This document shows, in pieces, positions 1 to 64,000 of a DNA stretch of 64,000 nucleotides. This DNA comes from an uncultured Candidatus Saccharibacteria bacterium (lineage in GTDB: Bacteria > Patescibacteriota > 4484-211 > JAGQKX01). The translations under genes were made by a program, and so were the position numbers. The stretch's first letter is position 1. Every line of letters starts with the position of its first letter. Where the stretch lies: positions 285,498 to 349,497 of the forward strand of contig CAYMOT010000001.1 of the NCBI GenBank assembly GCA_964392315.1, read 5' to 3'. The notes below the pieces were generated by a model, which was not told where the DNA came from, ran no database searches, and was given only the letters and a program-made list of their open reading frames with translations.

Positions 1-1570
1 AGAGGTCACTCCAGTACAAGCAACTGGCGAACAAGGAACACTTCCTGGCATCCCCGATTATGAGTCACCGCCGATCTCTCTTCTATCTGATGCAAAAGAG
101 ATAGCAGCAGATAGAGGCGACGTTGAGAAGAATGCGGCCATTATCGAAAAAACGCTCGATAGTTTTGGGGTGCAAGCACGTGTTGCTGAAGTGAACTTAG
201 GGCCTGCGGTAACCCAGTATGCGTTGAACCTTTCCGAAGGTACCAAGATTAATAAGATCACTGCCCTACAAAATGATCTTGCCCTTGCCTTGGCAGCGCC
301 AACTGGCGCAGTGCGTATAGAAGCGCCTATTCCTGGTAAGAAATTAGTTGGTGTTGAAGTACCAAACTATACATCTACACTGGTGACGATGCGTAATTCA
401 CTCGTCTCTGAGCAAGCGCAGCAAACCAAAGCGAAGCTCATGGTCACCTTGGGGCAGAATGTGGCAGGTGAGGTAGAAGTTGCAGATGTTACGAAATGGC
501 CGCATGTACTTATTGCGGGATCCACGGGGTCAGGTAAGTCAGTATTAATTCATTCGTTTATTATTTCGCTTTTATATACACGCCGCCCTGACGAAGTACA
601 ATTTATGTTTATTGACCCAAAGCGTGTAGAACTTACTCAGTATGATGGTATTCCGCATCTTCTTCGTTCTGTGATAGTCGATCCAGATAAAGCGGTGAAT
701 GCATTTAAGTGGGCCGTGCATGAAATGGAACATCGGTACAAATTATTTCAGCAGATACCGGGAGCTCGTGACCTCGCCTCTTTTAATGAAAAAACTGACA
801 CTCCGAAATTGCCATATATTGTGATTGTAGTGGATGAAATGGCAGACTTAATGGCATATGCCAAAAATGAAGCTGAAGGTCTTATCACGCGGCTTGCGCA
901 AATGAGCCGTGCAACGGGAATTCATCTGATATTGGCAACACAACGTCCATCTGTGGATGTTATTACTGGGTTGATTAAAGCGAATATTCCTACCCGAATT
1001 GCGTTAAATGTCACATCGGTTACTGATTCACGTGTTATTTTGGATGCTTCAGGTGCAGACAAACTAATAGGTAAAGGTGACATGTTATATTTGCCACCTG
1101 ATGCTGCAAAGCCTCGGCGTATACAGGGTGTGTTTGTGTCAGATGATGAATTGCGTCGAGTTATTGAACACCTTAAGCAGTATACACGGCCGCACATCAG
1201 TGTAGAGGAAGCCTTGGAAGTAACGTCCTCTTTAGGCGGTCCATCGTCTGGAGTTCAGGCATATGAACAAGAGGCTTCGTGGCAGCAGCCAACTGCAAGT
1301 ACCCGTACCCCGGATTTTGACGAACCCGATGACAATAAATTTGATGAAGCAGTACGGGAGATTATGAGCCATGATCGAGCCTCCGCATCTCTTTTACAGC
1401 GCAGGTTAAAAATAGGATATGCGCGAGCAGCACGTCTACTTGATGAACTTGAAGAGCGGGGTATCGTGTCACCGCCAGATGGGAGCAATCCGCGGGATGT
1501 ATATAAAGACAAGGCGCGCATCTATCTAGAAAATTCCGGACAACTTGAAGGTCATGCCCCCCAATTCTAA
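1..1570 (+). CDS. ftsK: DNA translocase FtsK/SpoIIIE, C-terminal motor and gamma domains. The 5' end lies outside the window.
   Basis: The reading frame is open from nt 2. It has Walker A GSTGSGKS, Walker B IVVDEMADLM, an ATQRPS motif and a C-terminal winged-helix gamma-like segment (LLQRRLKIGYARAARLLDELEERGIV). Confidence 0.85.
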   Translation, partial: EVTPVQATGEQGTLPGIPDYESPPISLLSDAKEIAADRGDVEKNAAIIEKTLDSFGVQARVAEVNLGPAVTQYALNLSEGTKINKITALQNDLALALAAPTGAVRIEAPIPGKKLVGVEVPNYTSTLVTMRNSLVSEQAQQTKAKLMVTLGQNVAGEVEVADVTKWPHVLIAGSTGSGKSVLIHSFIISLLYTRRPDEVQFMFIDPKRVELTQYDGIPHLLRSVIVDPDKAVNAFKWAVHEMEHRYKLFQQIPGARDLASFNEKTDTPKLPYIVIVVDEMADLMAYAKNEAEGLITRLAQMSRATGIHLILATQRPSVDVITGLIKANIPTRIALNVTSVTDSRVILDASGADKLIGKGDMLYLPPDAAKPRRIQGVFVSDDELRRVIEHLKQYTRPHISVEEALEVTSSLGGPSSGVQAYEQEASWQQPTASTRTPDFDEPDDNKFDEAVREIMSHDRASASLLQRRLKIGYARAARLLDELEERGIVSPPDGSNPRDVYKDKARIYLENSGQLEGHAPQF

Positions 1571-2210
1571 CTATATGAAGACAGTCGGAGAACTCCTCAG
1601 GGACGAACGCCTAAAACAAAAAAAGACGCTGGAGGAGATTTCGGAGATTACAAAAATCCGCCCAGCGATTCTATCTTACGTAGAGAAGAGCGAATACGAC
1701 AAATTACCAAGCAAAACCTACGTACGTGGTTTTGTTCGGTCATATGCGCAAGCACTTCGTATGGATACAGAAAAAGCGCTCGCATTTTTCAGGCGCGAGT
1801 ATGAAGAGACAAGTCAGGATGCATTACCACCCCAGCCGATCGAAAAACCCGAAGTGGTTATTACTCCGGCAAAAATCATCGTTGTTTTTGGAAGCCTCAT
1901 CCTTATTGCGTTTTTTATTTTCCTATTTTTCCAGTATCGGCAATTTGCCGGTCGACCGGTACTTCTTGTAGACTATCCACCTGATAGCCTTATTCTCGAA
2001 CAGGCAATGGTGAATGTGAGTGGAAAGACTGATCCTGAGAATACGATTGTTATCAATGGCGAGGACGTTCCGGTGTCGTCAGATGGCAGTTTCGGTGTTA
2101 CGGTTACGCTCATACAAGGGATAAATCGACTTACGGTAATTGCACGCAATAGTATCGGGAAAGAAACGATTATAGAGCGGCAAGTGCAAGTAGTCTCAAC
2201 GGATCAATAA
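1545..2210 (+). CDS. RodZ-like membrane protein with an N-terminal XRE-type HTH and a single TM helix
   Basis: The N-terminus reads GELLRDERLKQKKTLEEISEITKIRPAILSYVEKSEYDKLPSKTYVRGFVRSYAQAL, a RodZ-type HTH. A hydrophobic helix (IIVVFGSLILIAFFIFLFF) is followed by a beta-rich C-terminal part. It overlaps the ftsK 3' end by about 26 nt, so the true start may be the ATG near 1575. Confidence 0.55.
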   Translation: MKVMPPNSNYMKTVGELLRDERLKQKKTLEEISEITKIRPAILSYVEKSEYDKLPSKTYVRGFVRSYAQALRMDTEKALAFFRREYEETSQDALPPQPIEKPEVVITPAKIIVVFGSLILIAFFIFLFFQYRQFAGRPVLLVDYPPDSLILEQAMVNVSGKTDPENTIVINGEDVPVSSDGSFGVTVTLIQGINRLTVIARNSIGKETIIERQVQVVSTDQ

Positions 2211-2239
2211 AAATTTCGGCTTTTGTTCATCGCGTAAGG

Positions 2240-2248
2240 TGTTATAAT
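2240..2248 (+). promoter_or_regulatory. Extended -10 element TGtTATAAT upstream of the ytxG-like gene
   Basis: tgttataat spans 2240-2248, about 37-50 nt upstream of the TTG/ATG starts at 2285/2300. A weak -35-like TTGTTC sits at 2224-2229. Confidence 0.35.
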
Positions 2249-2284
2249 CGACCTTAGTTTCATTTCCAATTCCTACTTGGATTA

Positions 2285-2644
2285 TTGGAAAAACTGCCCA
2301 TGTTAGATACAACTCAGATTTTATTACTCATCCTAATACTTCTTATTACCACTATCATTACGATAGTAGGCGTCCAGTTCTATTTAGTACTTAAAGAGAT
2401 CCGCAAAGGCGTAGAAAATGTTAATGGTATTCTCGAAGAATTCAAGTCAACCGCGATGAACTTCACGAGTGGGAGTCAACACCTAAAAGAAGCAACTGCT
2501 GAAATAAAACAATTAGCAGTCAACGTACAAGAAGGATTATCCACTCCGCTTGTCTCTGGTGTTGCAACGTTTGGTTTGATCCAGAAGTTAATTAAGCCCT
2601 TCTTTGCCGAAAATGAAGAAGGGGATAATGAAGATGAGTTATAG
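2285..2644 (+). CDS. Small membrane protein of the DUF948/YtxG-like type
   Basis: An N-terminal TM helix (ILLLILILLITTIITIVGVQFYLVL) is followed by a charged helical region. The track start at 2285 is a TTG; an in-frame ATG lies at 2300. Confidence 0.35.
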   Translation: MEKLPMLDTTQILLLILILLITTIITIVGVQFYLVLKEIRKGVENVNGILEEFKSTAMNFTSGSQHLKEATAEIKQLAVNVQEGLSTPLVSGVATFGLIQKLIKPFFAENEEGDNEDEL

Positions 2645-3098
2645 CCAAAAATCTACTGATGAAAAAGGAGTTCTCGTTGGAATAGCAATAGGTGCACTTC
2701 TTGGGGTTGCAGTGGGGTTACTCTATGCTCCTCAAAGTGGCGTCAAAACAAGAAAGAATATCAAGGATAGTGTGAGAAAGGCTTCTCACGGCGCCCACAC
2801 ACTAAAAAAGACAGTGGCTAGTCAAGCGGGTGATGTCCAACAAAAGGTGCAAAAAGTTGCAAAACAAGCAGCGTCTGAAATTGAGCAAACCGCACGTGAG
2901 AATATAGAAAATGCACGTGCTAAAACTCTCGAGGTAAAAGATACGGTTATTGAAACCGCGACCTTGCATGCTGAACGAGCAACTGATGCAGCACTCCAAA
3001 AAACTGGGCAGACAGCTAATACAATTGCTCAAGCAGCATCGAGTGCGCGGACGTCTCTAGCGACCAGGCGCGTGCCCAAACGATTTAAGGGTGTGTAG
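2604..3098 (+). CDS. YtxH-like protein with an N-terminal glycine-zipper TM, followed by a charged helical region
   Basis: The segment VLVGIAIGALLGVAVGLLYAPQSGVKTRKNIKD resembles the YtxH/DUF3618 family. It lies next to the YtxG-like gene, as in Bacillus ytxGH. The likely true start is ATG 2628 or 2634, after the GAAGGGG ribosome-binding site. Confidence 0.4.
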   Translation: MPKMKKGIMKMSYSQKSTDEKGVLVGIAIGALLGVAVGLLYAPQSGVKTRKNIKDSVRKASHGAHTLKKTVASQAGDVQQKVQKVAKQAASEIEQTARENIENARAKTLEVKDTVIETATLHAERATDAALQKTGQTANTIAQAASSARTSLATRRVPKRFKGV

Positions 3099-4086
3099 GG
3101 TTTTGTGTGACACCAAGGTACTTGAAGTTTTTTGCAAACTCTTTAAAATAATATCCCAGGTTCGGTACTCGTGTAGACAACCGTTCTAATTTTCCTTCGA
3201 CTTCTACGAGTGGGTCTACAAAACGCGGTTTATTCGGTCCATAAAATTCAGCCGTTTCTTTGCCAGCATACTCAAAGAGTCTTCCGGGTGTTAGTCGATC
3301 AAGAAAAGCAAGTATTTGAGTGTCATGAGCATCACGCATTTTCTTCATCAGCACTTCATCGTCGGTGAAGAAATCATTTTCTGTTATAAGCCCCTTGGTA
3401 AGTGCTTTCTTCATTGCTTCGGCAATCAGAAAAAATGCTCCATGAGAGTTTGGGTCTAGCCAAATGAGTCGCGAGAAATTCATAAATAGAAGTGCGAAGA
3501 CTGATGCAGTCGCAGTGTCACCGAAATACATGGAGTCATCTTTGAGCTTGAGTGCACTGAGAAATTGTTGAGCCCATGTTGGTGAGAGGTAACCCATTGA
3601 GATTCCATCTCGTAAAAAGTAGTCCAATCGATCAAATGAAATGTCAGGTAAGGTGTTCTCTAAAAGCGGAAACTGATCGACATTGAGCACCGTATCTAAA
3701 AGAATTCCATGCTTGTCCAAAATGTCGGGGATTTCGGATTCTTTGATAATTTTTTCTGTAAACTGCTCATGAAACTCATGTTTTTCATCTTGTACAACAA
3801 AATCGATAACATGGGAGAATGCAGTGTGCGGCACATCATGAAGTAAACAAGCAATTTGTTCTTCGACTGGGCGTTTATACAGGAAGGACAAATACCAGAC
3901 ACCAATACTGTGCTCAAGCCGATTAACATTTCGCTGCGGTTGCAGAAAGTGCGCCGCCCCATCTTGACTGATTTTTTTGAGACGTTGCATTGGCGCACTC
4001 TGGATAAGTTCTTGAATTACAGGTTCAGTTATGTGAATCTCTTTGTATACTCTGTCTTGTATGTGCATTAAGTGATTATAGTACAT
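3085..4086 (-). CDS. HD-domain phosphohydrolase, of the dNTP triphosphohydrolase / COG1078-like type
   Basis: It has the paired motifs HSIGVWYL ... LLHDVPHTAFSH, characteristic of HD hydrolases of the dGTPase/SAMHD1 class. Confidence 0.55.
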   Translation of the reverse strand: MYYNHLMHIQDRVYKEIHITEPVIQELIQSAPMQRLKKISQDGAAHFLQPQRNVNRLEHSIGVWYLSFLYKRPVEEQIACLLHDVPHTAFSHVIDFVVQDEKHEFHEQFTEKIIKESEIPDILDKHGILLDTVLNVDQFPLLENTLPDISFDRLDYFLRDGISMGYLSPTWAQQFLSALKLKDDSMYFGDTATASVFALLFMNFSRLIWLDPNSHGAFFLIAEAMKKALTKGLITENDFFTDDEVLMKKMRDAHDTQILAFLDRLTPGRLFEYAGKETAEFYGPNKPRFVDPLVEVEGKLERLSTRVPNLGYYFKEFAKNFKYLGVTQNPTHP

Positions 4087-4094
4087 GCAGTATA

Positions 4095-4988
4095 ATGTCG
4101 ATAATGAATGGAATACAGAGGGTTAAAGGCACATCGTACATAACAATTTCGGCATTGTTTTTTGCAAGTTACGGGATTTGGAGTCGGCTCATGCACGAGA
4201 GCTTTACTCCATTTAACCAAGCGTGGAGTAGAGGACTTTTTCTATTATTCATCTGCATAGTCGCCGGATACATAACTCATCAATTTAGAAAAATCGCTCG
4301 CGTGGATCTAATATGGTTTTCGATTATTGCCCTTTGTGGCGGACTTAACCAGGCGCCGTATTATTTTGGATTTGATTACTTACCTATTGGAACAGCTACA
4401 TTGCTTTTCTATGTTTCACTCATTTTGGGCGGGTATCTTGTAGGGAAATTAGTTATGCATGAGAACATAGACAAGACGAAAGTTCTCTCATTATTTCTCT
4501 CTGTGGTAGGGATGGGAATAATCTATCGATTTAGCCTAAGCCCAAGTCAAATCTTTCCGGCCACGATGACCGTCCTTGCAGGGCTTATGGGTGCTGGGTC
4601 AGCAGTATTACCAAAAAAACTTTCGAGCGACTATTCGGAACTGCAGATACTGACTTTTACTCTCGCGTCCATGTTTATCTGTAATTTAGTTATTGCTATA
4701 GTGCTCAATCAAACGCTTCCTGAAATACAATTAAACAGTAGCTGGCTTGGTTGGCTCGCATATGCAATAAGTTTGCTAATTGCTAATCTTACAGTAATTG
4801 CAGGATTCAAATATATTGATGCAACGTGGGGTAGTATCTTAGGTACGACCGAAATTATCTTTGCAATTGTGTTTGGCATTGTATTCTTTTCAGAATCATT
4901 AACTACAAGTAGTGTTGTGGGCGGGCTCATTATGTTGTTAGCGATCTTACTTCCGTACATTCCTGTTAAGCTTTTGCGCATTGAATAG
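4095..4988 (+). CDS. EamA/DMT-family integral membrane transporter
   Basis: About 10 predicted hydrophobic helices, with a duplicated five-helix architecture typical of EamA-like transporters. Confidence 0.5.
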   Translation: MSIMNGIQRVKGTSYITISALFFASYGIWSRLMHESFTPFNQAWSRGLFLLFICIVAGYITHQFRKIARVDLIWFSIIALCGGLNQAPYYFGFDYLPIGTATLLFYVSLILGGYLVGKLVMHENIDKTKVLSLFLSVVGMGIIYRFSLSPSQIFPATMTVLAGLMGAGSAVLPKKLSSDYSELQILTFTLASMFICNLVIAIVLNQTLPEIQLNSSWLGWLAYAISLLIANLTVIAGFKYIDATWGSILGTTEIIFAIVFGIVFFSESLTTSSVVGGLIMLLAILLPYIPVKLLRIE

Positions 4989-5095
4989 AATTCTTTCGTA
5001 TAAAGTAAGCCTGTTTGTTATAAGAAAAATGTTGGGATCTCCCTAACCATCTAGCGCCATTTCAACAAGTTTTATTTCTGCTAAAACAAAAACAC

Positions 5096-6250
5096 ATGAA
5101 CATAAAGAAAGATGATATTTGGAACAAGCTTCATCACCATTACTCTGCCCAAGATTGGATAAATAAACCAAATATTTTTGCAGAAGAAGTACTAGAGTAT
5201 TTTCCCAAGGAGGGCAATATACTTTGTTTAGGTGACGGGCAAGGTCAGGATGGCAGGTTTTTTGCTTCTAAGGGCTATAAGGTGCTCTCTACTGATATTT
5301 CGGATTCAGCGTTAGAAATAAACAATAAAAAGATCATAGAACAAGGATTAAGTGGTATCAAAACTGAAAAGCTTGATTTAACTTCCCTCTTTCCTTACGA
5401 AGCCAGATCATTTGATGTTGTCTATGCCCACCTATCATTACATTACTTCACTGAAGATATAACAAAACAGATTTATAGCGAGATGAGACGAGTATTAGTA
5501 AAAGGTGGTATTGTGGCGATTCTTGTTAATTCGATCAATGATCCTGAATTCAATACAGAAAGAAGAATTGAACAGGAATTGTTTGAAATCGAAGGAATAG
5601 CAAAAAGGTTTTTCTCGAAATATTCGATGGATCATTTTGCCTACGATTTTCAAGTGATTCTTTTGGATGATAAAGGAAGAACGTATAAAGATGAGGCTAA
5701 AAATGTACATAACCTCGTTAGATTTATCGGAAGAAATTATCCAAGAAAGGTCGATAACAAAGCACTACCTTTTGTTTCGGCTATTGTAGAGCGGGAAAGT
5801 AATGGAGAAACAGAAGTGTTGATCCAGACACGATGGCGACCCAATGCTGAATGGAACTACCACAACACCATAGAGATTCCTGCTGGTGTTTTAGATAAAG
5901 ATTATGAGGATGTAGTCGACGCTGTGAAACGTGAGGTTAAAGAAGAGACAGGGTTAGTTGTTAGTGAAATAGTCGGATCGGAAAGATCAAACATGTACAC
6001 TCCAAATAATGATGCCTCGTATGCATTCAGACCATTTGCTTGCTCCCAACAGCTGAAGGGTGGACTCCCTTGGGTTGGATTTGCTTTTATTTGTAAGGTT
6101 GAAGACGCAGAGCTTAAGCATCAAGAAGATGAAACGAGAGATATTAGGTGGATTAAAAAGAGTGAACTAAAACAGTTATTTCTAAAATCACCAGAAAAAT
6201 TCTTTACGCTTCATCTAGGAACGCTAGAATTGTATTTAGAAGGCATTTAA
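5096..6250 (+). CDS. Fusion protein: N-terminal class I SAM-dependent methyltransferase plus C-terminal NUDIX hydrolase
   Basis: The methyltransferase glycine motif reads ILCLGDGQGQDG ... VLSTDIS. The C-terminal Nudix box reads GVLDKDYEDVVDAVKREVKEETGL, matching GX5EX7REUXEEXGU. Confidence 0.6.
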   Translation: MNIKKDDIWNKLHHHYSAQDWINKPNIFAEEVLEYFPKEGNILCLGDGQGQDGRFFASKGYKVLSTDISDSALEINNKKIIEQGLSGIKTEKLDLTSLFPYEARSFDVVYAHLSLHYFTEDITKQIYSEMRRVLVKGGIVAILVNSINDPEFNTERRIEQELFEIEGIAKRFFSKYSMDHFAYDFQVILLDDKGRTYKDEAKNVHNLVRFIGRNYPRKVDNKALPFVSAIVERESNGETEVLIQTRWRPNAEWNYHNTIEIPAGVLDKDYEDVVDAVKREVKEETGLVVSEIVGSERSNMYTPNNDASYAFRPFACSQQLKGGLPWVGFAFICKVEDAELKHQEDETRDIRWIKKSELKQLFLKSPEKFFTLHLGTLELYLEGI

Positions 6251-6461
6251 GTAGTCGGTCTAATAAAAGAGTCAACTGATTTATTTGACACGGTAAAGAT
6301 TTAAAAGATACTGCATAAATATGTATAAATTTGCCAGGTGTTACGCGACCAGTGACGACCATTGAGGAATTGAATCATAAGGCTGTTTATAACTTTTGAG
6401 GTCAGAAAACGTTTACAGATAAGCACAAAATCGGGTCCGGCTCCTAGTCGGATTTTTGAGA

Positions 6462-6776
6462 TTATTTTTGATTATAGAGCTGATACACGTCAATTGCAGG
6501 AGTTTCGTAAGGGTGTACTGATTTGATTGCTGTGACTACTGCATCGAGTGCATGTTCTGGACAAACCATTTCCACTCTTGTTTCCGGCTCCTGGCTCATT
6601 GTACCGACCGTCCCTATTGTTGGGTTGGAGCCTTCTCCTGAGAACCAATTGCCCATGCCGTTTGTAATAAATGCATTATGCGTATAGTTGCCCACCACTC
6701 CGGCACCGGCTTCTGCCATTGCCCGGATGAGTGCATCAACATGTATCTCAGGAATAAAGGTTACAATTTTAAACAT
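6462..6776 (-). CDS. GlnB/PII-like superfamily small protein, CutA-like
   Basis: The sequence MFKIVTFIPE ... ETRVEMVCPEHALDAVVTAIKSVHPYETPAIDVYQL contains an HPYExP motif as in CutA1 and the Nif3 PII-like insert. The track ORF (to 6848) runs into tRNA-Cys, so the start was moved to ATG 6774-6776. Confidence 0.4.
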   Translation of the reverse strand: MFKIVTFIPEIHVDALIRAMAEAGAGVVGNYTHNAFITNGMGNWFSGEGSNPTIGTVGTMSQEPETRVEMVCPEHALDAVVTAIKSVHPYETPAIDVYQLYNQK

Positions 6777-6787
6777 ATACACGCTTT

Positions 6788-6862
6788 TGGAGGCCTGGGC
6801 GGGAGTCGAACCCGCGTATAAGGGTTTTGCAGACCCTTGCCTTACCACTTGGCTACCAGGCC
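6788..6862 (-). tRNA. tRNA-Cys (anticodon GCA)
   Basis: The reverse complement reads GGCCTGGTAGCCAAGTGGTAAGGCAAGGGTCTGCAAAACCCTTATACGCGGGTTCGACTCCCGCCCAGGCCTCCA. It folds as a cloverleaf with an anticodon stem AGGGT/ACCCT, loop CTGCAAA, a GTTCGA T-loop, discriminator U and an encoded CCA. Confidence 0.85.
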
Positions 6863-7024
6863 ACCTACAAGATAAGTATGGAATGTTTTCCGTACCTGCA
6901 GTAGTTCTGAGTTTATCAAAGAATGCTGACTTGGCGTTACTGCTGGGTCTTGTTTATGCATTATACGATAAAAGTGCTACGCGCATGATAGAATACGCCC
7001 ATACCTTAATATAATAAACAAAAT

Positions 7025-8935
7025 ATGATTACTATTACTGCGTGGGAATTTGTAGAGAAATATTTAGACTTTTTTAAGAAGCATGGGCATGCCATTTTGC
7101 CAAACGTCAGCCTAGTACCGAAAGAAGACCCGACGACCTTATTTATTAACTCAGGAGTACAGCCTATCGAAAAATATCTCGCCGGAGAGTCTCACCCATT
7201 GGGCAAGCGGCTTGCATCTGTACAGCGGTGTGTGCGTACTAAAGACTTAGAAGGTCCGGTTCATGATAGTGTTGGTGACAGTACGCACCATGTATTGTTC
7301 CATATGTTGGGGAATTGGTCGTTGGGTGACTATTTTAAAAAGGAGACAATCACTTGGTCGTATCAATTTCTTGTCGATGATTTGCATATAGATCCAAAAC
7401 GCATTTGGGTGACCATATTCGCAGGGGATCAAGACGCACCATTTGATCAGGAAGCAAAAGACACGTGGTTATCTCTCGGTATTCCAGACGAGAGAATAAT
7501 ACCTCTTGGGAAAGAGGATAACTGGTGGGGTCCCGCTGGGCTAACCGGTCCCTGTGGTCCAGATACCGAGATTTTTGTAGATAGACTCCCGGAGCGTGGG
7601 ATGAATGGAGAGACTCCAGGAGAAGAGTTTAAACATACTGAACGCTTTATTGAAGTGTGGAATAACGTGTTTTCTCAATATTATAAAGATGCTCAAGGCA
7701 CCTTTACGGAACTTTCCCAAAAGAATGTTGACACTGGCATGGGGCTTGAAAGAACGATCGCAACGCTACAAGGTTTCTCGGATAATTACCAGACAGAGCT
7801 TTTTCTGCCGATTATTGAGAAGATTGAGTCGCTTTCGGGGAAAGCCTATCCACGACAAAAGACTGGAGATTGGACGCCACTTCCGTTAACTGACGAGATT
7901 CGTGCATTTAGAATTATTGCTGAACATGCCCGTTCATCAATATTCATGGCAATGGATGGTGTTACCCCTTCAAACAAAGAGCAAGGATATATTCTGCGTC
8001 GGATTATTCGGCGCCTTGTGCGGTTTGGTGCACAATTGGGGATTTCTGAAGAACGTTCATTAACACGGGCTTTGGGTGAAGTGGTCATCAGTGAATATGT
8101 AAGAATATATCCACAGCTTAGTGAGGCAAAAGAGTATATCCTCACTATTCTTGACGCTGAAGAACAGGCATTTACACAGTTGCTTCGCCGCAGTAACCAG
8201 CTTGTTCATAAAATTATTGCAGCGCAAGAGGGATCTATACAGAATACGCTTACAGTTGATGGCGCAGCGTTAACTCTAGGCGCTTTTGGTTTTTATATGT
8301 TTGAGACCTATGGCCTGCCGGAGGATGTAACATTGGGTGCGTTACAAGACGAAGGGATTGCTCTCGATGAAATTGTTATAAAGAAATTTAATGAAGATTT
8401 TGCACTCGCAAAGAATAGACACGAGGAGAGTTCCCGTGCTGCCTCTGCTGGTCGGTTTGCTGGAGGACTTGCTGACCATTCAGCAGAAACAACGAAACTC
8501 CACACCGCAACACATTTACTGCACAAAGCGTTGCGTACGGTATTGGGTGAGCATGTGCAACAAATGGGAAGCAATATTACTAAGGATCGGCTGCGTTTTG
8601 ATTTTTCGCATGATGAAAAATTAACGGACGACCAGATTACAAGAATTGAGCAATTGGTAAACGAGGCTATTCGGCAAGATTTGTCTGTGATCCAAAAGAC
8701 CATGCCGTATCATGAAGCAATTGCACGTGGTGCGCTTGCATTTTTCCAGGAAAAATATCCCGAAACTGTTTCTGTGTATGTGGTTGGGGACGAACAGTCT
8801 CCGTTTAGTATGGAATTGTGTGGCGGGCCTCATGTAGACCGTACAGGTGATTTGGGGCTATTTCGTGTTACAAAGCAGGAAAGCGTTGGCAAAGGAGTAC
8901 GACGCCTTAAGGCAACACTTGAGGCAACAAACTAA
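7025..8935 (+). CDS. alaS: Alanyl-tRNA synthetase, short form of 636 aa lacking the C-Ala domain
   Basis: Class II catalytic motifs are present (FINSGVQP, QRCVRTKDLEG, WWGPAGLTGPCGPDTEIF). The editing domain is present (HTATHLLH ... CGGPHV). The protein ends right after the editing domain. Confidence 0.9.
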   Translation: MITITAWEFVEKYLDFFKKHGHAILPNVSLVPKEDPTTLFINSGVQPIEKYLAGESHPLGKRLASVQRCVRTKDLEGPVHDSVGDSTHHVLFHMLGNWSLGDYFKKETITWSYQFLVDDLHIDPKRIWVTIFAGDQDAPFDQEAKDTWLSLGIPDERIIPLGKEDNWWGPAGLTGPCGPDTEIFVDRLPERGMNGETPGEEFKHTERFIEVWNNVFSQYYKDAQGTFTELSQKNVDTGMGLERTIATLQGFSDNYQTELFLPIIEKIESLSGKAYPRQKTGDWTPLPLTDEIRAFRIIAEHARSSIFMAMDGVTPSNKEQGYILRRIIRRLVRFGAQLGISEERSLTRALGEVVISEYVRIYPQLSEAKEYILTILDAEEQAFTQLLRRSNQLVHKIIAAQEGSIQNTLTVDGAALTLGAFGFYMFETYGLPEDVTLGALQDEGIALDEIVIKKFNEDFALAKNRHEESSRAASAGRFAGGLADHSAETTKLHTATHLLHKALRTVLGEHVQQMGSNITKDRLRFDFSHDEKLTDDQITRIEQLVNEAIRQDLSVIQKTMPYHEAIARGALAFFQEKYPETVSVYVVGDEQSPFSMELCGGPHVDRTGDLGLFRVTKQESVGKGVRRLKATLEATN

Positions 8936-8987
8936 TTGATTGGTTAGCTTTCCTCATGCCTCTTTTTGAGATACACTGGTTGTATCT

Positions 8988-10112
8988 ATGTTGGGATTTC
9001 TCAAACGTAAACAAGCGAACGATGCGTTGTTTTTGCTTGATATTGGTACACATTCCGTCAAGACTACAATTGTGCGTTTACCAAACGAACTTGAATCTAA
9101 GCCCGTGACCCTTGCCCGTGCAGAACAACCACTCCCTGAAACGGTATTGTTTGGGCGCTATTTTCATGACCTTGACCAGTTACTTGATATTGTGAACCAG
9201 ACACTTGAGCATACAGTGATTGCAAGCGGTACTGAACCAAGTCTGGTAGCTCTAGGGCTTTCAGCAAATAGTATCCAATATGTTGGTCAAACTGTGCGTA
9301 TACACCGTGACGATCCTGAGGTAGAAGTGAGCAAACGAGAGCTTGAAGAAATTCTTCAACGTGTTGAAACAGAAACAACGTCAGTTGCAAAAGAAAAAAT
9401 TGGGCTTGGAGCGGAGTGGGTGCATCTTGGTATTGCGGTAACAGATTATAAGATTGGCGGAAGCTTTGTGAAGTCTCCTTTGGGCCTGGTGGGAGAAACG
9501 GTAGACTGTACTGTATTACATGGATTCTGGGAGGAGCGAATACAAAAAAGCGTCGATGCGTTCGCAAATCAACTCAGTTTGTCTATAGATATGGTTTGGG
9601 AAACAGCGCTTGCACGTGCGCTGCGAGCTCGCGAGAATCATGAATCATGTGTCGTCGTTGATATCGGAGGAAAGGCAACTGAGTGCATTATCTTAAAGAA
9701 CCGAAGGGTTGTTGCAAATACAACAATTAATATTGGGTCTGATCTCTGGACCCAGGCAATAGCACGTGAATTAAAAATATCTGACAGTCAAGCAGAGAAG
9801 GTTAAGCGTGCTTTTCATGAAGGGGTTTTGGATCAAGAGAGATCAGCAAGTACAAAAGACGTGCTCGAGTCAGAAATCAGTACATTTATGCATCTGATAG
9901 CTGCTGCACTGCATGACACCGCTCATGAAGAACCGTTGCCTAGCGCATTATATTTTGGAGGCGAAGGTTCGAAAATTGACCTTGTTAAATCAAAAGTTAT
10001 TGCATACCCGTGGACACAAGGCGGGTTGTTCGAGGCATTCCCTCATGTAGGCCGTATCGAGGACACCTACATGAATGAGTCTCTTTATTATGGCTATACT
10101 ATACTGTCGTGA
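8988..10112 (+). CDS. Actin-like ATPase of the FtsA/PilM family
   Basis: Phosphate-1 reads LLDIGTHSVK, phosphate-2 reads VVDIGGKATE and an adenosine-type motif reads YFGGEGSKID, a fold typical of FtsA/PilM. Confidence 0.55.
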   Translation: MLGFLKRKQANDALFLLDIGTHSVKTTIVRLPNELESKPVTLARAEQPLPETVLFGRYFHDLDQLLDIVNQTLEHTVIASGTEPSLVALGLSANSIQYVGQTVRIHRDDPEVEVSKRELEEILQRVETETTSVAKEKIGLGAEWVHLGIAVTDYKIGGSFVKSPLGLVGETVDCTVLHGFWEERIQKSVDAFANQLSLSIDMVWETALARALRARENHESCVVVDIGGKATECIILKNRRVVANTTINIGSDLWTQAIARELKISDSQAEKVKRAFHEGVLDQERSASTKDVLESEISTFMHLIAAALHDTAHEEPLPSALYFGGEGSKIDLVKSKVIAYPWTQGGLFEAFPHVGRIEDTYMNESLYYGYTILS

Positions 10113-11568
10113 ACATGAAAGCTTAGCATCGCTGCTGCATAAGATCATCGAAGCTTCTGAGCAGGAGCTTGAGATTCATTGCATGCCAGCAAGTATTGTA
10201 TCTCAGAACAAGGCAAACAAGGCAGTCCTAGAGGCATTTGGCATACGTGTTGATAAGAAAATACAAGTGTCGGAGGAAGCGGTTGTCTCTGAAGAAGTGC
10301 CAAACACTACGCCCCCTCAACAGGTGGATATCCCTCCAACCGTGAGAAAGACCGTAACGGGCCGCTCGTGGAAGAAATGGTTTGTGTATCCGCGAGTGCT
10401 TATACCAATAGTAGTACTATTCTTACTTATAGGTGGTTCTCTTGCTGCATATGCATGGTACAACCTTCCACAAGCGTACATACAATTGTCGGTTTCTAAA
10501 CAAACTGTTGCAGAGAATGCGATTATCTCCCTCAGAACTGAGCAGCAGAGTATAGACCAGGAAACGATGTCTGTACCTGTCGTTGTTCAAAGTGTTGTTC
10601 AAGAAACCAGTAGAGAGTTTCCAACAACGGGTATCAAAGAAACAGGTGATAAGGCCTTAGGTTCTATAGTGGTATATAACTGGACGAACGTTTCGGTGCA
10701 GCTACCAGCTGGTCATACCTTTACGGTTAATGCGAACCAAGAAGGAGCAGGCTTCACGTTTGTTTCTCGGAAACAGGTGACTGTTCCCCCGCGCGAAGAA
10801 GTCACGAGGAGTCCCGGTGAAAAATCTACGACAGCTGGTTCTGCCACGGTAGAGGTGGAAGCGAGTGTGTTGGGAGTACAGCACAATTTACCAGCGAATC
10901 TGTTTTTTACGGTTCAAGGATATACATATAGTGATACTGGACTGCAAGGTATAAACCCCTCGGAATTTACTGGAGGTACCACAAAAGAGATAAAAGTGCT
11001 GGCTGAGCAAGATAAGGTAACTGCACGTACTGCCCTTCGTGAGACACTTGAGGCAGATGCACGAAAGGAATTGGAAGCCGAAGGGTCAGGTACTCAAAAG
11101 CTCATTCAGGAAACAATTACTGTGGAAGTGGTAAGTGAAGAGTATAGTGTTGCGATAGGTGCTGAGGCTGATACGTTTACCGCGCAAATGACCGTCCGGG
11201 TGAGTGGGCAAGTATATGACGAGGGGGATGTAGCTACCCTTTTGGAGCAGACATTGCAAAAAGTGGTGCCTGATGGGTTTATTCTTTCAGAGGATACGGT
11301 GATGCAGACTGTCAGATATCACGGTAAAACTGAAGAAGGTTTCACGCAACTTGATGTCCGTATCGAAGGTTTAGTAGTTCCGAGCATTAACATAGTGCAA
11401 CTGCAGGAAAGTCTAAAAGGCACCACCGTAGAAGAGGCCCAGACGATAATAACTGGTTTAGATCGAGTACATGAAGGAAGTGTTGTGTTACAACCTAAAC
11501 TGCCAGGTTTTCTACAGCGCCTCCCACAACGTTCTGATAGAATCACCATTACCATTTCGGAAGAGTAA
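10075..11568 (+). CDS. Hypothetical membrane-anchored protein with one N-terminal TM helix and a large extracytoplasmic domain
   Basis: The TM helix reads VLIPIVVLFLLIGGSLAAYAW and is followed by about 400 aa of beta-rich, Thr/Val-rich sequence with no recognisable motifs. The start is uncertain because it overlaps the ftsA-like 3' end. Confidence 0.35.
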   Translation: MSLFIMAILYCREHESLASLLHKIIEASEQELEIHCMPASIVSQNKANKAVLEAFGIRVDKKIQVSEEAVVSEEVPNTTPPQQVDIPPTVRKTVTGRSWKKWFVYPRVLIPIVVLFLLIGGSLAAYAWYNLPQAYIQLSVSKQTVAENAIISLRTEQQSIDQETMSVPVVVQSVVQETSREFPTTGIKETGDKALGSIVVYNWTNVSVQLPAGHTFTVNANQEGAGFTFVSRKQVTVPPREEVTRSPGEKSTTAGSATVEVEASVLGVQHNLPANLFFTVQGYTYSDTGLQGINPSEFTGGTTKEIKVLAEQDKVTARTALRETLEADARKELEAEGSGTQKLIQETITVEVVSEEYSVAIGAEADTFTAQMTVRVSGQVYDEGDVATLLEQTLQKVVPDGFILSEDTVMQTVRYHGKTEEGFTQLDVRIEGLVVPSINIVQLQESLKGTTVEEAQTIITGLDRVHEGSVVLQPKLPGFLQRLPQRSDRITITISEE

Positions 11569-11589
11569 AGATAATACATCAATAGTTTT

Positions 11590-11970
11590 ATGAATATTCT
11601 TGCTATCGATTATGGTCGTCGACGAATTGGTTTTGCGTTACGGGCAGGTATACAGGTTATTGAGCTTCCGCATCAGACATGGAAGAAAGATTTTGAACTT
11701 CATGCACTGCTCACTAAAATAATCGAAGACTATGATGTGGAGCAGGTAGTGCTTGGTATCCCACCCTACGGTCCCGTACGTGAGGAAATACAAGAACTTG
11801 GGCGTTGGATTTCACAGCGTGTGTCAGTGGTGTTACACAACGAAACCTTTTCTACAGTGCAAGCAGAACACGAATTAACGTCCGCCGCTATGCCAGCAAA
11901 AAAGCAAAAAAAGTATCGAGACAGTGTTGCAGCGCGGCTTATTTTAGAAGATTTTTTACAAACTTTATGA
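11590..11970 (+). CDS. ruvX: Holliday-junction resolvase-like / pre-16S rRNA nuclease RuvX (YqgF)
   Basis: The N-terminus reads MNILAIDYGRRRIGFAL, a YqgF/RNase H-like motif, and the length is 126 aa. Confidence 0.85.
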   Translation: MNILAIDYGRRRIGFALRAGIQVIELPHQTWKKDFELHALLTKIIEDYDVEQVVLGIPPYGPVREEIQELGRWISQRVSVVLHNETFSTVQAEHELTSAAMPAKKQKKYRDSVAARLILEDFLQTL

Positions 11971-12959
11971 TCAAGACAGTAGTAGTACTGGTCGTTTTTT
12001 TAGGAATAGCGGGTGCTTGCTCTTTATGGTTTTATAACCGAGCAATTACTACACCCTCTCAACAAGCGTCGCAGGAAGAAACGCCTTTTGTGATTGAGAA
12101 GGGGGATGTGGTTTCCACTATTGGCGCGCGGTTAGAGGAGGGTGGGTTTATTTCCTCTGCAACAATATTTCGGCTATATGCTAAGTTAAATCCTCACAAG
12201 GCACAATCGATACAAGCAGGTGCCTATTCTATACCTCCAAATCAGTCAATCGTAACGTTGTTTGAACTCTTTCAAAATGGTTCATTTGTGATGCGTCTAC
12301 GGCTCATTGAAGGCTGGCGGCGTGAACAGATGGCGGAATATGTCGCAAACGAGCTAGGACAAGCATTTGGAGAGCAGTTTCTCGCTGCTACCAAAGAGGA
12401 TGAGGGCCGATTATTCCCGGACACCTATATTGTCGAAAAAACGATAACCCCTCAGGAACTACGTGATATGCTGGTCACTACTTTTGAGCAAAAACTTACA
12501 CTGGATCGTCGAGAACAACTTCGGCAGCAAGGCATAACACAGCAGCAGCTGCTTATACTTGCATCCATAGTGGAGCGTGAAGTTGTCACAATGGACGATA
12601 GAAAAATCGTGGCAGGAATCCTTCTGAAGCGTTGGCGGAACAATTGGATGCTTGGTGCTGATGCGACAACACAGTATGCCGTAGCAACAACACAGTGCGT
12701 GTTGTTTACACAATGTGCGTGGTGGCCAAAAAGCCTTACATTTGAGGACCTCTCCCTGGATTCACCATTTAACACAAGGAGGGTGACGGGACTACCACCA
12801 GGTCCGATTGCTAATCCTGGTTTAGGTGCTATTGATGCGGTGCTTGGATATGTCGAGTCGCCCTATTGGTACTATCTTTCAGATGCCGAAGGCAATACGC
12901 ATTTTGCTGAGACACTTGAGCAGCATAATCTAAACATTGCCTCGTATATAAATACCTAA
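11967..12959 (+). CDS. mltG: Endolytic murein transglycosylase MltG (YceG-like)
   Basis: It has an N-terminal TM helix and YceG motifs (RRVTGLPPGPIANPGLGAID; LLKRWRNNWMLGADAT). Its ATG overlaps the ruvX TGA as ATGA. The track ORF starting at 11805 is a 5' over-extension. Confidence 0.85.
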   Translation: MIKTVVVLVVFLGIAGACSLWFYNRAITTPSQQASQEETPFVIEKGDVVSTIGARLEEGGFISSATIFRLYAKLNPHKAQSIQAGAYSIPPNQSIVTLFELFQNGSFVMRLRLIEGWRREQMAEYVANELGQAFGEQFLAATKEDEGRLFPDTYIVEKTITPQELRDMLVTTFEQKLTLDRREQLRQQGITQQQLLILASIVEREVVTMDDRKIVAGILLKRWRNNWMLGADATTQYAVATTQCVLFTQCAWWPKSLTFEDLSLDSPFNTRRVTGLPPGPIANPGLGAIDAVLGYVESPYWYYLSDAEGNTHFAETLEQHNLNIASYINT

Positions 12960-13078
12960 GCCTCTCTTTCGTACATTGTTGCAATATTTGCCTCTTGCGT
13001 AGGAAAAAATCGCATGATATTGTATGGGAGCCGCGGTTATGATCAGTGTGCTTGGAATGCGAAAATCATACCTACCAC

Positions 13079-13107
13079 TTGACAGGTGTGGTAGTATCAT
13101 CTATACG
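13079..13107 (+). promoter_or_regulatory. Candidate sigma70-type promoter: TTGACA, 17-nt spacer, TATACG
   Basis: A consensus -35 TTGACA at 13079-13084 and a weak -10 TATACG at 13102-13107, about 75 nt upstream of rpoB. Confidence 0.25.
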
Positions 13108-13116
13108 TACGATATA

Positions 13117-13155
13117 CCTCTACAGTTAGTTGGGATGTAGAGGTCTTTTCTTGTT
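13117..13155 (+). terminator. Intrinsic-terminator-like hairpin plus T-tract 25 nt upstream of rpoB. It is either the mltG terminator or an rpoB leader attenuator.
   Basis: A perfect 8-bp stem CCTCTACA / TGTAGAGG at 13117-13124 and 13136-13143 with an 11-nt loop, followed by TCTTTTCTTGTT. Confidence 0.45.
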
Positions 13156-13182
13156 ACGTGGCTATTCGGAGCTTTTTGTCTT

Positions 13183-16100
13183 ATGCATACTCCTATTCAA
13201 CGAATTAATTTAGGTCAGGCATCGAAAACATCGCCTGTTGAGTTTCCAAATTTTGCCGCATTACAGCAGGATTCGTTTAAAGAATTTCTCGAAAAACGAG
13301 TAGTTGAGGCTGTAACAGAAGTGATACCCATTTTAGATTATACTGAACAGGCATATAGGCTTGAATTATCAGACTTTGAGTTCGAGATGCCGAAGATTTC
13401 TCCAGAGGAAGCAGTAATAAAAGGTATTTCATATGCATTCTCTATTTACGCAAAAGCAACACTCCATGATTTGCAGGCAGGTACGAAAGAAACACAAAAA
13501 GTGTTTTTAGGGGACGTCCCACACATGAGTGCACGGGGGACATTTGTGGTTAACGGCAACGAACGTGTTGTTGTAAGCCAACTTACCCGGTCAGCGGGTG
13601 TGTTTTTTGAAGACGTTTTTGATGCTCGTGTAGGCAAGAATCTTTATACTGCCGCAATACGCCCGGAACGTGGTGCATGGATTGAATTTGAGATTGATCG
13701 GCACGAGACTGTTTGGGTGCGTATAAACCGGGGTCGTAAGATTAATGCAGTTGCTTTTCTTCGCGCGTTTGATATTCCTACAAAAATTATTCAGGATGTA
13801 TTTAATGAGGTAGCAAAAGAGGTTGGAAATGACACCATTCGTGAAATTTATGCAAATACCGCTGCCGAAACTGATGTCATAAGCCAAAACGAGGCATTTT
13901 TGGATATTTACGCTCGGATGAGGCCTGGCGATCCCAGGATTCTGGAAAACGCAAAAGAATACTTTGAAGATTTGTTCACAAACACCAGACGTTTTAGCTT
14001 GGGCAACGTAGGTAGGTATAAGCTCAATCGTAGGCTTGGCTTGGAAACACCAGAAACTGCAGAATATTTTGCTCTCCAAAAGCATGATTTGACCGCAACC
14101 TTAAAGGAGCTCATTAGAATGTACGCAGTTCAATCAGCTGGGGACGATATAGATCACCTCGGCAATCGTCGGGTCAGGCTTGTTGGTGAGATTGTAGAAC
14201 AGAGCTTTAGAATTGGGTTGAGTAGGCTTGAGAAATTAGTTCGAGAGCGGCTCTCCAGTGGGTCTGTTCCGGGAAAGCAGCTTTCTCCTACAGGCTTAGT
14301 GAATGCACGGGTGATTATGGCTGCGCTAAATGAGTTTTTTGGAAGTAGTCAGTTATCGCAGTTTTTGCAGCAAACTAATCCACTATCAGAGTTGGAGCAT
14401 CTCCGCACTATTACTGCAACCGGTCCTGGCGGTCTATCGCGGGAGCGTGCAGGTCCTGCAGTGCGTGATGTGAAGCCGTCTCACTATGCAAAGGTCGATT
14501 CTATTATGACGCCAGAAGGTCAAAACATTGGTCTTAACCTGCACTTTGCGACGCTTGCGCGTGTCAATTCCTACGGATTCTTGGAGGCTCCATATCGTAA
14601 AGTGGAGCAAAAAAAAGATGGTGCGTATGTTACCGATGAAATCGTGTATCTGGATGGTATTGACGAGGAGAAGTTCAGGATTGCAGAGGCAACGGTGGCG
14701 GTTGATCAAAAAGGAAAGATCACTGAAGGTCGAGTGTCGGTTCGGTACAACGGAACATTCATAGCAGTCCAACCTGCGATGGTTGATTATGTTGATGCGC
14801 ATCCATCCCAAATGGTCGGAACATCCGCTTCAAGTATCCCCTTTCTCTCTTCTGATGTTGGCGCACGTGCACTCATTGCGTCAAACATGTCAAAACAAGC
14901 AGTGCCACTCATTAATCCAACCCCAGCTCGTGTAGGCACCGGTATTGAACATAATATTATCCGAGATAGCGGTAGGTCAGTGATCGCAAAGAATAGTGGA
15001 GAGGTTCTGTATGTTGATGGATCAAAAATAATCGTTAATACAGGTAAAGGTGTTGACTCGTATGAGCTCATGAAGTTTGCTCGTACAAATAGCAATACCT
15101 GTTTTAACCAGACACCTCGTGTTAAAGTAGGCCAAAAGGTCAAAGCCGGGGAGGCGCTAACGGATGGACCGTCGAATGTTGGAGGAGAAATGTCTCTTGG
15201 ACGAGATCTCATCATTGCGTTTGTGCCATGGGATGGATACACCTATGACGACTCGATCATGCTTTCGGAGGAAGTTCTCAAAAAAGATCTCCTCACCTCA
15301 ATTCACATAAAAGAGTATGAAGTGCAGGTTATGGATACCAAGCTGGGGCCAGAGGAGATTACCTTTGATATTCCAAACGTCTCGGAAGAAGTCCTCCGCA
15401 ATCTGGACGAGGAAGGTCTCATTGTAATCGGCGCTGAGGTTGGGCCGGGTGATATCCTTGTCGGAAAGATTGCACCAAAGGGTGTGACAGAGCTAACCCC
15501 TGAAGAGCGGTTGCTCCGTGCGGTATTTGGAGAAAAATCGCGTGAGGTTCGTGATACATCACTCCGTGTTGCACATGGAGATAGCGGGAAAGTGATAGAT
15601 ATACAACGGTTGTCAAAGAGTAAGGGGGATAAATTGGGACCGGGAGTCTTGGAAGTTATAAAAGTAAAGGTTGCGCAAATGGCAAAAATTGAAGTAGGAG
15701 ACAAAATTGCAGGGAAGCACGCATCAAAAGGTGTCATTGCCCGAATATTCGCAGAAGAAGATATGCCATACATGGAGGATGGTACTCCGGTTCAAATTTG
15801 TGTAAACCCAATTTCAATCCTGCAGCGTATGAACATGGGGCAAGTGTTGGAAGCGCACCTAGGGTGGGTTGGGAAGCATCTTGATACCTACTATGCGGTC
15901 CCCGCTTTTGATAAAGTACCACTTGAGACGTTGACCGAGTTATTTAAAGAGGCTGGACTAGAAACCTCAGGGAAAGTAAAATTGTACGACGGCCGCACGG
16001 GTAAAGAATTAAAGAATGCAGTAGCCGTGGGCTATGCACAAATCATGAAGCTGCATCACTTAGTGAAAGATAAGATGCATGCCCGTTCGACCGGCCCATA

Positions 16101-16434
16101 TAGTTTGGTAACTCAGCAGCCCCTTGGTGGTAAATCCCAAATGGGTGGACAACGATTGGGAGAAATGGAAGTATGGGCGCTTGAGGCACATGGTGCTGCG
16201 CATATGTTGCAAGAAATGCTGACGATCAAGTCCGACGATGTGCGTGGAAGGTCAAAGGCATTTGAGGCAATTATTAAAGGTATTCCGGTTCCAGAAGCAC
16301 GGTTACCCGAAGCGTTTAAATTGTTGGTGAAAGAACTTAATGCGCTGGGGTTGGATATTGAAACAATTAAAGAGATGAATGGTAAAACCGAAGTGGTGGA
16401 TACGTCTGAATTAGCAGACGATACCGATGAATAA
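13183..16434 (+). CDS. rpoB: DNA-directed RNA polymerase beta subunit
   Basis: A 1083-aa protein with signature Rpb2/beta segments ([49 protein letters not shown]). Confidence 0.97.
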
Positions 16435-19400
16435 TATGAAGGGATACAATGACTTTAACGCACTAAAAATCAGTCTCGCATCACCTGACGAAATCAAAGC
16501 ATGGTCGTATGGTGAAGTGCTCGAACCTGAAACGATCAACTACCGAACACTCAAGCCGGAAAAAGATGGGTTGTTTTCAGAAAGTATTTTCGGGCCAACA
16601 AAGGATTATGAGTGTTATTGTGGTAAGTATAAGCGTGTTCGATATAAGGGTGTTGTGTGCGACAAGTGTGGTGTTGAAGTGACCTTATCTCGTGTACGCC
16701 GTGAAAGAATGGGGCACATTGAGCTTGCATCGCCGGTAGCACATACCTGGTACTTTAGACGTTCCCCAAATATCTTGTCTCTCATTTTAGATGTTGCCCC
16801 TAAGACACTCGAGCGTGTTATTTATTTTGTAGATTATTTAGTGGTCGGACTTGATGAGGAGAAAAAGAAGGAAGTATTAGACTCCTTAGATAGCAGACGT
16901 GTTGAACGAAAGAAAGAAATTGAAGACGCAGCAAATCAGGAGATCACAAGTCTCACAGAAGCTAAGGATGCAAAGGTCGCAGAAATTACATCCGGAAACA
17001 AGAAACTCACCGAGGCAAGCGAGATGAAGGTACAAGATATAGAAAATAATACACGACGTGAAATACTAATCCTTCGGCAGGATCTCGTTGTCCAACTTGA
17101 GGAATTAGAACAATCCTTTGGTGAGATTCATAAGTTGATTCAGGATATCAACGTGTTGTCAGTGGTGACAGAAGTAGATTTGGCACAGTTGGAGTTTTGG
17201 GGAATCTATGATCCATTTGCGGTAACCGACGATGTGAATATTGCGGGATTTGTACAACTGAAAATGGGGGCTGAGGCTGTGCTTGAAGCATTAGAAGGGA
17301 TCGATACCGAGAAAGAGATAGCCAGATTAGAGAAACAGGCTGAAACAACCTCATCGAAGGTACGACGACAAAAAATAATACGACGGCTTCGTGCGCTTCG
17401 TGGATTCCATGAAGCAAAAATTAAACCAGAATGGCTTGTCTTAACTGTTCTGCCTGTTATCCCACCTGAGTTACGACCTATGGTACAGCTACCAGGAGGG
17501 CGTTTTGCGACGTCTGATCTTAATGACCTCTATCGCAGGGTAATAAACAGAAATAATCGTCTTAAAGAGCTTATTCACCTTGGTGCTCCTCAAATCATTC
17601 TACAAAACGAAAAGCGAATGCTCCAGGAGGCTGTTGATTCACTGGTTGAAGGGAGTCGGAACAAGAATCCACGCGCCAGAAAACAATATCGAAGCCTATC
17701 CGATATGCTCAGCGGTAAGCAGGGGCGGTTCCGTCAAAACTTACTTGGTAAGCGAGTTGACTACTCTGGACGGAGTGTTATCGTGGTTGGGCCAAACTTG
17801 CGTCTCGATCAAGTAGGAATTCCAAAAGAGATGGCGCTAGAGTTATTCAAGCCGTTTGTACTTCGAGAAATTATTATGAAAGGTTACGCCCCAAATCTTA
17901 AGAGCGCAAAAAATGTTCTCGAGGATCGAGGGGACGAGGTATGGGATATCCTTGAAGAAGTGACCATAAATCATCCGGTATTGTTAAATCGTGCTCCGAC
18001 GCTTCATCGACAAAACATCCAAGCATTTTTCCCGGTTCTCATTGAAGGGCGTGCCATCCAACTACATCCAGCAGTGACCAATGGATATAATGCTGACTTT
18101 GATGGTGACCAGATGGCAGTGCACGTGCCATTGTCGCAGCAGGCGATTGAAGAGGCGAGAAGCCAAATGACTGCAAGTAAGAATTTATTTAAGCTTGCGG
18201 ATACGGTGCCCATTATAGACATGAAGCTTGAGATCACACTCGGATTGTTCTATCTCACTGAAATCTTTGATGGAGAAAAGGGAGAAGGATCTAAATTTTA
18301 TCGCAAAGAAGATGCGATCACCGCTCTCCAGAAGGAAGCTATCACTCACCAGGCACGCATTACCGTATATCTCAATGGTGAATGGGTAGAAACCTCAGTA
18401 GGGCGTCTACTCTTTAACGAAATAGTACCTGAAGGACTTGGGTATATCAACGAACCAATAACTCGTGGTGCTATGCGCCAGCTTGTGTCCCGGTCAATGG
18501 AAGAAATCGGAATAGATGAAACGGTACGGCTTATCGATGCGCTCAAGCACCTTGGGAAAATCCACTCGACGACGCCGGGGATCTCGTTTTCAGTATTTGA
18601 TTTTGAAGTTCCTGCTCAAAAGGAAGCACTTATACAGGACGCGTATAAGAAATTGGAGGAAATCGATAAAAACTATCAACGTGGTCTTATGACTGAGCGA
18701 GAACGGTATCGTCAGACGATTAGCATTTGGGAAGAAGTACAAGGGACGATTACAGATGTAGCGGTTGAACGATTAGATCCGTTTAGTCCAATAGGAATGA
18801 TTATTCGCTCAAAAGGCTCTAAAGCAAATCCAGATATTCTGCGTCAGGTTGAAGCAATGCGTGGAATGATGACTGATTCAGCAGGAAGAATTCTTGAAAC
18901 ACCTATCAAATCAAGTGTTATCGAGGGCTCGTCATCTTTCGAGGGATTCCTAGGGGCGATCGGTGGACGAAAAGGGCTTATTGATACAGCACTCCTTACT
19001 GCAAGTGCAGGATATCTCACCCGTCGCCTTGTCGACGTTGCCCATGATGTACTCATTACAGAGGAGGATTGTGGAACAAATGATCATATTATCATTCGGG
19101 AGACGCATGATGTAGATGATTGGCCTATACGTGAGCGCATTTTTGGACGAACCCTTGCTGAGGCAGTGAAACACCCCAAGACAGAAGAAGTAATAGCAAA
19201 GAAGGGACAGATGATCGATCGTGTGCTTGCACAAACTATCGTAGATGCAGGAGTTGAACAGATTGCGGTATTCAGTCTGCTTACCTGTCAAGCGGATGAT
19301 GGGGTTTGTGCAAAATGTTACGGGGCAGATCCTGGAAATCAGTTACCTGTGGAGATCGGTACAGCAGTAGGCATTATTGCTGCACAATCCATTGGAGAGC

Positions 19401-20200
19401 CAGGCACGCAGTTAACGCTTCGAACCTTCCACGTGTCTGGTGCAGCGCAAAAGGGTGAAATAATCACCCAAGGTTTGCCACGCGCAGAAGAGCTTATGGA
19501 GACCAGAACTCCGAAACAGCCAGCAGTACTTTCTGACATATCAGGTAAAGTTTCCGTCCTTGAAGAAGGAGACGATTACATCGTCACCGTCACTGCTGTG
19601 GAAAAAATTGATGGAAAAAGCGTGAAAGATGAACGAGATTACCGTGTGCCGAACACCATGGAGCTTTCAGTGAAAGATAATGATGTTGTAGAGGCAGGAG
19701 ATCGGTTAACTGTTGGAAGCATGGATCTTGATGAAGTACTCGAGTTCAAAGGACTATTGACAGCGCAATTGTATCTTCTCAAAGAATTACAACGTGTGTA
19801 CAAAAACCAAGGTGTCGTTATTCATGATAAACACATAGAAATTATTATCAGAAAGATGAGCAGTCGTCTTAAGGTAGTTGATCCCGGAACAAGTGATTTC
19901 TTACCTGGCGAGTTTATCACCCAAGACGCTTTTACACAGGCACAGCAAAAAATAAAAGAGAAGGGTGGCACACCTATTAAGGCAAATAAAACTCTTTTGG
20001 GTATTTCCCGCACTTCGTTGCTCACGGACTCTTGGCTCTCTGCAGCTTCATTTATCCAAACAACGAATGTGCTCTCTCAGGCTGCGGTGAATTGGCGTCC
20101 ACAAGTTGACCGCCTCAAGGGCTTGAAGGAAAACGTGATCATCGGAAAACTCATTCCCACCAAAGAGTCGATTGTTACCCATGACGAAATGCATGAATAG
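16427..20200 (+). CDS. rpoC: DNA-directed RNA polymerase beta' subunit
   Basis: A 1257-aa protein with the zinc motif [23 protein letters not shown], the catalytic [14 protein letters not shown] loop, and bridge-helix and trigger-loop segments. Its start overlaps the rpoB stop. Confidence 0.97.
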
Positions 20201-20208
20201 TGTATAAT
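20201..20208 (+). promoter_or_regulatory. Extended -10 element TGTATAAT, 9 nt upstream of the rpsL ATG
   Basis: tgtataat spans 20201-20208, immediately after the rpoC stop. No Shine-Dalgarno sequence precedes the rpsL ATG at 20218. Confidence 0.3.
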
Positions 20209-20217
20209 GAGCACGCT

Positions 20218-20631
20218 ATGCCGACCATTAACCAACTCGTCCGATATGGACGTATGCAAAAGAATAAAAAAGTAAAGTCAACCGCGTTGCGGGGCACATG
20301 GAATTCGTTACACAGGAAAACCACACCAACAAAAAACCCCTTCAAGCGTGGTGTCTGTATTCAAGTAAAGACGATGACGCCAAAGAAGCCAAACTCAGCT
20401 TTGCGAAAGGTTGCACGTGTTCGCTTGAGTAATCGAAAAGAGATCACCGCATATATTCAAGGTGAAGGTCACAACTTACAGGAGCATAGTATCGTACTCG
20501 TGCGAGGAGGGCGTGTGCGTGACCTTCCGGGAGTAAAATATCATATTGTCCGGGGGGCACTAGATACAGGTGGTGTAGAAAAGCGAGTCTCTAGTCGAAG
20601 TAAATATGGTGCAAAACGCGCAAAAAAGTAA
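20218..20631 (+). CDS. rpsL: 30S ribosomal protein S12, with an insertion of about 11 aa in the N-terminal extension
   Basis: The sequence reads MPTINQLVR ... [28 protein letters not shown] ... [35 protein letters not shown]. The start was moved from the track's 20200 to ATG 20218. Confidence 0.93.
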
Positions 20632-20649
20632 AGTTAATACATATCTTCT

Positions 20650-21117
20650 ATGAGAACAAAACGAGCAAAAATAAGAACAATCAAGCCTGACCAGAAGTAT
20701 AATTCTGCAGTAGTTTCTCGCTTTATTAACATGGTTATGCTCGATGGTAAGAAAACAGTGGCTGCTGATATCGTCTATAAATCACTTGAGAAAGCGGCTG
20801 AGAAGGTTAATGCAGATCCACAAATTGTATTAGACGAAGTGCTAAAGAACGTGTCCCCAACCCTCGAAGTTCGTTCGCGCCGAGTTGGAGGGGCGACGTA
20901 CCAGGTTCCCGCGCCAGTCAGAGTAGAAAGAAAACAAATGCTCTCATTCCGTTGGCTTATCAATGCAGCACGTGCTCGTAGTGGCAGTGATATGGTGACA
21001 CGCCTGTCGCAAGAATTGGTGGACGCGTATAACCAAGAAGGGGAAGCTATTAAAATGAAGAACAATGTACATAAAATGGCAGAGGCAAATCGCGCGTTTG
21101 CACATTTCAAGTGGTAA
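20650..21117 (+). CDS. rpsG: 30S ribosomal protein S7
   Basis: It contains VSPTLEVRSRRVGGATYQVP ... NNVHKMAEANRAFAHFKW. Confidence 0.93.
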   Translation: MRTKRAKIRTIKPDQKYNSAVVSRFINMVMLDGKKTVAADIVYKSLEKAAEKVNADPQIVLDEVLKNVSPTLEVRSRRVGGATYQVPAPVRVERKQMLSFRWLINAARARSGSDMVTRLSQELVDAYNQEGEAIKMKNNVHKMAEANRAFAHFKW

Positions 21118-21129
21118 AAGTAACACTAT

Positions 21130-23232
21130 ATGAGTCAGGAAACCAAACACTATCCAATTGAAAAAATCAGAAATATTGGCATTATTGCCCATATAGACGC
21201 AGGTAAGACAACCAGTACCGAGCGGGTACTCTATTACACCGGCCGAACATATAAGATCGGTGAAGTGCACGAAGGTCAGGCAACTATGGACTGGATGGAG
21301 CAAGAACAGGAGCGCGGTATTACAATCACCTCGGCAGCCACTACAACCTTTTGGAACGACCACCGTATTAACATTATTGATACCCCAGGCCACCTTGATT
21401 TTACTGCAGAGGTAGAGCGCTCGCTCAGAGTCCTTGATGGTGCGGTCATGATCTTTGATGCGGAAGAGGGTGTGCAGTCCCAGACTGAAACGGTCTCCAG
21501 GCAGGCAGATAAGTATGGGGTGCCGCGTATACTCTTTGTCAATAAAATGGACAAGCTAGGAGCAAATTACTTTAACACCCTCGAGGAAATTCGTCAGCGT
21601 TTGGGAGTCCCGGCGGTCGCGTACAACATTCCGATTGGTGCTGAAAATGATTTTATTGGTGTGGTTGATTTGCTGACGCAGGAAGCTATTGTCTGGAAAG
21701 ACGAGACCCTTGGTGCGGAATTTGAAAAAAGAGAGATCCCGGATGATTTAAAAGAAAAAGCAGTAGCGTTGCGTGAAGAGCTTGTTGAAAAAATTGCAGA
21801 ACAAGATGATGCACTTTTGGAAAAGTATCTTGGTGGAGAGGAAATTGCCCTTGATGAACTGAAGAAAGTAATGCGAAAGGCAGTAGTAAACCTACAGATT
21901 GTGCCGGTACTTGCTGGATCATCACTCCGGAATAAAGGGGTGCAACCGCTTTTGGATGCTGTGGTCGAGTATCTACCTTCTCCTGCGGATGTCCCATCGG
22001 TTACCGGTATTGTCCCCGGTACCGAGGAGACTGTTACACGAACTCCAGATGTAAACGAGCCCTTTACGGCGCTTGTGTTTAAAGTACAAACTGATCCTTA
22101 TGTAGGAAGACTTGCATATTTCCGTGTGTATGCAGGTAAAGTCTCAGTCGGCGATACTGTACTTAACGTGAATCGCGACGATTCTCAACGGATGGGAAGA
22201 ATGGTGCTGATGCATGCTAATCACCGCGAAGAAGTAAGAGATTTGCAGGCAGGAGAAATTGGTGCGGCTGTTGGCCTAAAAGATGCGTCAACCGGCCAGA
22301 CATTATGCGATCCAAACCACCCAGTGCACTTGGAAGAGATAACATTTCCGGAACCAGTTATCTCGTTATCGATTGAACCTCAATCCAAGTCAGATCGTGA
22401 TAAGCTTGGAGAGTCTCTCAGGAAGTTACAGGAGGAAGATCCCACTTTTGTGTTGCGTACGGATGAAGACACTGGTCAAGTGCTCATTTCAGGCATGGGT
22501 GAGCTTCATCTAGAGATCATGGTTGATCGATTAAAGCGTGAATTTGGCGTGGGGGTTAATGTTGGTCGGCCGCAAGTTGCCTACCGCGAAACTATTGCCG
22601 CTACCATTGATAAACATGAAGGTAAATATATTAAACAAAGTGGTGGACGCGGACAATATGGACACGTGGTTATTAAGATTGAGCCACTTGAGCGGGGTAC
22701 GGGACGTGAATTTGTTAATGCGATCAAAGGTGGAGCAATTCCAAATGAATATATACCCGCGGTAGAAAAAGGTATTTATGAGGCACTCGACAATGGAGTC
22801 ATTGCTGGATATCCACTGACTGATGTTAAGGTAACCCTCTTTGACGGTTCGTACCATGATGTTGACTCGTCTGAAATTGCATTTAAGATTGCTGGCTCCA
22901 TGGCCGCACGTGAAGCATCAAAATTAGCGAAGCCCACATTGTTAGAACCAATTATGCAACTTGAAGTTGTCACGCCTGAAGAATTTATGGGAGATGTCAT
23001 GGGAGATCTTGGTAGCAAACGGGGTCAGGTAGAGCAAAGCACTCCTCGAGGGAATGCGCGTATCATTGATGCAAAGGTGCCGCTCGCAGAAATGTTTGGC
23101 TACGCAACATCACTGCGTAGCATGACGCAAGGGCGTGCAACCTTTAGTATGGTACCATCACACTATCAGGAAGTGCCGGTTCGGATAGCTGAAGAAGTCG
23201 TAGCAGGAATGAAGCGTGAAGCAGCGGGCTAA
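21130..23232 (+). CDS. fusA: Elongation factor G
   Basis: G-domain motifs are present ([18 protein letters not shown]), the length is 700 aa and EF-G domains II to V are present. Confidence 0.96.
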
Positions 23233-23330
23233 TGAGTATTATAAAGCAATAGATAAATGACGAATCTGCATATTGGTCATTTGATTATTGGTTTATTTGC
23301 AACTATTCTTTAGAAGGGTGGTGAAAATAC

Positions 23331-24515
23331 ATGGCAAAAGAAACATTTGTACGCGACAAGGAACACGTAAATATTGGAACAATCGGTCACGTTGATCATG
23401 GTAAAACAACGTTGACTGCTTCTATTACCAAAGTGTTGCACGATATGGGCATGTCTGAATACGTGCCTTTCGAAAACATTGATAACTCTCCAGAAGAACG
23501 AGAGCGAGGTATCACCATTAACATTACTCACGTTGAGTATTCAACTGAGAAGCGCCACTATGCGCACGTCGATGCACCTGGTCACGAAGACTACATTAAG
23601 AACATGATCACTGGTGCTGCACAAATGGACGGTGCGATTTTGGTTGTTTCCGCAGCTGATGGTCCGATGCCACAAACTCGTGAACATATTCTACTTGCAC
23701 GTCAGGTTAATGTTCCTAAACTTGTTGTATTTATGAACAAGATGGACATGGTTGATGATCCTGAGCTTGCCGATTTGGTTGAAGTAGAGATTCGTGAACT
23801 TCTCAGCAAGTATGAGTATCCTGGGGATGAGGTTCCAATTATTCGTGGCTCCGCACTAAAAGCGCTCGAAGGTGATGCAGAAGCTGCAGAATCAATAAAG
23901 AAGCTGATGCAGGCAGTCGATGATTATATTGATATGCCGGTTCGTGAGGTTGATAAACCATTCTTGATGCCGGTCGAAGACGTGTTCTCTATTGAAGGAC
24001 GTGGAACTGTTGCGACTGGCCGTATTGAGACTGGTGTTGTAAAGGTTGGAGAAGAAATTGAAATCGTTGGTATTGTTGATGACAAAAAGAAAACAGTGGT
24101 CACTGGTGTTGAAATGTTTAGAAAAACACTCGAACAAGGACAAGCTGGTGACAACGTTGGTATCCTACTTCGTGGTATTGGCCATGAAGATATTCAACGA
24201 GGACAAGTACTTTCCAAACCCGGTTCGGTCAACCCGCACACGGAATTTGAAGCTGAAGTATATATTCTCAAGCAAGAGGAAGGTGGACGTCACACTCCAT
24301 TCTTTAGTGGATACCGTCCACAGTTTTACTTGAGAACGACTGACGTTACGGGCGAGGTTACCTTGGCTGAAGGAACCGAAATGGTAATGCCTGGGGATAA
24401 TGTGACATTTAAGGTCAAACTGATTCAACCAGTTGCTCTTAATGACGGACTACGCTTTGCGATTCGTGAAGGTGGGCACACAGTTGGTGCAGGAGTTATT
24501 ACCAAGGTAGTGTAA
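23331..24515 (+). CDS. tuf: Elongation factor Tu
   Basis: Motifs [14 protein letters not shown] and NKMD are present and the length is 394 aa. A strong ribosome-binding site (GAAGGGTGGTGA) lies upstream. Confidence 0.97.
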
Positions 24516-24602
24516 TACAGTGGAATCATACCCAGCACCTTTGCATGGGGTTGTTCGATTGAGAGGCAGCATGCCACGAACAACTCCATCAAAAGGTTCT
24601 GG

Positions 24603-24630
24603 TTGACAAATCAACAAATCAGTATAGAAT
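24603..24630 (+). promoter_or_regulatory. Near-consensus sigma70 promoter: TTGACA, 16-nt spacer, TAGAAT, upstream of rpsJ
   Basis: ttgaca at 24603-24608 and tagaat at 24625-24630, about 46 nt before the rpsJ ATG. Confidence 0.5.
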
Positions 24631-24676
24631 GGTGGAGAAATTACCAATTACACAATAATTGGTTAATTAATCACTA

Positions 24677-24985
24677 ATGCCAAAAGGACGCATCCGGGTA
24701 CGTTTAAAAAGCTTTGACTACAAAGTCTTAGATCAAGCAGCAATTGAAATTGTTGATACCGCACTTAGAACGGGAGCTCAAGTAGTTGGGCCAATCCCAT
24801 TGCCCGTTAAGCGTGAACTCTTTACGGTCATTCGTGGTCCCCATATCGATAAAAAAAGTCAAGAAAGTTTTGAACGCCGTACCCATAAGCGTATTGTCGA
24901 TATACATGAACCCACTGCACAAACCCTTGATCAGTTATCAAACCTCGATCTTCCTGCTGGTGTCTCTGTAGAAATTAAAATGTAA
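24677..24985 (+). CDS. rpsJ: 30S ribosomal protein S10
   Basis: The sequence reads [19 protein letters not shown] ... [39 protein letters not shown]. Confidence 0.95.
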
Positions 24986-25062
24986 GCACAGTCTTTGGTA
25001 GTTCCCACAAGATACCCATTTATAAGAATCGCTATTCTCCCTAGTATATGTGCTGAAATGTC

Positions 25063-26526
25063 TTGTGTGCTATTATTGCGTGCATGATTAGCGTAAAGCA
25101 TCTTTATAAGTCAATGCCAACGGGACCTTTGTTAGAAGATATCTCATTTGTTATAGGAAATAAGGAAAAGGTTGGCCTGTTGGGGCAAAACGGGTGTGGA
25201 AAGTCAACCTTACTCAAAGTTTTGATAGGAGTGGAAGACTATGACTCTGGAACTGTGTCTATTGAGAACGAAGTGGTAGCGTATTTACCGCAGCTCTTTG
25301 AGCAACCAGAAAGTAGCGTGAGAGAGTTCGGTAGGCTTTTATTGCAGGACAAAGCGTATGAATTTGAAAGACAACTCTCTCGACTAGGGTTGCCCGAAGC
25401 TTCTTGGGATATTGCAATTTCAAACTTAAGCAGTGGCCAGAGAATGCGTGTGAAACTTGCAGAACTCTTGGTTGATAACCCTTCTGTTCTCATACTCGAT
25501 GAGCCAACAAATCATCTAGATATAGAAGGGATTCAATGGATTGAGGCTTTTGTGAAATCATTTGGTGGGATCGTTATACTTGTTTCCCATGATCGGGCAT
25601 TCTTAGACGCCGTATGTACTCATATTTTTGAAATTGACGAGAAGCAGCTACTGATATTTCCTGGTAATTACACTGACTATAAAACACTGAAACAACAGTG
25701 GATCGAGGAACGAGAAAAGACCTACAAGCGTCAGGAGCAAAAACGGAAGCAGTTGGCTACGCTTATAGAAAACGCCAGGAGGTTGCAGGGTGGTAAAGCA
25801 CGAGGTAAGGCGGTCAGGGCTGCCAAGAAGCGGATGGAACGAGAAGTTCTGCGTAGCGAGGTGGGCAGGTATAAACTTGATGTGATTACGCAGATTTCTT
25901 TCTCCGGTACAACTCACACAGGCAAGTTAATGCTTCAAGTAGATGGCATACAAAAGAGCTTTGAGAAGGCCAACGTGCTGAATGATGTTTCTTTTGAATT
26001 GCGTGGCAATGAAAGAGCATGGCTATATGGTGCAAACGGTGCCGGCAAATCTACGCTGTTGAATCTCATTTCTGGAATAGTAGTACCGACTGAAGGGGAA
26101 GTGGTTATTGGTCACAATGTGAGGTGGGGATACTTCCGACAGAATCAAGAACATTTACCATTTGATGAGACGGTCGAAACGTTTTTTCGCAATCAAGCTG
26201 GCATCTCAGACTATCGACTATACGGTATATTGAAAAAATATTTGTTCCCGCAGGAATACCTGTCACGGAAAATCGGGACATTAAGCCCGGGAGAGCGTGC
26301 GCGGCTGGGTTTTGCCGTATTTACCCAACAAAACCTGGATTTGCTCATTCTTGATGAACCGACCAATCATTTGGATATATGGACTAAGGAAGCAATAGAA
26401 GGGTCACTGCGAGAATTTGAAGGAGGGATTTTATTGGTGTCTCATGATCGGTATTTCGTTGAGAATGTAGGTGTGGATACAGTATATCACCTCAAAAATG
26501 GTACGCTTACAAAATTGCTCACTTGA
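25063..26526 (+). CDS. ABC-F family ATPase: two ABC cassettes and no TM domain (EttA/Uup-like)
   Basis: There are two Walker A motifs (GQNGCGKST; GANGAGKST) and two signature/Walker B sets (LSSGQRMRV, ILDEPTNHLD; LSPGERARL, ILDEPTNHLD), with a charged KRQEQKRKQ linker between the cassettes. The likely start is ATG 25087. Confidence 0.75.
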   Translation: MCAIIACMISVKHLYKSMPTGPLLEDISFVIGNKEKVGLLGQNGCGKSTLLKVLIGVEDYDSGTVSIENEVVAYLPQLFEQPESSVREFGRLLLQDKAYEFERQLSRLGLPEASWDIAISNLSSGQRMRVKLAELLVDNPSVLILDEPTNHLDIEGIQWIEAFVKSFGGIVILVSHDRAFLDAVCTHIFEIDEKQLLIFPGNYTDYKTLKQQWIEEREKTYKRQEQKRKQLATLIENARRLQGGKARGKAVRAAKKRMEREVLRSEVGRYKLDVITQISFSGTTHTGKLMLQVDGIQKSFEKANVLNDVSFELRGNERAWLYGANGAGKSTLLNLISGIVVPTEGEVVIGHNVRWGYFRQNQEHLPFDETVETFFRNQAGISDYRLYGILKKYLFPQEYLSRKIGTLSPGERARLGFAVFTQQNLDLLILDEPTNHLDIWTKEAIEGSLREFEGGILLVSHDRYFVENVGVDTVYHLKNGTLTKLLT

Positions 26527-26580
26527 CATCACGCTTAATGTAAAATATAAGCATATATATATCATCAGGGAGGTGAGACA

Positions 26581-27459
26581 ATGAGAAACAATCATAAACT
26601 ATGTTTGTGGCGAAAGACAACGCGCTACCTTCTCTGTATTCTTACCGTTAACGTCTCCCTCCTTGGTGTATTTGTTAATACTGCATCGGCGGATACCGTG
26701 ATTTTTCAAGATGATTTTGAGGATACTACGTTAAATGCTTGGATTATCCAGCCGACGGAGACATGGACCAACAGTGTATCCAATGCCCATTCAGGTACCC
26801 GAAAGGCACGTGTGTCAGGAAATGTGGAAGGGGCAGTACTCCGAAGAGATCTTTCAACCACCGGATTTACTAATGTAACAGTGACGTTTTGGCACGATAC
26901 AAATACCGGTTGGGACTCACAAGATCTGCTTGAATTGCAGTGGACGTTAAATGGGGGAAGTACATGGAATACGGTGGTGACGCTAGATGGAGATGATCTG
27001 ACACCATCTATAGAAGGTGCCGCTGAGTGGATAGAGCATACAGTAGTGTTGGGTACGGAAGCAAGCAATGCCGCTACTTTAGGAATTCGGTTTGTTGCAA
27101 CAATTAGTGGCGCAAGCGACATTATGTACATAGATGATGTGCAAGTAAGAGGAACAAGTACTACGCCGGTGACGCCAACTCCGACCGTAACGGTGACACC
27201 AACTCCACCTATTGCGGTGACTCCAACGCAGTCCGTAACGCCGACTATTCAGCCAACTACAATGCCAACACCTACTCCTACAAAAGCACCTACACCAACA
27301 GTTGCACCTACGGTGATGGCAACCCCGACAGCTACGCCAACGCCATTACCTGATAACGAGAATCAGGGATCATCGTTGACGTTGATTAAGCAACTGCTAA
27401 AGTTGTTGCTTAGACTATTGTTCACACGTACATTCAGTCTATTCTGGCACCTTACATAA
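26581..27459 (+). CDS. Secreted protein with a beta-rich N-terminal domain, a Pro/Thr-rich linker and a hydrophobic C-terminus
   Basis: An N-terminal signal-like helix is followed by a roughly 150-aa Trp/Thr-rich domain, then a PT repeat tract (TPTPTVTVTPTPPIAVTPTQSVTPTIQPTTMPTPTPTKAPTPTVAPTV...). The C-terminus reads LLKLLLRLLF. Confidence 0.4.
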   Translation: MRNNHKLCLWRKTTRYLLCILTVNVSLLGVFVNTASADTVIFQDDFEDTTLNAWIIQPTETWTNSVSNAHSGTRKARVSGNVEGAVLRRDLSTTGFTNVTVTFWHDTNTGWDSQDLLELQWTLNGGSTWNTVVTLDGDDLTPSIEGAAEWIEHTVVLGTEASNAATLGIRFVATISGASDIMYIDDVQVRGTSTTPVTPTPTVTVTPTPPIAVTPTQSVTPTIQPTTMPTPTPTKAPTPTVAPTVMATPTATPTPLPDNENQGSSLTLIKQLLKLLLRLLFTRTFSLFWHLT

Positions 27460-27477
27460 AAGTTTTAGCTGTCCGTG

Positions 27478-27508
27478 AAGCCCTCCTGACATTACGTCGG
27501 AGGGCTTC
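27478..27508 (+). terminator. Strong stem-loop just 3' of the PT-rich gene. It has no T-tract and is followed by TGTATAAT.
   Basis: GAAGCCCTCC(T)GAC pairs with GTCGGAGGGCTTC, a stem of about 13 bp. An extended -10-like tgtataat lies at 27509-27516. Confidence 0.3.
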
Positions 27509-27883
27509 TGTATAATAGGACGATACAGGATTTATTGATTTTGGCGATATTAGATCAACCGATGTCTATTACGATCTGGCACATTTTCAGATATATGATC
27601 CTGTTTTCTTCCCGTTCTTGTTACATGGGTATAATTCAAAAGTCACTTTGCCTACTGATTCAAACATGAGACTTGCAATAACAAAATTCTTTATAGCGAT
27701 TCATGGAGTTGCTTAGACTGCAGTTCACCAGAAATACTCTCACGATCAGTTACTGAGACACCCGAACTGTATGGCACTAAAAGAAGGAATGTTCTTATAA
27801 AATAAGTAGATGAAAGGCTTTTGTTGATTGGAGACTTACCTTAAGCCATGCATATCTTAGTAAGATTAAAAAAATGGTACTGG

Positions 27884-28345
27884 TTATATAAGCGGTTGTA
27901 CCACATATCCTAGTACATCAAAATCAGGATGCCATATTTCTAACATATCATTCGAGAATTCTCGGATCCAGGGCGATGTATCTAACCACTTACGCTTGAA
28001 GTCGGCGAAATATGGAATTTCATAATCTCCGCATCCAACTTGTAACCTATATGGATCAATAATCCGTATTCCCACGTACTTTACAGCATGCTCCCGAATC
28101 TCTTTGTTTACTTTCACATACGAGCTTGTCTCGGAATTGAAAGGTGCAGGTGATCCCATGTGATTTATAAGAGTAAGCAAATATTCGTATTCGTCAGGGT
28201 AGTGAGCAAACAACTTAAGCGTTGTAATTGGGAGTTTGGTTTGAAACAGTTGTTGCGACATTGTATCCAACTTTATTGTTATGTACGTAATAGCTTCGTT
28301 GAAACTTTTTTCACTCGTAATAGGGCTAAATCTATAGAAGTTCAT
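27884..28345 (-). CDS. Hypothetical protein of 153 aa with no recognisable motifs
   Basis: It is the only long ORF in this interval and the only minus-strand gene inside the ribosomal superoperon region. Its function cannot be assigned from sequence. Confidence 0.3.
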   Translation of the reverse strand: MNFYRFSPITSEKSFNEAITYITIKLDTMSQQLFQTKLPITTLKLFAHYPDEYEYLLTLINHMGSPAPFNSETSSYVKVNKEIREHAVKYVGIRIIDPYRLQVGCGDYEIPYFADFKRKWLDTSPWIREFSNDMLEIWHPDFDVLGYVVQPLI

Positions 28346-28544
28346 AATGCCTTTAAATTATAACCTAAGGTAACAATGTGGCAAAAAATCTGTGTTTTGG
28401 TCTAGCACCGGTATTAATTGCTTGCGTATATAACAGTGCTTTGTTACAATTGGCCCCAGCAATGAGAATACGAGCAATACGGTATTCAAATAGCTAATGT
28501 TGCATGGGGCTTATAAACGCAACCTCTTAGGATAAAAAAGAGAA

Positions 28545-28572
28545 AGCGGGGTAAGTACCCCGTTATTTTTTT
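28545..28572 (+). terminator. Rho-independent terminator-like or attenuator hairpin immediately upstream of rplC
   Basis: GCGGGGT / ACCCCGT stem of about 7-8 bp with an AAGT loop, followed by ATTTTTTT. It abuts the rplC start. Confidence 0.45.
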
Positions 28573-28576
28573 GCAT

Positions 28577-29044
28577 ATGCACAAACAACTTACCGGTACA
28601 AAAAAGCACATGACCCAACTCTTTAAAGATGATGGAACAGTAGTTCCGGTAACTGTCATAAAAGTTACTGAGGCAGATGATTGGGAAGCGATAACGATAG
28701 GGTCGTCTGTGGTGGTCTCAGGAACCTCTAAGGGGAAAGGATTTGCTGGTGCGGTAAAGCGGTATAGTTTTGCAGGTGGGCCAAAGACTCATGGACAGAG
28801 TGACCGTCAGCGTGCGGTAGGGTCAATTGGTGCCGGAACAGACCCAGGAAGAGTATGGAAAGGGCAGAAAATGCCAGGGCGAATGGGAGCGAAGCGTATT
28901 ACGGTTAAAGGGTTACGTGTAGAGCAAATTGATCTAGAACACGGACTAATATATTTGAAAGGTGCGGTGCCTGGTGGACCAAAAAGTGAGCTTACGATTA
29001 CATTTGAGGCAGTCGATGACGCAAAGGAGAGCGTCAATTTATAA
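28577..29044 (+). CDS. rplC: 50S ribosomal protein L3, reduced form
   Basis: It has KKHMTQLF ... VPVTVIKV ... SGTSKGKGFAGAVKRYSF ... KMPGRMGAKRITV ... IYLKGAVPGG. It lacks about 50 aa of the central region found in E. coli L3. The track start 28571 is a TTG; ATG 28577 is preferred. Confidence 0.85.
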   Translation: MHKQLTGTKKHMTQLFKDDGTVVPVTVIKVTEADDWEAITIGSSVVVSGTSKGKGFAGAVKRYSFAGGPKTHGQSDRQRAVGSIGAGTDPGRVWKGQKMPGRMGAKRITVKGLRVEQIDLEHGLIYLKGAVPGGPKSELTITFEAVDDAKESVNL

Positions 29045-29049
29045 CACAT

Positions 29050-29679
29050 ATGGCAGATATAAAAATGCTTTCAATTGATGGAGCTGATGCGGGAACGGTT
29101 GCGGTCCCTGATGAGGTTTTTGCAGTGCCCGTTAATCATGATTTAATTGCTCAGGCAATTTATGTACGGCTACAAAATGCACGCTTAGCAACACGTAAAA
29201 CTAAAGATCGAGGAGAAGTTCGTGGTGGTGGCGCTAAGCCTTGGCGTCAAAAAGGTACTGGCCGTGCACGACATGGAAGTACGCGTTCACCTATTTGGAG
29301 AGGCGGCGGCCATGTGCATGCACTTCGCCCTGGAGTTCATAATGTTACGATTTCAAAAGCGATGCGAAGAGGAGCTTTGGTGTCTTCACTGTCAGGCAAA
29401 CATGCTCAAGGTGATGTGTTGGTTGTGCAAGGTCTGGCATATGAAAAACCACAGACAAAGACTGCCAAGAAAACGCTTGCAGCAATAACTGATAAGCAGA
29501 AAGCGCTTTTGGTTACAGCAGACAAAGATACTGCTGTTAAAAAATCTTTTCAGAATATACCCGGTACTAAGGTACGTGAGGCGCGCTTACTGCATGCATA
29601 TGAAATAGTCTGGAGTGATGTGGTCATTTTTACAAAAGAAGGGTTGGACGCTTTCTTAGGAGGAGTTGTCAAAGATTAA
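29050..29679 (+). CDS. rplD: 50S ribosomal protein L4
   Basis: It contains GGGAKPWRQKGTGRARHGSTRSPIWRGGG. Confidence 0.92.
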   Translation: MADIKMLSIDGADAGTVAVPDEVFAVPVNHDLIAQAIYVRLQNARLATRKTKDRGEVRGGGAKPWRQKGTGRARHGSTRSPIWRGGGHVHALRPGVHNVTISKAMRRGALVSSLSGKHAQGDVLVVQGLAYEKPQTKTAKKTLAAITDKQKALLVTADKDTAVKKSFQNIPGTKVREARLLHAYEIVWSDVVIFTKEGLDAFLGGVVKD

Positions 29680-29680
29680 T

Positions 29681-30013
29681 ATGGAACTTGCACAAATCTT
29701 AAAAAAACCAATAGTAACCGAAAAGTCATTGAACCGGATGAAGGACAACCATTATTCATTCGAAGTCCATTCGCAGGCGACAAAGTTTGATGTAGCACGT
29801 GCGGTAGGGTCACTCTTTAATGTTACGGTGTACAAAGTCAAAATGCTTAATCGGAAAGGGAAGCTCAAGAGGGTGTTTCGCAAACGGCAAATGACACAGA
29901 CAGCGGACAAAAAAATAGCAATTGTGACAATTGATCCGAAACAATCAATTGATATCTTTTCGGAATTTAATACAGAAGCGGTTGAGGAGAATTTATCTGA
30001 TTCAAAGAAATAG
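29681..30013 (+). CDS. rplW: 50S ribosomal protein L23
   Basis: It has ILKKPIVTEKS ... YSFEVHSQATKFDVARAV. The start was moved to ATG 29681, just after the rplD stop. Confidence 0.88.
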   Translation: MELAQILKKPIVTEKSLNRMKDNHYSFEVHSQATKFDVARAVGSLFNVTVYKVKMLNRKGKLKRVFRKRQMTQTADKKIAIVTIDPKQSIDIFSEFNTEAVEENLSDSKK

Positions 30014-30016
30014 AAT

Positions 30017-30865
30017 ATGGCACGCACAAATCTTATAAAAGTTAAGCGATATAAACCAACAAGTGCAGGAATTCGGCATCAGGTTTCTCTGGACGCGAGC
30101 GCAGTCTTGACGTCGAAACGGCCCGAAAAGTCCCTGGTCCAGCGTTTGCCCAAAAAATCTGGACGATCACGTGGTAAAATCACCGTGCGTCACCGCGGGG
30201 GAGGCCATAAGCGTCTGTATCGAGTAATAGATTTTAAGAGAGACAAATACGATGCACCTGCAGAAGTAATTGCGATCGAATATGACCCGAATCGCTCAGC
30301 GCACTTAGCACTGCTTGCGTATGAGGACGGAGAGCGTCGATATATTTTGTGGCCTGAAGGGCTTTCTGTTGGAGATACTGTTATTGCCGCAAAAAAAGTG
30401 TCAGTAAATCCTGGAAATGCGTCACCCCTTAAGTCTATTCCTTTGGGAACATTGGTTCATAATATTGAAACAGTGCCTGGCAAAGGCGGCCAACTTGTTC
30501 GGTCGGCAGGGGCAGGAGCTACACTTATGGGGCGTGACAAAGGGCTCGCACAGCTTCGAATGCCGAGTGGCGAGATACGGTTAATTCCTGAGGAGGCATG
30601 GGCTACTATTGGCACACTTGGTAATGCAGAGCATGGTCTGATCAAATTAGGTAAGGCGGGAAGACGACGCAATTTGGGTTGGCGACCTGCGGTTAGAGGA
30701 ACTGCTATGTCTGCGGGGGATCATCCGCATGGAGGAGGAGAAGGGCGGACTGGTGCAGGGCGTCCTTCAAAGACAGTATATGGTAAGCCTGCACATGGTA
30801 AGAAAACGCGCAAACCAAAGAATAAAACAAATCGACTTATTATTGCTCGTCGCAATAAAAGGTAA
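30017..30865 (+). CDS. rplB: 50S ribosomal protein L2
   Basis: It contains [13 protein letters not shown] and [14 protein letters not shown]. Confidence 0.95.
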
Positions 30866-30872
30866 GTAATTT

Positions 30873-31163
30873 ATGGCAAGAAGTACAAAAAAAGGTCCGT
30901 ACGTGGACGAAAAGCTAGTAAAAAAAATACAACAGCTTAACGAAGCGGGAATAAAAGAAGTCATAAAAACCTGGAGCAGGGAAAGTGCAATTAGTCCTGA
31001 AATGGTAAACCACACACTCGATATCCATCAAGGAATACGGTTTGTGCGCGTGTACATACAAGAAAGCATGGTTGGGCATAAGCTCGGCGAGTTTGCAAAG
31101 ACAAGAAAGTTTCTTGCACATAGTAAGAAAGGTGTACAGAAACCAACAGGTACAGGAGAATAA
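30873..31163 (+). CDS. rpsS: 30S ribosomal protein S19
   Basis: It has [15 protein letters not shown] ... [19 protein letters not shown]. Confidence 0.93.
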
Positions 31164-31169
31164 CATCAT

Positions 31170-31547
31170 ATGGCACGTCAAATTATTGCAGTTACCAAAC
31201 ATATACGACAGTCACCGCAGAAGATGCGTGTTGTGGCACGAAGAGTAGCCAAGCTTCCATTGGATAAAGCAGTTGCAGTGCTTGAGCAAACTCCCAAGAG
31301 AGCAGCGGAGCCAATATTAAAGACTTTGGCGTCAGCTAAGGCGAATGCAATACATAACTTTGATATACCAAAAGAAAAGCTATTTATTAAAGAAATTCAG
31401 GTGGGAAGAGGTATGATACGGCGTTCTCCAGAATTTCGCGCACGAGGGCGATTGAATTGGCGCCGGAGTGCTAGTTCTAATGTACGGGTAGTATTAGAGG
31501 AAACTGAAAATATAGATCAATCACCAAAGAAAGAAACACCCAAATAA
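31170..31547 (+). CDS. rplV: 50S ribosomal protein L22
   Basis: The position in the operon and the sequence (VAVLEQTPKRAAEPILKTLASAKANA) support the call. Confidence 0.88.
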   Translation: MARQIIAVTKHIRQSPQKMRVVARRVAKLPLDKAVAVLEQTPKRAAEPILKTLASAKANAIHNFDIPKEKLFIKEIQVGRGMIRRSPEFRARGRLNWRRSASSNVRVVLEETENIDQSPKKETPK

Positions 31548-31587
31548 ATAGATGTTTCTGTAATTATTTTTTGGTAATTAGTTGCGT

Positions 31588-32214
31588 ATGGGACAAAGTA
31601 TTAATCCGGTAGGTTACCGGCTTTCTAAAAACAAAAACTGGAATTCTGTTTGGCATAATGACCAGAACTATGTGGATTTACTTCACGAGGACTTGGCAAT
31701 TAGAAACTATTTGAATACAGAATTATCGCTTGCAGGGCTTGACCGGGTTGTCATAAAGAGAAGTATCAATCAGGTTGATATTGATGTCTATGTCGCAAAA
31801 CCGGGTATGGTTATAGGACGTGGAGGTACACGCGTAGAAGAGATAAAGAAAGGATTAAATGTATTAGCAACGGGAAAGATGAATCTCAATGTGTTCGAAG
31901 TTGCTCATCCGGATTTATCAGCGAGGGCGGTTGCAGACGATATTGCATATAAGATTGAGCGAAGAATGAGCTATAAGCGTGTAGTTGCTAAATCAATGCA
32001 AAAGACAATGGATGCGGGGGCTCAAGGTATTAAGGTATATGTGAGTGGCCGAGTTGGGGGAACTGCCATTGCTCGCACTGAGAAAAAGGTATTGGGTTCA
32101 GTGCCCACGTCTACCATGGATGCCGATATAAGCTATTCTCAAGCGACAGCAAAGACTAAATTCGGAACGATTGGTATAAAAGTATGGATTGCACGAAACA
32201 GTAAAAACGAGTAA
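31588..32214 (+). CDS. rpsC: 30S ribosomal protein S3
   Basis: It begins MGQSINPVGYRLSKNKNWNSVWH and has a KH domain. The start is the ATG at 31588; the track start is a TTG at 31582. Confidence 0.93.
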   Translation: MGQSINPVGYRLSKNKNWNSVWHNDQNYVDLLHEDLAIRNYLNTELSLAGLDRVVIKRSINQVDIDVYVAKPGMVIGRGGTRVEEIKKGLNVLATGKMNLNVFEVAHPDLSARAVADDIAYKIERRMSYKRVVAKSMQKTMDAGAQGIKVYVSGRVGGTAIARTEKKVLGSVPTSTMDADISYSQATAKTKFGTIGIKVWIARNSKNE

Positions 32215-32231
32215 TAGAAAGGTAAAAACGT

Positions 32232-32651
32232 ATGCTAGAACCAAAGAAACTTAAATATCGACGAATTTTTAGAGGAAAGAATAAGGGAAAAAGTACCAGG
32301 GGAAGTGAAGTGTCCTTTGGCGAATTTGGTTTGCAGTCTAAGACACGAGGATTTATTTCAAGCCGCGAAATAGAGGCTGCACGACGGGCAATAAGGAACC
32401 ACGCAAGTCGCGGTGGTAAGTTGTGGATTCGAGTATTTCCCCACAAGCCAATAACAAGCAAAGGTGGCGAGGGGAGAATGGGTGGAGGAAAAGGTCCGTT
32501 GGATCATTATGCGGTAGTTGTCAAGCCTGGTAGAATGCTGTTTGAATTGTCAGGATTGCCAGAAGAGGTTGCGCGAGAAGCATTCCGATTAGCAGGACAT
32601 AAGTTATCAGTGGGAACCGCATTTGTCAAAAAAGGGGAATACTATGAGTAA
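32232..32651 (+). CDS. rplP: 50S ribosomal protein L16
   Basis: It has MLEPKKLKYRRIFRGK ... IRVFPHKPITSKGGEGRMGGGKG. Confidence 0.93.
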   Translation: MLEPKKLKYRRIFRGKNKGKSTRGSEVSFGEFGLQSKTRGFISSREIEAARRAIRNHASRGGKLWIRVFPHKPITSKGGEGRMGGGKGPLDHYAVVVKPGRMLFELSGLPEEVAREAFRLAGHKLSVGTAFVKKGEYYE

Positions 32652-32868
32652 ACAATCAACGTTAATGTCTGAATTACGTACAAAAACAAAAGGGGAATTA
32701 CAAGCAATGTTGCAAGATGAGCGTGACGCACTTGCGCAGCTTCGTATGAATGTTGCGGTAGGGAAAGAATCAGAAACGCATAAATTGCGCAAAGCACGTG
32801 TAGCTATCGCCCGCATTCAAACTGTATTACGCACGTTGTCGTCTCAGGACACAACTGCGCAGAGTTAA
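32644..32868 (+). CDS. rpmC: 50S ribosomal protein L29
   Basis: It has [27 protein letters not shown]. The start is at ATG 32644, overlapping the rplP stop. Confidence 0.85.
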
Positions 32869-32869
32869 T

Positions 32870-33121
32870 ATGTCAAAAAAACAGCTTATAGGTACAGTGG
32901 TATCAACACATATGCATAATACCGTGGTCGTGAAAGTAGACCAGGTGGTAAAGCATGCACTCTACGAAAAAAGGTTTGTGCGTAGCAAAAAATATTATGC
33001 ACACACGGAACAAGACGAAATAAACGTTGGTGATACTGTGCGAATTGAAGAAACCCGTCCGCTATCAAAACAGAAACGTTGGCATGTAGTAGAACGTATC
33101 ACGAAGAATGATAACGTTTAG
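32870..33121 (+). CDS. rpsQ: 30S ribosomal protein S17
   Basis: It has [17 protein letters not shown] ... [29 protein letters not shown]. Confidence 0.92.
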
Positions 33122-33127
33122 GCATCT

Positions 33128-33496
33128 ATGATTCAAATTGGTACACAATTACAAGTAGCTGATAATTCGGGGGCAAAAAGAGTGCAATGTTTATCGATCC
33201 CTGGAGCGTCCAAAAAGAAATATGCATATCTTGGTGACACCATATCAGTCGTGGTGAAAGGAGCGATTCCTCATGGTGCAGTAAAAGATCATGAGATTGC
33301 TCGTGCACTTGTCGTCAGGACAAAAAAGGAAAGACGAAGGAATGATGGAACATACATAAGATTTGATGATAATGCAGCTGTACTTATCGACAAAAATGGT
33401 GTGCCATTGGGAACACGAGTTTTTGGCCCAATTGCCAAAGAAGTAAAAGACCGCGGGTTTTCTAAGATAGCATCACTCGCGAAAGAGGTTTTATGA
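33128..33496 (+). CDS. rplN: 50S ribosomal protein L14
   Basis: It begins [24 protein letters not shown]. Confidence 0.95.
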
Positions 33497-33804
33497 AAAT
33501 CAAAGCAGGAGATACTGTACAAATCATTGCTGGTAAGGATAAAGGAAAGAGCGGAAAAGTTCTGAAGTCATTTCCTAAGGAGGAACGCGTATTAGTCGAA
33601 GGGGCCAATATAGTAAAGCGGCATAAACGCGCACGGCAACGAGGACAAGAACATGGCATTTTGCAAAAGCCTGCACCGCTTCATGTGAGCAATGTCATGA
33701 TTGTTGACCCGGCATCTAAGGTGCGAACTCGAGTGGCCAATGATGCAACGACCGAGAAGAAGAAACGTGTTTCAAAGAAGACTCGAAAATCAGTAGATAA
33801 ATAA
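33493..33804 (+). CDS. rplX: 50S ribosomal protein L24
   Basis: It begins [24 protein letters not shown], a KOW motif. Confidence 0.92.
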
Positions 33805-33806
33805 AT

Positions 33807-34361
33807 ATGACTCGCTTAAAAGAAAAATATACAAAGGAAATAGTTCCGCAATTAATGAAAGATCTAGGGTATAATAACCCGCACGCGGTGCCACGACTGA
33901 TGAAGATCGTGCTTAATATGGGGGTGGGACGTGCAATAAAAGACAAGAAAGAGATCGAAAAATCTCAGGAGGATTTAACAAACATTGCCGGCCAAAAGGC
34001 TATCATTACAAAAGCACGTAAGTCAATTGCAGGATTTGGAGTGGGGAAAGGCAATGCGATTGGTGTAAAGGCAACGCTCAGAGGCGATCGAATGTATGAG
34101 TTCCTCGATAAATTAATTGCGATAATATTTCCGAGGACTCGTGATTTCAAAGGGGTACCGGTACGGGCGTTTGATGGACAGGGCAATTATACATTAGGGA
34201 TTAATGAACAAGTTGTATTTCCGGAGATTGATCCCAATACATTAGATCGCAGAAGGAGTTTGCAGGTGATTATTGTAACATCTGCTCAAAATACCAGTGA
34301 AGGTGAAGCGCTTTTGAGGGCATTTGGGATGCCTTTCGAAAAAGAGGCTTCACAGAAATAA
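33807..34361 (+). CDS. rplE: 50S ribosomal protein L5
   Basis: It has IVLNMGVG ... RGDRMYEFLDKLI ... DGQGNYTLGINEQVVFPEID. Confidence 0.93.
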   Translation: MTRLKEKYTKEIVPQLMKDLGYNNPHAVPRLMKIVLNMGVGRAIKDKKEIEKSQEDLTNIAGQKAIITKARKSIAGFGVGKGNAIGVKATLRGDRMYEFLDKLIAIIFPRTRDFKGVPVRAFDGQGNYTLGINEQVVFPEIDPNTLDRRRSLQVIIVTSAQNTSEGEALLRAFGMPFEKEASQK

Positions 34362-34364
34362 CAT

Positions 34365-34547
34365 ATGCCACAAAAGTCATGGATATTACGAAATGAAAAG
34401 AAAAAGCGTCCGGTAAGTAAACGTAATCGTTGCAGAGTGTGTGGGAATCCACGTGGCTTCATGGGTAAATTCGGAATGTGTCGAAAATGCTTTCGCGAGC
34501 ATGCCCTCAGGGGTAATCTTCCGGGAGTAATAAAAGCATCATGGTAA
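34365..34547 (+). CDS. rpsZ: 30S ribosomal protein S14, type Z (zinc-binding short form)
   Basis: A 60-aa protein containing [23 protein letters not shown]. Confidence 0.92.
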
Positions 34548-34942
34548 TGATAACTGATCCCGTAGCGGATCTTCTTATACGAATTAAAAATGGTTATATG
34601 GCAAGTAAGATTGAAGTAACGATGCCATACACTCGGTTGAAGGAAACAATAGCTCGTGTATTGTATGAACATGAGTTTGTAGATGATGTAACGGTGAATG
34701 AGCAAGAGAATAGAAAATGGCTGACGGTATATCTAAAGTATGATGATAAGAAACAGCCTGCGCTCATAGATATCAAGCAAGTATCTACTCCAGGACGAAG
34801 AGTGTACAAGCCGTATGCAAAGCTTCGGTCCATCCGTGGAGGGTTTGGCATAACAGTTGTTAGTACGTCAAAAGGGGTTATGTCTTCGGAGAAAGCGAGA
34901 AAACAAAAGCTTGGCGGTGAGGTACTCGCAGAGGTTTGGTAG
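34541..34942 (+). CDS. rpsH: 30S ribosomal protein S8
   Basis: It has [17 protein letters not shown] ... GRRVYKP ... [15 protein letters not shown]. Confidence 0.93.
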
Positions 34943-34969
34943 AGTGTGTCGATCTACCTAATAAAACAT

Positions 34970-35509
34970 ATGTCTAAAATAGGAAAACAACCAATACAAA
35001 TACCACCAGCAGTCGAGGTTACTATAGAGGGGAGAGATGTCAATATTTCAGGACCCAAGACGGTAGTCACGCATACTCTCCCGCGAGAGTTAAAGTTGCA
35101 GCGTGAAAACGATACGTTGCTTGTTCTAAAAGATTCGCCTGCTCGATATGTCCAAGCGTTGTGGGGATTATGGCGTGCGCTATTAGCAAATGATATAGAA
35201 GGGGCACACGTTGGTTTTGAAAAAAAGTTAGAGCTTACCGGTGTTGGATACCGGGTAAACATGAAAGGAAAAGACTTAGAGCTTATGCTTGGATTTTCGC
35301 ACCCGATCCTTTTTAAAGCTCCTGAAGATATAACGCTTAGTATTGATGATAAATATATTGTGGTGTCAGGGCCAAGCAAGCAACGTGTAGGTCAAATTGC
35401 CGCAGAAATTCGAAAGCTTCGGGCTCCTGAACCCTACAAAGGCAAAGGGATTAAATATGTGGGTGAAATAATTCGCAGAAAAGCTGGTAAGGCAGCTAAA
35501 GCCGGCTAG
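34970..35509 (+). CDS. rplF: 50S ribosomal protein L6
   Basis: It has MSKIGKQPIQIP ... the two-domain L6 pattern ... KGKGIKYVGE. The track start 34946 is probably a 5' extension. Confidence 0.9.
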   Translation: MSKIGKQPIQIPPAVEVTIEGRDVNISGPKTVVTHTLPRELKLQRENDTLLVLKDSPARYVQALWGLWRALLANDIEGAHVGFEKKLELTGVGYRVNMKGKDLELMLGFSHPILFKAPEDITLSIDDKYIVVSGPSKQRVGQIAAEIRKLRAPEPYKGKGIKYVGEIIRRKAGKAAKAG

Positions 35510-35519
35510 CTATACGAAT

Positions 35520-35879
35520 ATGTTACAAAAATACACTGGATCTTACAAAGAAAAGCAAAGACAAAGACGCCATCAGCGTGTACGTGCTAAGATTAGCGGT
35601 ACTGCTGATCGACCTCGTGTAGCTGTTTTCCGCTCGAGTGAACGATTGTATGTTCAGGCTATTGATGACACTGCGCGCAGTACCCTTATTGGCATGAGCG
35701 ATAACGCTATTAAGTTATCGCCGAAGACTGCAAAAGCACATCGGCTCGGAAATGAATTTGGGAAGCGTTTGCAGGAAAAACAGATTACGCGTATAGTATT
35801 TGACCGCGGAGGATATGCGTACCATGGTAGGGTAAAAGCTTTGGCAGATGGGATGAGAGAGGCAGGATTACAATTCTAA
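35520..35879 (+). CDS. rplR: 50S ribosomal protein L18
   Basis: It has [26 protein letters not shown] ... [24 protein letters not shown]. Confidence 0.92.
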
Positions 35880-35881
35880 GT

Positions 35882-36409
35882 ATGATAGATACAAAGAAAC
35901 CAAAAACACAAACTATGGAACAAGAACATAAAGATACTGAATATCTTGAACAACTCGTTGAGCTTAAACGTACATCCAAAAAAACCAAGGGGGGTAACAG
36001 GTTTCGTTTTGCAGCATTAGTAGTAGTAGGTGATCGAAATGGTATGGTGGGAGTTGGGGTAGGCAAAGCAAAAGATGTAAGTGCTGCGGTAAAAAAAGGT
36101 GGACGCCAAGCAAAAAAGGCCATGTTTCCCATTCAACTCGTTGGAGAAGCACGAACGATTGCACATGATGTCCGTAAAAAGTATAAATCAGCTCAAATAC
36201 TTCTCAAGCCTGCGCCGCTTGGTACGGGTATTATTGCGGGTGGAGCGATTCGTACCATTGCAGAAGCAGCAGGCATTCGGAATGTCGTGGGTAAAATTAT
36301 TGGCAGCAAAAACAAAAAAAGTAATGTAAAAGCAACGATTATGGCACTAAGAAGCATTAAACCAACATCAGCTCGCAAAATTACTCGTAAGGTATCGAAG
36401 ACTAAATAA
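35882..36409 (+). CDS. rpsE: 30S ribosomal protein S5
   Basis: It has [38 protein letters not shown]. Confidence 0.93.
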
Positions 36410-36410
36410 T

Positions 36411-36842
36411 ATGCAACTACATTCATTACCAAAATTAAAAGGGGTTCAAAAACGTGGAAGGCGTCTTGGTAGAGGACTGGGAAGTTCTAAAGGAAAAACA
36501 TCAGGACACGGAATTAAGGGGCAAAGTGTACGCAATCGGTTAAAGTTGAGACGTTTACAAATATTTAAGCAATTCCCGTTTTTAAAAGGAAAATCCGGCC
36601 GGCGGGTACAGTGGTCTATGCGACCGTACACCGTTACGTTGAATCAATGTAACACGCTGGATACGGAAAAACTCACACCTCAAGTATTGTTGGATGCTGG
36701 AGTAGTAAAGGATACAAATATGCCCATAAAAATCCTCGCTAATGGCACATTGACGCATGCACGTACATTCTCGTCTGAGTTTACATTTTCGAAAAATGCA
36801 CGAAAAAAGATAGAAGAGGCTGGTGGTACAATACAAAAGTAA
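36411..36842 (+). CDS. rplO: 50S ribosomal protein L15. It follows rpsE directly, with no L30 gene in between.
   Basis: It has KGVQKRGRRLGRGLGSSKGKTSGHGIKGQ. A 1-nt gap after rpsE leaves no room for rpmD. Confidence 0.9.
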   Translation: MQLHSLPKLKGVQKRGRRLGRGLGSSKGKTSGHGIKGQSVRNRLKLRRLQIFKQFPFLKGKSGRRVQWSMRPYTVTLNQCNTLDTEKLTPQVLLDAGVVKDTNMPIKILANGTLTHARTFSSEFTFSKNARKKIEEAGGTIQK

Positions 36843-36843
36843 G

Positions 36844-38133
36844 ATGAAATTCCTTTCCCTCCTTCGTCAAGTATGGTCGACGCCTGACGTGCGACGCAAA
36901 GTCATAGTTACCCTTGGAATACTAACCATATTTCGTATTCTTGCACATATCCCGTTACCGGGTGTTGATCTTGCATCGTTACGCAATCTGTTTGCGAGCA
37001 GCCAGTTTTTGGGACTCTTAAACCTTTTTTCTGGTGGTGCGTTATCGAACTTTTCAATAATTGCACTAGGGCTTAACCCGTATATCAACGCCTCTATCAT
37101 TTTGAATTTGATGACTATGGTGATTCCATCTCTAAAAGAGCTTTCACAGGAAGGTGCGCAAGGCAGACGAAAAATAAACCAATACACCAGGCTACTCACG
37201 CTACCACTATCGGTAATACAGTCGATGAGTATTTATTTTTTGCTCAAGAGTCAAGGAGTCATATCGTTTTTGCCACCTACGACCATCGCCCTTATGGTAC
37301 TTACACTTACAGCCGGTGCGTTACTCCTTGTTTGGCTTGGCGAACTAATTGAAAATTATGGCGTTGGTAATGGAATCTCAATTCTTATCTTTGCAGGTAT
37401 TTTAAGCGGACTTCCCGTATCATTGTCTCAGCTCAGTGCAGTCAATGTAGAACAAGGAGATTTTTTGAGTATCCTCCTTTTCCTCCTTGTTAGTGTGGTT
37501 ATCATATGGGGTATTGTTGTAGTAAATGAGGCACAACGGGAAATTCCGATTCAATATGCTCGTAGAGGTGGTGGTCGACAAGCTGCCATGGGTCAGTCGA
37601 CACATTTGCCTCTTAGATTGAATAGTGCGGGTGTTATACCAATTATCTTCGCAATTTCCCTTATTTCATTGCCTGGTTTGGCAGGTAACTTTTTAGTTAA
37701 CCTGAGTAACCAACAACTCGTGCAGCTTGTGCGGCAATTCTTAGAATACTATAACAACCCTGTCATATATGCCTTGCTGTATTTTGTGCTTGTAATTGGA
37801 TTTACCTATATTTATACGGCAGTTCAATTTAATCCTGATGATGTAGCGGATAATCTTCAGAAACAAGCTGCTTTCATACCTGGCATACGTCCAGGTGCAC
37901 ATACAGCGGAATATCTAAACCAAATACTTACGCGAATTACGTTGGTGGGAGCTATCTTTCTTGGCCTCATTGCGGTATTACCTATCGGTATGCAAGTACT
38001 ATTCCCAACACTCAGTGGTGCGGTAACACTCGGCGGGACAAGCCTCCTTATTGTGGTCTCAGTTGTACTCGATGTGCTCAAACGATTGGAGGCTATGCTT
38101 GCAACCAGAGGATATGAACAATTTCTACAGTAA
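36844..38133 (+). CDS. secY: Preprotein translocase subunit SecY
   Basis: A 10-TM protein with GILTIFRILAHIPLPGVD ... GNGISILIFAGIL ... PIIFA. The start was moved to ATG 36844, just after the rplO stop. Confidence 0.93.
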   Translation: MKFLSLLRQVWSTPDVRRKVIVTLGILTIFRILAHIPLPGVDLASLRNLFASSQFLGLLNLFSGGALSNFSIIALGLNPYINASIILNLMTMVIPSLKELSQEGAQGRRKINQYTRLLTLPLSVIQSMSIYFLLKSQGVISFLPPTTIALMVLTLTAGALLLVWLGELIENYGVGNGISILIFAGILSGLPVSLSQLSAVNVEQGDFLSILLFLLVSVVIIWGIVVVNEAQREIPIQYARRGGGRQAAMGQSTHLPLRLNSAGVIPIIFAISLISLPGLAGNFLVNLSNQQLVQLVRQFLEYYNNPVIYALLYFVLVIGFTYIYTAVQFNPDDVADNLQKQAAFIPGIRPGAHTAEYLNQILTRITLVGAIFLGLIAVLPIGMQVLFPTLSGAVTLGGTSLLIVVSVVLDVLKRLEAMLATRGYEQFLQ

Positions 38134-38191
38134 TTCCACACCCCAAGGTACGCAGACCCAAGAATTCTCACCCGACAAAAAGATAATAGCG

Positions 38192-38893
38192 ATGAAAGAA
38201 GGAGGAGCGCTGGCGGGGCAATTACGCAAAAAACTTGCTGCTATGGTGCGTCCTGGCATCAAAACCATGGAGCTTGAAGAAGAAGCAAAGAGTTTTTATG
38301 AAGCCCACGATGTAAAACCGTCTTTTCTTGGATACCACGGCTACCCGCATCGGATTGTGGTTTGTGTAAACGAGGAAGTGGTCCATGGAATGCCTTCGGA
38401 TCGTGAAATTAATATAGGGGATATTGTTACCGTGGATCTCGGTATCCTCCATAAGGGTTTTCACACCGACACTGCCGAGACGGTAGAGGCAGGAACAGAT
38501 AGTTGGTCAGGGTTTCTCAATATTGGCAAGATGGCGCTTGAGCAAGCGATTGCCCAATGTAGAGTAGGAAATTACGTGGGGGATATCTCGTATGCCATGC
38601 AATCAGTTGTCGAGTCGCATGGTTGTAGTGTAATTCGGGCATTTGTGGGACACGGGATAGGAGAGAAATTGCATGAAGAAATACAAGTTCCCTGCTTTGG
38701 ATATCCGAAAGACGGGATCGAGCTTACTGCCGGTATGACCCTTGCTGTTGAAGTTATGTATGTTGAGAAAAGACATCATGTTCACATCCTTGATGATGGG
38801 TGGACTGCGGTGACGAGGGATGGGGGCAGATCTGCAATGTTTGAACATACGATTGCAATTACTGAAGGGGAACCGTTGATTTTGACTGCGTAG
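38192..38893 (+). CDS. map: Methionine aminopeptidase, type I
   Basis: It has LGYHGYPHRIVVCVNEEVVHGMP ... DIVTVDLG ... FHTDT ... HGIG. The track start 38051 overlaps secY by about 80 nt; the first in-frame ATG after the secY stop is 38192. Confidence 0.88.
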   Translation: MKEGGALAGQLRKKLAAMVRPGIKTMELEEEAKSFYEAHDVKPSFLGYHGYPHRIVVCVNEEVVHGMPSDREINIGDIVTVDLGILHKGFHTDTAETVEAGTDSWSGFLNIGKMALEQAIAQCRVGNYVGDISYAMQSVVESHGCSVIRAFVGHGIGEKLHEEIQVPCFGYPKDGIELTAGMTLAVEVMYVEKRHHVHILDDGWTAVTRDGGRSAMFEHTIAITEGEPLILTA

Positions 38894-38915
38894 TCTGCTA
38901 GAATGCGCACTATCT

Positions 38916-39155
38916 ATGGCTAAGGCTGGTTTAGTTATCCGTGAAGGGGAAGTAATAGAGACGCTTCCGCAAACGCAATTTAAGGTGCGTTTAGATCCTG
39001 AGAGTTCAGAAGCCGAGGGGAAAGTTATCACTGCATATTTGCAAGGAAAACTAAAGCGGTTTCGTATTACTATTTTACCTGGAGATCGCGTTAAGATTGA
39101 GATCGATCCTAAATACCCTGATTTAGGAAGAATCACGTATCGTCTGAAGAAGTAA
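38916..39155 (+). CDS. infA: Translation initiation factor IF-1
   Basis: An S1-like OB fold (GEVIETLPQTQFKVRL ... KVITAYLQGKLKRFRITILPGDRVKIEIDPKYPDLGRITYRL) with a roughly 9-aa acidic loop insert. Confidence 0.85.
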   Translation: MAKAGLVIREGEVIETLPQTQFKVRLDPESSEAEGKVITAYLQGKLKRFRITILPGDRVKIEIDPKYPDLGRITYRLKK

Positions 39156-39201
39156 TTTTTATCTTACGGTATGTTTTCCACGAAACAATACACGGTGGAT
39201 A

Positions 39202-39230
39202 TTGGTATCCATGAGGTTTGGTGTATAATC
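39202..39230 (+). promoter_or_regulatory. Internal promoter for the alpha operon: TTGGTA, 17-nt spacer, TGTATAAT
   Basis: ttggta at 39202-39207 and an extended -10 tgtataat at 39223-39230, 25 nt upstream of the rpmJ ATG. Confidence 0.45.
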
Positions 39231-39255
39231 GTGCATGCTGTAATGGGTACTCACT

Positions 39256-39369
39256 ATGAAAGTCAGCGCAAGTGTAAAAAAAAGATGTCCGAACTGCAAA
39301 ATAATTAAACGGGATGGTGTGGTGCGAGTTATCTGTAGTAACCCGAAGCATAAACAGCGCCAAGGATAG
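39256..39369 (+). CDS. rpmJ: 50S ribosomal protein L36. It is not in the ORF track because it is shorter than 60 aa.
   Basis: The translation [37 protein letters not shown] has the CxxC...C...H zinc ribbon typical of L36. It lies between infA and rpsM, as expected. Confidence 0.88.
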
Positions 39370-39387
39370 TACAATAATTTATATTTT

Positions 39388-39777
39388 ATGGCCCGAGTCA
39401 TTGGGGTAGATATACCTGATAACAAAAAAATAGTATACGCGCTCCGTTATATAAAAGGCATTGGTCTTACGTCTGCGCTGAAAATTGTAGAACAGGCCCA
39501 GGTCAATCCTGATAGCAGAACGCACGAATTAACGGAAGATGATTTAGGTCGTATTTCTAAAGTTATTGAAAAGTATTACAAGGTCGAGGGTGAACTAAGA
39601 CGAGAAGTGCGAGATAATATCAAACTCCTTATTGAAATTGGAACGTATCGTGGTCAGCGACATAAAAAGAATTTGCCGGTTCGTGGACAGCGGTCACGAA
39701 GAAACGCACGAACACGAAAAGGACCGAAACGTTCTGTAGCAGGAGTAAGTGTCAGAAAAGCTGTATCAAAGACGTAA
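39388..39777 (+). CDS. rpsM: 30S ribosomal protein S13
   Basis: It has [26 protein letters not shown] ... GQRTRTNARTRKG-like tail. Confidence 0.93.
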
Positions 39778-39788
39778 CTTTATCTAAT

Positions 39789-40190
39789 ATGGCAAAACAA
39801 ACAAAACAACAATCATCTAAAAAGACGGCAAAAAGACAGGTAGCTCCAGAGCATGGTCGAGCGTATATACAGGCAACATTTAATAATACAATCGTGACGG
39901 TGACAGATGCACAAGGACAGGTTTTGACTTGGGGTAGTTCTGGCACTGTCGGATTTAAGGGGACACGTAAATCCACTCCATATGCGGCGACCACGAGCGT
40001 GAAGGTTGTTGCGGAAAAGATTCTAGAACGCGGGATGAAATCATTAGATGTCTTTGTTAACGGTCCTGGCCTGGGTAGAGACTCGGCTGTACGCTCATTA
40101 AAAGCAGCAGGATTACAAATTAAATCAATTTCTGATATTACGCCGCTACCGCATAATGGTTGCAGGCCACGGAAGAGACGAAAGGTATAA
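39789..40190 (+). CDS. rpsK: 30S ribosomal protein S11
   Basis: It has [16 protein letters not shown] ... [13 protein letters not shown] ... [11 protein letters not shown]. Confidence 0.93.
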
Positions 40191-40199
40191 TTTTTAACT

Positions 40200-40772
40200 A
40201 TGGCACGGCATACAAAAGCAAAAAGAAAATATCAAAGAAGATTCGGGCTCATACCAGATGAACAAAGACCAGTACGTGGGACACGCCCACGCGGTAAATT
40301 GTCAGCATTCGGCGTGAGTTTGGAGCAAAAACAAAAGCTTAAATTCATCTATGGCATGCTGGAAAAACAATTTAGACGATATTACCAGGAGGCACTTCGG
40401 CAAAGAGGTAACACTGAGGAACGTTTTGTCCAGTTGCTTGAAACACGATTAGACAATGTAGTGTATCGACTTGGACTTGCACGTACTCGGGAACAAGCAC
40501 GACAGATAGTGACACATGGACATGTACTCGTTGATGGAAAAAAGGTAGATATCCCTTCATATCATGTAAAGGAAGGCCAGATCGTGACCCTCAAGGCAAA
40601 GTCTATGGAATTGCCATTCGTGAAAGAGAACATAGAAGATTCTAAAGAGCGAGAATTAGTACCGTGGTTGGTGCGTAAGGGACCTGTTGGTCAGGTAAAA
40701 TCATTACCAGCTTTGAGCCAGGTGCAACTTGATGTTGACGTATCACTCATAATTGAGTATTATTCGCGCTAG
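40200..40772 (+). CDS. rpsD: 30S ribosomal protein S4
   Basis: It has [16 protein letters not shown] ... [37 protein letters not shown], an S4 domain. Confidence 0.93.
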
Positions 40773-40901
40773 TCAGCGGAAGTGCGTTTTGCCTAGTAGA
40801 ATTTGCAGAAGACACATATCTTCTGTACAATAAGGCAGGTATGTAGAGTGTACACGTCATGGCTCGTGTAGCCGTTACGTACACGCTCTGCATTTTTATT
40901 T

Positions 40902-41831
40902 ATGCCACTCTTAGATACTGTTGTAACAATAGACGATAATGATTCAAAACATGCACGATTTGTTGTAGAACCCCTTGATAAGGGATATGGTCATACACTG
41001 GGAAATGCGCTCCGTCGTGTGCTGCTGTCTTCTCTAAACGGTTCGGCGATAAAACAAATAAAGTTTGATGGTGCAACGCATGAATTCACGGTAATTCCAG
41101 GAATAAAGGAGGATGTTGTTGAGCTTATCCTAAATTTAAAAAACATAATATTCAAAATGGAGAAGAAGCAGGCAACGCTGGTGACCATTGATATAAAAGG
41201 ACCTGGCGTCGTGCGTGCTGGTGATTTTCATTGCCCAGCCGGTATCGAAATTGTCAATCCGGATTTGGAAATAGCAAATCTTGCAGATAAAAATGCTCAT
41301 TTAAAAGCAGAATTATTGGTTGACTATGGCAAAGGCTACCATTTAGTTGAAGAGAAAAATAACGAAGTTGGTGTTATCCATTTGGATACGAACTTCAGTC
41401 CAATAGAGCGGGTAAACTATACGGTCGAAGCGACACGTGTCGGTAAATTAACTGACCTCGATAAGCTCGTTATCGATATTTTCACTGATGGGTCAATGGA
41501 TCCAGAGGAGGCGCTACGCCAAGCAGGGGCAATCCTCGTAGAGCAATTTCAGTTAGTCTCGGGGGGTGTCGCGGTAGAGCGCTTGGTAAATGAAGAGAAG
41601 GTAGAGAAGAAGGAAGCGCCGAAGCAGGAAAAAGTGGTGTATTTGGAGGAGCTCGATTTGCCTACTCGAGTGTTAAATACACTCCGTCGTGCGGGAATGG
41701 AAAATGCAGAAGACGTCATCAGAAAGGGTGAAGAAGGACTCCTTGAGATCAAAAATGTTGGCCCCAAAATAGCCATCTCAGTCCTCGAAAAAGCACAGAA
41801 GGCAGTTGCCGAAAAAGAGCAATCTGAATAA
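40902..41831 (+). CDS. rpoA: DNA-directed RNA polymerase alpha subunit
   Basis: A 309-aa protein with an N-terminal assembly domain (GYGHTLGNALRRVLLSS) and a C-terminal alpha-CTD (LEELDLPTRVLNTLRRAGMENAEDV). Confidence 0.93.
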   Translation: MPLLDTVVTIDDNDSKHARFVVEPLDKGYGHTLGNALRRVLLSSLNGSAIKQIKFDGATHEFTVIPGIKEDVVELILNLKNIIFKMEKKQATLVTIDIKGPGVVRAGDFHCPAGIEIVNPDLEIANLADKNAHLKAELLVDYGKGYHLVEEKNNEVGVIHLDTNFSPIERVNYTVEATRVGKLTDLDKLVIDIFTDGSMDPEEALRQAGAILVEQFQLVSGGVAVERLVNEEKVEKKEAPKQEKVVYLEELDLPTRVLNTLRRAGMENAEDVIRKGEEGLLEIKNVGPKIAISVLEKAQKAVAEKEQSE

Positions 41832-41915
41832 CGTGTTTGCCGCCCAACCTGTTTTTAGAACATTGCTTATTGAGAATGATCTTCCTGCCCGAGTACTTTT
41901 TGGGAATATATACAT

Positions 41916-42266
41916 ATGAAAAAAAGAGTAGTTAGAAAAAAACTAAGTCGGAGTGGTGGCCATCGGAAGGCGTTAGTACGTAATTTGGTCGAAAGCCTGT
42001 TTATACATGGACGTATTACGACAACGCTCCCAAAGGCACGTTTTATTCGGCCTACCGCTGAAAAGCTTATTACCCGTGCGCGGGTTGATACTCAGTCGAA
42101 TCGTGCATTAGTGAGGAGAAGTATATTTACTGATGATACCCTCAATAAGCTCTTTGGGGAAATTGCACCAAAATACCAGGAGCGTGCAGGTGGATATACG
42201 AGAATTATAAAGTTAGGGCAGAGACAAGGTGACAATACAGAGATGGCGATTATTGAACTCATATAA
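41916..42266 (+). CDS. rplQ: 50S ribosomal protein L17
   Basis: It has GGHRKALVRNLVESLFIHGRITTTLPKARFIRPTAEKLIT. Confidence 0.92.
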   Translation: MKKRVVRKKLSRSGGHRKALVRNLVESLFIHGRITTTLPKARFIRPTAEKLITRARVDTQSNRALVRRSIFTDDTLNKLFGEIAPKYQERAGGYTRIIKLGQRQGDNTEMAIIELI

Positions 42267-42268
42267 CT

Positions 42269-42697
42269 ATGGCAAAAAATACTGTAAAACCAAAAGACAT
42301 CAAGCCATCCTGGTTTGTAGTGGATGTCCGCGATGTTGTGCTGGGTCGAGCTGCTACTAAGATAGCGAGCATTTTGATGGGTAAAACCCATCCCTACTAT
42401 AGTCCGCAATGGGATATGGGGGATAATGTAATAGTAGTGAACGCTGAGCAAGTCCTAGTAACCGGGCAAAAAGAAAGCAAGAAGGTATATTATCGACACT
42501 CAGGTTTTCCAGGTGGTCTTAAATCTCAGACCTTAGCTGAAGTACGGAAAACAAAGCCAGAACAATTACTTATTCAAGCAGTCAAAGGTATGCTTCCTAA
42601 GAATCGGTTACAGAGTGTTCGACTTAGTAAGTTACACGTATATGCAGGCGCAGAACATCCACACGTAGCACAGAAGCCGGAACAATTAGCATTATAA
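42269..42697 (+). CDS. rplM: 50S ribosomal protein L13
   Basis: It has WFVVDVRDVVLGRAATKIASILMGKTHPYYSP ... VKGMLPKN. Confidence 0.92.
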   Translation: MAKNTVKPKDIKPSWFVVDVRDVVLGRAATKIASILMGKTHPYYSPQWDMGDNVIVVNAEQVLVTGQKESKKVYYRHSGFPGGLKSQTLAEVRKTKPEQLLIQAVKGMLPKNRLQSVRLSKLHVYAGAEHPHVAQKPEQLAL

Positions 42698-42699
42698 AT

Positions 42700-43110
42700 A
42701 TGACAAAAAACGGAACCAAAACAAATTATTACTGGACATCAGGGCGGCGCAAGACTGCGGTTGCTCGTGTTCGTATGGCTCAAGGCAAAGGGGAGATCAT
42801 AGTCAATGACCGTCCTTTCACTGAATATTTTCCACAAGAAAGCGACAGGTTACGTGTATTAATGCCTTTCCAGGAGACTGGTTTGAGCAATAATAGTTTT
42901 GATATATCAGTAAAAGCCCAAGGTGGTGGCAAAAAGGCACAAGTAGATGCAGTTATGCTCGGGATAGCTAAAGCCCTTGTGCAACATGATGAAAATTTCC
43001 GTAAGCTTTTGAGCAAGAAAGGCTTTCTGACAAGAGATCCTCGTATGAAAGAAAGAAAGAAGATTGGTCTTCATAAAGCACGCCGTGCACACCAATTCTC
43101 CAAGCGATAG
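42700..43110 (+). CDS. rpsI: 30S ribosomal protein S9
   Basis: It has YYWTSGRRKTAVARVRM ... GGGKKAQVDAVMLGIAKAL ... DPRMKERKKIGLHKARRAHQFSKR. Confidence 0.93.
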   Translation: MTKNGTKTNYYWTSGRRKTAVARVRMAQGKGEIIVNDRPFTEYFPQESDRLRVLMPFQETGLSNNSFDISVKAQGGGKKAQVDAVMLGIAKALVQHDENFRKLLSKKGFLTRDPRMKERKKIGLHKARRAHQFSKR

Positions 43111-43114
43111 TACC

Positions 43115-44143
43115 TTATATAAAATATGTGGCTATACTCGCTGCATAACTGACGAGGAGTGACGCAATCGCGAAGGTTAATGCACGCTTTCCCCATATTT
43201 TTGCCCCTTTACGTATTCCTAACAATGCAAGCATAGCGCCAAAAAGCCCAAAAAATAATGGAAATATTGAGAGGAGTGTTAATAGCCCGAAGAACATTGA
43301 TATAACACAGTATGTATTACCCTCATCTTGCGATTCTTTGAAGAGGTCAGGTATAAACAATTTTGGTGCTACATCTCGAAAGTGGAATAAGTTTATTAGA
43401 TATCCCAAGGTCACAAACAGGCATCCCCATACTGCAATGGTAACGAAAAAAAGTTTTGGTAGTGCTTCTGACACTACGATAAAATAATTATAGAGTGAAT
43501 GCATACTTGTCGTAAAAGCAATCGCAATCCAGACATTATGAAAATGTCGCCGGTTATCACGTAGCATATGCTCCGCAAGGATCCCACCCATAATAGCGCC
43601 TGTTCCTCCATGAAGTATTGGTATAAAGAGCGCTCGGAAGAGTGAAGAGTATGTGTCTATCTGCAGAGAGTAGAATGTATTCTCTACGAATGCAAAACCT
43701 AGCCCTACCAGTCCACCCCATAAAATGCCATCCATATGCTTAGTGATGCGTTGATGTCGAAAAACGAGTAGCCATATCGTTATAAGCTTTGAAAACTCTT
43801 CGCTGACAGCAAGCCATGCTATTACCCCGAAATTCCCTTTTGCAAATAGACTGTCGAGTTGATCAGATTGTATGCCCATGTATGCCAAAACAGGGAGAAC
43901 GATAACGATGGACAATAGAAATGAAATACTGCCTGCAGCGAGGGCAAAAAGAATACTTTTTGTTCCTCGGTGCCCGGTGCTTTGTTTGTAGAAAAAGAGG
44001 GACCATAATGCAGTAAATAGGCTTGAGCTTATGATTCCAACGATGAGCGACATATAGTTCATTGTATGGTAATAGCGCACTGAATACACGCCCAAGTTTT
44101 GAATTTGACCTACATTCTGAGAAAATGCGCGTATGAGAATCAT
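43115..44143 (-). CDS. PrsW-family intramembrane protease-like membrane protein
   Basis: A multi-TM protein with the PrsW-type motifs SEEFSKL, GLGFAFVENTFY and MHSLYN (an HxxxN motif), and extra C-terminal TM helices. Confidence 0.5.
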   Translation of the reverse strand: MILIRAFSQNVGQIQNLGVYSVRYYHTMNYMSLIVGIISSSLFTALWSLFFYKQSTGHRGTKSILFALAAGSISFLLSIVIVLPVLAYMGIQSDQLDSLFAKGNFGVIAWLAVSEEFSKLITIWLLVFRHQRITKHMDGILWGGLVGLGFAFVENTFYSLQIDTYSSLFRALFIPILHGGTGAIMGGILAEHMLRDNRRHFHNVWIAIAFTTSMHSLYNYFIVVSEALPKLFFVTIAVWGCLFVTLGYLINLFHFRDVAPKLFIPDLFKESQDEGNTYCVISMFFGLLTLLSIFPLFFGLFGAMLALLGIRKGAKIWGKRALTFAIASLLVSYAASIATYFI

Positions 44144-44906
44144 CCCCCGTTATAAGCCGAGTGGCGTTCAAAATACAGAGATTCTGAATGAGGTACGTAA
44201 ACAGTTTCCAGATACTGCTGTAATGCACGCAGGTGCATTGGATCCTCTCGCGGAAGGATTACTTTTAGTTGTCGTCGGGACAGAAAAACATACGGATATA
44301 CTACCTCTGATTGCTACAAAAAAGACCTATGAGTTTGAGATACTTTTGGGTTTTCGGACTGATACGTGGGATATCCTGGGTATTCCCATTAGCATTGCGC
44401 TGCCAGGCGTAGTGGATGTCTGCAGCAAGATAAACATGCAAGAACTACTATCTTCATATAAAGGGGAGATTATTCAGAAGGTGCCGCACTTTTCTAACAT
44501 GCGGTATCGTGGCAAACGCATGTATGAATGGGCACGTGAAGGAAGGGTGCATGAAGTACCATCTGTTTTTAGAAAGCGTATCGTGCATGATATTAGCTTC
44601 TGTGGTATCCGGAAAATACCGGCAACCTTATTATTCAAGGAAATATGTGAGAAATTAGTAAAAGTGCAGGGAGACTATCGTCAGGAAGAGATCCTTGGTA
44701 GTTGGCAGGACCTGTTTAATGCTCTTGATAGGGATGAACAATATGCTATCGTGTCAGGCAGAATGGTCTGTGATAGTGGTACATATGTCCGAAGTTTGGC
44801 ATATGACTTAGGGGAGCAGTTAGGTGTTGGTGCTACAGTTTGGCGCATTTGTAGAACACATATAGGAACGTATACCCTTGATGATGTCGAAAAGATGCTA
44901 GAATAA
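44133..44906 (+). CDS. truB: tRNA pseudouridine(55) synthase TruB, short form without an obvious PUA domain
   Basis: The catalytic region reads HAGALDPLAEGLLLVVVG ... KTYEFEILLGFRTDTWDILG. Confidence 0.8.
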   Translation: MRIIPRYKPSGVQNTEILNEVRKQFPDTAVMHAGALDPLAEGLLLVVVGTEKHTDILPLIATKKTYEFEILLGFRTDTWDILGIPISIALPGVVDVCSKINMQELLSSYKGEIIQKVPHFSNMRYRGKRMYEWAREGRVHEVPSVFRKRIVHDISFCGIRKIPATLLFKEICEKLVKVQGDYRQEEILGSWQDLFNALDRDEQYAIVSGRMVCDSGTYVRSLAYDLGEQLGVGATVWRICRTHIGTYTLDDVEKMLE

Positions 44907-46574
44907 GCGCTTTTGTACAGGACGCAGCTTAGGTTTGATCGGTTTAGTGCAATCGTGAACGGTGATTCCTTTAAGATCTCTTGTAAATCTTGAAGCCTCC
45001 ATCACTCTACGAGTGCCGTAAATAGTTCGGTTAGCTGCACAAGAGAGATATAAATGGTCTTTTGCCCGAGTCATTGCAACATATGCGAGTCGTCTTTCTT
45101 CATCAAAGTCCGTTGCTTCTCCTTCTCTCATATGCGGCAAGACTCGTTCTTCTAAGCCTGGTAAAAATACCACTGGCCATTCCAAACCTTTACTTGCATG
45201 TATTGTCATAACGCAAATTTTCTCTGTTTTATAGGTGGTGTCTGGATCGCGGAGTATGAGCTTACTGAGTTCCAAAAAAAATGGCAGGTCTTTTTGAATG
45301 TCTCCAGTTTCGAGGATGCGGGCCTCTCGGGCAAAAAGGGTCGTTGTAGCAGGATCTACACTCGCTGCATCAAATGATTTTCTTACGAGATCAACAAGCG
45401 ATGTGTTAAACACAAGCGTAGAGGGTTGTAAGCCATTCAAACTATTCAGTGCGGAAAGGGTTTGTTCATTCGAATTCATGGTGATAGGAGAAACAGTAAC
45501 GGGTAACCCGCGGTGTACAAGTGCCTTTTTAATCACATCCATCTGGGAGCGACTTCGTACAAGAATTGCGATGTCACCGAATGTGAAAGCCCCTTCCGTA
45601 TTGCTTTCGACCGCTCCGGTGTCATAATCTTGTCGACGTATACCACCAATGAGACGATGTATCGTATCGGTAATAAACTGGGCTTCGGCTTTGTCGGATG
45701 GGGTGGTGTATAGACCAATATGACCGACGGATTGCCTTGTGGCCAATTGTGATGAGGAATTTGGAAATAATTGCTGAGATATAGTTAGTATTTCTTTGCA
45801 CGAGCGGTAATTGTTAGCAAGTGTATACCTATGAGCGTTAGGACATCCGGTTCGGAGCTCTTCGAACCCGTGGGTATTTGCACCACGAAAGCCATATATA
45901 GTCTGTAAAGGGTCACCTATCACAAATAGCGTTGACCCCTCAGAAAGCAGTAAGATAAGTGCCTGTTGTGCTTTGTTTAAATCTTGATACTCATCAACTA
46001 ATACATGTGAAAATTGATTTTGGTACTTCTGCAGTATCGCCGGATCATTCTGGAATAAACGTATTGTGTGCAAGATCAAATCATCGAAATCAATCCAGTT
46101 GTTTTCATGCAGACGAGCAGTATACGCATCTATGATGGGGCGTATAGCGGTAGGTAGTTGTGAAGAAGGTGTTGGAGAAGCTTTGTAAAGACTCAGCTGT
46201 CTTATGGTATCTTGCACCTTTGCGATACCTTGGTGTTTACAAATGTCGGATATGATTTCTGCTTGGGTGTGTTCATCAATGAGCAGGGGAAGCGTACCGG
46301 TTTCAATGTGCAGTATATTGAAGCACCATGCGTGTAGGGTTTGTATTATTGGCGGTTTGGGTGTGCGTAGCATATTGCCTACTCTTTCAGTTATTTCCGT
46401 GGCCGCTTTATGCGTGAACGTAACAGCAAGGATTTGTGAAGGATGGACACCTTGTTGAATGATGTGTGCTATGCGCATAACCAGGGTGTGTGTCTTTCCG
46501 CTTCCAGGTCCCGCAATAACCAGTATCGTTGAAGCATTACTTTGTACTGCGTTGTGTTGTGCACGATCGAGCAT
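44898..46574 (-). CDS. UvrD/PcrA/Rep-family SF1 DNA helicase, compact
   Basis: It has motif I VIAGPGSGKTH, Ia TFTHKAATE, II VLVDEYQDLN, III VIGDPLQTIYGFRGA and VI VMTIHASKGLEWPVVFL ... VAMTRAKDHL. The track start 46676 overlaps the upstream gene, so the start was moved to ATG 46572-46574, 7 nt after the EndoQ-like stop. Confidence 0.8.
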   Translation of the reverse strand: MLDRAQHNAVQSNASTILVIAGPGSGKTHTLVMRIAHIIQQGVHPSQILAVTFTHKAATEITERVGNMLRTPKPPIIQTLHAWCFNILHIETGTLPLLIDEHTQAEIISDICKHQGIAKVQDTIRQLSLYKASPTPSSQLPTAIRPIIDAYTARLHENNWIDFDDLILHTIRLFQNDPAILQKYQNQFSHVLVDEYQDLNKAQQALILLLSEGSTLFVIGDPLQTIYGFRGANTHGFEELRTGCPNAHRYTLANNYRSCKEILTISQQLFPNSSSQLATRQSVGHIGLYTTPSDKAEAQFITDTIHRLIGGIRRQDYDTGAVESNTEGAFTFGDIAILVRSRSQMDVIKKALVHRGLPVTVSPITMNSNEQTLSALNSLNGLQPSTLVFNTSLVDLVRKSFDAASVDPATTTLFAREARILETGDIQKDLPFFLELSKLILRDPDTTYKTEKICVMTIHASKGLEWPVVFLPGLEERVLPHMREGEATDFDEERRLAYVAMTRAKDHLYLSCAANRTIYGTRRVMEASRFTRDLKGITVHDCTKPIKPKLRPVQKRLF

Positions 46575-46581
46575 AGGTGCC

Positions 46582-47874
46582 TTAGATAAGCGATAATTGA
46601 TTGTCTGGGTCTTTGGTATCAATCCCGGTTCGTTCCTCTTTCGAAAAGACGTGTACCTCCCCGTATAGTCCATCATAGCCTGGGGTTATCGTAATGTCTC
46701 CTGTGCGCGTTTTCTCTATTGCAGTCGCGAGTAGCGGGGAGCTGGCTTCGGCAATGTCTTGTATTGAAAGATCCATCAGAATACGGAGCTCTGGACCAAG
46801 TTTGTGTAGCAAGTCCATATACGCGCTATTGACCGTCTTAGACTGTATGCCTTTCTGTTCAACCTCGGCAATGATTTCGTTTAAAGGAATAAGGTGCATG
46901 CACCGTTCAGGGTCTTTTGCCTCTACACGGTCGGAAAGTGCCATTACCCGATTGAGTACCCCAAGCGTCAACTTTTTGTGGCAACGAGGGCATATATTAC
47001 CTAATGTTTTGCTTTCTGAGGGATGAAGTAGTACCTCACAATTGCGATGGCCGTCATAATGGTATCGTCCTTCGTGCGGATAAAACTCTGTTGTGCCAAT
47101 AAACTGAGCCCTATCTTTTGTTTTGACTGCATCCCATATCCCGTTGTATGAGATTTCTGTGTCGAATATGCAGGTTTCCCTTCCAATGCGGGGTGCAGAG
47201 TGACTATCGGATCCAGACATGAGCGCTACAGAATCAAGTGCAGACCATAAACGGTTCATCGCCGGATCGGATGACAGTCCTGTTTCAATAGCAAATATAT
47301 GGCTCGTGAGATCTCCATAACATGCTTCGAGAGAATCAAATCCCGAATTGGATCCGAATACTGCAAAGTGTGGTGTCCATGCATGGGCGGGTACCAGGTA
47401 CGCATATGGGGTAGTCTTCGTCACCATTCGTAAAAGATCCTGGCTATCAACCCCGAGTATTGGTCTACCGTCAGAGGAAAGATTACCAATCGCTCCAAGC
47501 TGCTCATTAATCGCTTCTACTATCTCAAAACTTGGTGCGTACAAAAGGTGGTGGACTTTGCGTACTTTCTCGTCTTTCGAATAAATAGTACTCACTTCAC
47601 TTTCAAGCATAAAGAACACCTCTCTATAGCACGAAGAGGGAACTTCGCTTTTTGCTGCGCGGGTTATCTCATCGGTTGGTTTGAACAAGCCATTGTTCAT
47701 AGGGATGAGATCTTTTTGCAATTCTTGCAACCAAAGAGGGTGTGTAAAATCTCCGGTTGCCATGACGGTGATTCCTTTGAGCATCGCCCATTTAGTCAAC
47801 TCTTTTATAGATAATGATTTGCTGCAAGCGTAGGCGTAGCGAGAGTGTAAATGAAGGTCGGCAGTAAAGCGCAT
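46582..47874 (-). CDS. PHP-domain nuclease, endonuclease Q-like (TIGR00375-type)
   Basis: It has the PHP metal motifs ADLHLHSRYAY and ATGDFTHPLW, plus VHHLL, SDGRP, VPAHAWTP and SGSDSHS. A central Cys cluster (HRNCEV ... ICPRCH) looks like a zinc finger, and the C-terminus reads GYDGLYGEV. The architecture matches archaeal/Bacillus EndoQ. The start is at ATG 47872-47874 (MRFTADLHLHS). Confidence 0.6.
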   Translation of the reverse strand: MRFTADLHLHSRYAYACSKSLSIKELTKWAMLKGITVMATGDFTHPLWLQELQKDLIPMNNGLFKPTDEITRAAKSEVPSSCYREVFFMLESEVSTIYSKDEKVRKVHHLLYAPSFEIVEAINEQLGAIGNLSSDGRPILGVDSQDLLRMVTKTTPYAYLVPAHAWTPHFAVFGSNSGFDSLEACYGDLTSHIFAIETGLSSDPAMNRLWSALDSVALMSGSDSHSAPRIGRETCIFDTEISYNGIWDAVKTKDRAQFIGTTEFYPHEGRYHYDGHRNCEVLLHPSESKTLGNICPRCHKKLTLGVLNRVMALSDRVEAKDPERCMHLIPLNEIIAEVEQKGIQSKTVNSAYMDLLHKLGPELRILMDLSIQDIAEASSPLLATAIEKTRTGDITITPGYDGLYGEVHVFSKEERTGIDTKDPDNQLSLI

Positions 47875-47880
47875 GTAGGC

Positions 47881-47888
47881 ATTATAAT
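47881..47888. promoter_or_regulatory. Palindromic -10 element ATTATAAT shared by the divergent EndoQ-like and methyltransferase genes
   Basis: On the minus strand a TATAAT sits 6 nt upstream of the EndoQ-like ATG (47874). On the plus strand a TATAAT (47883-47888) sits 8 nt upstream of the methyltransferase ATG (47897). Neither gene has a Shine-Dalgarno sequence. Confidence 0.4.
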
Positions 47889-47896
47889 ATGTAAAT

Positions 47897-48646
47897 ATGC
47901 AAATCAACGAATTTGCCTACCTGCGCAGGCAGGCAAATAATGACCGGTGGCAACACTCGTATCTCAACCTCAAACATCGGCGGATGCTCTTTCCTGATAA
48001 GCCGAGTGGTGCAGGAAGGCAGTTGTTAGAATTTTTAGATTCGCAGTCTGAATTTGATAAGTCTATGGCAGCGGTACTTGATATTGGGTGCGGAAATGGA
48101 AGGAATGCATTTGCTCTCGCACTGGATGGGTTTGGGCAAGTAATAGGATTTGATATCATTCCCCAAGCTATACAAGATGCAACTCAACACGCTGAAGACT
48201 CCGGTTTACAGAACGTAATGTTCACCATACACAATGTTGAAAATCCATGGCCGTTTGACAATGCAACATTTAATGTCGCCATTGACGTAAATACTTTTTC
48301 ATCTCTGTTGTCTGATGTGCGGACAATATATATTAATGAGCTTGTTCGGGTACTTGATGTGGGTGGTTACTTTTTTTTAACAACATACACCCTGCAGGAC
48401 GGCTATTACAATTCTTTCGTTGCGCATGATTCGGAGAGGCTATATCCAGGTATTGGGATAGTCTGTCCAGATGACAATATCGCACGTGTTTTGTACACAC
48501 CTGAGGAACTTAAAGAAATATTCGCTACGGTTTCAGATGGGCAATTGTCTGTTATGGGCACAAACGTTCACACGTGGTACGGCAAAATGTTTGATCGCTA
48601 TTATAAGCGAGAATTTTGTTCATTTGTTTTTAAAAAACATGAGTAA
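47897..48646 (+). CDS. Class I SAM-dependent methyltransferase
   Basis: Motif I reads VLDIGCGNGRNAFALALDGF ... VIGFDI. Confidence 0.7.
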   Translation: MQINEFAYLRRQANNDRWQHSYLNLKHRRMLFPDKPSGAGRQLLEFLDSQSEFDKSMAAVLDIGCGNGRNAFALALDGFGQVIGFDIIPQAIQDATQHAEDSGLQNVMFTIHNVENPWPFDNATFNVAIDVNTFSSLLSDVRTIYINELVRVLDVGGYFFLTTYTLQDGYYNSFVAHDSERLYPGIGIVCPDDNIARVLYTPEELKEIFATVSDGQLSVMGTNVHTWYGKMFDRYYKREFCSFVFKKHE

Positions 48647-49322
48647 TACCGGCATACGAACAAAAGTTACTAATACAACCAAATGTACTAATGGTATTCT
48701 ATTTCTGCAACTTAAAAGACCAGAGGGATTCGAGTATCAGGGAGGCCAGTTCATCGAAATACAAATCACGAAAGTTGGTGAATGGTATCCGTTTTCCCTA
48801 GCATCCTCACCTTTGGAGAGTGAGCTGTTGATAGTAACACGATTACGCGACACCGCATTCAAAAGGCAGCTTGGGTCATTGGAAATTGGCGACGAGGTTG
48901 CACTAACCGGACCATGGGGAAACTTGGTGTTACCAAAAACACTCCCTCCAAAAATCGGATTTCTGGCGGGTGGTCTTGGTATAAATCCGGTGAGGAGTAT
49001 GCTTTATGGTTTGGTGGCTGATCATAGTGACATAGTGGTTCTGCACTCAGTGCCCGACAAAGAAACAGCCCTTTTTTGGGACGAACTACATGCTTTGCCT
49101 ATTTCGTATATTCCAACATTTACAAAACGAATAGATGATAGTGTAATGCATGAACGTGGAAGGATTACTTCCTCTATGATTCATAGTCACCTGACGATAC
49201 ACCCTGAGGCGCTTATATACATCATTGGCTCTACACACTTCGTACAGAGTATGGTCGAAGAAGTGATTCGAGCGGGTTTTCACCGTGACCAACTTCGTGT
49301 TGAAACATTTACCGGTTATTAG
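48639..49322 (+). CDS. FNR-like FAD/NAD(P)-binding oxidoreductase domain protein
   Basis: An FAD-binding RxYS-like element (WYPFSLAS) is followed by a glycine-rich NAD(P)-binding segment (GFLAGGLGINPVRSM). The start is at ATG 48639, overlapping the methyltransferase stop; the track's 48471 start is a 5' over-extension. Confidence 0.5.
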   Translation: MSNTGIRTKVTNTTKCTNGILFLQLKRPEGFEYQGGQFIEIQITKVGEWYPFSLASSPLESELLIVTRLRDTAFKRQLGSLEIGDEVALTGPWGNLVLPKTLPPKIGFLAGGLGINPVRSMLYGLVADHSDIVVLHSVPDKETALFWDELHALPISYIPTFTKRIDDSVMHERGRITSSMIHSHLTIHPEALIYIIGSTHFVQSMVEEVIRAGFHRDQLRVETFTGY

Positions 49323-49383
49323 CGTCTGTTAGTACATTGCCAAGGAGAGCTGCCGGGCGTATATTTTAATAAGCACTACTCCT

Positions 49384-49761
49384 ATGCATAATGTTCTTAT
49401 CGTCGAAGATGATCGTCCAATGGCCCGCGCATTAGAGCTCAAATTAACCGAGGCTGGCCTTGCTTGTATTACTGCCTCAAATGGTAAAGAGGCTCTGGAG
49501 CGATTAGATGGATCAGATGTGGATATAATCATTTTAGATATCCTGATGCCCAAAATGAATGGGCTCAAATTTCTTGAGGAACTAGCAAAAAAAAATCTTT
49601 CAATACCCGTTATTGTAACGTCCAACCTCAGTCATGATGATGATATAAAAGAAGCGAAACGATTAGGTGCGGTAGATTACTTCATTAAAGCTGAAATAAC
49701 ATTGAATCAAATAGTAGACAAGATACAGGAAGTGCTGGGTGCCTCGACTAAGCAAGCGTAA
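49384..49761 (+). CDS. Stand-alone response-regulator receiver domain, CheY-like
   Basis: It has VLIVEDDRP ... DIIILDILMPKMNGLKF ... VIVTSN ... DYFIKA, the canonical D, D, T and K positions, and no output domain. Confidence 0.8.
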   Translation: MHNVLIVEDDRPMARALELKLTEAGLACITASNGKEALERLDGSDVDIIILDILMPKMNGLKFLEELAKKNLSIPVIVTSNLSHDDDIKEAKRLGAVDYFIKAEITLNQIVDKIQEVLGASTKQA

Positions 49762-49769
49762 CTACACCT

Positions 49770-51362
49770 ATGATACTCCAGCTCATTATCACGATCGTGC
49801 TTGGTGTTTGTATTCTGTTGATTGTCTATTTGTATACCGCAAGGCAAACTGCCCTTGCTACACTACGAGAAACGCTAATCTCTTTGACCCTGACCCAGTA
49901 TTCGCCACATGCAGCACCTCATATATTGGTGCAAACAAATAAAGACGGAGTAATTACTGAAATAAATACCGATATCAAAACAATTGGTCAATTTACTCCA
50001 TATGAGCTTATCGGTAAGAGTGTGGACATTCTTAATACGCGGTTGGATGATGCGAAATCAGATTCGATGTGGGAGACGCTCCGTACATTAGTGCCGTATC
50101 GTTTCGAAGTGTCAGGCTTTTATAAATCGAATGTGCCATTTTCGTTTTTGCTAACAATAGTACCAGTTTTAGATACAAAACATGTAGTTATTGGATATTT
50201 GGGAATACGGATTCCAGAAGCTGTTGAAAGTTCTCATTCGGAAGAGTTGTTGCACGCCTCTTCAGTTCAGACTCAGGCACATGCAGAAGCAATTATTGCG
50301 AGCATCGCTGAAGGCGTAATTGTGACCGATCAGCATGGAGATATCACCATGACCAACCAGGCGGGAAAAGAAATGTTGGGAATAACTGATAGCGAAGGAA
50401 AGTCAATCATAGAAATTTTGCCACTGGAGGATGAGCATGGCGCGATGCTCCTTCCTGAATTTCATCCCGTATATGTAGCACTGAGAGAAGCGCGTGCGGT
50501 AGTGACACATAAATATACCTACGTACGGTCAGATTTTACAAAAATGCGTCTTGCAGTGACCACCTCGCCGATATATACAGGAGGTAGTGTTATTGGTATT
50601 GTAACTGTACTGAGAGACGCAACTTTAGAAGAGCAGATCGATCGTTCAAAAACTGAGTTTGTATCTCTTGCGTCACATCAATTACGCACTCCCTTAACGG
50701 CGATTAATTGGTATACAGAACTCTTGCTGGATCAAGGGGTGGATCGCCTTACAGACGACCAGAAAAGTTTTTTGCAGCAAATTCAAGCAAGTAGTGCGAG
50801 TATGAATGAGCTCGTAAGTTCGTTGCTCAACGTCTCTCGTCTTGAATTAGGCACTTTTATCATAGAGCCAGCCCTTACTGATATTGTGCAATTAGTGGAA
50901 GAGGTTCTAGCAGAGCTCCAGGTCAAAATAGTTGAATCTGGTCATGCAGTAGAGAAGGAGTTTGATGCCACGCTGGAAGAGATTGCGGTTGATCCGAAAC
51001 TTATGCGAATTGTGGTGCAGAATTTGCTCTCCAACGCGGTCAAATATACTCCGCCACGGGGCACGGTTAAGATTCGGTTATATCGACACTATCCTGATAT
51101 GCGGTTTGAGGTAAAAGATACCGGATACGGGATACCGCAAAACCAGAAGGACAAAATATTTACAAAACTATTCCGCGCTGATAATGTGTTAGAAGAAAAC
51201 CTAGAGGGCAATGGTCTCGGGTTGTATATTGTTAAAGAAATTTTGGATCAGAGTGGTGGAGCAATTTGGTTTGAATCTCAGCAGGATAAAGGGACGACGT
51301 TCTTTGTGAGTATTCCCTTAACAGGTATGCGTAAAAAAGAGGGAACCAAAGCACTTATATAG
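49770..51362 (+). CDS. Sensor histidine kinase: N-terminal TM, PAS-like repeats, HisKA and HATPase_c
   Basis: The H-box reads SLASHQLRTPLTAINWYTELL, the N-box reads LLSNAVKYT, and the G-boxes read DTGYGIP and GNGLGLYIVKEI. Confidence 0.85.
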   Translation: MILQLIITIVLGVCILLIVYLYTARQTALATLRETLISLTLTQYSPHAAPHILVQTNKDGVITEINTDIKTIGQFTPYELIGKSVDILNTRLDDAKSDSMWETLRTLVPYRFEVSGFYKSNVPFSFLLTIVPVLDTKHVVIGYLGIRIPEAVESSHSEELLHASSVQTQAHAEAIIASIAEGVIVTDQHGDITMTNQAGKEMLGITDSEGKSIIEILPLEDEHGAMLLPEFHPVYVALREARAVVTHKYTYVRSDFTKMRLAVTTSPIYTGGSVIGIVTVLRDATLEEQIDRSKTEFVSLASHQLRTPLTAINWYTELLLDQGVDRLTDDQKSFLQQIQASSASMNELVSSLLNVSRLELGTFIIEPALTDIVQLVEEVLAELQVKIVESGHAVEKEFDATLEEIAVDPKLMRIVVQNLLSNAVKYTPPRGTVKIRLYRHYPDMRFEVKDTGYGIPQNQKDKIFTKLFRADNVLEENLEGNGLGLYIVKEILDQSGGAIWFESQQDKGTTFFVSIPLTGMRKKEGTKALI

Positions 51363-51366
51363 TTTT

Positions 51367-51750
51367 ATGACTGGCAAAAAAATTCTCATCGTTGAAGACA
51401 TGCGTCCGATTCAAGAAGCGCTTGCTGCATCCCTCGCTGATGCAGGGTATGCAGTACTAACCGCAGGGAATGGAGAGGACGGTTATGAAAAGGCGCTGGC
51501 TGAAAGACCAGATCTGCTGCTTGTTGATATTATTATGCCTAAAATGGACGGAATTGCTATGATCAAGAAACTCCGTGAGCACGAATGGGGAAAGCACGCA
51601 TATGTTATGCTTTTGACTAACCTAGATGATTCTGACAAAGTCATGGAAGCGCACGCATACAATGTGTATGATTATTTGGTAAAAGCAGATTGGCGGCTAG
51701 AAAACGTTGTTCAACGTATCAACGAACGGTTGGGAGTTGTGACGAGTTAA
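51367..51750 (+). CDS. Second stand-alone response-regulator receiver domain
   Basis: It has ILIVEDMRP ... LLLVDIIMPKMDGIAMIKKL ... VMLLTNL ... DYLVKA. It is a paralogue of the upstream receiver and shares the DI(L/I)MPKM(N/D)G block. Confidence 0.8.
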   Translation: MTGKKILIVEDMRPIQEALAASLADAGYAVLTAGNGEDGYEKALAERPDLLLVDIIMPKMDGIAMIKKLREHEWGKHAYVMLLTNLDDSDKVMEAHAYNVYDYLVKADWRLENVVQRINERLGVVTS

Positions 51751-51817
51751 ACAGAACTGTGTGGTATTTTCCCCTCGAGTTCACGTACCACTAAACTACG
51801 GTCATAGGCTATAATCA

Positions 51818-52930
51818 GTGCGTATGAAACATGTATTAATAGGTGCTTTTGGTATTGCTCTCGTTTTTATACATATAAGCACATCGTATGCTCAAGAGAA
51901 TGTACGAACCGAGTTTTTAGAGGGCGAGGTCGTATCCGTGCAAGAAGTTGCACGCGAAGAGGGTCAGCAGGTTGAAGTACCGATACAGGACTTAGGTGTT
52001 CGTATCACAAAAGGCCCTCTCCTTGATCAAACAATTACGCTTCGTTCTGATAACTATGCAGGTGTGCACGTCCCCACGTACTCTATTGGAGATTTATTGG
52101 TTATCCGGTATGAAGTAAACGAGAGCGGTGTTCCGACATTCCAAATACAAGATTTTGTCCGTAGGACGCCGATGGTTTGGCTACTTGTGCTTTTCTTGAT
52201 TCTTTCGATCATTATAGGAGGGAAGCATGGCGTACGCTCTTTGGTCAGCCTCGGGATATCATTTCTTATAATTGTTCTGTTTATCCTGCCGCAAATTGGG
52301 GCAGGAAGAAATCCAGCATTTATTGCAATAGTGGGGGGGACAGGCATTGCGCTCCTATCGTTTTACGTTTCTCATGGTGTCAATAAAAAGACAACAGCAG
52401 CTATTGTAGGAACTATGTTTTCGTTTATTGTGACCGCTTTAATCTCCCAAGTCTTTATCAGTTGGGCACACTTAAGCGGGTTCTCGGCAGACGAAAGTTT
52501 GTTTTTACAAATTGCCAAGGGCGATTTGGTCAATATACAAGGGCTTGTGCTTGCAAGCATTATTATCGGTGCGCTCGGTGTTCTTGACGATGTAACAATA
52601 TCTCAAGCTTCAATAGTACAAGAGCTTAAGTATGCAGATCCATCCCTCACCGGAAGCCAGCTGTTCATCAGAGCAATGCGTGTAGGACGAGACCACATCG
52701 CCTCACTGATTAACACCTTGGTCCTGGTGTATACCGCAGGTGCATTACCATTGTTATTACTGTATATCGATAGTTCTATTTCGTTTTCACAATTTATAAA
52801 TTATGAAATCGTGGCAGAAGAAGTAATTAGAACCCTTGCGGCAAGCATTGGATTGATTCTTGCGGTTCCCTTAACAACCCTCATTGCGGTTCGTTATGTT
52901 AATGCGGAAAAAGAGATCCACCGTCGGTAG
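51818..52930 (+). CDS. YibE/F-like integral membrane protein
   Basis: A signal peptide-like N-terminus is followed by a roughly 100-aa soluble region and then 6-7 TM helices, an architecture typical of the YibE/F family. Confidence 0.4.
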   Translation: MRMKHVLIGAFGIALVFIHISTSYAQENVRTEFLEGEVVSVQEVAREEGQQVEVPIQDLGVRITKGPLLDQTITLRSDNYAGVHVPTYSIGDLLVIRYEVNESGVPTFQIQDFVRRTPMVWLLVLFLILSIIIGGKHGVRSLVSLGISFLIIVLFILPQIGAGRNPAFIAIVGGTGIALLSFYVSHGVNKKTTAAIVGTMFSFIVTALISQVFISWAHLSGFSADESLFLQIAKGDLVNIQGLVLASIIIGALGVLDDVTISQASIVQELKYADPSLTGSQLFIRAMRVGRDHIASLINTLVLVYTAGALPLLLLYIDSSISFSQFINYEIVAEEVIRTLAASIGLILAVPLTTLIAVRYVNAEKEIHRR

Positions 52931-52948
52931 TTTCTAAAAAACATCACA

Positions 52949-53365
52949 TTACTCAATAAGACCGTCCTTGATCAATTTGGGAATAATGCTATTTTTTAGA
53001 ATATTGCCGATGGGTACGGAATCCATATTTTTTGAATTTAGCCAGAACTCACTTTCAATTTCACCGTCGCTATAAATCAAGGGTTGCTGTTCCCAGTTTT
53101 TTATTAGATATGTGTGCATGTGTACCGTTCGGTCTGTGAAACCAATTGCGCTATCTGCGTGTACACCGTATTCTTCAAGGTTTTCTTGCGACAATTGCAA
53201 ATTAAGTTCCTCTTGAAGTCCTCGCACCAATGCCTCTTTTGGATCTTCTCCTTGCTCTATTACGCCGCCAGGTATGAGAAAGGCATCACGATCAATTGGT
53301 TTAACAACCAGTAATTGTTTGTCTTTTATCAGAAGTCCGCCAGCATTATAAAAATCTTGGCTCAT
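52949..53365 (-). CDS. NUDIX hydrolase
   Basis: The Nudix box reads GGVIEQGEDPKEALVRGLQEELNL. The track ORF (to 53437) overlaps tRNA-Pro, so the start was moved to ATG 53363-53365. Confidence 0.75.
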   Translation of the reverse strand: MSQDFYNAGGLLIKDKQLLVVKPIDRDAFLIPGGVIEQGEDPKEALVRGLQEELNLQLSQENLEEYGVHADSAIGFTDRTVHMHTYLIKNWEQQPLIYSDGEIESEFWLNSKNMDSVPIGNILKNSIIPKLIKDGLIE

Positions 53366-53392
53366 AATGGAGTGAGCAATCAATTCTGTTTT

Positions 53393-53468
53393 TGGTCGGG
53401 GTGACAGGACTTGAACCTGCGACCTCCAGTACCCCATACTGGCGCGCTAGCCAACTGCGCCACACCCC
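53393..53468 (-). tRNA. tRNA-Pro (anticodon GGG)
   Basis: The reverse complement reads CGGGGTGTGGCGCAGTTGGCTAGCGCGCCAGTATGGGGTACTGGAGGTCGCAGGTTCAAGTCCTGTCACCCCGACCA. It folds as a cloverleaf with an anticodon loop AUGGGGU, a GTTCAAG T-loop, discriminator A and an encoded CCA. Confidence 0.85.
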
Positions 53469-53628
53469 GATAGTAATAGTCAAATAGTACTAATAAACAA
53501 ATAATCAAATCTACAAATCAATGTTTTGATAGAGATTATAGCAATTATTCTTGGTAGAAACCAAAATGCCCCGGGGTAGACATATGTCAGTATATATATC
53601 CCCTTGTAATGTATGCTACAATCGCTAC

Positions 53629-54705
53629 ATGCCGAAAGAGACTTCTGCGACCAATGGCAAGAGCGAAGCGGTAAAACTCGCGATTGATCAAATAGAAAAA
53701 CAGTTTGGCAAAGGTGCAATTATGCGGCTTGGTGAGGAAGGCAAGCGGGAGCAGATAGAAGCGATTCCCACGGGATCCATAGCGTTAGACTTGGCGCTTG
53801 GTGTGGGTGGTGTACCACGGGGACGTATTATCGAAATCTTTGGTCCCGAAAGTAGCGGAAAAACTACTTTGGCACTTCACGTTGTTGCAGAAGCTCAGCG
53901 AATGGGGGGAATTGCAGCATTTATTGACGCTGAACATGCACTCGATCCGGTGTATGCGGGAAAGATTGGGGTCAATGTTGATGAGCTCCTTCTCTCGCAA
54001 CCTGATACTGGAGAACAGGCTTTGGAAATTGCTGAGACCCTGGTTCGTTCGGGTGCTGTTGATATCATTATTGTTGATTCGGTTGCTGCGCTTGTGCCAC
54101 GTGCAGAGATTGAAGGTGAAATGGGTGATAGTCATGTAGGTCTGCAGGCTCGTCTTATGAGCCAGGCACTGCGTAAGCTCACCGGAGTAATAAATCGCTC
54201 GCATACAACCGTCATTTTCATTAACCAATTGCGCTTAAAAATCGGGGTTATGTTTGGCAATCCAGAAACAACACCTGGAGGATTAGCGCTTAAATTTTAT
54301 GCCTCTGTTCGCATGGATATCCGTCGCAAGGCTGCGCTCAAAGACGGAGAAGAGACTGTGGGTAATAGGCATGTCGTAAAAGTAGTGAAAAATAAGGTTG
54401 CACCGCCATTTCGCCAGGCGGAATTTGATATTATGTATGGTGAGGGCATTTCAGGAGAGGGAAGTCTTATTGATGTGGGTGTTGAGCTTGGGGTGGTTGA
54501 TAAATCAGGTAGTTGGTACGCGTATAAAAACGAAAAGATTGGACAGGGGCGTCTTGGTGCACTGGAGTTTCTCAAAGAAAATAAAAAAGTAGCCAATAGT
54601 ATACAACAGGACATCATGAAGAAAATGAAGGAAGGTAATACACCGCTAGAACTTGGAGAGACAAAAGAAGCAAATAATGTAGAAATGGCTATAGAAGAAC
54701 AGTGA
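53629..54705 (+). CDS. recA: Recombinase RecA
   Basis: It has Walker [10 protein letters not shown], plus ALDPVYA and VIFINQLR, and the N-terminus reads [20 protein letters not shown]. The track start 53551 adds 26 non-RecA residues; ATG 53629 is preferred. A TGcTACAAT -10 ends 6 nt upstream of it. Confidence 0.93.
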
Positions 54706-54712
54706 TGTACTT

Positions 54713-55351
54713 GTGCCCGTTGTTACCAATATCCTTCCACAAAAAAAGGACCCTTCCCGTTTTAATGTGTATATAGATGATGAATTTGCGTTTGGCCTTT
54801 CTCAAATTTCACTGGCCAACCTAGGTCTAGCAATAGGAAAACAACTTACCCCAACGGAACTCGAACAGGTAAGAAGTGAAAAGGAGTTTGATATGCTTTT
54901 GCAAAAAGCAATAACCTATCTCTCATATAGGCCACGTTCGACACGAGAGCTCATAACACGCTTGTCTCAAAAAATACCTACAGCACAAAAAGAAAAAATA
55001 CAAAGCGTCGCTGATTACTTATTGGAAAAGCACTATCTTGATGACAAAGCATTTGCTGAGTGGTGGGTAAGACAACGAAGAGAATTAGGTAAACGCTTTG
55101 GCAAGCATCGGATACGTCAAGAACTGAGAGCAAAGGGTATTTCCGAGGAGTATATAGAGACTGCGTTGCAAAATTCGGAAGAGGATAATGATGAAAGCGA
55201 AATCGCCTATGAAGAAGCATTGAAGATCTGTAAACGAGTGAAAGAAAAAGATACGCAAATTGTGAGAAATAAGTGCATACAAACACTGGTCCGGCGAGGG
55301 TTTAGCTGGGATATAGCGCGCACCGCGGCCACAAGGGTCTTGAGTGAGTAG
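54713..55351 (+). CDS. recX: RecA regulator RecX
   Basis: A three-repeat helical protein (FNVYIDDEFAFGL ... AITYLSYRPRSTRELITRL ... AEWWVRQRR) located directly downstream of recA. Confidence 0.8.
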   Translation: MPVVTNILPQKKDPSRFNVYIDDEFAFGLSQISLANLGLAIGKQLTPTELEQVRSEKEFDMLLQKAITYLSYRPRSTRELITRLSQKIPTAQKEKIQSVADYLLEKHYLDDKAFAEWWVRQRRELGKRFGKHRIRQELRAKGISEEYIETALQNSEEDNDESEIAYEEALKICKRVKEKDTQIVRNKCIQTLVRRGFSWDIARTAATRVLSE

Positions 55352-55472
55352 TGTAGTTGTATATTAACGTTTTGATTGATACAATAGGTTAACTATGTTG
55401 AGCAGTATTACTACTCGTGTACGGTTAATAACAAAAGAACTGTCCAATCGCGTGGTAACCTGTGGATAAGTA

Positions 55473-56906
55473 ATGATTTTTGATACATCTCCACAAGACA
55501 CAGATCAGACATCTGATCCAACCCTACAGCCCCAAAACGATACACCAACCCTATCTACAACCATTGTTGATACCGATGCAAAAGCGGTGCTTCTTGAGGC
55601 GAAATCACAAGCACTTGCAATGAAAGAAGAAGCGGAGCGTGAGGCGCATGGTATTCGAGAACGTGCTCAACAGAAAGAGAGTGAAGTCAATCGGTTGCAA
55701 GAACGTCTGCAGGAGCGCCTTCGTGAAATCGATGAGTTAAGGGGTACGCTGCTTAAAGATATCGAGAAGACACATTCTCTCAGTAGAAGTGAGGCTGAAG
55801 AAACATATCTCGCACAACTTGATGAAGAATTAAAGCAAGAATCAGCGCGACGGATTAAAGAGAATGAGGATCGCATAAAGGCAGAGTCCGAAAAGCGTGC
55901 ACGAAGCATATTAGTTACCGCTCTTCAGCGTGTGACGTTGGATCACGTTTCTGAACTAACAACTGCTGTTGTTAAACTCCCAAATGAAGCAATGGTTGGT
56001 CCAATTATTGGTAAAGAAGGGCGGAATATTAAAGCATTTGAACAGGCTACGGGTGTGAATGTTGAAATTGGTGAAACCCCTGGTGTGATCACCTTGTCGT
56101 CTATTGACCCTGTCCGGCGCGAGATTGCACGCCGGTCTCTTGAGCAGTTGATTGCTGATGGTCGAATCCAACCTGCACGTATTGAAGAAGTCGTCTTGAA
56201 GATGCGTTCGCAGATGGATGAGGAACTGATCAAAGAGGGAGAGCAGCATGCACTTGATGCAAAGGTTGCCGGTTTGCCGGAAGAGATTATTCGTCTCTTG
56301 GGTCGTCTCAAGTACCGCACCTCTTATGGGCAAAATATGCATGCGCATAATCTCGAAGTAGTAAATATTGGGAGAATGCTTGCAGCAGAATTAGGCGCAA
56401 ACGTTGAAGTTGTCAAAAAAGCATGTCTTTTGCACGATATAGGAAAAGCAGTAACGAGTGAGGTTGAGGGAGGACACGCAGAAGTTGGAGCTGAAATTTG
56501 TAGACGGTATGGAGTTGAAGAAGAGGTTGTTGTTGCCTTTGAAGGACACCATACTGATAATTTGCCAACTATTGAGGCTGTTATTGTATACCTCGCTGAT
56601 GCAATCTCAGGTGCACGTCCTGGCGCTCGTAGAGAAGACTATGAGGCCTATATTGAGCGAATCAAGGAACTTGAATCAATCGCTGAAGCGTTTCGCGGTG
56701 TAGAGAAAGCGTATGCGATTTCCGCGGGGAGAGAAGTTCGCGTCATAGTGAAGCCAGCGGAGATTGGAGATGCAGATATGGTTCGTTTAGCACATGACAT
56801 CAGTCGCAAGGTTAGCGAACAAGTGCAAAATTTTCCGGGACAAATTAAGATAAATGTTATTCGGGAGCTGCGCGCACATGCGTATGCACAACCAAAAAGC
56901 ACTTAG
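55473..56906 (+). CDS. rny: Ribonuclease Y with KH and HD domains. No N-terminal TM helix is evident.
   Basis: A coiled-coil N-terminus is followed by a KH domain (VGPIIGKEGRNIKAFEQATGVNVEI) and an HD domain (LLHDIGKA ... HH). Confidence 0.85.
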   Translation: MIFDTSPQDTDQTSDPTLQPQNDTPTLSTTIVDTDAKAVLLEAKSQALAMKEEAEREAHGIRERAQQKESEVNRLQERLQERLREIDELRGTLLKDIEKTHSLSRSEAEETYLAQLDEELKQESARRIKENEDRIKAESEKRARSILVTALQRVTLDHVSELTTAVVKLPNEAMVGPIIGKEGRNIKAFEQATGVNVEIGETPGVITLSSIDPVRREIARRSLEQLIADGRIQPARIEEVVLKMRSQMDEELIKEGEQHALDAKVAGLPEEIIRLLGRLKYRTSYGQNMHAHNLEVVNIGRMLAAELGANVEVVKKACLLHDIGKAVTSEVEGGHAEVGAEICRRYGVEEEVVVAFEGHHTDNLPTIEAVIVYLADAISGARPGARREDYEAYIERIKELESIAEAFRGVEKAYAISAGREVRVIVKPAEIGDADMVRLAHDISRKVSEQVQNFPGQIKINVIRELRAHAYAQPKST

Positions 56907-56985
56907 CAGTGCAATTACCAATTTCCAATAACTCAAAGTTTGCCAAGCTTTGGTTTTTGAGTAATTAAAGATTGCACACTTCTCT

Positions 56986-57774
56986 ATGAATCTTCTTTTC
57001 GTTGGTGATATTGTCAGTCGTCCTGGCCGTACTACCGTAAAATCTTTACTCCCGTCCCTTCGAGATGAATATGCTATCGATGTTGTAGTAGCAAATGCTG
57101 AAAATCTATCGGGAGGACGTGGCGTTACGATTGAGACACTCGACGAAATGTTGCAGGCTGGTGTCGATTATTTTACTTCAGGGGACCACATTTTTTGGGG
57201 AGAAGACTTTGCTACTATTCTGGAAGACGAAGGAATGCGCATTCTCCGACCCGCCAACCTTCCTACAGATATACCAGGACGTGGGTACACTGTACTGGAC
57301 ACCGGCCAGTTTAAGCTTGGCATAATTAACCTCATAGGACATACTACCGAACAACTAGATACTGTTTCATTAGATATTTTTCGGACAGTTGATGGTATCC
57401 TGGACGAGATTGGTACAGGCTTTCCTATAATGATTGATATTCACGCTGAATACACATCAGAAAAACAGGCATTGGCTCAGTACGTCGCTGGGAGAGTTAG
57501 TGCTGTTTTTGGAACGCATACACACGTAGGTACAATCGATACTGAGATTCTTCTAGACAAGACCGGTAAAGTTACCGATGCGGGAATGGTGGGTGCTATA
57601 GACTCTGTACTTGGTGTTGAAACAGACATCATTATTAACAAACAAAAGTATCCGTACCCGCAACGTTTTGAGTGGGTAAAGTCCGGCAAATCAAGGTTTA
57701 ATGCTGTGTTGGCAACAATTGACGAAAACGGTACATGCACATCAATTACCCGAGTTGATCGCGTAAATCCTTGA
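56986..57774 (+). CDS. ymdB: YmdB-like metallophosphoesterase (2',3'-cyclic-nucleotide phosphodiesterase, TIGR00282 family)
   Basis: It has LLFVGDIVSRPGR ... VVANAENLSGGRG ... DIHAEYTSEKQAL ... GTHTHVGT, and it is adjacent to rny as in Bacillus. Confidence 0.8.
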   Translation: MNLLFVGDIVSRPGRTTVKSLLPSLRDEYAIDVVVANAENLSGGRGVTIETLDEMLQAGVDYFTSGDHIFWGEDFATILEDEGMRILRPANLPTDIPGRGYTVLDTGQFKLGIINLIGHTTEQLDTVSLDIFRTVDGILDEIGTGFPIMIDIHAEYTSEKQALAQYVAGRVSAVFGTHTHVGTIDTEILLDKTGKVTDAGMVGAIDSVLGVETDIIINKQKYPYPQRFEWVKSGKSRFNAVLATIDENGTCTSITRVDRVNP

Positions 57775-57797
57775 CACTGTCAGGTTTGCGTGATAAT
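57771..57797 (+). promoter_or_regulatory. Candidate promoter for hup: TTGACA, 15-nt spacer, GATAAT
   Basis: ttgaca at 57771-57776 overlaps the ymdB stop, and gataat lies at 57792-57797. A strong GAGGGGGGG ribosome-binding site precedes the hup ATG. Confidence 0.3.
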
Positions 57798-57860
57798 CTC
57801 GTCTTCGATACAGTATGTCGTGTAAAAAATTATTTACTGTACACTTTAACCTGAGGGGGG

Positions 57861-58145
57861 GTGAGTCCACACATGACTAAGCAAATGCTCATAGAAGAAT
57901 TGGCTGGCCGTGCTGACTTAACAAAGCGTGCTGCTGGTGATGCGCTCAATGCATTACTCGATATCGTAACTGAAGCAATGGCACGTGGTGAGAAAGTTAC
58001 TTTAACTGGCTTTGGAACTTTCCTTGTAAGAAAGCGAGCAGCTCGCATGGGCCGCAACCCTCAAACGGGAGAACCTTTGCACATTCCTGCACAGGCAACC
58101 CCAGCTTTCCGAGCGGGTTCTGCGCTCAAAGAGTCAGTGAGATAA
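57861..58145 (+). CDS. hup: DNA-binding protein HU
   Basis: It has MTKQMLIEELA ... FGTFLVRKRAARMGRNPQTGEPLHIPA, the HU/IHF arm. Confidence 0.92.
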   Translation: MSPHMTKQMLIEELAGRADLTKRAAGDALNALLDIVTEAMARGEKVTLTGFGTFLVRKRAARMGRNPQTGEPLHIPAQATPAFRAGSALKESVR

Positions 58146-58315
58146 GTCACTGTGTGACATCCCGGATTGTGCAACGGGATACGTTACTATCCCCCGCACC
58201 TTCTCATGGGAGTTATCTATGCCAGGCAGGTTCGATATATTCGAAACTTTTTGACTAGATAGAACCTATAAGAAGGTGCGGGGTTCTTGTATAACCTATC
58301 GATCGCACCTGAAGT

Positions 58316-59275
58316 ATGGCATCTCCAAAGCTTATTACTATCGTTGGTCCAACTGGTACAGGAAAAACAGCGCTTGCATTAACCCTCGCAAAGAAACTTA
58401 ATACCGAAATTATTTCTGCAGATTCAAGACAGGTATATAAAGACGCACATATTGGGACAAACAAACTACCCACTACCACAAAAGAATTATCAGTACAAAA
58501 AGGCGAAGGCTATTGGAACATTGATGGTGTGTACGTGCATCTCTACGATGTTGTTTTTCCACATGAAGCATTTGCCGTGGGAGAGTTTGTGAAGCTGGCG
58601 AGTGCGCTCTGCACAAAGCTCTGGAATGAAGGTCGAATTCCAATTATAGCTGGTGGTACAGGATTTTATATAGATGCTCTAACAGGTCGCCGAACTTTTA
58701 GTGCTGCTCCACAGTTAAAGGATAAAAGGCGTGAGTGGATCAATTATAGTAACGACTCATTACTCGCAGAATTGAAGAAAAAAGATCCATATTTTGTAGA
58801 AAGTATGCACTATGCCGATACGCAAAATAAGCAACGTTTGCTGAGGTATTTGGAACTTGCTGTCTATGCAGGGTCGGTATTAAGGGCGTCTGAAAGCACT
58901 CCGTTGCCCGATGATATGCATACCTTGTGGGTAGGGTTGACTGCTGATCGTAGAGAATTACACCAAAGGGCAGATGAGTGGGTCAATTCGTTGTTTTGGA
59001 GAGGCATAGTACGGGAAACGCAAGCACTTGTAGAAAAAGGGTATAAGGACACACCACTCATGCAGGGAATGATATACAAACAAGTGGTGCAATTTTTAGA
59101 GGGAACACATACCGCTACAGAGACACTTACACAAATACAGACATACATGCATGCATATATTCGGCGTCAATTAGTATGGTTTCGTCGGAATACCGAGATT
59201 AATTGGTTTGATGTGTCAAAGCCTTCGTATAGTAAAGATCTGATGCACTTGGTAGAATTATTTGTAGAACGATAG
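58316..59275 (+). CDS. miaA: tRNA dimethylallyltransferase MiaA
   Basis: It has a P-loop (IVGPTGTGKTALAL), followed by ISADSRQVYKD and IAGGTGFYIDAL. Confidence 0.9.
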   Translation: MASPKLITIVGPTGTGKTALALTLAKKLNTEIISADSRQVYKDAHIGTNKLPTTTKELSVQKGEGYWNIDGVYVHLYDVVFPHEAFAVGEFVKLASALCTKLWNEGRIPIIAGGTGFYIDALTGRRTFSAAPQLKDKRREWINYSNDSLLAELKKKDPYFVESMHYADTQNKQRLLRYLELAVYAGSVLRASESTPLPDDMHTLWVGLTADRRELHQRADEWVNSLFWRGIVRETQALVEKGYKDTPLMQGMIYKQVVQFLEGTHTATETLTQIQTYMHAYIRRQLVWFRRNTEINWFDVSKPSYSKDLMHLVELFVER

Positions 59276-59283
59276 TTTGAATT

Positions 59284-60300
59284 ATGTTGTCCGATCCGAT
59301 TAAAAATACCATACGAACCACATTGACTGTTTGCGCAGTCGCGGTAGGACTCCTTTTACTCTATCAGCTAAGAGATATTGTAATCCTTCTTTTTATTGCT
59401 TTTATTATCGCTTCGGCGTTTCGGCCTATTGTTCTAAGATTAGATACTTTTAATGCACCTAAGTGGGTGAATATTCTTGCGGTGTACGTAGTTTTTTTCT
59501 GCCTTATCGTGCTTATTCTGGGAGGATTAATACCGTTGGTCTTGGAGCAGGTGCGTATTTTTATCCAAGGGTTACCAGCTATTCTAGCCGAATTTACGCA
59601 ATTATTGCCCCTGCAGGAAATTGCTGGTGCCATTGACCTCCGAGCAGTGGTTTCAGATCTTTTCCAATCCTTTTCAGCTGAATTAATTACCACACCTTCA
59701 AATGTTTTTAATGTAATTGCAGATGCCTTTAGTAGTTTATTTACCATTTTTATGGTGATTATGTTCTCGTATTACTTACTTCTTGAGCATGATAGGATAA
59801 AAAATAAATTTTTAGTTCTGCTTTCCAAAAAGGATCGAGATATTGCGATTGACATAATTAATCGTGCGGAGGAAAAGTTAGGAGCATGGCTCCGTGGACA
59901 GGTTGTTGTGATGCTTCTAATCGGTTTGCTGACATTTATAGGGTTACTTATATTACGTGTAAATTTCGCGTTACCCCTTGCGATTATCGCCGGTCTTTTA
60001 GAAATCATTCCGTTATTTGGTCCGGTTGTGGGGATGGTACCGGCATTGATCGTGGCAGTTACCCAATCACCTTGGCACGCTCTTGGTGTCTTTGTTTTGT
60101 ATATCTTGGTGCAGCAGATTGGTGGTGTTGCAATAACGCCTAAAGTGATGAATAAGGCGGTGGGTGTTGATCCGCTTATCATCATACTGTCAATTATGGT
60201 AGGGGGAAGATTAGCAGGCACGGCAGGTGTGTTGCTTGCGATACCAGTTGCGGCAGTACTTTCAATATTGCTAGAAGAGTTACACACAAGAAAGACCTAA
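59284..60300 (+). CDS. AI-2E family transporter (PerM/UPF0118)
   Basis: It has 7-8 TM helices and a conserved C-terminal block (IPLFGPVVGMVPALIVAV ... IGGVAITPKVM). Confidence 0.7.
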   Translation: MLSDPIKNTIRTTLTVCAVAVGLLLLYQLRDIVILLFIAFIIASAFRPIVLRLDTFNAPKWVNILAVYVVFFCLIVLILGGLIPLVLEQVRIFIQGLPAILAEFTQLLPLQEIAGAIDLRAVVSDLFQSFSAELITTPSNVFNVIADAFSSLFTIFMVIMFSYYLLLEHDRIKNKFLVLLSKKDRDIAIDIINRAEEKLGAWLRGQVVVMLLIGLLTFIGLLILRVNFALPLAIIAGLLEIIPLFGPVVGMVPALIVAVTQSPWHALGVFVLYILVQQIGGVAITPKVMNKAVGVDPLIIILSIMVGGRLAGTAGVLLAIPVAAVLSILLEELHTRKT

Positions 60301-60302
60301 TT

Positions 60303-61130
60303 TCACGATCGAACATCAAAACGATAAACTTTTTTCTCCGGCTCGGCCTGGATCCTGACATCGTTGGAGCTCGCCTTTGTCATCAATAGTTGTTTTTCCA
60401 ATTGTTGTAATTCTTTTTTATTTTTCATCATTTGGTGCAATAGCAGAACAAACAGTACAAGCAATATACCTAATAGTATCACTATTCCCCATATACTCGA
60501 CTGAAGCATTGTGAGTGCAGCAGGAATGGGGGTTGGCGTTACGACTGTGTGTTGGGTTGTTGCTTCTCCGAGCGTGTTTCCCGTTTGTTGTTGATACACC
60601 ACCGGAGGGACAATATACAACGGTTGTTGGTACACCGGTTGATAATAGGGTGGTGTTTGTTGAGTATACGTGTTTTGAGGATATGTCTGAGCATATGGAT
60701 TCACGTAGGGAGTTGGTGTTGGAGTCATGGTTAATTGTCCAAATGTTCCGAGGTCATCTTCAAACGTAAAAGAGAGAGTAGAAAACCGTTGAACATCACT
60801 GGTCACGGACTCACCGCTTTCAGTAGTGGATGTTACCTTAAAAAGGTATGTGGTAGCAGGGCGTAATTTTGTCACGGTAATCGCATGATAGGTATTATAT
60901 TCGATGCTTGCGGGGGATTTGAGCGCATCTGCGGAACTTTCTCCATAACTTATTTGGCTATTTGTAGGGACATCTGTGCGCCATGCAATTGTTACAGAGG
61001 TGTATCCGATATTCCTTATTTCGGTGTTTGTAATCACCGGTTGCGCAAATACGCTTTTTGTATCCAGGAGCGCAAGGAATGCGAGCGTTAGGCTGAAGAG
61101 GAGGATTCTTTGCAGGGACAGTTTGTGCAT
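60303..61130 (-). CDS. Secreted/membrane protein: signal peptide, FN3-like domain, Tyr/Gln/Pro-rich low-complexity segment and a C-terminal TM helix
   Basis: The signal peptide reads MHKLSLQRILLFSLTLAFLALL and the FN3-like block reads YTSVTIAWRTDVPTNSQISYG ... TTYLFKVTS. The low-complexity segment reads PYAQTYPQNTYTQQTPPYYQPVYQQPLY. A TM helix (IWGIVILLGILLVLFVLLL) is followed by a charged tail. Confidence 0.4.
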   Translation of the reverse strand: MHKLSLQRILLFSLTLAFLALLDTKSVFAQPVITNTEIRNIGYTSVTIAWRTDVPTNSQISYGESSADALKSPASIEYNTYHAITVTKLRPATTYLFKVTSTTESGESVTSDVQRFSTLSFTFEDDLGTFGQLTMTPTPTPYVNPYAQTYPQNTYTQQTPPYYQPVYQQPLYIVPPVVYQQQTGNTLGEATTQHTVVTPTPIPAALTMLQSSIWGIVILLGILLVLFVLLLHQMMKNKKELQQLEKQLLMTKASSNDVRIQAEPEKKVYRFDVRS

Positions 61131-61196
61131 AGTTATCTTAAATTATATCCTACAGGGATATTTTGTATAGTGCAATTCTAGCTGTTATTACGCCAA

Positions 61197-61205
61197 ATGA
61201 TATAA
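61197..61205 (+). promoter_or_regulatory. Extended -10 element TGaTATAAT, 7 nt upstream of the RNase P RNA 5' end
   Basis: tgatataat spans 61197-61205, and the predicted RNA 5' end (the P1 helix) starts near 61213. Confidence 0.4.
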
Positions 61206-61212
61206 TTAGCAT

Positions 61213-61545
61213 ACTGGGAGAAAGGATGGCTGCCTCTGACGTAAGTTGGGGGAGGAAAGTCCAGACTACATAGAGCAAGGGGTTGGGGTGTAAGCCCTGA
61301 GCGGTAACGCCTGGTGGTCTATGAGCGAAAGCAATTAGACACAGAACATGAAATGACATGCTCTGAGACCCACAGTGACGAACTTTGGCTGTCTCCTGTT
61401 TCAGGAATGCCAAAGCAGTGAAACGTTGGGAATCCCACCCGTAGCAACTTCCGAACGTCACGTACGCTGCTCGCGGAGTGACAAAGTCGAAGGCATAGAT
61501 AGATGGCCATCGTAAAACAGAATCTGGCTTACTCTTCTCCCAGTG
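61213..61545 (+). ncRNA. rnpB: RNase P RNA, bacterial type A
   Basis: P1 pairs CTGGGAGAA at the 5' end with TTCTCCCAG at the 3' end. The P4 strands read GGAAAGTCC and ACAGAATCTGGCTTA. GGTAACGCCTGG and GCAAT ... ACAGAACAT elements are present. The ends are approximate to about 5 nt. Confidence 0.8.
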
Positions 61546-61649
61546 AGGACTATAACCAAAAACACCTAAATAAATCTAAATAAGCCTGTTACGTATAGGA
61601 CGCTTTAGTAAATTTGTAATACGTATATATTACCTGATATACTGAATAA

Positions 61650-63191
61650 GTGTTAGCGAGAGTCAACTCAGGTGCGGTTCTTGGCCTCGATGGGATATTG
61701 GTTCAGGTGGAGGTCGATATCGTGAAAAAAGGCTTTCCTGGTTTTGCAATTGTTGGACTTCCCGGTAAAGCGGTTGAAGAGGCAAAGGAGAGAGTCAAAT
61801 CCGCACTTATAAATTCAAGTGCACAATTTCCTAAATACAAAATAACGGTGAATCTTGCACCAGCAGATTTGCGTAAACAAGGGCCTGCGTATGATCTTCC
61901 CATAGCATTAGGTATATTGCTTGCGGATGAGCAGTGCACGATGAGCAGGTATATAGAAGAATCATTATGGCTTGGGGAATTATCTCTTGATGGAAGCATA
62001 CGGCCGACCTCTGGTGTTTTGCCTATGGCGCTTCTTGCAAAAGAAAAGGGTTTTAAACGCATTTTTGTACCTCAGCATAATGCCCAAGAGGCTGCGGTGG
62101 TACGGGGGATAGAGGTGATTCCGCTGAATTCCTTAACGCAGGTGCACGCATTCCTATCGCAGGAACAGCCTGAGCTGGTGCCAGAGGTTTTTGACACATC
62201 AATTTTTACAAAATATACGGATAAGACATCTACATATGACTTTAAGCATATTTATGGGCAAGAAAATGCAAAGCGAGCATTAGAGATAGCAGCGGCGGGA
62301 GGACATAACGTTATTATGATAGGACCACCTGGTTCGGGGAAGACGCTCTTGGCACGTGCGTTTTCGATGATTATTCCTCCACTCAGTGAGCGAGAAACGT
62401 TGGAGGTAACAAAGATCTATTCAATTGCTGGTCGCTTAGATACCAACAGGCCGTTAATTGTGGAACGGCCATTTCGTGCTCCTCACCATACAATTTCACG
62501 GGTAGGGCTTGTTGGTGGTGGACATTCATTACAACCGGGAGAAATTTCGTTAGCACATCGAGGCGTTCTGTTCTTGGACGAATTTCCGGAATTTCCGCGG
62601 AGTGTACTAGAATCCCTGCGTCAGCCGTTGGAGGATGGATGGGTGCACATTAGTCGCGCACACGGATCAGTAATGTACCCCTCTAAATGTACCCTTATTG
62701 CGGCTGCAAATCCTTGCCCGTGTGGATTTAGGGGTAGTTCAGTACGACAGTGTACCTGTTCTGAATTTCATGTACAGAAGTATCAAAAGAGAGTAAGTGG
62801 TCCCATCTTAGACCGAATCGATTTGCACATATCTGTTCCCATGGTTGAAATTGATAAGATCATTTCCGGGCATAGAGAAACTGGAGCTGAGGAGTCAAGT
62901 GCTGTCCGCTATCGCGTTACGCAAGCACGGAATATACAGCAAAAACGTTTTGATACTACAGACATATTCATAAATGCAGAAATGGATGCACAGCAGATGA
63001 AAGAATTTTGCAAAGTACGCCCAGAAGGTGAATATATCCTTAAGCGTGCAATTGGCTCGATGGGTCTTTCTGTACGTGGTGTACATAAGGTATTGAAAGT
63101 CGCGAGAACAATAGCTGATCTTTCTGGGAGTATTGAAATTGAAGTTGAGCACCTTGTGGAGGCATTAAATTATCGATTTACGCTCCATTGA
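61650..63191 (+). CDS. comM: YifB/ComM-family Mg-chelatase-like AAA+ ATPase
   Basis: The N-terminal ChlI-like domain begins LARVNSGAVLGLDGILVQVEVD. It has Walker A IGPPGSGKT, Walker B VLFLDEFPEF and a C-terminal Mg_chelatase_C-like region. The start is a GTG at 61650. Confidence 0.85.
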   Translation: MLARVNSGAVLGLDGILVQVEVDIVKKGFPGFAIVGLPGKAVEEAKERVKSALINSSAQFPKYKITVNLAPADLRKQGPAYDLPIALGILLADEQCTMSRYIEESLWLGELSLDGSIRPTSGVLPMALLAKEKGFKRIFVPQHNAQEAAVVRGIEVIPLNSLTQVHAFLSQEQPELVPEVFDTSIFTKYTDKTSTYDFKHIYGQENAKRALEIAAAGGHNVIMIGPPGSGKTLLARAFSMIIPPLSERETLEVTKIYSIAGRLDTNRPLIVERPFRAPHHTISRVGLVGGGHSLQPGEISLAHRGVLFLDEFPEFPRSVLESLRQPLEDGWVHISRAHGSVMYPSKCTLIAAANPCPCGFRGSSVRQCTCSEFHVQKYQKRVSGPILDRIDLHISVPMVEIDKIISGHRETGAEESSAVRYRVTQARNIQQKRFDTTDIFINAEMDAQQMKEFCKVRPEGEYILKRAIGSMGLSVRGVHKVLKVARTIADLSGSIEIEVEHLVEALNYRFTLH

Positions 63192-63205
63192 CGCCTTGCT
63201 GAATA

Positions 63206-63784
63206 TTGGTGTACTCTGTAAATACCATGGATGAAGTCTCTTCTTTGAGTACAGGCATCAACCTTGTCCCGCAAAAAACAAAAAAACCGCAACAAGTGCG
63301 CCATGCCATTGTTGTAGCCGTTTCTGTAACGAGATATATTCTTTTGGGATTAGGAGGAGTATGTCTTATCCTTCTTGGTTATCAATCGATATTGTCTAAG
63401 CAATTGGCTGGAAAAGTCCAAGCCATGAACCAAGATATTGTGTATATCAAAGCGCAAGACGAATTTCAGCAAGATTTTCAGCAATTGCAAACATACATGC
63501 AGGAACTTGGCACTACCCATGCACAACTTGATGTCCAAGCAAATACGTTTGCGTTGTTAGAGCAGATAACGCCACAAGTTATCACGCTAACAAACTTAAC
63601 CTTTGACTTAGGTGAGGTTCGGATTGCGGCAACAACGACCGAATACCCAGCTATAGCGGACTATTTTGTTCAGCTTTCCCAGTCTGATATTTTCGAGAAT
63701 GTTGAGATTGTAAATATTGCTCGGCCTGATGAGGAAGATGGGGAGGCACCCATTCAATTTACTATTTCTGCTGATAGAAGATAA
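63206..63784 (+). CDS. PilN-like type IV pilus/competence assembly protein
   Basis: An N-terminal INLVP motif (the PilN INLLP signature) is followed by a single TM helix (ILLGLGGVCLILLGY) and a coiled-coil periplasmic part. Confidence 0.5.
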   Translation: MVYSVNTMDEVSSLSTGINLVPQKTKKPQQVRHAIVVAVSVTRYILLGLGGVCLILLGYQSILSKQLAGKVQAMNQDIVYIKAQDEFQQDFQQLQTYMQELGTTHAQLDVQANTFALLEQITPQVITLTNLTFDLGEVRIAATTTEYPAIADYFVQLSQSDIFENVEIVNIARPDEEDGEAPIQFTISADRR

Positions 63785-63793
63785 GGTATATCT

Positions 63794-64000
63794 ATGAAAT
63801 TGTCACGTAAAAAGCAATTCCAAGAGTTTGTCCATGATCCAACAAATCTTCGGACAATTGAACTTGTAGTAGTTAGTATACTAATACTCCTCATTACTGT
63901 AGTCGTTGGGGTACCTACTATATCAGATATCATGCAATTACGAGATGATTTGAAGCAAGCGAATGTTCTTCAGGCAGGCCTTTCCCAGAAACGTACAAAC
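63794..64000 (+). CDS. PilO-like protein, N-terminal part only; the 3' end lies outside the window
   Basis: ATG 63794 begins MKLSRKKQFQEF ... a TM helix (LVVVSILILLITVVVGV) then a coiled coil. It sits downstream of the pilN-like gene. Confidence 0.35.
   Translation, partial: MKLSRKKQFQEFVHDPTNLRTIELVVVSILILLITVVVGVPTISDIMQLRDDLKQANVLQAGLSQKRTN

Follow-up and report, generated by a model that had tools for sequence, protein, structure and literature searches.

This locus raised the question of whether an eight-base palindrome lying between two divergent genes could serve both of them as a shared -10 element. In the window (the whole 64-kb stretch of DNA that was analysed), the start codons of an EndoQ-family gene and a methyltransferase gene were separated by only 22 nt (47875-47896). 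CAT at 47872-47874 was the ATG of the minus-strand EndoQ-family ORF (MRFTADLHLHS...), and the ATG at 47897-47899 opened the methyltransferase ORF (47897..48646, plus strand). Between them lay the perfect palindrome ATTATAAT (47881..47888), in which each strand reads a perfect TATAAT hexamer, the two overlapping by 4 bp (TATA), an arrangement expected of a bidirectional promoter with a shared -10 element. The predicted -10 hexamer of the EndoQ-family transcript (47881..47886, minus strand) was followed by a 6-nt spacer in the discriminator region, GCCTAC (47875..47880, minus strand), and then by the ATG. The predicted -10 hexamer of the methyltransferase transcript (47883..47888, plus strand) was followed by the 8-nt spacer ATGTAAAT (47889..47896, plus strand) and the ATG; this spacer included a two-codon ATG-TAA, its ATG abutting the TATAAT and its stop following immediately. 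When the sequence was read again, both ATGs, the palindrome, the 22-nt gap and the distances of 6 nt (EndoQ) and 8 nt (methyltransferase) were all as the original prediction had given them, and both distances fell in the range of 6-8 nt that marks leaderless genes. The palindrome occurred once in the 64-kb window, with 2.15 copies expected by chance; the 8-mer by itself is not improbable, and its position is the non-random part.

The EndoQ-family gene (46582..47874, minus strand) encoded 430 aa and was provisionally assigned from its TIGR00375 alignment, its DLHxH motif and the annotation of its homologues. TIGR00375 aligned over its full length (residues 5-407, profile positions 2-374) with E = 1e-44, at 153 bits below the profile's cut-off of 326.6. 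No Pfam profile matched this protein in a Pfam search; homologues at 51-74% identity carried precomputed PF27218, and some were named 'endonuclease Q family protein'. A uvrD-like helicase gene, probably starting at 46574, followed 8 nt downstream, and the EndoQ gene was likewise syntenic with a gene for a 558-aa UvrD in relative L001. The methyltransferase gene (47897..48646, plus strand; 249 aa) was assigned from its homologue alignment and from Pfam matches at residues 56-167, with scores of 72.4 bits for Methyltransf_31 (cut-off 27), 61.4 for Methyltransf_25 and 54.0 for Methyltransf_11. Its motif I, LDIGCGNG, was invariant in the alignment, as in class I SAM-dependent enzymes. An FNR-like oxidoreductase gene came next and overlapped the end of the methyltransferase gene; gene order in the relatives was a further line of evidence.

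Both start codons agreed with the homologues. DLHxH began at residue 6 in 114 of 120 EndoQ-family homologues (M-x-F-x-A-D-L-H), as it did in the window's protein, and position 2 of the TIGR00375 profile aligned to residue 5. In the methyltransferase, the conserved block started at W18, and residues 15-29 (NDRWQHSYLNLKHRR) were conserved with homologues. ATG 47897 was the sole canonical start (ATG, GTG or TTG) between the in-frame stop at 47885-47887 and M30. The same 22-nt gap was obtained from independent gene calls on other assemblies. The alternative that one or both starts are mis-assigned would change the gap and put the box inside a gene or a leader, with EndoQ beginning at TTG 47907 (MICIFTYYNAYM...) or the methyltransferase at M30 (47984; MLFPDKPSG). 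The mechanical ORF list did run the minus-strand ORF out to TTG 47907, and one methyltransferase homologue, P0007, had been called from the MLFP methionine. However, with a start at TTG 47907 the protein would gain an N-terminal stretch of 11 residues not present in the 114 homologues, and the conservation of residues 15-29 excludes a start at the downstream methionine. The locus of P0007 itself has an upstream in-frame ATG that yields MQNQW, with TGgTATGAT 9 nt before it. Mis-assignment is therefore extremely unlikely; the two alternatives that had been named beforehand as fatal to the original prediction were checked and excluded by the homologues, and, judged by homology, the start codons are those at 47874 and 47897. 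When methyltransferase starts were placed according to the leaderless model, seven lineages shared a uniform N-terminus, M-x-x-x-W. The automatic calls were ragged and conflicted with the -10-based model in three of seven relative lineages (L004, L006 and L007), which has the practical consequence that starts are mis-placed by automatic gene callers in these genomes.

The same signal was found well beyond this pair of genes. A perfect TATAAT stood 6-9 nt upstream of the ATG at 7 of 87 candidate gene starts and at 2 of 2113 other ATGs in the window (Fisher p = 4e-9); one of those two was the methyltransferase ATG itself, which had been dropped by the greedy ORF set. By another count, 9 of 42 copies of TATAAT lay 5-11 nt before the ATG of a long ORF, whereas among the 19 other A3T3 hexamers 25 of 926 copies did so. 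The leaderless signature was thus enriched at gene starts across the 64-kb window, and it matches the published one, in which a Pribnow box precedes the start by 6-8 nt (PMC6028130). EndoQ-type N-termini were preceded by TATAAT-N6-ATG in 53 distinct metagenome contexts, with TGn immediately upstream in 35 of them (about 3 expected by chance); the spacer was C-rich in most of these homologues (cccgcc in 11 contexts). Shine-Dalgarno 4-mers, by contrast, were not enriched at gene starts (13/88 vs 251/2112, p = 0.25; window), and a Shine-Dalgarno sequence was missing from most genes in the window. The claim that neither gene of the pair has a Shine-Dalgarno sequence therefore held as a statement and lost its value as evidence, because such an absence proves nothing where the motif is not enriched.

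Other promoter elements were sparse. A consensus promoter scan found no recognisable -35 element at 16-18 nt in either direction, and the site was for this reason not listed by the scan; the nearest -35-like element, TTGATT, belonged to the EndoQ side and had a spacing of 15 nt. The TGn extension was absent from the window's fused box in both directions. It may therefore be that the predicted promoters are weak or depend on a factor. Poor -35 elements are typical of leaderless-rich bacteria, so a missing -35 element is weak evidence against a promoter. No known RNA element was found in the region, the only Rfam matches in the window being two tRNAs.

Across the window and its relatives, the EndoQ/methyltransferase pair was divergent in eight sequence-distinct versions. 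Four lineages carried the fused box (the window with L001; L002; L004; and L007/L008/L089-91) and four carried separate boxes (L005, L006, L003 and L095), with 20-22 nt between the starts in the former group and 38-65 nt in the latter. On the EndoQ side, the hexamer was 6 nt from the ATG in all eight lineages, the spacer varying in sequence among relatives with its length fixed. On the methyltransferase side the distance was 6, 8 or 9 nt, the relatives' hexamers being TATAAT, TATGAT or TATACT, and in the closest fused-box relatives the spacer was 6 nt (atgcaa or atgctc). All eight positions of ATTATAAT were invariant in the four fused-box lineages, whereas the adjoining 6-nt spacer varied at 5 of 6 positions and the proteins were only 58-60% identical to the window's. 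The extended -10 motif TGn was present on 4 of the 8 separate boxes in L005, L006, L003 and L095. Comparison of the eight lineages thus supports a -10 element positioned so that the messages on both sides would be leaderless or nearly so. The fusion probably happened once, in a common ancestor of the four fused-box lineages, and their boxes would then count as one origin that was maintained, not as four independent ones. A profile search of genome contigs with the methyltransferase alignment returned no close relatives, only methyltransferases of 24-36% identity from many phyla, because the search was driven by the generic motif I peptide.

Taken with the start codons, the geometry and the window-wide association of TATAAT with gene starts, this conservation makes it likely, in our judgment, that two back-to-back sigma-70-type promoters share ATTATAAT as their fused core, with little or no leader predicted on either side. 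RNA polymerase would bind the box in either orientation, one binding excluding the other. From the minus-strand TATAAT, transcription would start no more than a base away from the A of the EndoQ ATG; since this ATG is 6 nt past the hexamer, the predicted start site is that A itself (47874), and the product would be a leaderless endoQ-uvrD message. From the plus-strand TATAAT it would start at 47895-47897, which leaves 0-2 nt of leader on the methyltransferase-oxidoreductase message; the spacing of 8 nt suggests that this message probably carries 1-2 extra bases. Ribosomes would then start, with no Shine-Dalgarno sequence to guide them, on an AUG that opens the message or lies close to its 5' end. 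The predicted EndoQ message folded at -3.6 kcal/mol over its first 70 nt, and 195 of 200 shuffled sequences folded more stably, showing that this 5' end is unusually unstructured.

The methyltransferase gene had at its 5' end a lineage-specific insertion of 41 nt (47898..47938, plus strand), which added 13 residues in the alignment and contained the 28-bp palindrome ATTTGCCTACCTGCGCAGGCAGGCAAAT (47911-47938), the strongest palindrome in the window and unique there. Only L001 carried this palindrome among the fetched loci. As RNA it was predicted to fold into a stable hairpin starting 17 nt into the predicted methyltransferase message, and such a hairpin near the 5' end could hinder initiation from that end. 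We also considered the 28-bp palindrome as a minus-strand terminator and set this aside, since no minus-strand gene lies upstream and the palindrome is within the methyltransferase frame.

These features bear on a second reading, in which the box is a leaderless promoter for EndoQ only and a promoter further upstream, within the EndoQ coding sequence, drives the methyltransferase operon, whose message would have a leader and lack a Shine-Dalgarno sequence. The EndoQ side is indeed the better supported, through its invariant 6 nt and the many unrelated EndoQ genes with TGnTATAAT-N6-ATG, while the methyltransferase side combines a spacing of 8 nt with the hairpin. Since Shine-Dalgarno motifs are not enriched at gene starts, leadered translation without them must be common, and because most window genes lack the motif, such a methyltransferase message would still be compatible on translation grounds. 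In L002, L004 and L007, moreover, a purine-rich GGAG- or AGGG-like hexamer stood about 10 nt upstream of the in-frame ATG that comes first and abuts TATAAT. We rejected this G-rich hexamer beside the EndoQ start as a Shine-Dalgarno sequence for the methyltransferase: it is the complement of the C-rich spacer, which is also present in EndoQ genes without a divergent neighbour, and in the window the nearest ATG, abutting TATAAT, runs straight into TAA. In the separate-box relatives, the methyltransferase ATG has a -10 hexamer of its own at a distance of 6-9 nt, often accompanied by TGn, and the methyltransferase is therefore predicted to be leaderless where the boxes are unfused. On this balance, a promoter for EndoQ alone is unlikely, although it is the most serious competitor of the two-way box.

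Less probable still, and in our view distinctly improbable, is that the palindrome arose by accident in AT-rich intergenic DNA, or is a short operator of a dimeric regulator, and has no two-way promoter role. Palindromes are typical of protein-binding sites, the single copy per 64 kb is no more than chance would give, and the -35 element was not found. An incidental sequence or an operator is hard to reconcile, however, with the conservation of 8/8 positions at 58-60% protein identity while neighbouring bases diverged, with the exact spacing to both ATGs, or with the strong link between TATAAT and gene starts throughout the window; and at the corresponding place the more distant relatives carry a pair of ordinary -10 boxes instead of a conserved palindrome.

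Returning to the shared two-way box, we infer from the relatives that two separate boxes merged into one palindrome in the window's clade, and that the merged gap of 20-22 nt is about as short as a pair of such promoters allows. The host is apparently a member of the Candidate Phyla Radiation (CPR, Patescibacteria) near candidate division WWE3. In the window, a single base separated the S5 gene (35882-36409) from the L15 gene (36411-36842), with no uL30 between uS5 and uL15, an absence known as a CPR hallmark (PMC9297842), and at the syntenic locus L095 (GCA_020429905.1) the EndoQ protein was named as from 'candidate division WWE3 bacterium'. A broader synthesis, which we hold to be equally likely to stand or to fall, would be of a WWE3-like CPR lineage with many leaderless first-in-operon genes (rpsL, rpsD, alaS and the DNA-repair operon) and no Shine-Dalgarno enrichment in the window. 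In it, two leaderless promoters would have merged into an 8-bp palindrome as the gap narrowed from 65 to 20 nt across relatives, near the lower size limit for a working divergent control region in bacteria, and EndoQ-family repair genes would be leaderless across many unrelated bacteria.

If confirmed, the locus would be a very compact natural bidirectional promoter, with two perfect consensus -10 hexamers in 8 bp serving two leaderless operons, and its relatives appear to record the fusion of two separate promoters. It would also be a clean substrate for the competition between two RNA polymerase orientations, because one direction should be lost, and the other kept, upon a single-base change at 47881 or 47888. 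Leaderless expression would be extended to the CPR, whose transcription and translation signals are, to our knowledge, almost unstudied; searches of the literature turned up no relevant paper on leaderless genes in CPR/Patescibacteria.

Overlapping -10 elements that drive divergent transcription are widespread; their start sites lie 7-25 bp apart, in E. coli most commonly 18, 10 or 23 bp, and such promoters serve mRNA production more often than directional ones (bioRxiv 10.1101/2020.01.31.928960; PMC12825309). The promoters described by Warman, Forrest, Wade and Grainger share with the present box a short pseudo-symmetrical sequence with -10 hexamers on both strands, and polymerase binds them in one orientation or the other, as is proposed here. 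The starts at this locus (47874 and 47895-47897) are predicted; the 4-bp overlap (TATA) gives them a separation of 21-23 bp and makes a perfect TATAAT possible on both strands. What sets the present case apart from those promoters is that leaderless mRNA is expected in both directions and that the host is apparently an uncultured member of the CPR. Leaderless genes are known as the GeneMarkS-2 'group C' of Actinobacteria and Deinococcus-Thermus, from a survey that did not cover CPR bacteria (PMC6028130, PMC4007540). Common to both are an AUG start, no room for a Shine-Dalgarno sequence and the occurrence of the feature on many genes of a genome; group C genomes, however, use Shine-Dalgarno sequences for leadered and internal genes, whereas the window's remaining genes showed no such enrichment. 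In the csoR-cueA divergon of Bradyrhizobium liaoningense, a bidirectional promoter has partly overlapping -10 elements and the csoR transcript was mapped as leaderless (PMC5057107). Only that side is leaderless there, the cueA leader being 42 nt, whereas both sides are predicted to be so here, and a repressor box overlaps the shared -10 region there, whereas the 22-nt gap showed no evident operator. Both leaderless genes and bidirectional promoters with overlapping -10 elements are well described, so the principle is already known, and the present case is a conserved example of it rather than a new mechanism.

The EndoQ-family gene on the minus strand (protein MRFTADLHLHS...) started at CAT 47872-47874, and the methyltransferase gene, a 249-aa ORF on the plus strand, started at ATG 47897. 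When the sequence was re-read, the coordinates of the original prediction were exact: ATTATAAT at 47881-47888 was a perfect palindrome, the two start codons were 22 nt apart, and TATAAT lay 8 nt before the methyltransferase ATG on the plus strand (47883-47888) and 6 nt before the EndoQ ATG on the minus strand (47886-47881). The same 22-nt gap was observed in independent gene calls from other assemblies with identical or near-identical sequence. Neither a -35 element nor an extended -10 motif (TGn) was detected at this junction in a promoter scan. ATTATAAT occurred once in the window, where chance alone would give 2.15 copies, so its presence alone says little and the argument rests on position and conservation.

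The minus-strand protein probably belonged to the endonuclease Q family (TIGR00375, PF27218). The DLHxH motif began at residue 6 in 114 of the 120 best homologues, as in the window protein, and the TIGR00375 profile alignment began at residue 5. A start at TTG 47907, given in the ORF-finder listing, was rejected because it adds 11 residues missing from the homologues. Residues 56-167 of the methyltransferase matched Pfam Methyltransf_31/25/11, and its homologues were few (11 matches). Conservation with relatives was evident from about residue 15-18 (NDRWQHSY), arguing against a start at a downstream ATG. The frame was closed by TAA 47885-47887, inside the palindrome; from this stop to M30 no ATG, GTG or TTG was found except ATG 47897, showing that the latter is the start codon.

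Gene order was kept on every contig found, with truB followed by uvrD and endoQ on one strand and, on the opposite strand, the methyltransferase, usually an FNR-like oxidoreductase, a response regulator and a histidine kinase. The divergent junction occurred in eight sequence-distinct versions. Both hexamers were fused in one ATTATAAT in the window and locus L001 (22 nt between starts; EndoQ TATAAT at 6 nt, methyltransferase TATAAT at 8 nt) and in L002, L004 and L007/L008/L089-91 (20 nt; TATAAT at 6 nt on both sides, counted to a second in-frame methyltransferase ATG in L004 and L007/L008/L089-91). Two separate -10 boxes were present in L005 (44 nt; EndoQ TATAAT at 6 nt, methyltransferase TGaTATGAT at 9 nt), L006/L092-94 (46 nt; TATAAT at 6 nt, TGgTATGAT at 9 nt), L003 (38 nt; TGgTATACT at 6 nt on both sides) and L095 (GCA_020429905.1; 65 nt; TATAAT at 6 nt, TATAAT at 8 nt). 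The EndoQ-side hexamer was 6 nt from the ATG in all eight lineages. The octamer was invariant in the four fused lineages, with the adjoining 6-nt spacer differing at 5 of 6 positions and the methyltransferases of L002, L004 and L007 (L003-type) just 58-60% identical to that of the window. The four fused lineages probably derive from a single fusion event. An ATG abutting TATAAT was also invariant in all four; it was in frame with the methyltransferase in L002, L004 and L007, and in the window it formed an ATG-TAA two-codon ORF (47889-47894) directly adjoining the plus-strand TATAAT.

When methyltransferase starts were chosen as the ATG 6-9 nt after a -10 box, a uniform N-terminus, M-x-x-x-W, was obtained in seven lineages; automatic calls for the same proteins began MLMDTMW or MQMDNMW, or were truncated to MLFP. 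The automatic start was the ATG abutting TATAAT in L004 (1599), L007 (286) and L089 (2986), and the MLFP methionine in L006 (3001), L092 (2906) and L094 (1988); these calls look wrong. Fixed spacing, an invariant octamer and a uniform N-terminus are expected of functional leaderless -10 elements on both sides. As far as sequence comparison goes, the conserved -10 spacing in eight lineages supports the original prediction of a shared -10 palindrome serving two leaderless genes.

The host was probably a WWE3-like bacterium of the Candidate Phyla Radiation (CPR). The S5 (35882-36409) and L15 (36411-36842) genes were one base apart, with no uL30 gene between them (35882-36842), an arrangement that is a CPR hallmark (PMC9297842), and the EndoQ protein of L095, the nearest named relative, was named 'candidate division WWE3 bacterium'.

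Weak points of the shared-box reading were the absence of -35 and TGn elements at the window's junction, the probable single fusion event behind the four fused lineages, and the methyltransferase side, where the spacing was 8 nt and a hairpin lay close by. In the predicted fold of the methyltransferase message, 16 nucleotides were unpaired before a stable hairpin began. The EndoQ message was unusually unstructured over its first 70 nt (-3.6 kcal/mol; 195 of 200 shuffles folded more stably), which suits initiation at the 5' terminus. Relative to L002, L004 and L007, the extreme 5' end of the methyltransferase gene carried a 41-nt insertion (47898-47938) that added 13 residues (QINEFAYLRRQAN...), so that the start lay 8 rather than 6 nt past the -10 hexamer. 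An apparent 8-bp tandem copy (ATGTAAAT / ATGCAAAT) lay ahead of the insertion, GCAAAT stood at both ends, and inside the insertion was the strongest palindrome of the window, ATTTGCCTACCTGCGCAGGCAGGCAAAT (47911-47938). This palindrome was single-copy in the window and common to L001 only among the fetched loci; an operator, an RNA hairpin and a small inserted element are candidate explanations for it.

The window was bacterial, with 43% G+C, and carried rpoB/rpoC and a ribosomal protein cluster. Perfect TATAAT was found 6-9 nt before ATG at 7 of 87 candidate gene starts; among 2113 other ATGs, 2 had it (p = 4e-9), one of them being the methyltransferase ATG, dropped by the greedy ORF set. Likewise, 9 of 42 TATAAT copies lay 5-11 nt before a long-ORF ATG, compared with 25 of 926 copies of 19 other A3T3 hexamers. 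This pattern matches the published leaderless-gene signature, in which the Pribnow box and the start are 6-8 nt apart (PMC6028130). Shine-Dalgarno (SD)-like 4-mers were not enriched upstream of gene starts in the window (13/88 vs 251/2112, p = 0.25), nor were 5-mers, and A/T-rich sequence rather than an SD preceded most ribosomal protein genes. The host seems to make little use of SD pairing. The lack of an SD, which had been offered as a pointer to leaderless genes, cannot separate leaderless from leadered genes in this host.

Other candidate leaderless genes were alaS (ATG 7025; TATAAT 7010-7015, 9-nt spacing), rpsL (ATG 20218, MPTINQL; 9 nt, region 20203-20220), rpsD (ATG 40200; 8 nt, region 40186-40202) and a YibE/F-family gene (ATG 51824; 8 nt). 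The rpsL and rpsD boxes lay within or just past the preceding gene, which suggests internal leaderless promoters inside the rpoBC-rpsL and ribosomal protein clusters. A second divergent, leaderless-looking pair (4068-4104) comprised a minus-strand HD-domain gene (ATG 4068; TATAAT 4080-4075, 6 nt) and a plus-strand gene for an EamA-family transporter (ATG 4104; TATAAT 4091-4096, 7 nt), with adjacent, non-overlapping boxes separated by 10 bp; the starts in the mechanical ORF list, 4086 and 4095, are probably wrong. Perfect minus-strand TATAAT boxes, each facing a divergent plus-strand gene, also preceded tRNA-Pro (53469; 53535-53540, 66 nt upstream) and tRNA-Cys (6862; 6960-6965, 98 nt upstream), the latter box being distinct from that of alaS. 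The best conventional promoter match of the region, TTGCCA-17 nt-TATATT (49337-49365), preceded the response-regulator gene (ATG 49384) and would leave an SD-less leader of about 12 nt, indicating that the methyltransferase-oxidoreductase pair is probably a transcription unit separate from the two-component genes.

Metagenome contigs were scanned for TATAAT-N6-ATG followed by an EndoQ N-terminus, and 64 motif-bearing loci (L097-L160) in 53 distinct contexts were recovered, none with the ATTATAAT palindrome. TGn, which was outside the search pattern, stood directly upstream of TATAAT in 35 of the 53 contexts when about 3 were expected by chance, indicating from sequence that these are real promoters. 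The spacer to the ATG was usually C-rich (cccgcc in 11), and several contexts were directly 3' of a terminator-like hairpin. Leaderless expression seems common for EndoQ-family repair genes far outside this clade and may occur in many unrelated bacteria.

Transcription usually starts about 7 nt past the final base of the -10 hexamer (PMC12825309). At that distance the minus-strand transcript would start at the A of the EndoQ ATG (47874) and the plus-strand transcript at 47895, or as far as 47897 if the spacing is longer, placing the predicted divergent start sites 21-23 bp apart. Because each polymerase recognises the non-template strand, the two orientations would begin melting next to each other, at base pairs 47884 and 47885, with the DNA opening in opposite directions. 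Polymerase bound in one orientation would exclude the other; in E. coli such competition has been suggested to matter only under strong activation of one direction (PMC12825309).

In the part of the literature that was searched, we found no description of leaderless genes in CPR bacteria or of a pair leaderless on both sides sharing one palindrome. The csoR-cueA bidirectional promoter, mapped experimentally, has one leaderless side (PMC5057107). The junction is neat, well conserved and a useful model, and would not surprise a specialist. Of all E. coli start sites, 19% belong to divergent promoters with overlapping -10 elements, which favour start-site separations of 18, 10 and 23 bp and occur across bacteria (bioRxiv 10.1101/2020.01.31.928960; PMC12825309). 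The geometry in the window differs from these in that the hexamers overlap by 4 bp, an overlap that allows a perfect TATAAT on both strands because TATA is self-complementary; even so, the element is of the same type.

Follow-up and report, generated by a model that had tools for sequence, protein, structure and literature searches.

Actinobacteria, Deinococcus and archaea are well known to translate mRNAs that have no 5' leader, and the CPR/Patescibacteria are known for their reduced ribosomes. Bidirectional promoters of a symmetric type, in which the -10 elements overlap, are known from E. coli and other bacteria. Among the genome groups defined with GeneMarkS-2, group C comprises Actinobacteria (such as Mycobacterium tuberculosis and Streptomyces), Deinococcus-Thermus and some Mycoplasma, and 25-50% of the transcription units in this group are leaderless (PMC6028130). 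No report of leaderless initiation in CPR/Patescibacteria was found in the literature that we searched, and the signature described below has apparently not been reported before for this group.

We analyzed a stretch of 64,000 nucleotides, designated as the window, from contig CAYMOT010000001.1. Judging by the names of the closest RecA and S12 matches, its host belongs, in all likelihood, to candidate division WWE3 (Katanobacteria, CPR), a lineage with a GC content of 43-45% and genetic code 11. About a quarter of the genes in the window (17 of 70) have a strong -10 hexamer 5-12 nt upstream of the start codon. We propose that many mRNAs of this organism lack a leader, or carry one that is just 2-5 nt long, and are transcribed from -10 or extended -10 promoters; we give this reading a probability of about 0.75. 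An initial annotation of the window had pointed to pairs of a -10 box and a start codon at recA, rpsL, infA, alaS and comM, and all five pairs were present at their assigned positions. The NCBIfam models of the five proteins each align from profile position 1-5, which bears out both the gene identities and the N-termini.

The recA gene is preceded by the extended -10 TGcTACAAT (TGCTACAAT, 53614-53622, + strand), which is separated by a 6-nt spacer from the ATG at 53629. This codon opens a coding sequence of 358 aa (53629-54705, +; TIGR02012, 559 bits, residues 11-330 against model positions 2-320). On the + strand, the box is the sole hexamer with at least five of six -10 matches within ~120 nt upstream of recA. 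The same footprint, TGnTACAAT followed by exactly 6 nt and ATG, occurs in six genomes with RecA identities of 78-100% (alignment A1, with the relatives L087, L088, L089, L090 and L093); the sequence of the spacer differs in each of the six, while the box and the spacing are constant. The RecA N-terminus counted from 53629 matches those of the relatives, and the recA ATG is the sole in-frame start after the nearest upstream stop in L089, L090, L092 and L093. The box itself contains an in-frame TGA in L090 and L093, and thus the ATG after the box is the only possible RecA start. The upstream starts at 53551, 53566 and 53584 were rejected, as the N-terminal extension is not conserved and the relatives have in-frame stops there. 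The initial annotation had moved the recA start from 53551 to 53629, which agrees with the N-termini of the relatives but is not a new correction, since public gene calls already use 53629. The public NCBI-derived protein set holds exactly the 358-aa RecA (P0001), the 513-aa ComM and the 636-aa AlaS, and because it already has the predicted starts, the practical gain for the window is small. A contig search with RecA gave, among the matches listed, relatives of at most 71% identity from many phyla. One of these loci, from Saccharibacteria (L022), has a leadered recA with a Shine-Dalgarno (SD) sequence, as does the more distant WWE3 genome L091.

The comM/yifB gene has the extended -10 TGaTATACT (TGATATACT, 61635-61643, +) and a 6-nt spacer before the GTG at 61650, where the coding sequence of a 513-aa ComM/YifB-family ATPase begins (61650-63191, +; TIGR00368, 595 bits, residues 6-509 against model positions 2-499). 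TGnTATACT plus 6 nt is kept in three genomes; L089 and L093 have TGgTATACT, 6 nt and then ATG in place of the GTG in the window. Upstream of comM lies rnpB, encoding the RNase P RNA (61214-61547, +; RF00010, 90.6 bits, E=3e-28, model positions 1-367). Its score is below the RF00010 gathering score of 100, and the gene was found only by the E-value threshold and missed at the gathering threshold. The extended -10 TGaTATAAT (TGATATAAT, 61198-61206, +) ends 7 nt before model position 1, as the initial annotation had described. The rnpB gene is non-coding and is preceded by this kind of box at the distance seen for the coding genes, and so serves as an RNA control for the spacing between promoter and start. 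In alaS, TATAAT (7010-7015, +) is followed by a 9-nt spacer and the ATG at 7025, which opens the coding sequence of a short, 636-aa form (7025-8935, +; NF002436, 664 bits, residues 8-633 against model positions 5-593). An alternative extended -10 TGaTAGAAT (TGATAGAAT, 6986-6994, +) is located 30 nt upstream of alaS. Transcription from it would leave the mRNA with an SD-less leader of ~23 nt. The alaS gene of L176 has TGaTATAAT, 6 nt and ATG.

Two divergent gene pairs show the box on both strands. The palindrome ATTATAAT (47881-47888) presents TATAAT on each strand, 6 nt from the ATG of an EndoQ-like gene (47874, -) and 8 nt from that of a methyltransferase gene (47897, +), the two start codons being 23 bp apart. 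In the other pair, TATAAT elements stand back to back (4075-4096), one at 4075-4080 (-) with 6 nt to the ATG at 4068 and one at 4091-4096 (+) with 7 nt to the ATG at 4104. Further boxes were found before an ABC-F gene (TGcTATTAT, 25068-25076, +; 7 nt to the ATG at 25084), a YibE/F-like gene (TATAAT, 51810-51815, +; 8 nt to the ATG at 51824), an unnamed gene of 153 aa (TATAAT, 28357-28362, -; 11 nt to the ATG at 28345) and a gene for an fn3/purple-acid-phosphatase-N protein (TATAAT, 61142-61147, -; 11 nt to the ATG at 61130), the last with TATACA before it at a 16-nt spacing.

We compared the 67 genes of the window that start with ATG with a background of 2133 other ATGs. Exact TATAAT occurs 5-12 nt upstream of 8 of the 67 start ATGs and 7 of the 2133 others (odds ratio 41, p=2.6e-9), and hexamers with at least five of six matches occur at the same distance upstream of 14 of the 67 and 84 of the 2133 (p=7e-7). 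The box consensus is TAnAAT, with A2 and T6 invariant. AT content is 65% in the upstream regions and 56.5% in the window as a whole, and the in-frame stop of the preceding frame lies within the box at rpsD and at the genes starting at 47897, 51824, 61130 and 28345. The boxes could be a functionless by-product of composition, arising from AT-rich intergenic DNA and from TAA stops within TATAAT. Consistent with such an origin, the looser motif reaches only moderate significance against AT-matched ATGs (p=0.01), although the enrichment does persist against an AT-matched background, the comparison that the initial annotation had set as a refuting test. Dinucleotide shuffles of positions -40 to -1, however, gave 4.7 ± 2.0 genes with a box (maximum 13 in 1000 shuffles) against 15 observed. 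The hexamers are also confined in position: 17 lie at 6-12 nt and 21 over the whole of 13-60 nt (Poisson p=3e-8), so that their density in these regions drops ~5-fold past 12 nt. Of 125 genes examined in WWE3 relatives, 34 are boxed, and the distances peak sharply at 6 nt, with 13 cases. In these genes, the interval of 5-12 nt holds 35 hexamers and that of 13-60 nt holds 53 (p=2e-11). This profile and the odds ratio for exact TATAAT, together with a box and spacing that are conserved while the spacer varies, make an origin in composition very improbable. The geometry of box and start codon exceeds chance, and the observation is real.

The promoter reading was examined through the sequence around the hexamer and its place in the transcription unit. 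The TGn extension is present at 5 of 19 start-proximal hexamers but at 40 of 599 window-wide (p=0.007), and at 17 of 35 hexamers in the WWE3 relatives, amounting to a 4- to 7-fold enrichment. A correctly spaced TGn is found at recA, infA, comM, secY, the ABC-F gene and rnpB, and is missing from the TATAAT boxes of rpsL and alaS. Boxes precede 12 of 29 genes at the start of a transcription unit and 5 of 41 internal genes; after reclassification of rpsM, the counts are 11 of 28 and 6 of 43 (p=0.02). Thus, ~40% of the genes that lead a transcription unit in the window carry the boxed architecture. A TTGACA-like -35 element 16-18 nt before the -10 was not enriched in the part of the window scanned (44001-64000), with 27 sites against 43 ± 8 in shuffles, and the full -35/-10 scan picked up only the promoters of the gene at 61130 (-) and comM. 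With the consensus scan below the shuffles, the canonical two-hexamer model was dropped in favor of a -10 or extended -10 model, and the promoter assignment depends on the -10 region alone. A -35 element (TTGACT/TTGACA) at 16 nt was seen for recA in L092 and for fusA in L176.

SD sequences and boxes exclude each other in the window. A duplex with the anti-SD that reaches -6 kcal/mol is formed by none of the 17 boxed genes and by 10 of the other genes. The values for recA, rpsL, infA, alaS and comM are -1.9 to +2.0 kcal/mol, and those for tuf, hup and the ytxH-like gene (start 2634) are -11.8, -14.6 and -8.4 kcal/mol; both the absence of an SD from the former and its presence in the latter had been noted in the initial annotation. 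Strong SDs of the GGAGGTGA type occur at tuf, hup and the gene at 26581, as well as at atpE and others in the relatives, whereas most operon-internal genes have neither an SD nor a box. The start codon is ATG in 16 of the 17 boxed genes, which agrees with the expectation for leaderless initiation.

Rarity of SDs, with 10 of 70 genes reaching -6 kcal/mol, and AT-rich upstream regions are also what would be seen if the hexamer were a non-SD ribosome-binding or unstructured enhancer element in leadered mRNAs, as in group B of the Bacteroidota, with transcription starting farther upstream. The operon-internal position of five or six boxed genes and the lack of enrichment for full -35/-10 promoters would fit this as well. 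However, a motif of the group B type is expected before every gene, whether it leads an operon or lies inside one (PMC6028130), and 36 of 41 internal genes have no box. The enriched TGn is an element read by RNA polymerase and not by the ribosome; the box stands at its usual distance before rnpB, which is not translated; the consensus is TAnAAT with its invariant positions rather than an A-rich run; and the 159-bp region upstream of recA offers no other -10-like hexamer. We consider a ribosome-binding role improbable. The unit-start bias, the TGn extension, the exclusivity with SDs, the rnpB control and the conservation support the view that the box acts as a promoter and not as a site for the ribosome.

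Boxes in and around the ribosomal operons are less easily read. The TATAAT of rpsL (20203-20208, +) begins 3 nt after the rpoC stop and lies 9 nt before the ATG at 20218 (coding sequence 20218-20631, +; TIGR00981, residues 1-136 against model positions 1-123). The hexamer stood as initially annotated, but the TG at 20201-20202 adjoins it directly and is therefore not a correctly spaced TGn. The extended -10 of infA, TGcTAGAAT (TGCTAGAAT, 38896-38904, +), directly follows the stop of a map-like gene and is 11 nt from the ATG at 38916 (coding sequence 38916-39155, +; TIGR00008, 63.7 bits). For rpsM, TACAAT (39370-39375, +) directly follows the rpmJ stop, with 12 nt to the ATG at 39388. Three further boxes are operon-internal: TGgTACAAT of secY (36824-36832, +; 11 nt to the ATG at 36844), inside the end of rplO and of uncertain function; TATAAT of rpsD (40186-40191, +; 8 nt to the ATG at 40200), which contains the stop of the preceding gene; and TACAAT of rpsE (35869-35874, +; 7 nt to the ATG at 35882), inside the end of rplR and possibly there by chance. 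The rpsL box is identical in six contigs of the same species. It is absent from L174 and L175, the two that stand closest among the relatives compared at rpsL, in which rpsL follows rpoC by 10 nt and 1 nt, respectively; L176 has TGgTACAAT plus 10 nt instead. A metagenome contig search with the RpoC C-terminus gave matches of at most 49% identity from high-GC organisms, which we used as an outgroup only; in this outgroup, GGAG-type SDs precede rpsL.

The architecture may be real at recA, comM, alaS and the divergent pairs, with the boxes of rpsL, infA, secY, rpsD, rpsE and rpsM being fortuitous and their genes translated by polycistronic coupling or re-initiation. These six genes start 1-22 nt after the preceding gene (17-22 nt for rpsL and infA), the rpsL box is missing from the two close relatives, and chance would account for ~1.5-3 of the 5-6 boxed internal genes observed. 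On the other hand, infA and secY have a correctly spaced TGn, the rpsL of L176 has an extended box of its own, and rpsL, infA and rpsM stand at classical operon boundaries (the str and alpha operons of E. coli). A promoter-like TATAAT is also present between infA and rpmJ, which speaks in the same direction. We regard this division, with fortuitous boxes in the ribosomal operons, as a strong competitor whose chances fall a little short of even.

Returning to leaderless transcription from -10 promoters, we infer the start position of transcription and the mode of initiation from the motif, spacing, enrichment, SD exclusivity and conservation that we observed. Sigma-70-type promoters of this host would depend on the -10 hexamer, often with TGn and usually with no recognizable -35, and their placement would let transcription begin at the start codon or 2-5 nt before it. 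With a 6-nt spacer, the A of AUG would be the seventh base after the box, the canonical start position. The resulting mRNA would have neither a 5' leader nor an SD, and so would need to be translated by the leaderless route, in which the ribosome and initiator tRNA bind the 5'-terminal AUG directly. The spacings of 9-12 nt (rpsL, alaS, infA, secY, rpsM and two others) exceed the usual start window, which suggests very short leaders rather than none. The leaderless set would include recA, comM, alaS and the two divergent pairs; a strong SD would serve a minority, with tuf and hup among them, and operon-internal genes with neither signal are presumably translated by coupling. The suggestion in the initial annotation that leaderless initiation is widely used in this organism is supported by the enrichment, TGn, SD exclusivity and conservation, with "leaderless" as the interpretation placed on them.

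More tentatively, WWE3/Katanobacteria, and perhaps other CPR with reduced ribosomes, may represent a moderate-GC, code-11 lineage in which SD-independent initiation dominates: ~40% of units would be leaderless, including recombination, tRNA-charging and possibly ribosomal-protein and IF1 genes, an SD would be retained by only ~15% of genes, and the majority of internal genes would have no signal. We put the chances of this generalization at distinctly less than even. If it is true, leaderless 70S-type initiation would be a main translation mode in an uncultivated radiation, and SD-based gene callers would systematically bias the start calls in CPR bins, as exemplified by a 379-aa RecA and a 545-aa ComM that runs into rnpB. 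Should the transcription starts be confirmed, the promoter grammar and gene starts of WWE3 would be readable directly from sequence, a rule for mending mis-called starts in metagenome bins would be at hand, and a moderate-GC, code-11 lineage would join a class described as almost entirely high-GC.

Among described systems, extended -10 promoters (TGnTATAAT) of E. coli and Gram-positive bacteria likewise have TG one base before the hexamer and a weak or absent -35; the promoters proposed in the window, unlike these, adjoin the start codon and would thereby set the 5' end of the coding mRNA. As in symmetric bidirectional promoters, the palindrome at 47881-47888 gives a -10 on both strands of a divergent pair, but here the transcripts in both directions would be coding and leaderless. 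Low SD use across the window is shared with group B of the Bacteroidota, whose motif does not act as a promoter and stands before first genes and internal ones without distinction (PMC6028130), whereas the motif found here is biased to unit starts, carries TGn and also precedes rnpB. The resemblance to group C extends to a Pribnow/TAnnnT box 6-10 nt before first-gene starts without an SD, to a further set of genes with an SD (a clear one in only 10 of 70 here), and to a share of transcription units (~40%) within the reported 25-50% (PMC6028130). The present case differs in that code-11 members of group C were reported as almost all high-GC (bioRxiv 10.1101/2022.07.25.500264) and the host here is a WWE3 bacterium with 43-45% GC; in addition, the TGn-extended -10 is very frequent in the latter, and most of its operon-internal genes also lack an SD. 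The signature thus appears to be the known leaderless architecture of the group C type in a further lineage.

Five genes of the window, recA, rpsL, infA, alaS and comM, had been listed in the initial annotation as having a −10 hexamer (TATAAT-like, often TGn-extended; hereafter, the box) close upstream of a start codon and no Shine-Dalgarno (SD) sequence. Their identities were confirmed with NCBIfam models, and all five proteins align to the family model beginning at profile position 1–5, which means that the N-termini resulting from the proposed starts are normal. The coordinates of the five pairs, all on the plus strand, were reproduced when re-derived from the sequence: TGCTACAAT at 53614–53622, spacer cgctac and ATG 53629 for recA; TATAAT at 20203–20208, a 9-nt spacer and ATG 20218 for rpsL; TGCTAGAAT at 38896–38904, 11 nt and ATG 38916 for infA; TATAAT at 7010–7015, 9 nt and ATG 7025 for alaS; and TGATATACT at 61635–61643, 6 nt and GTG 61650 for comM. 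Two details required correction: the TG of rpsL directly abuts the hexamer and is therefore not a properly spaced TGn extension, and alaS has not one box but two, the second (TGATAGAAT, 6986–6994, +) being properly extended and located 30 nt upstream.

SD strength was evaluated as the duplex energy with a CACCUCCUUU anti-SD, and −6 kcal/mol or stronger was regarded as a clear SD. The five genes gave −1.9 to +2.0 kcal/mol, whereas tuf, hup and the ytxH-like gene (start 2634) gave −11.8, −14.6 and −8.4 kcal/mol, respectively, which bears out the previously described contrast between these two sets; the gene at 26581 gave −15.2 kcal/mol. The threshold was reached by only 10 of the 70 genes in the window and by none of the 17 that are boxed when curated starts are used; box and SD are mutually exclusive within the window. 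The anti-SD is evidently functional in the lineage of candidate division WWE3, judging from the strong GGAGGTGA sites present in the same related loci (hup, atpE and others). Neither signal precedes most operon-internal genes (36/41), among them rpsG, fusA and many genes for ribosomal proteins. Intergenic gaps in the str, S10 and spc gene cluster (20631–36842) are typically 1–20 nt, and the short gaps of the signal-less internal genes suggest translational coupling or another SD-independent route. The ATG and TATAAT of the window rpsL contrast with the arrangement in about 50 unrelated metagenome loci of high GC (L094–L173), where a GGAG/GGAGG-type SD lies ahead of rpsL and the start codon is often GTG or TTG.

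Exact TATAAT occurs 42 times on both strands of the window, and 10 of these copies are located 6–11 nt upstream of a real gene-opening ATG. It lies 5–12 nt ahead of 8/67 start ATGs versus 7/2133 other ATGs when both strands are counted (p = 2.6e-9). A looser motif gave 14/67 versus 84/2133 (p = 7e-7), and the enrichment persisted against AT-matched ATGs (p = 0.01), the background against which the initial annotation had proposed to check it. When the first ATG of each of the 70 reading frames was naively taken as the start, hexamers with at least 5/6 matches to TATAAT, A2 and T6 included, were found 17 times at 6–12 nt versus 21 times at 13–60 nt, a stretch of 48 positions (Poisson p = 3e-8). 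Likewise, 15 boxed genes were observed, whereas dinucleotide shuffling of the 40-nt upstream regions gave 4.7 ± 2.0.

With a transcription-unit start defined by an opposite-strand neighbor or by a gap of ≥50 nt, the box precedes 12/29 unit-start genes versus 5/41 internal genes if rpsM is counted as a unit start, and 11/28 versus 6/43 (p = 0.02) if rpsM is classed as internal because rpmJ lies at 39256–39369. The TGn extension, an element that RNA polymerase reads, is present on 5 of 19 start-proximal hexamers versus 40 of 599 window-wide (p = 0.007). An RNA gene served as a control: a bacterial RNase P RNA (rnpB) was detected by Rfam with an E-value threshold at 61214–61547 (+; 90.6 bits, E = 3e-28, model positions 1–367), and its modelled 5′ end lies 7 nt past TGATATAAT (61198–61206; unique in the window), as had been predicted. 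Several helices are shortened in the alignment; the score is below the gathering score of 100, and the default scan, which returned two tRNAs only, misses this RNA. In relatives the commonest spacing is 6 nt, which places the A of ATG at the seventh base past the box, the canonical start position. The unit-start bias, TGn excess, rnpB and 6-nt spacing point to the box being a promoter. The full −35/−10 consensus was not enriched (27 sites versus 43 in shuffles; 44001–64000), and −10 or extended −10 promoters are therefore proposed.

Other boxed genes include both members of two divergent pairs, 4068 (−)/4104 (+) and EndoQ-like (ATG 47874, −)/methyltransferase (ATG 47897, +). The start codons of the latter pair are 23 bp apart, and the 8-bp palindrome ATTATAAT at 47881–47888, which forms TATAAT on each strand, looks like a symmetric bidirectional promoter of two leaderless genes. 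A hairpin with a 12-bp stem (ATTTGCCTGCCTGCGCAGGTAGGCAAAT) at 47911–47938, within codons 1–15 of the methyltransferase gene, was scored as terminator-like for the minus strand. The box also precedes an ABC-F gene (25084, +), a YibE/F-like gene (51824, +), two unnamed or poorly characterized genes (28345 and 61130, −) and rpsE, secY, rpsM and rpsD of the ribosomal cluster. Between infA and rpmJ (39224–39258), a TATAAT located 26 nt upstream of rpmJ (ATG 39256) may be a leadered internal promoter of this cluster. At another divergent pair (44053–44143), the first-ATG starts, 44143 (−) and 44133 (+), overlap by 11 nt; for the minus-strand gene, ATG 44053, 7 nt past a TACAAT, is an alternative start.

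The recA upstream DNA was compared across seven relatives. TGnTACAAT followed by exactly 6 nt and ATG is present in six genomes (the window, L087, L088, L093, L089 and L090; alignment A1), whose RecA proteins are 78–100% identical and whose spacers are all different (cgctac, tctgac, ccttcc, cggctc, cagttt and ccgtac). The L092 recA (71% identity) has TATAAT, 6 nt and ATG, with TTGACT 16 nt upstream, and the L091 recA (69%) has a leader of ~30–40 nt with GGAG, its TATAAT lying 40 nt before the ATG; recA of a Saccharibacteria locus (L022) is leadered with an SD. Because an in-frame TGA lies inside the box in L090 and L093, and a search for an alternative upstream start in L089 and L092 found none, the ATG past the box is the sole possible RecA start in these four. 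The relatives' N-termini (MAKD.../MAKE...) and the NCBIfam alignment agree with the annotated shift of the window recA start to 53629, and longer forms do not match these N-termini. A public NCBI-derived protein set already contains the exact 358-aa RecA, 513-aa ComM and 636-aa AlaS; another gene caller gave a 379-aa RecA (P0002). Five WWE3 genomes (the window, L087, L088, L090 and L093; A1) share a conserved block, GTAGACATATAT(nn)AC(n)TATATA (53576–53599 in the window), some 33 nt ahead of the recA box, and its window copy includes the palindrome GACATATGTC. This distance is too great for a −35 element, and the block may instead be the site of a regulator, for example a LexA/SOS box.

In comM, TGnTATACT and 6 nt are kept in the window, L089 and L093. 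The automatic L093 call (545 aa; region 8210–8310) reaches upstream across the rnpB 3′ end, and the −10 rule and orthologues place the start ~30 codons downstream, at ATGCTTGCC. The L176 alaS has TGaTATAAT, 6 nt and ATG. No box precedes rpsL in the two closest relatives examined at this locus, where it starts 10 nt (L174) or 1 nt (L175) past the rpoC stop; in L176, rpsL is located downstream of rnj and has TGgTACAAT and 10 nt. Across ten related loci, 34 of 125 called genes have a box at 5–12 nt, and the distribution peaks sharply at 6 nt (n = 13); these starts are as called in the locus tables, except for recA in L087 and comM in L093, which were moved by hand, and the orthologues of recA and of comM do not count as independent observations. 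Hexamers number 35 at 5–12 nt versus 53 over 13–60 nt (p = 2e-11), with TGn on 17 of the 35.

From the anatomy, statistics and conservation of the box, observed in 64 kb of this genome and ~130 kb of relatives, we infer the transcription start and initiation mode of the boxed genes. Transcription from −10 or extended −10 promoters would give a 5′ end at the start codon when the spacing is 6–8 nt, or 2–5 nt before it when the spacing is 9–12 nt, and translation of the mRNAs would then follow a leaderless, SD-free route. This leaderless or 2–5-nt-leader reading is the best supported; confidence is high for recA and comM, fair for alaS and the two divergent pairs, moderate for infA, and low to moderate for rpsL and other operon-internal cases.

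Among named proteins, the closest matches to RecA and S12 are from WWE3, and uS5 (35882–36409) and uL15 (36411–36842) are 1 nt apart with no uL30 between them; uL30 absence is a trait of the candidate phyla radiation (CPR) (PMC9297842). The literature searched yielded no account of leaderless genes in CPR, Patescibacteria or WWE3. In group C of GeneMarkS-2, which is typical of Actinobacteria and Deinococcus-Thermus, a Pribnow box lies ~6–10 nt from the start of first operon genes in 25–50% of operons (PMC6028130). The window boxes share this architecture, and placing starts by the box is exactly what GeneMarkS-2 does. However, code-11 group C genomes have been reported to be nearly all high-GC (bioRxiv 10.1101/2022.07.25.500264), whereas the window host is a CPR lineage with 43–45% GC and code 11; the architecture itself being already known, the host lineage is the less expected part of the finding.
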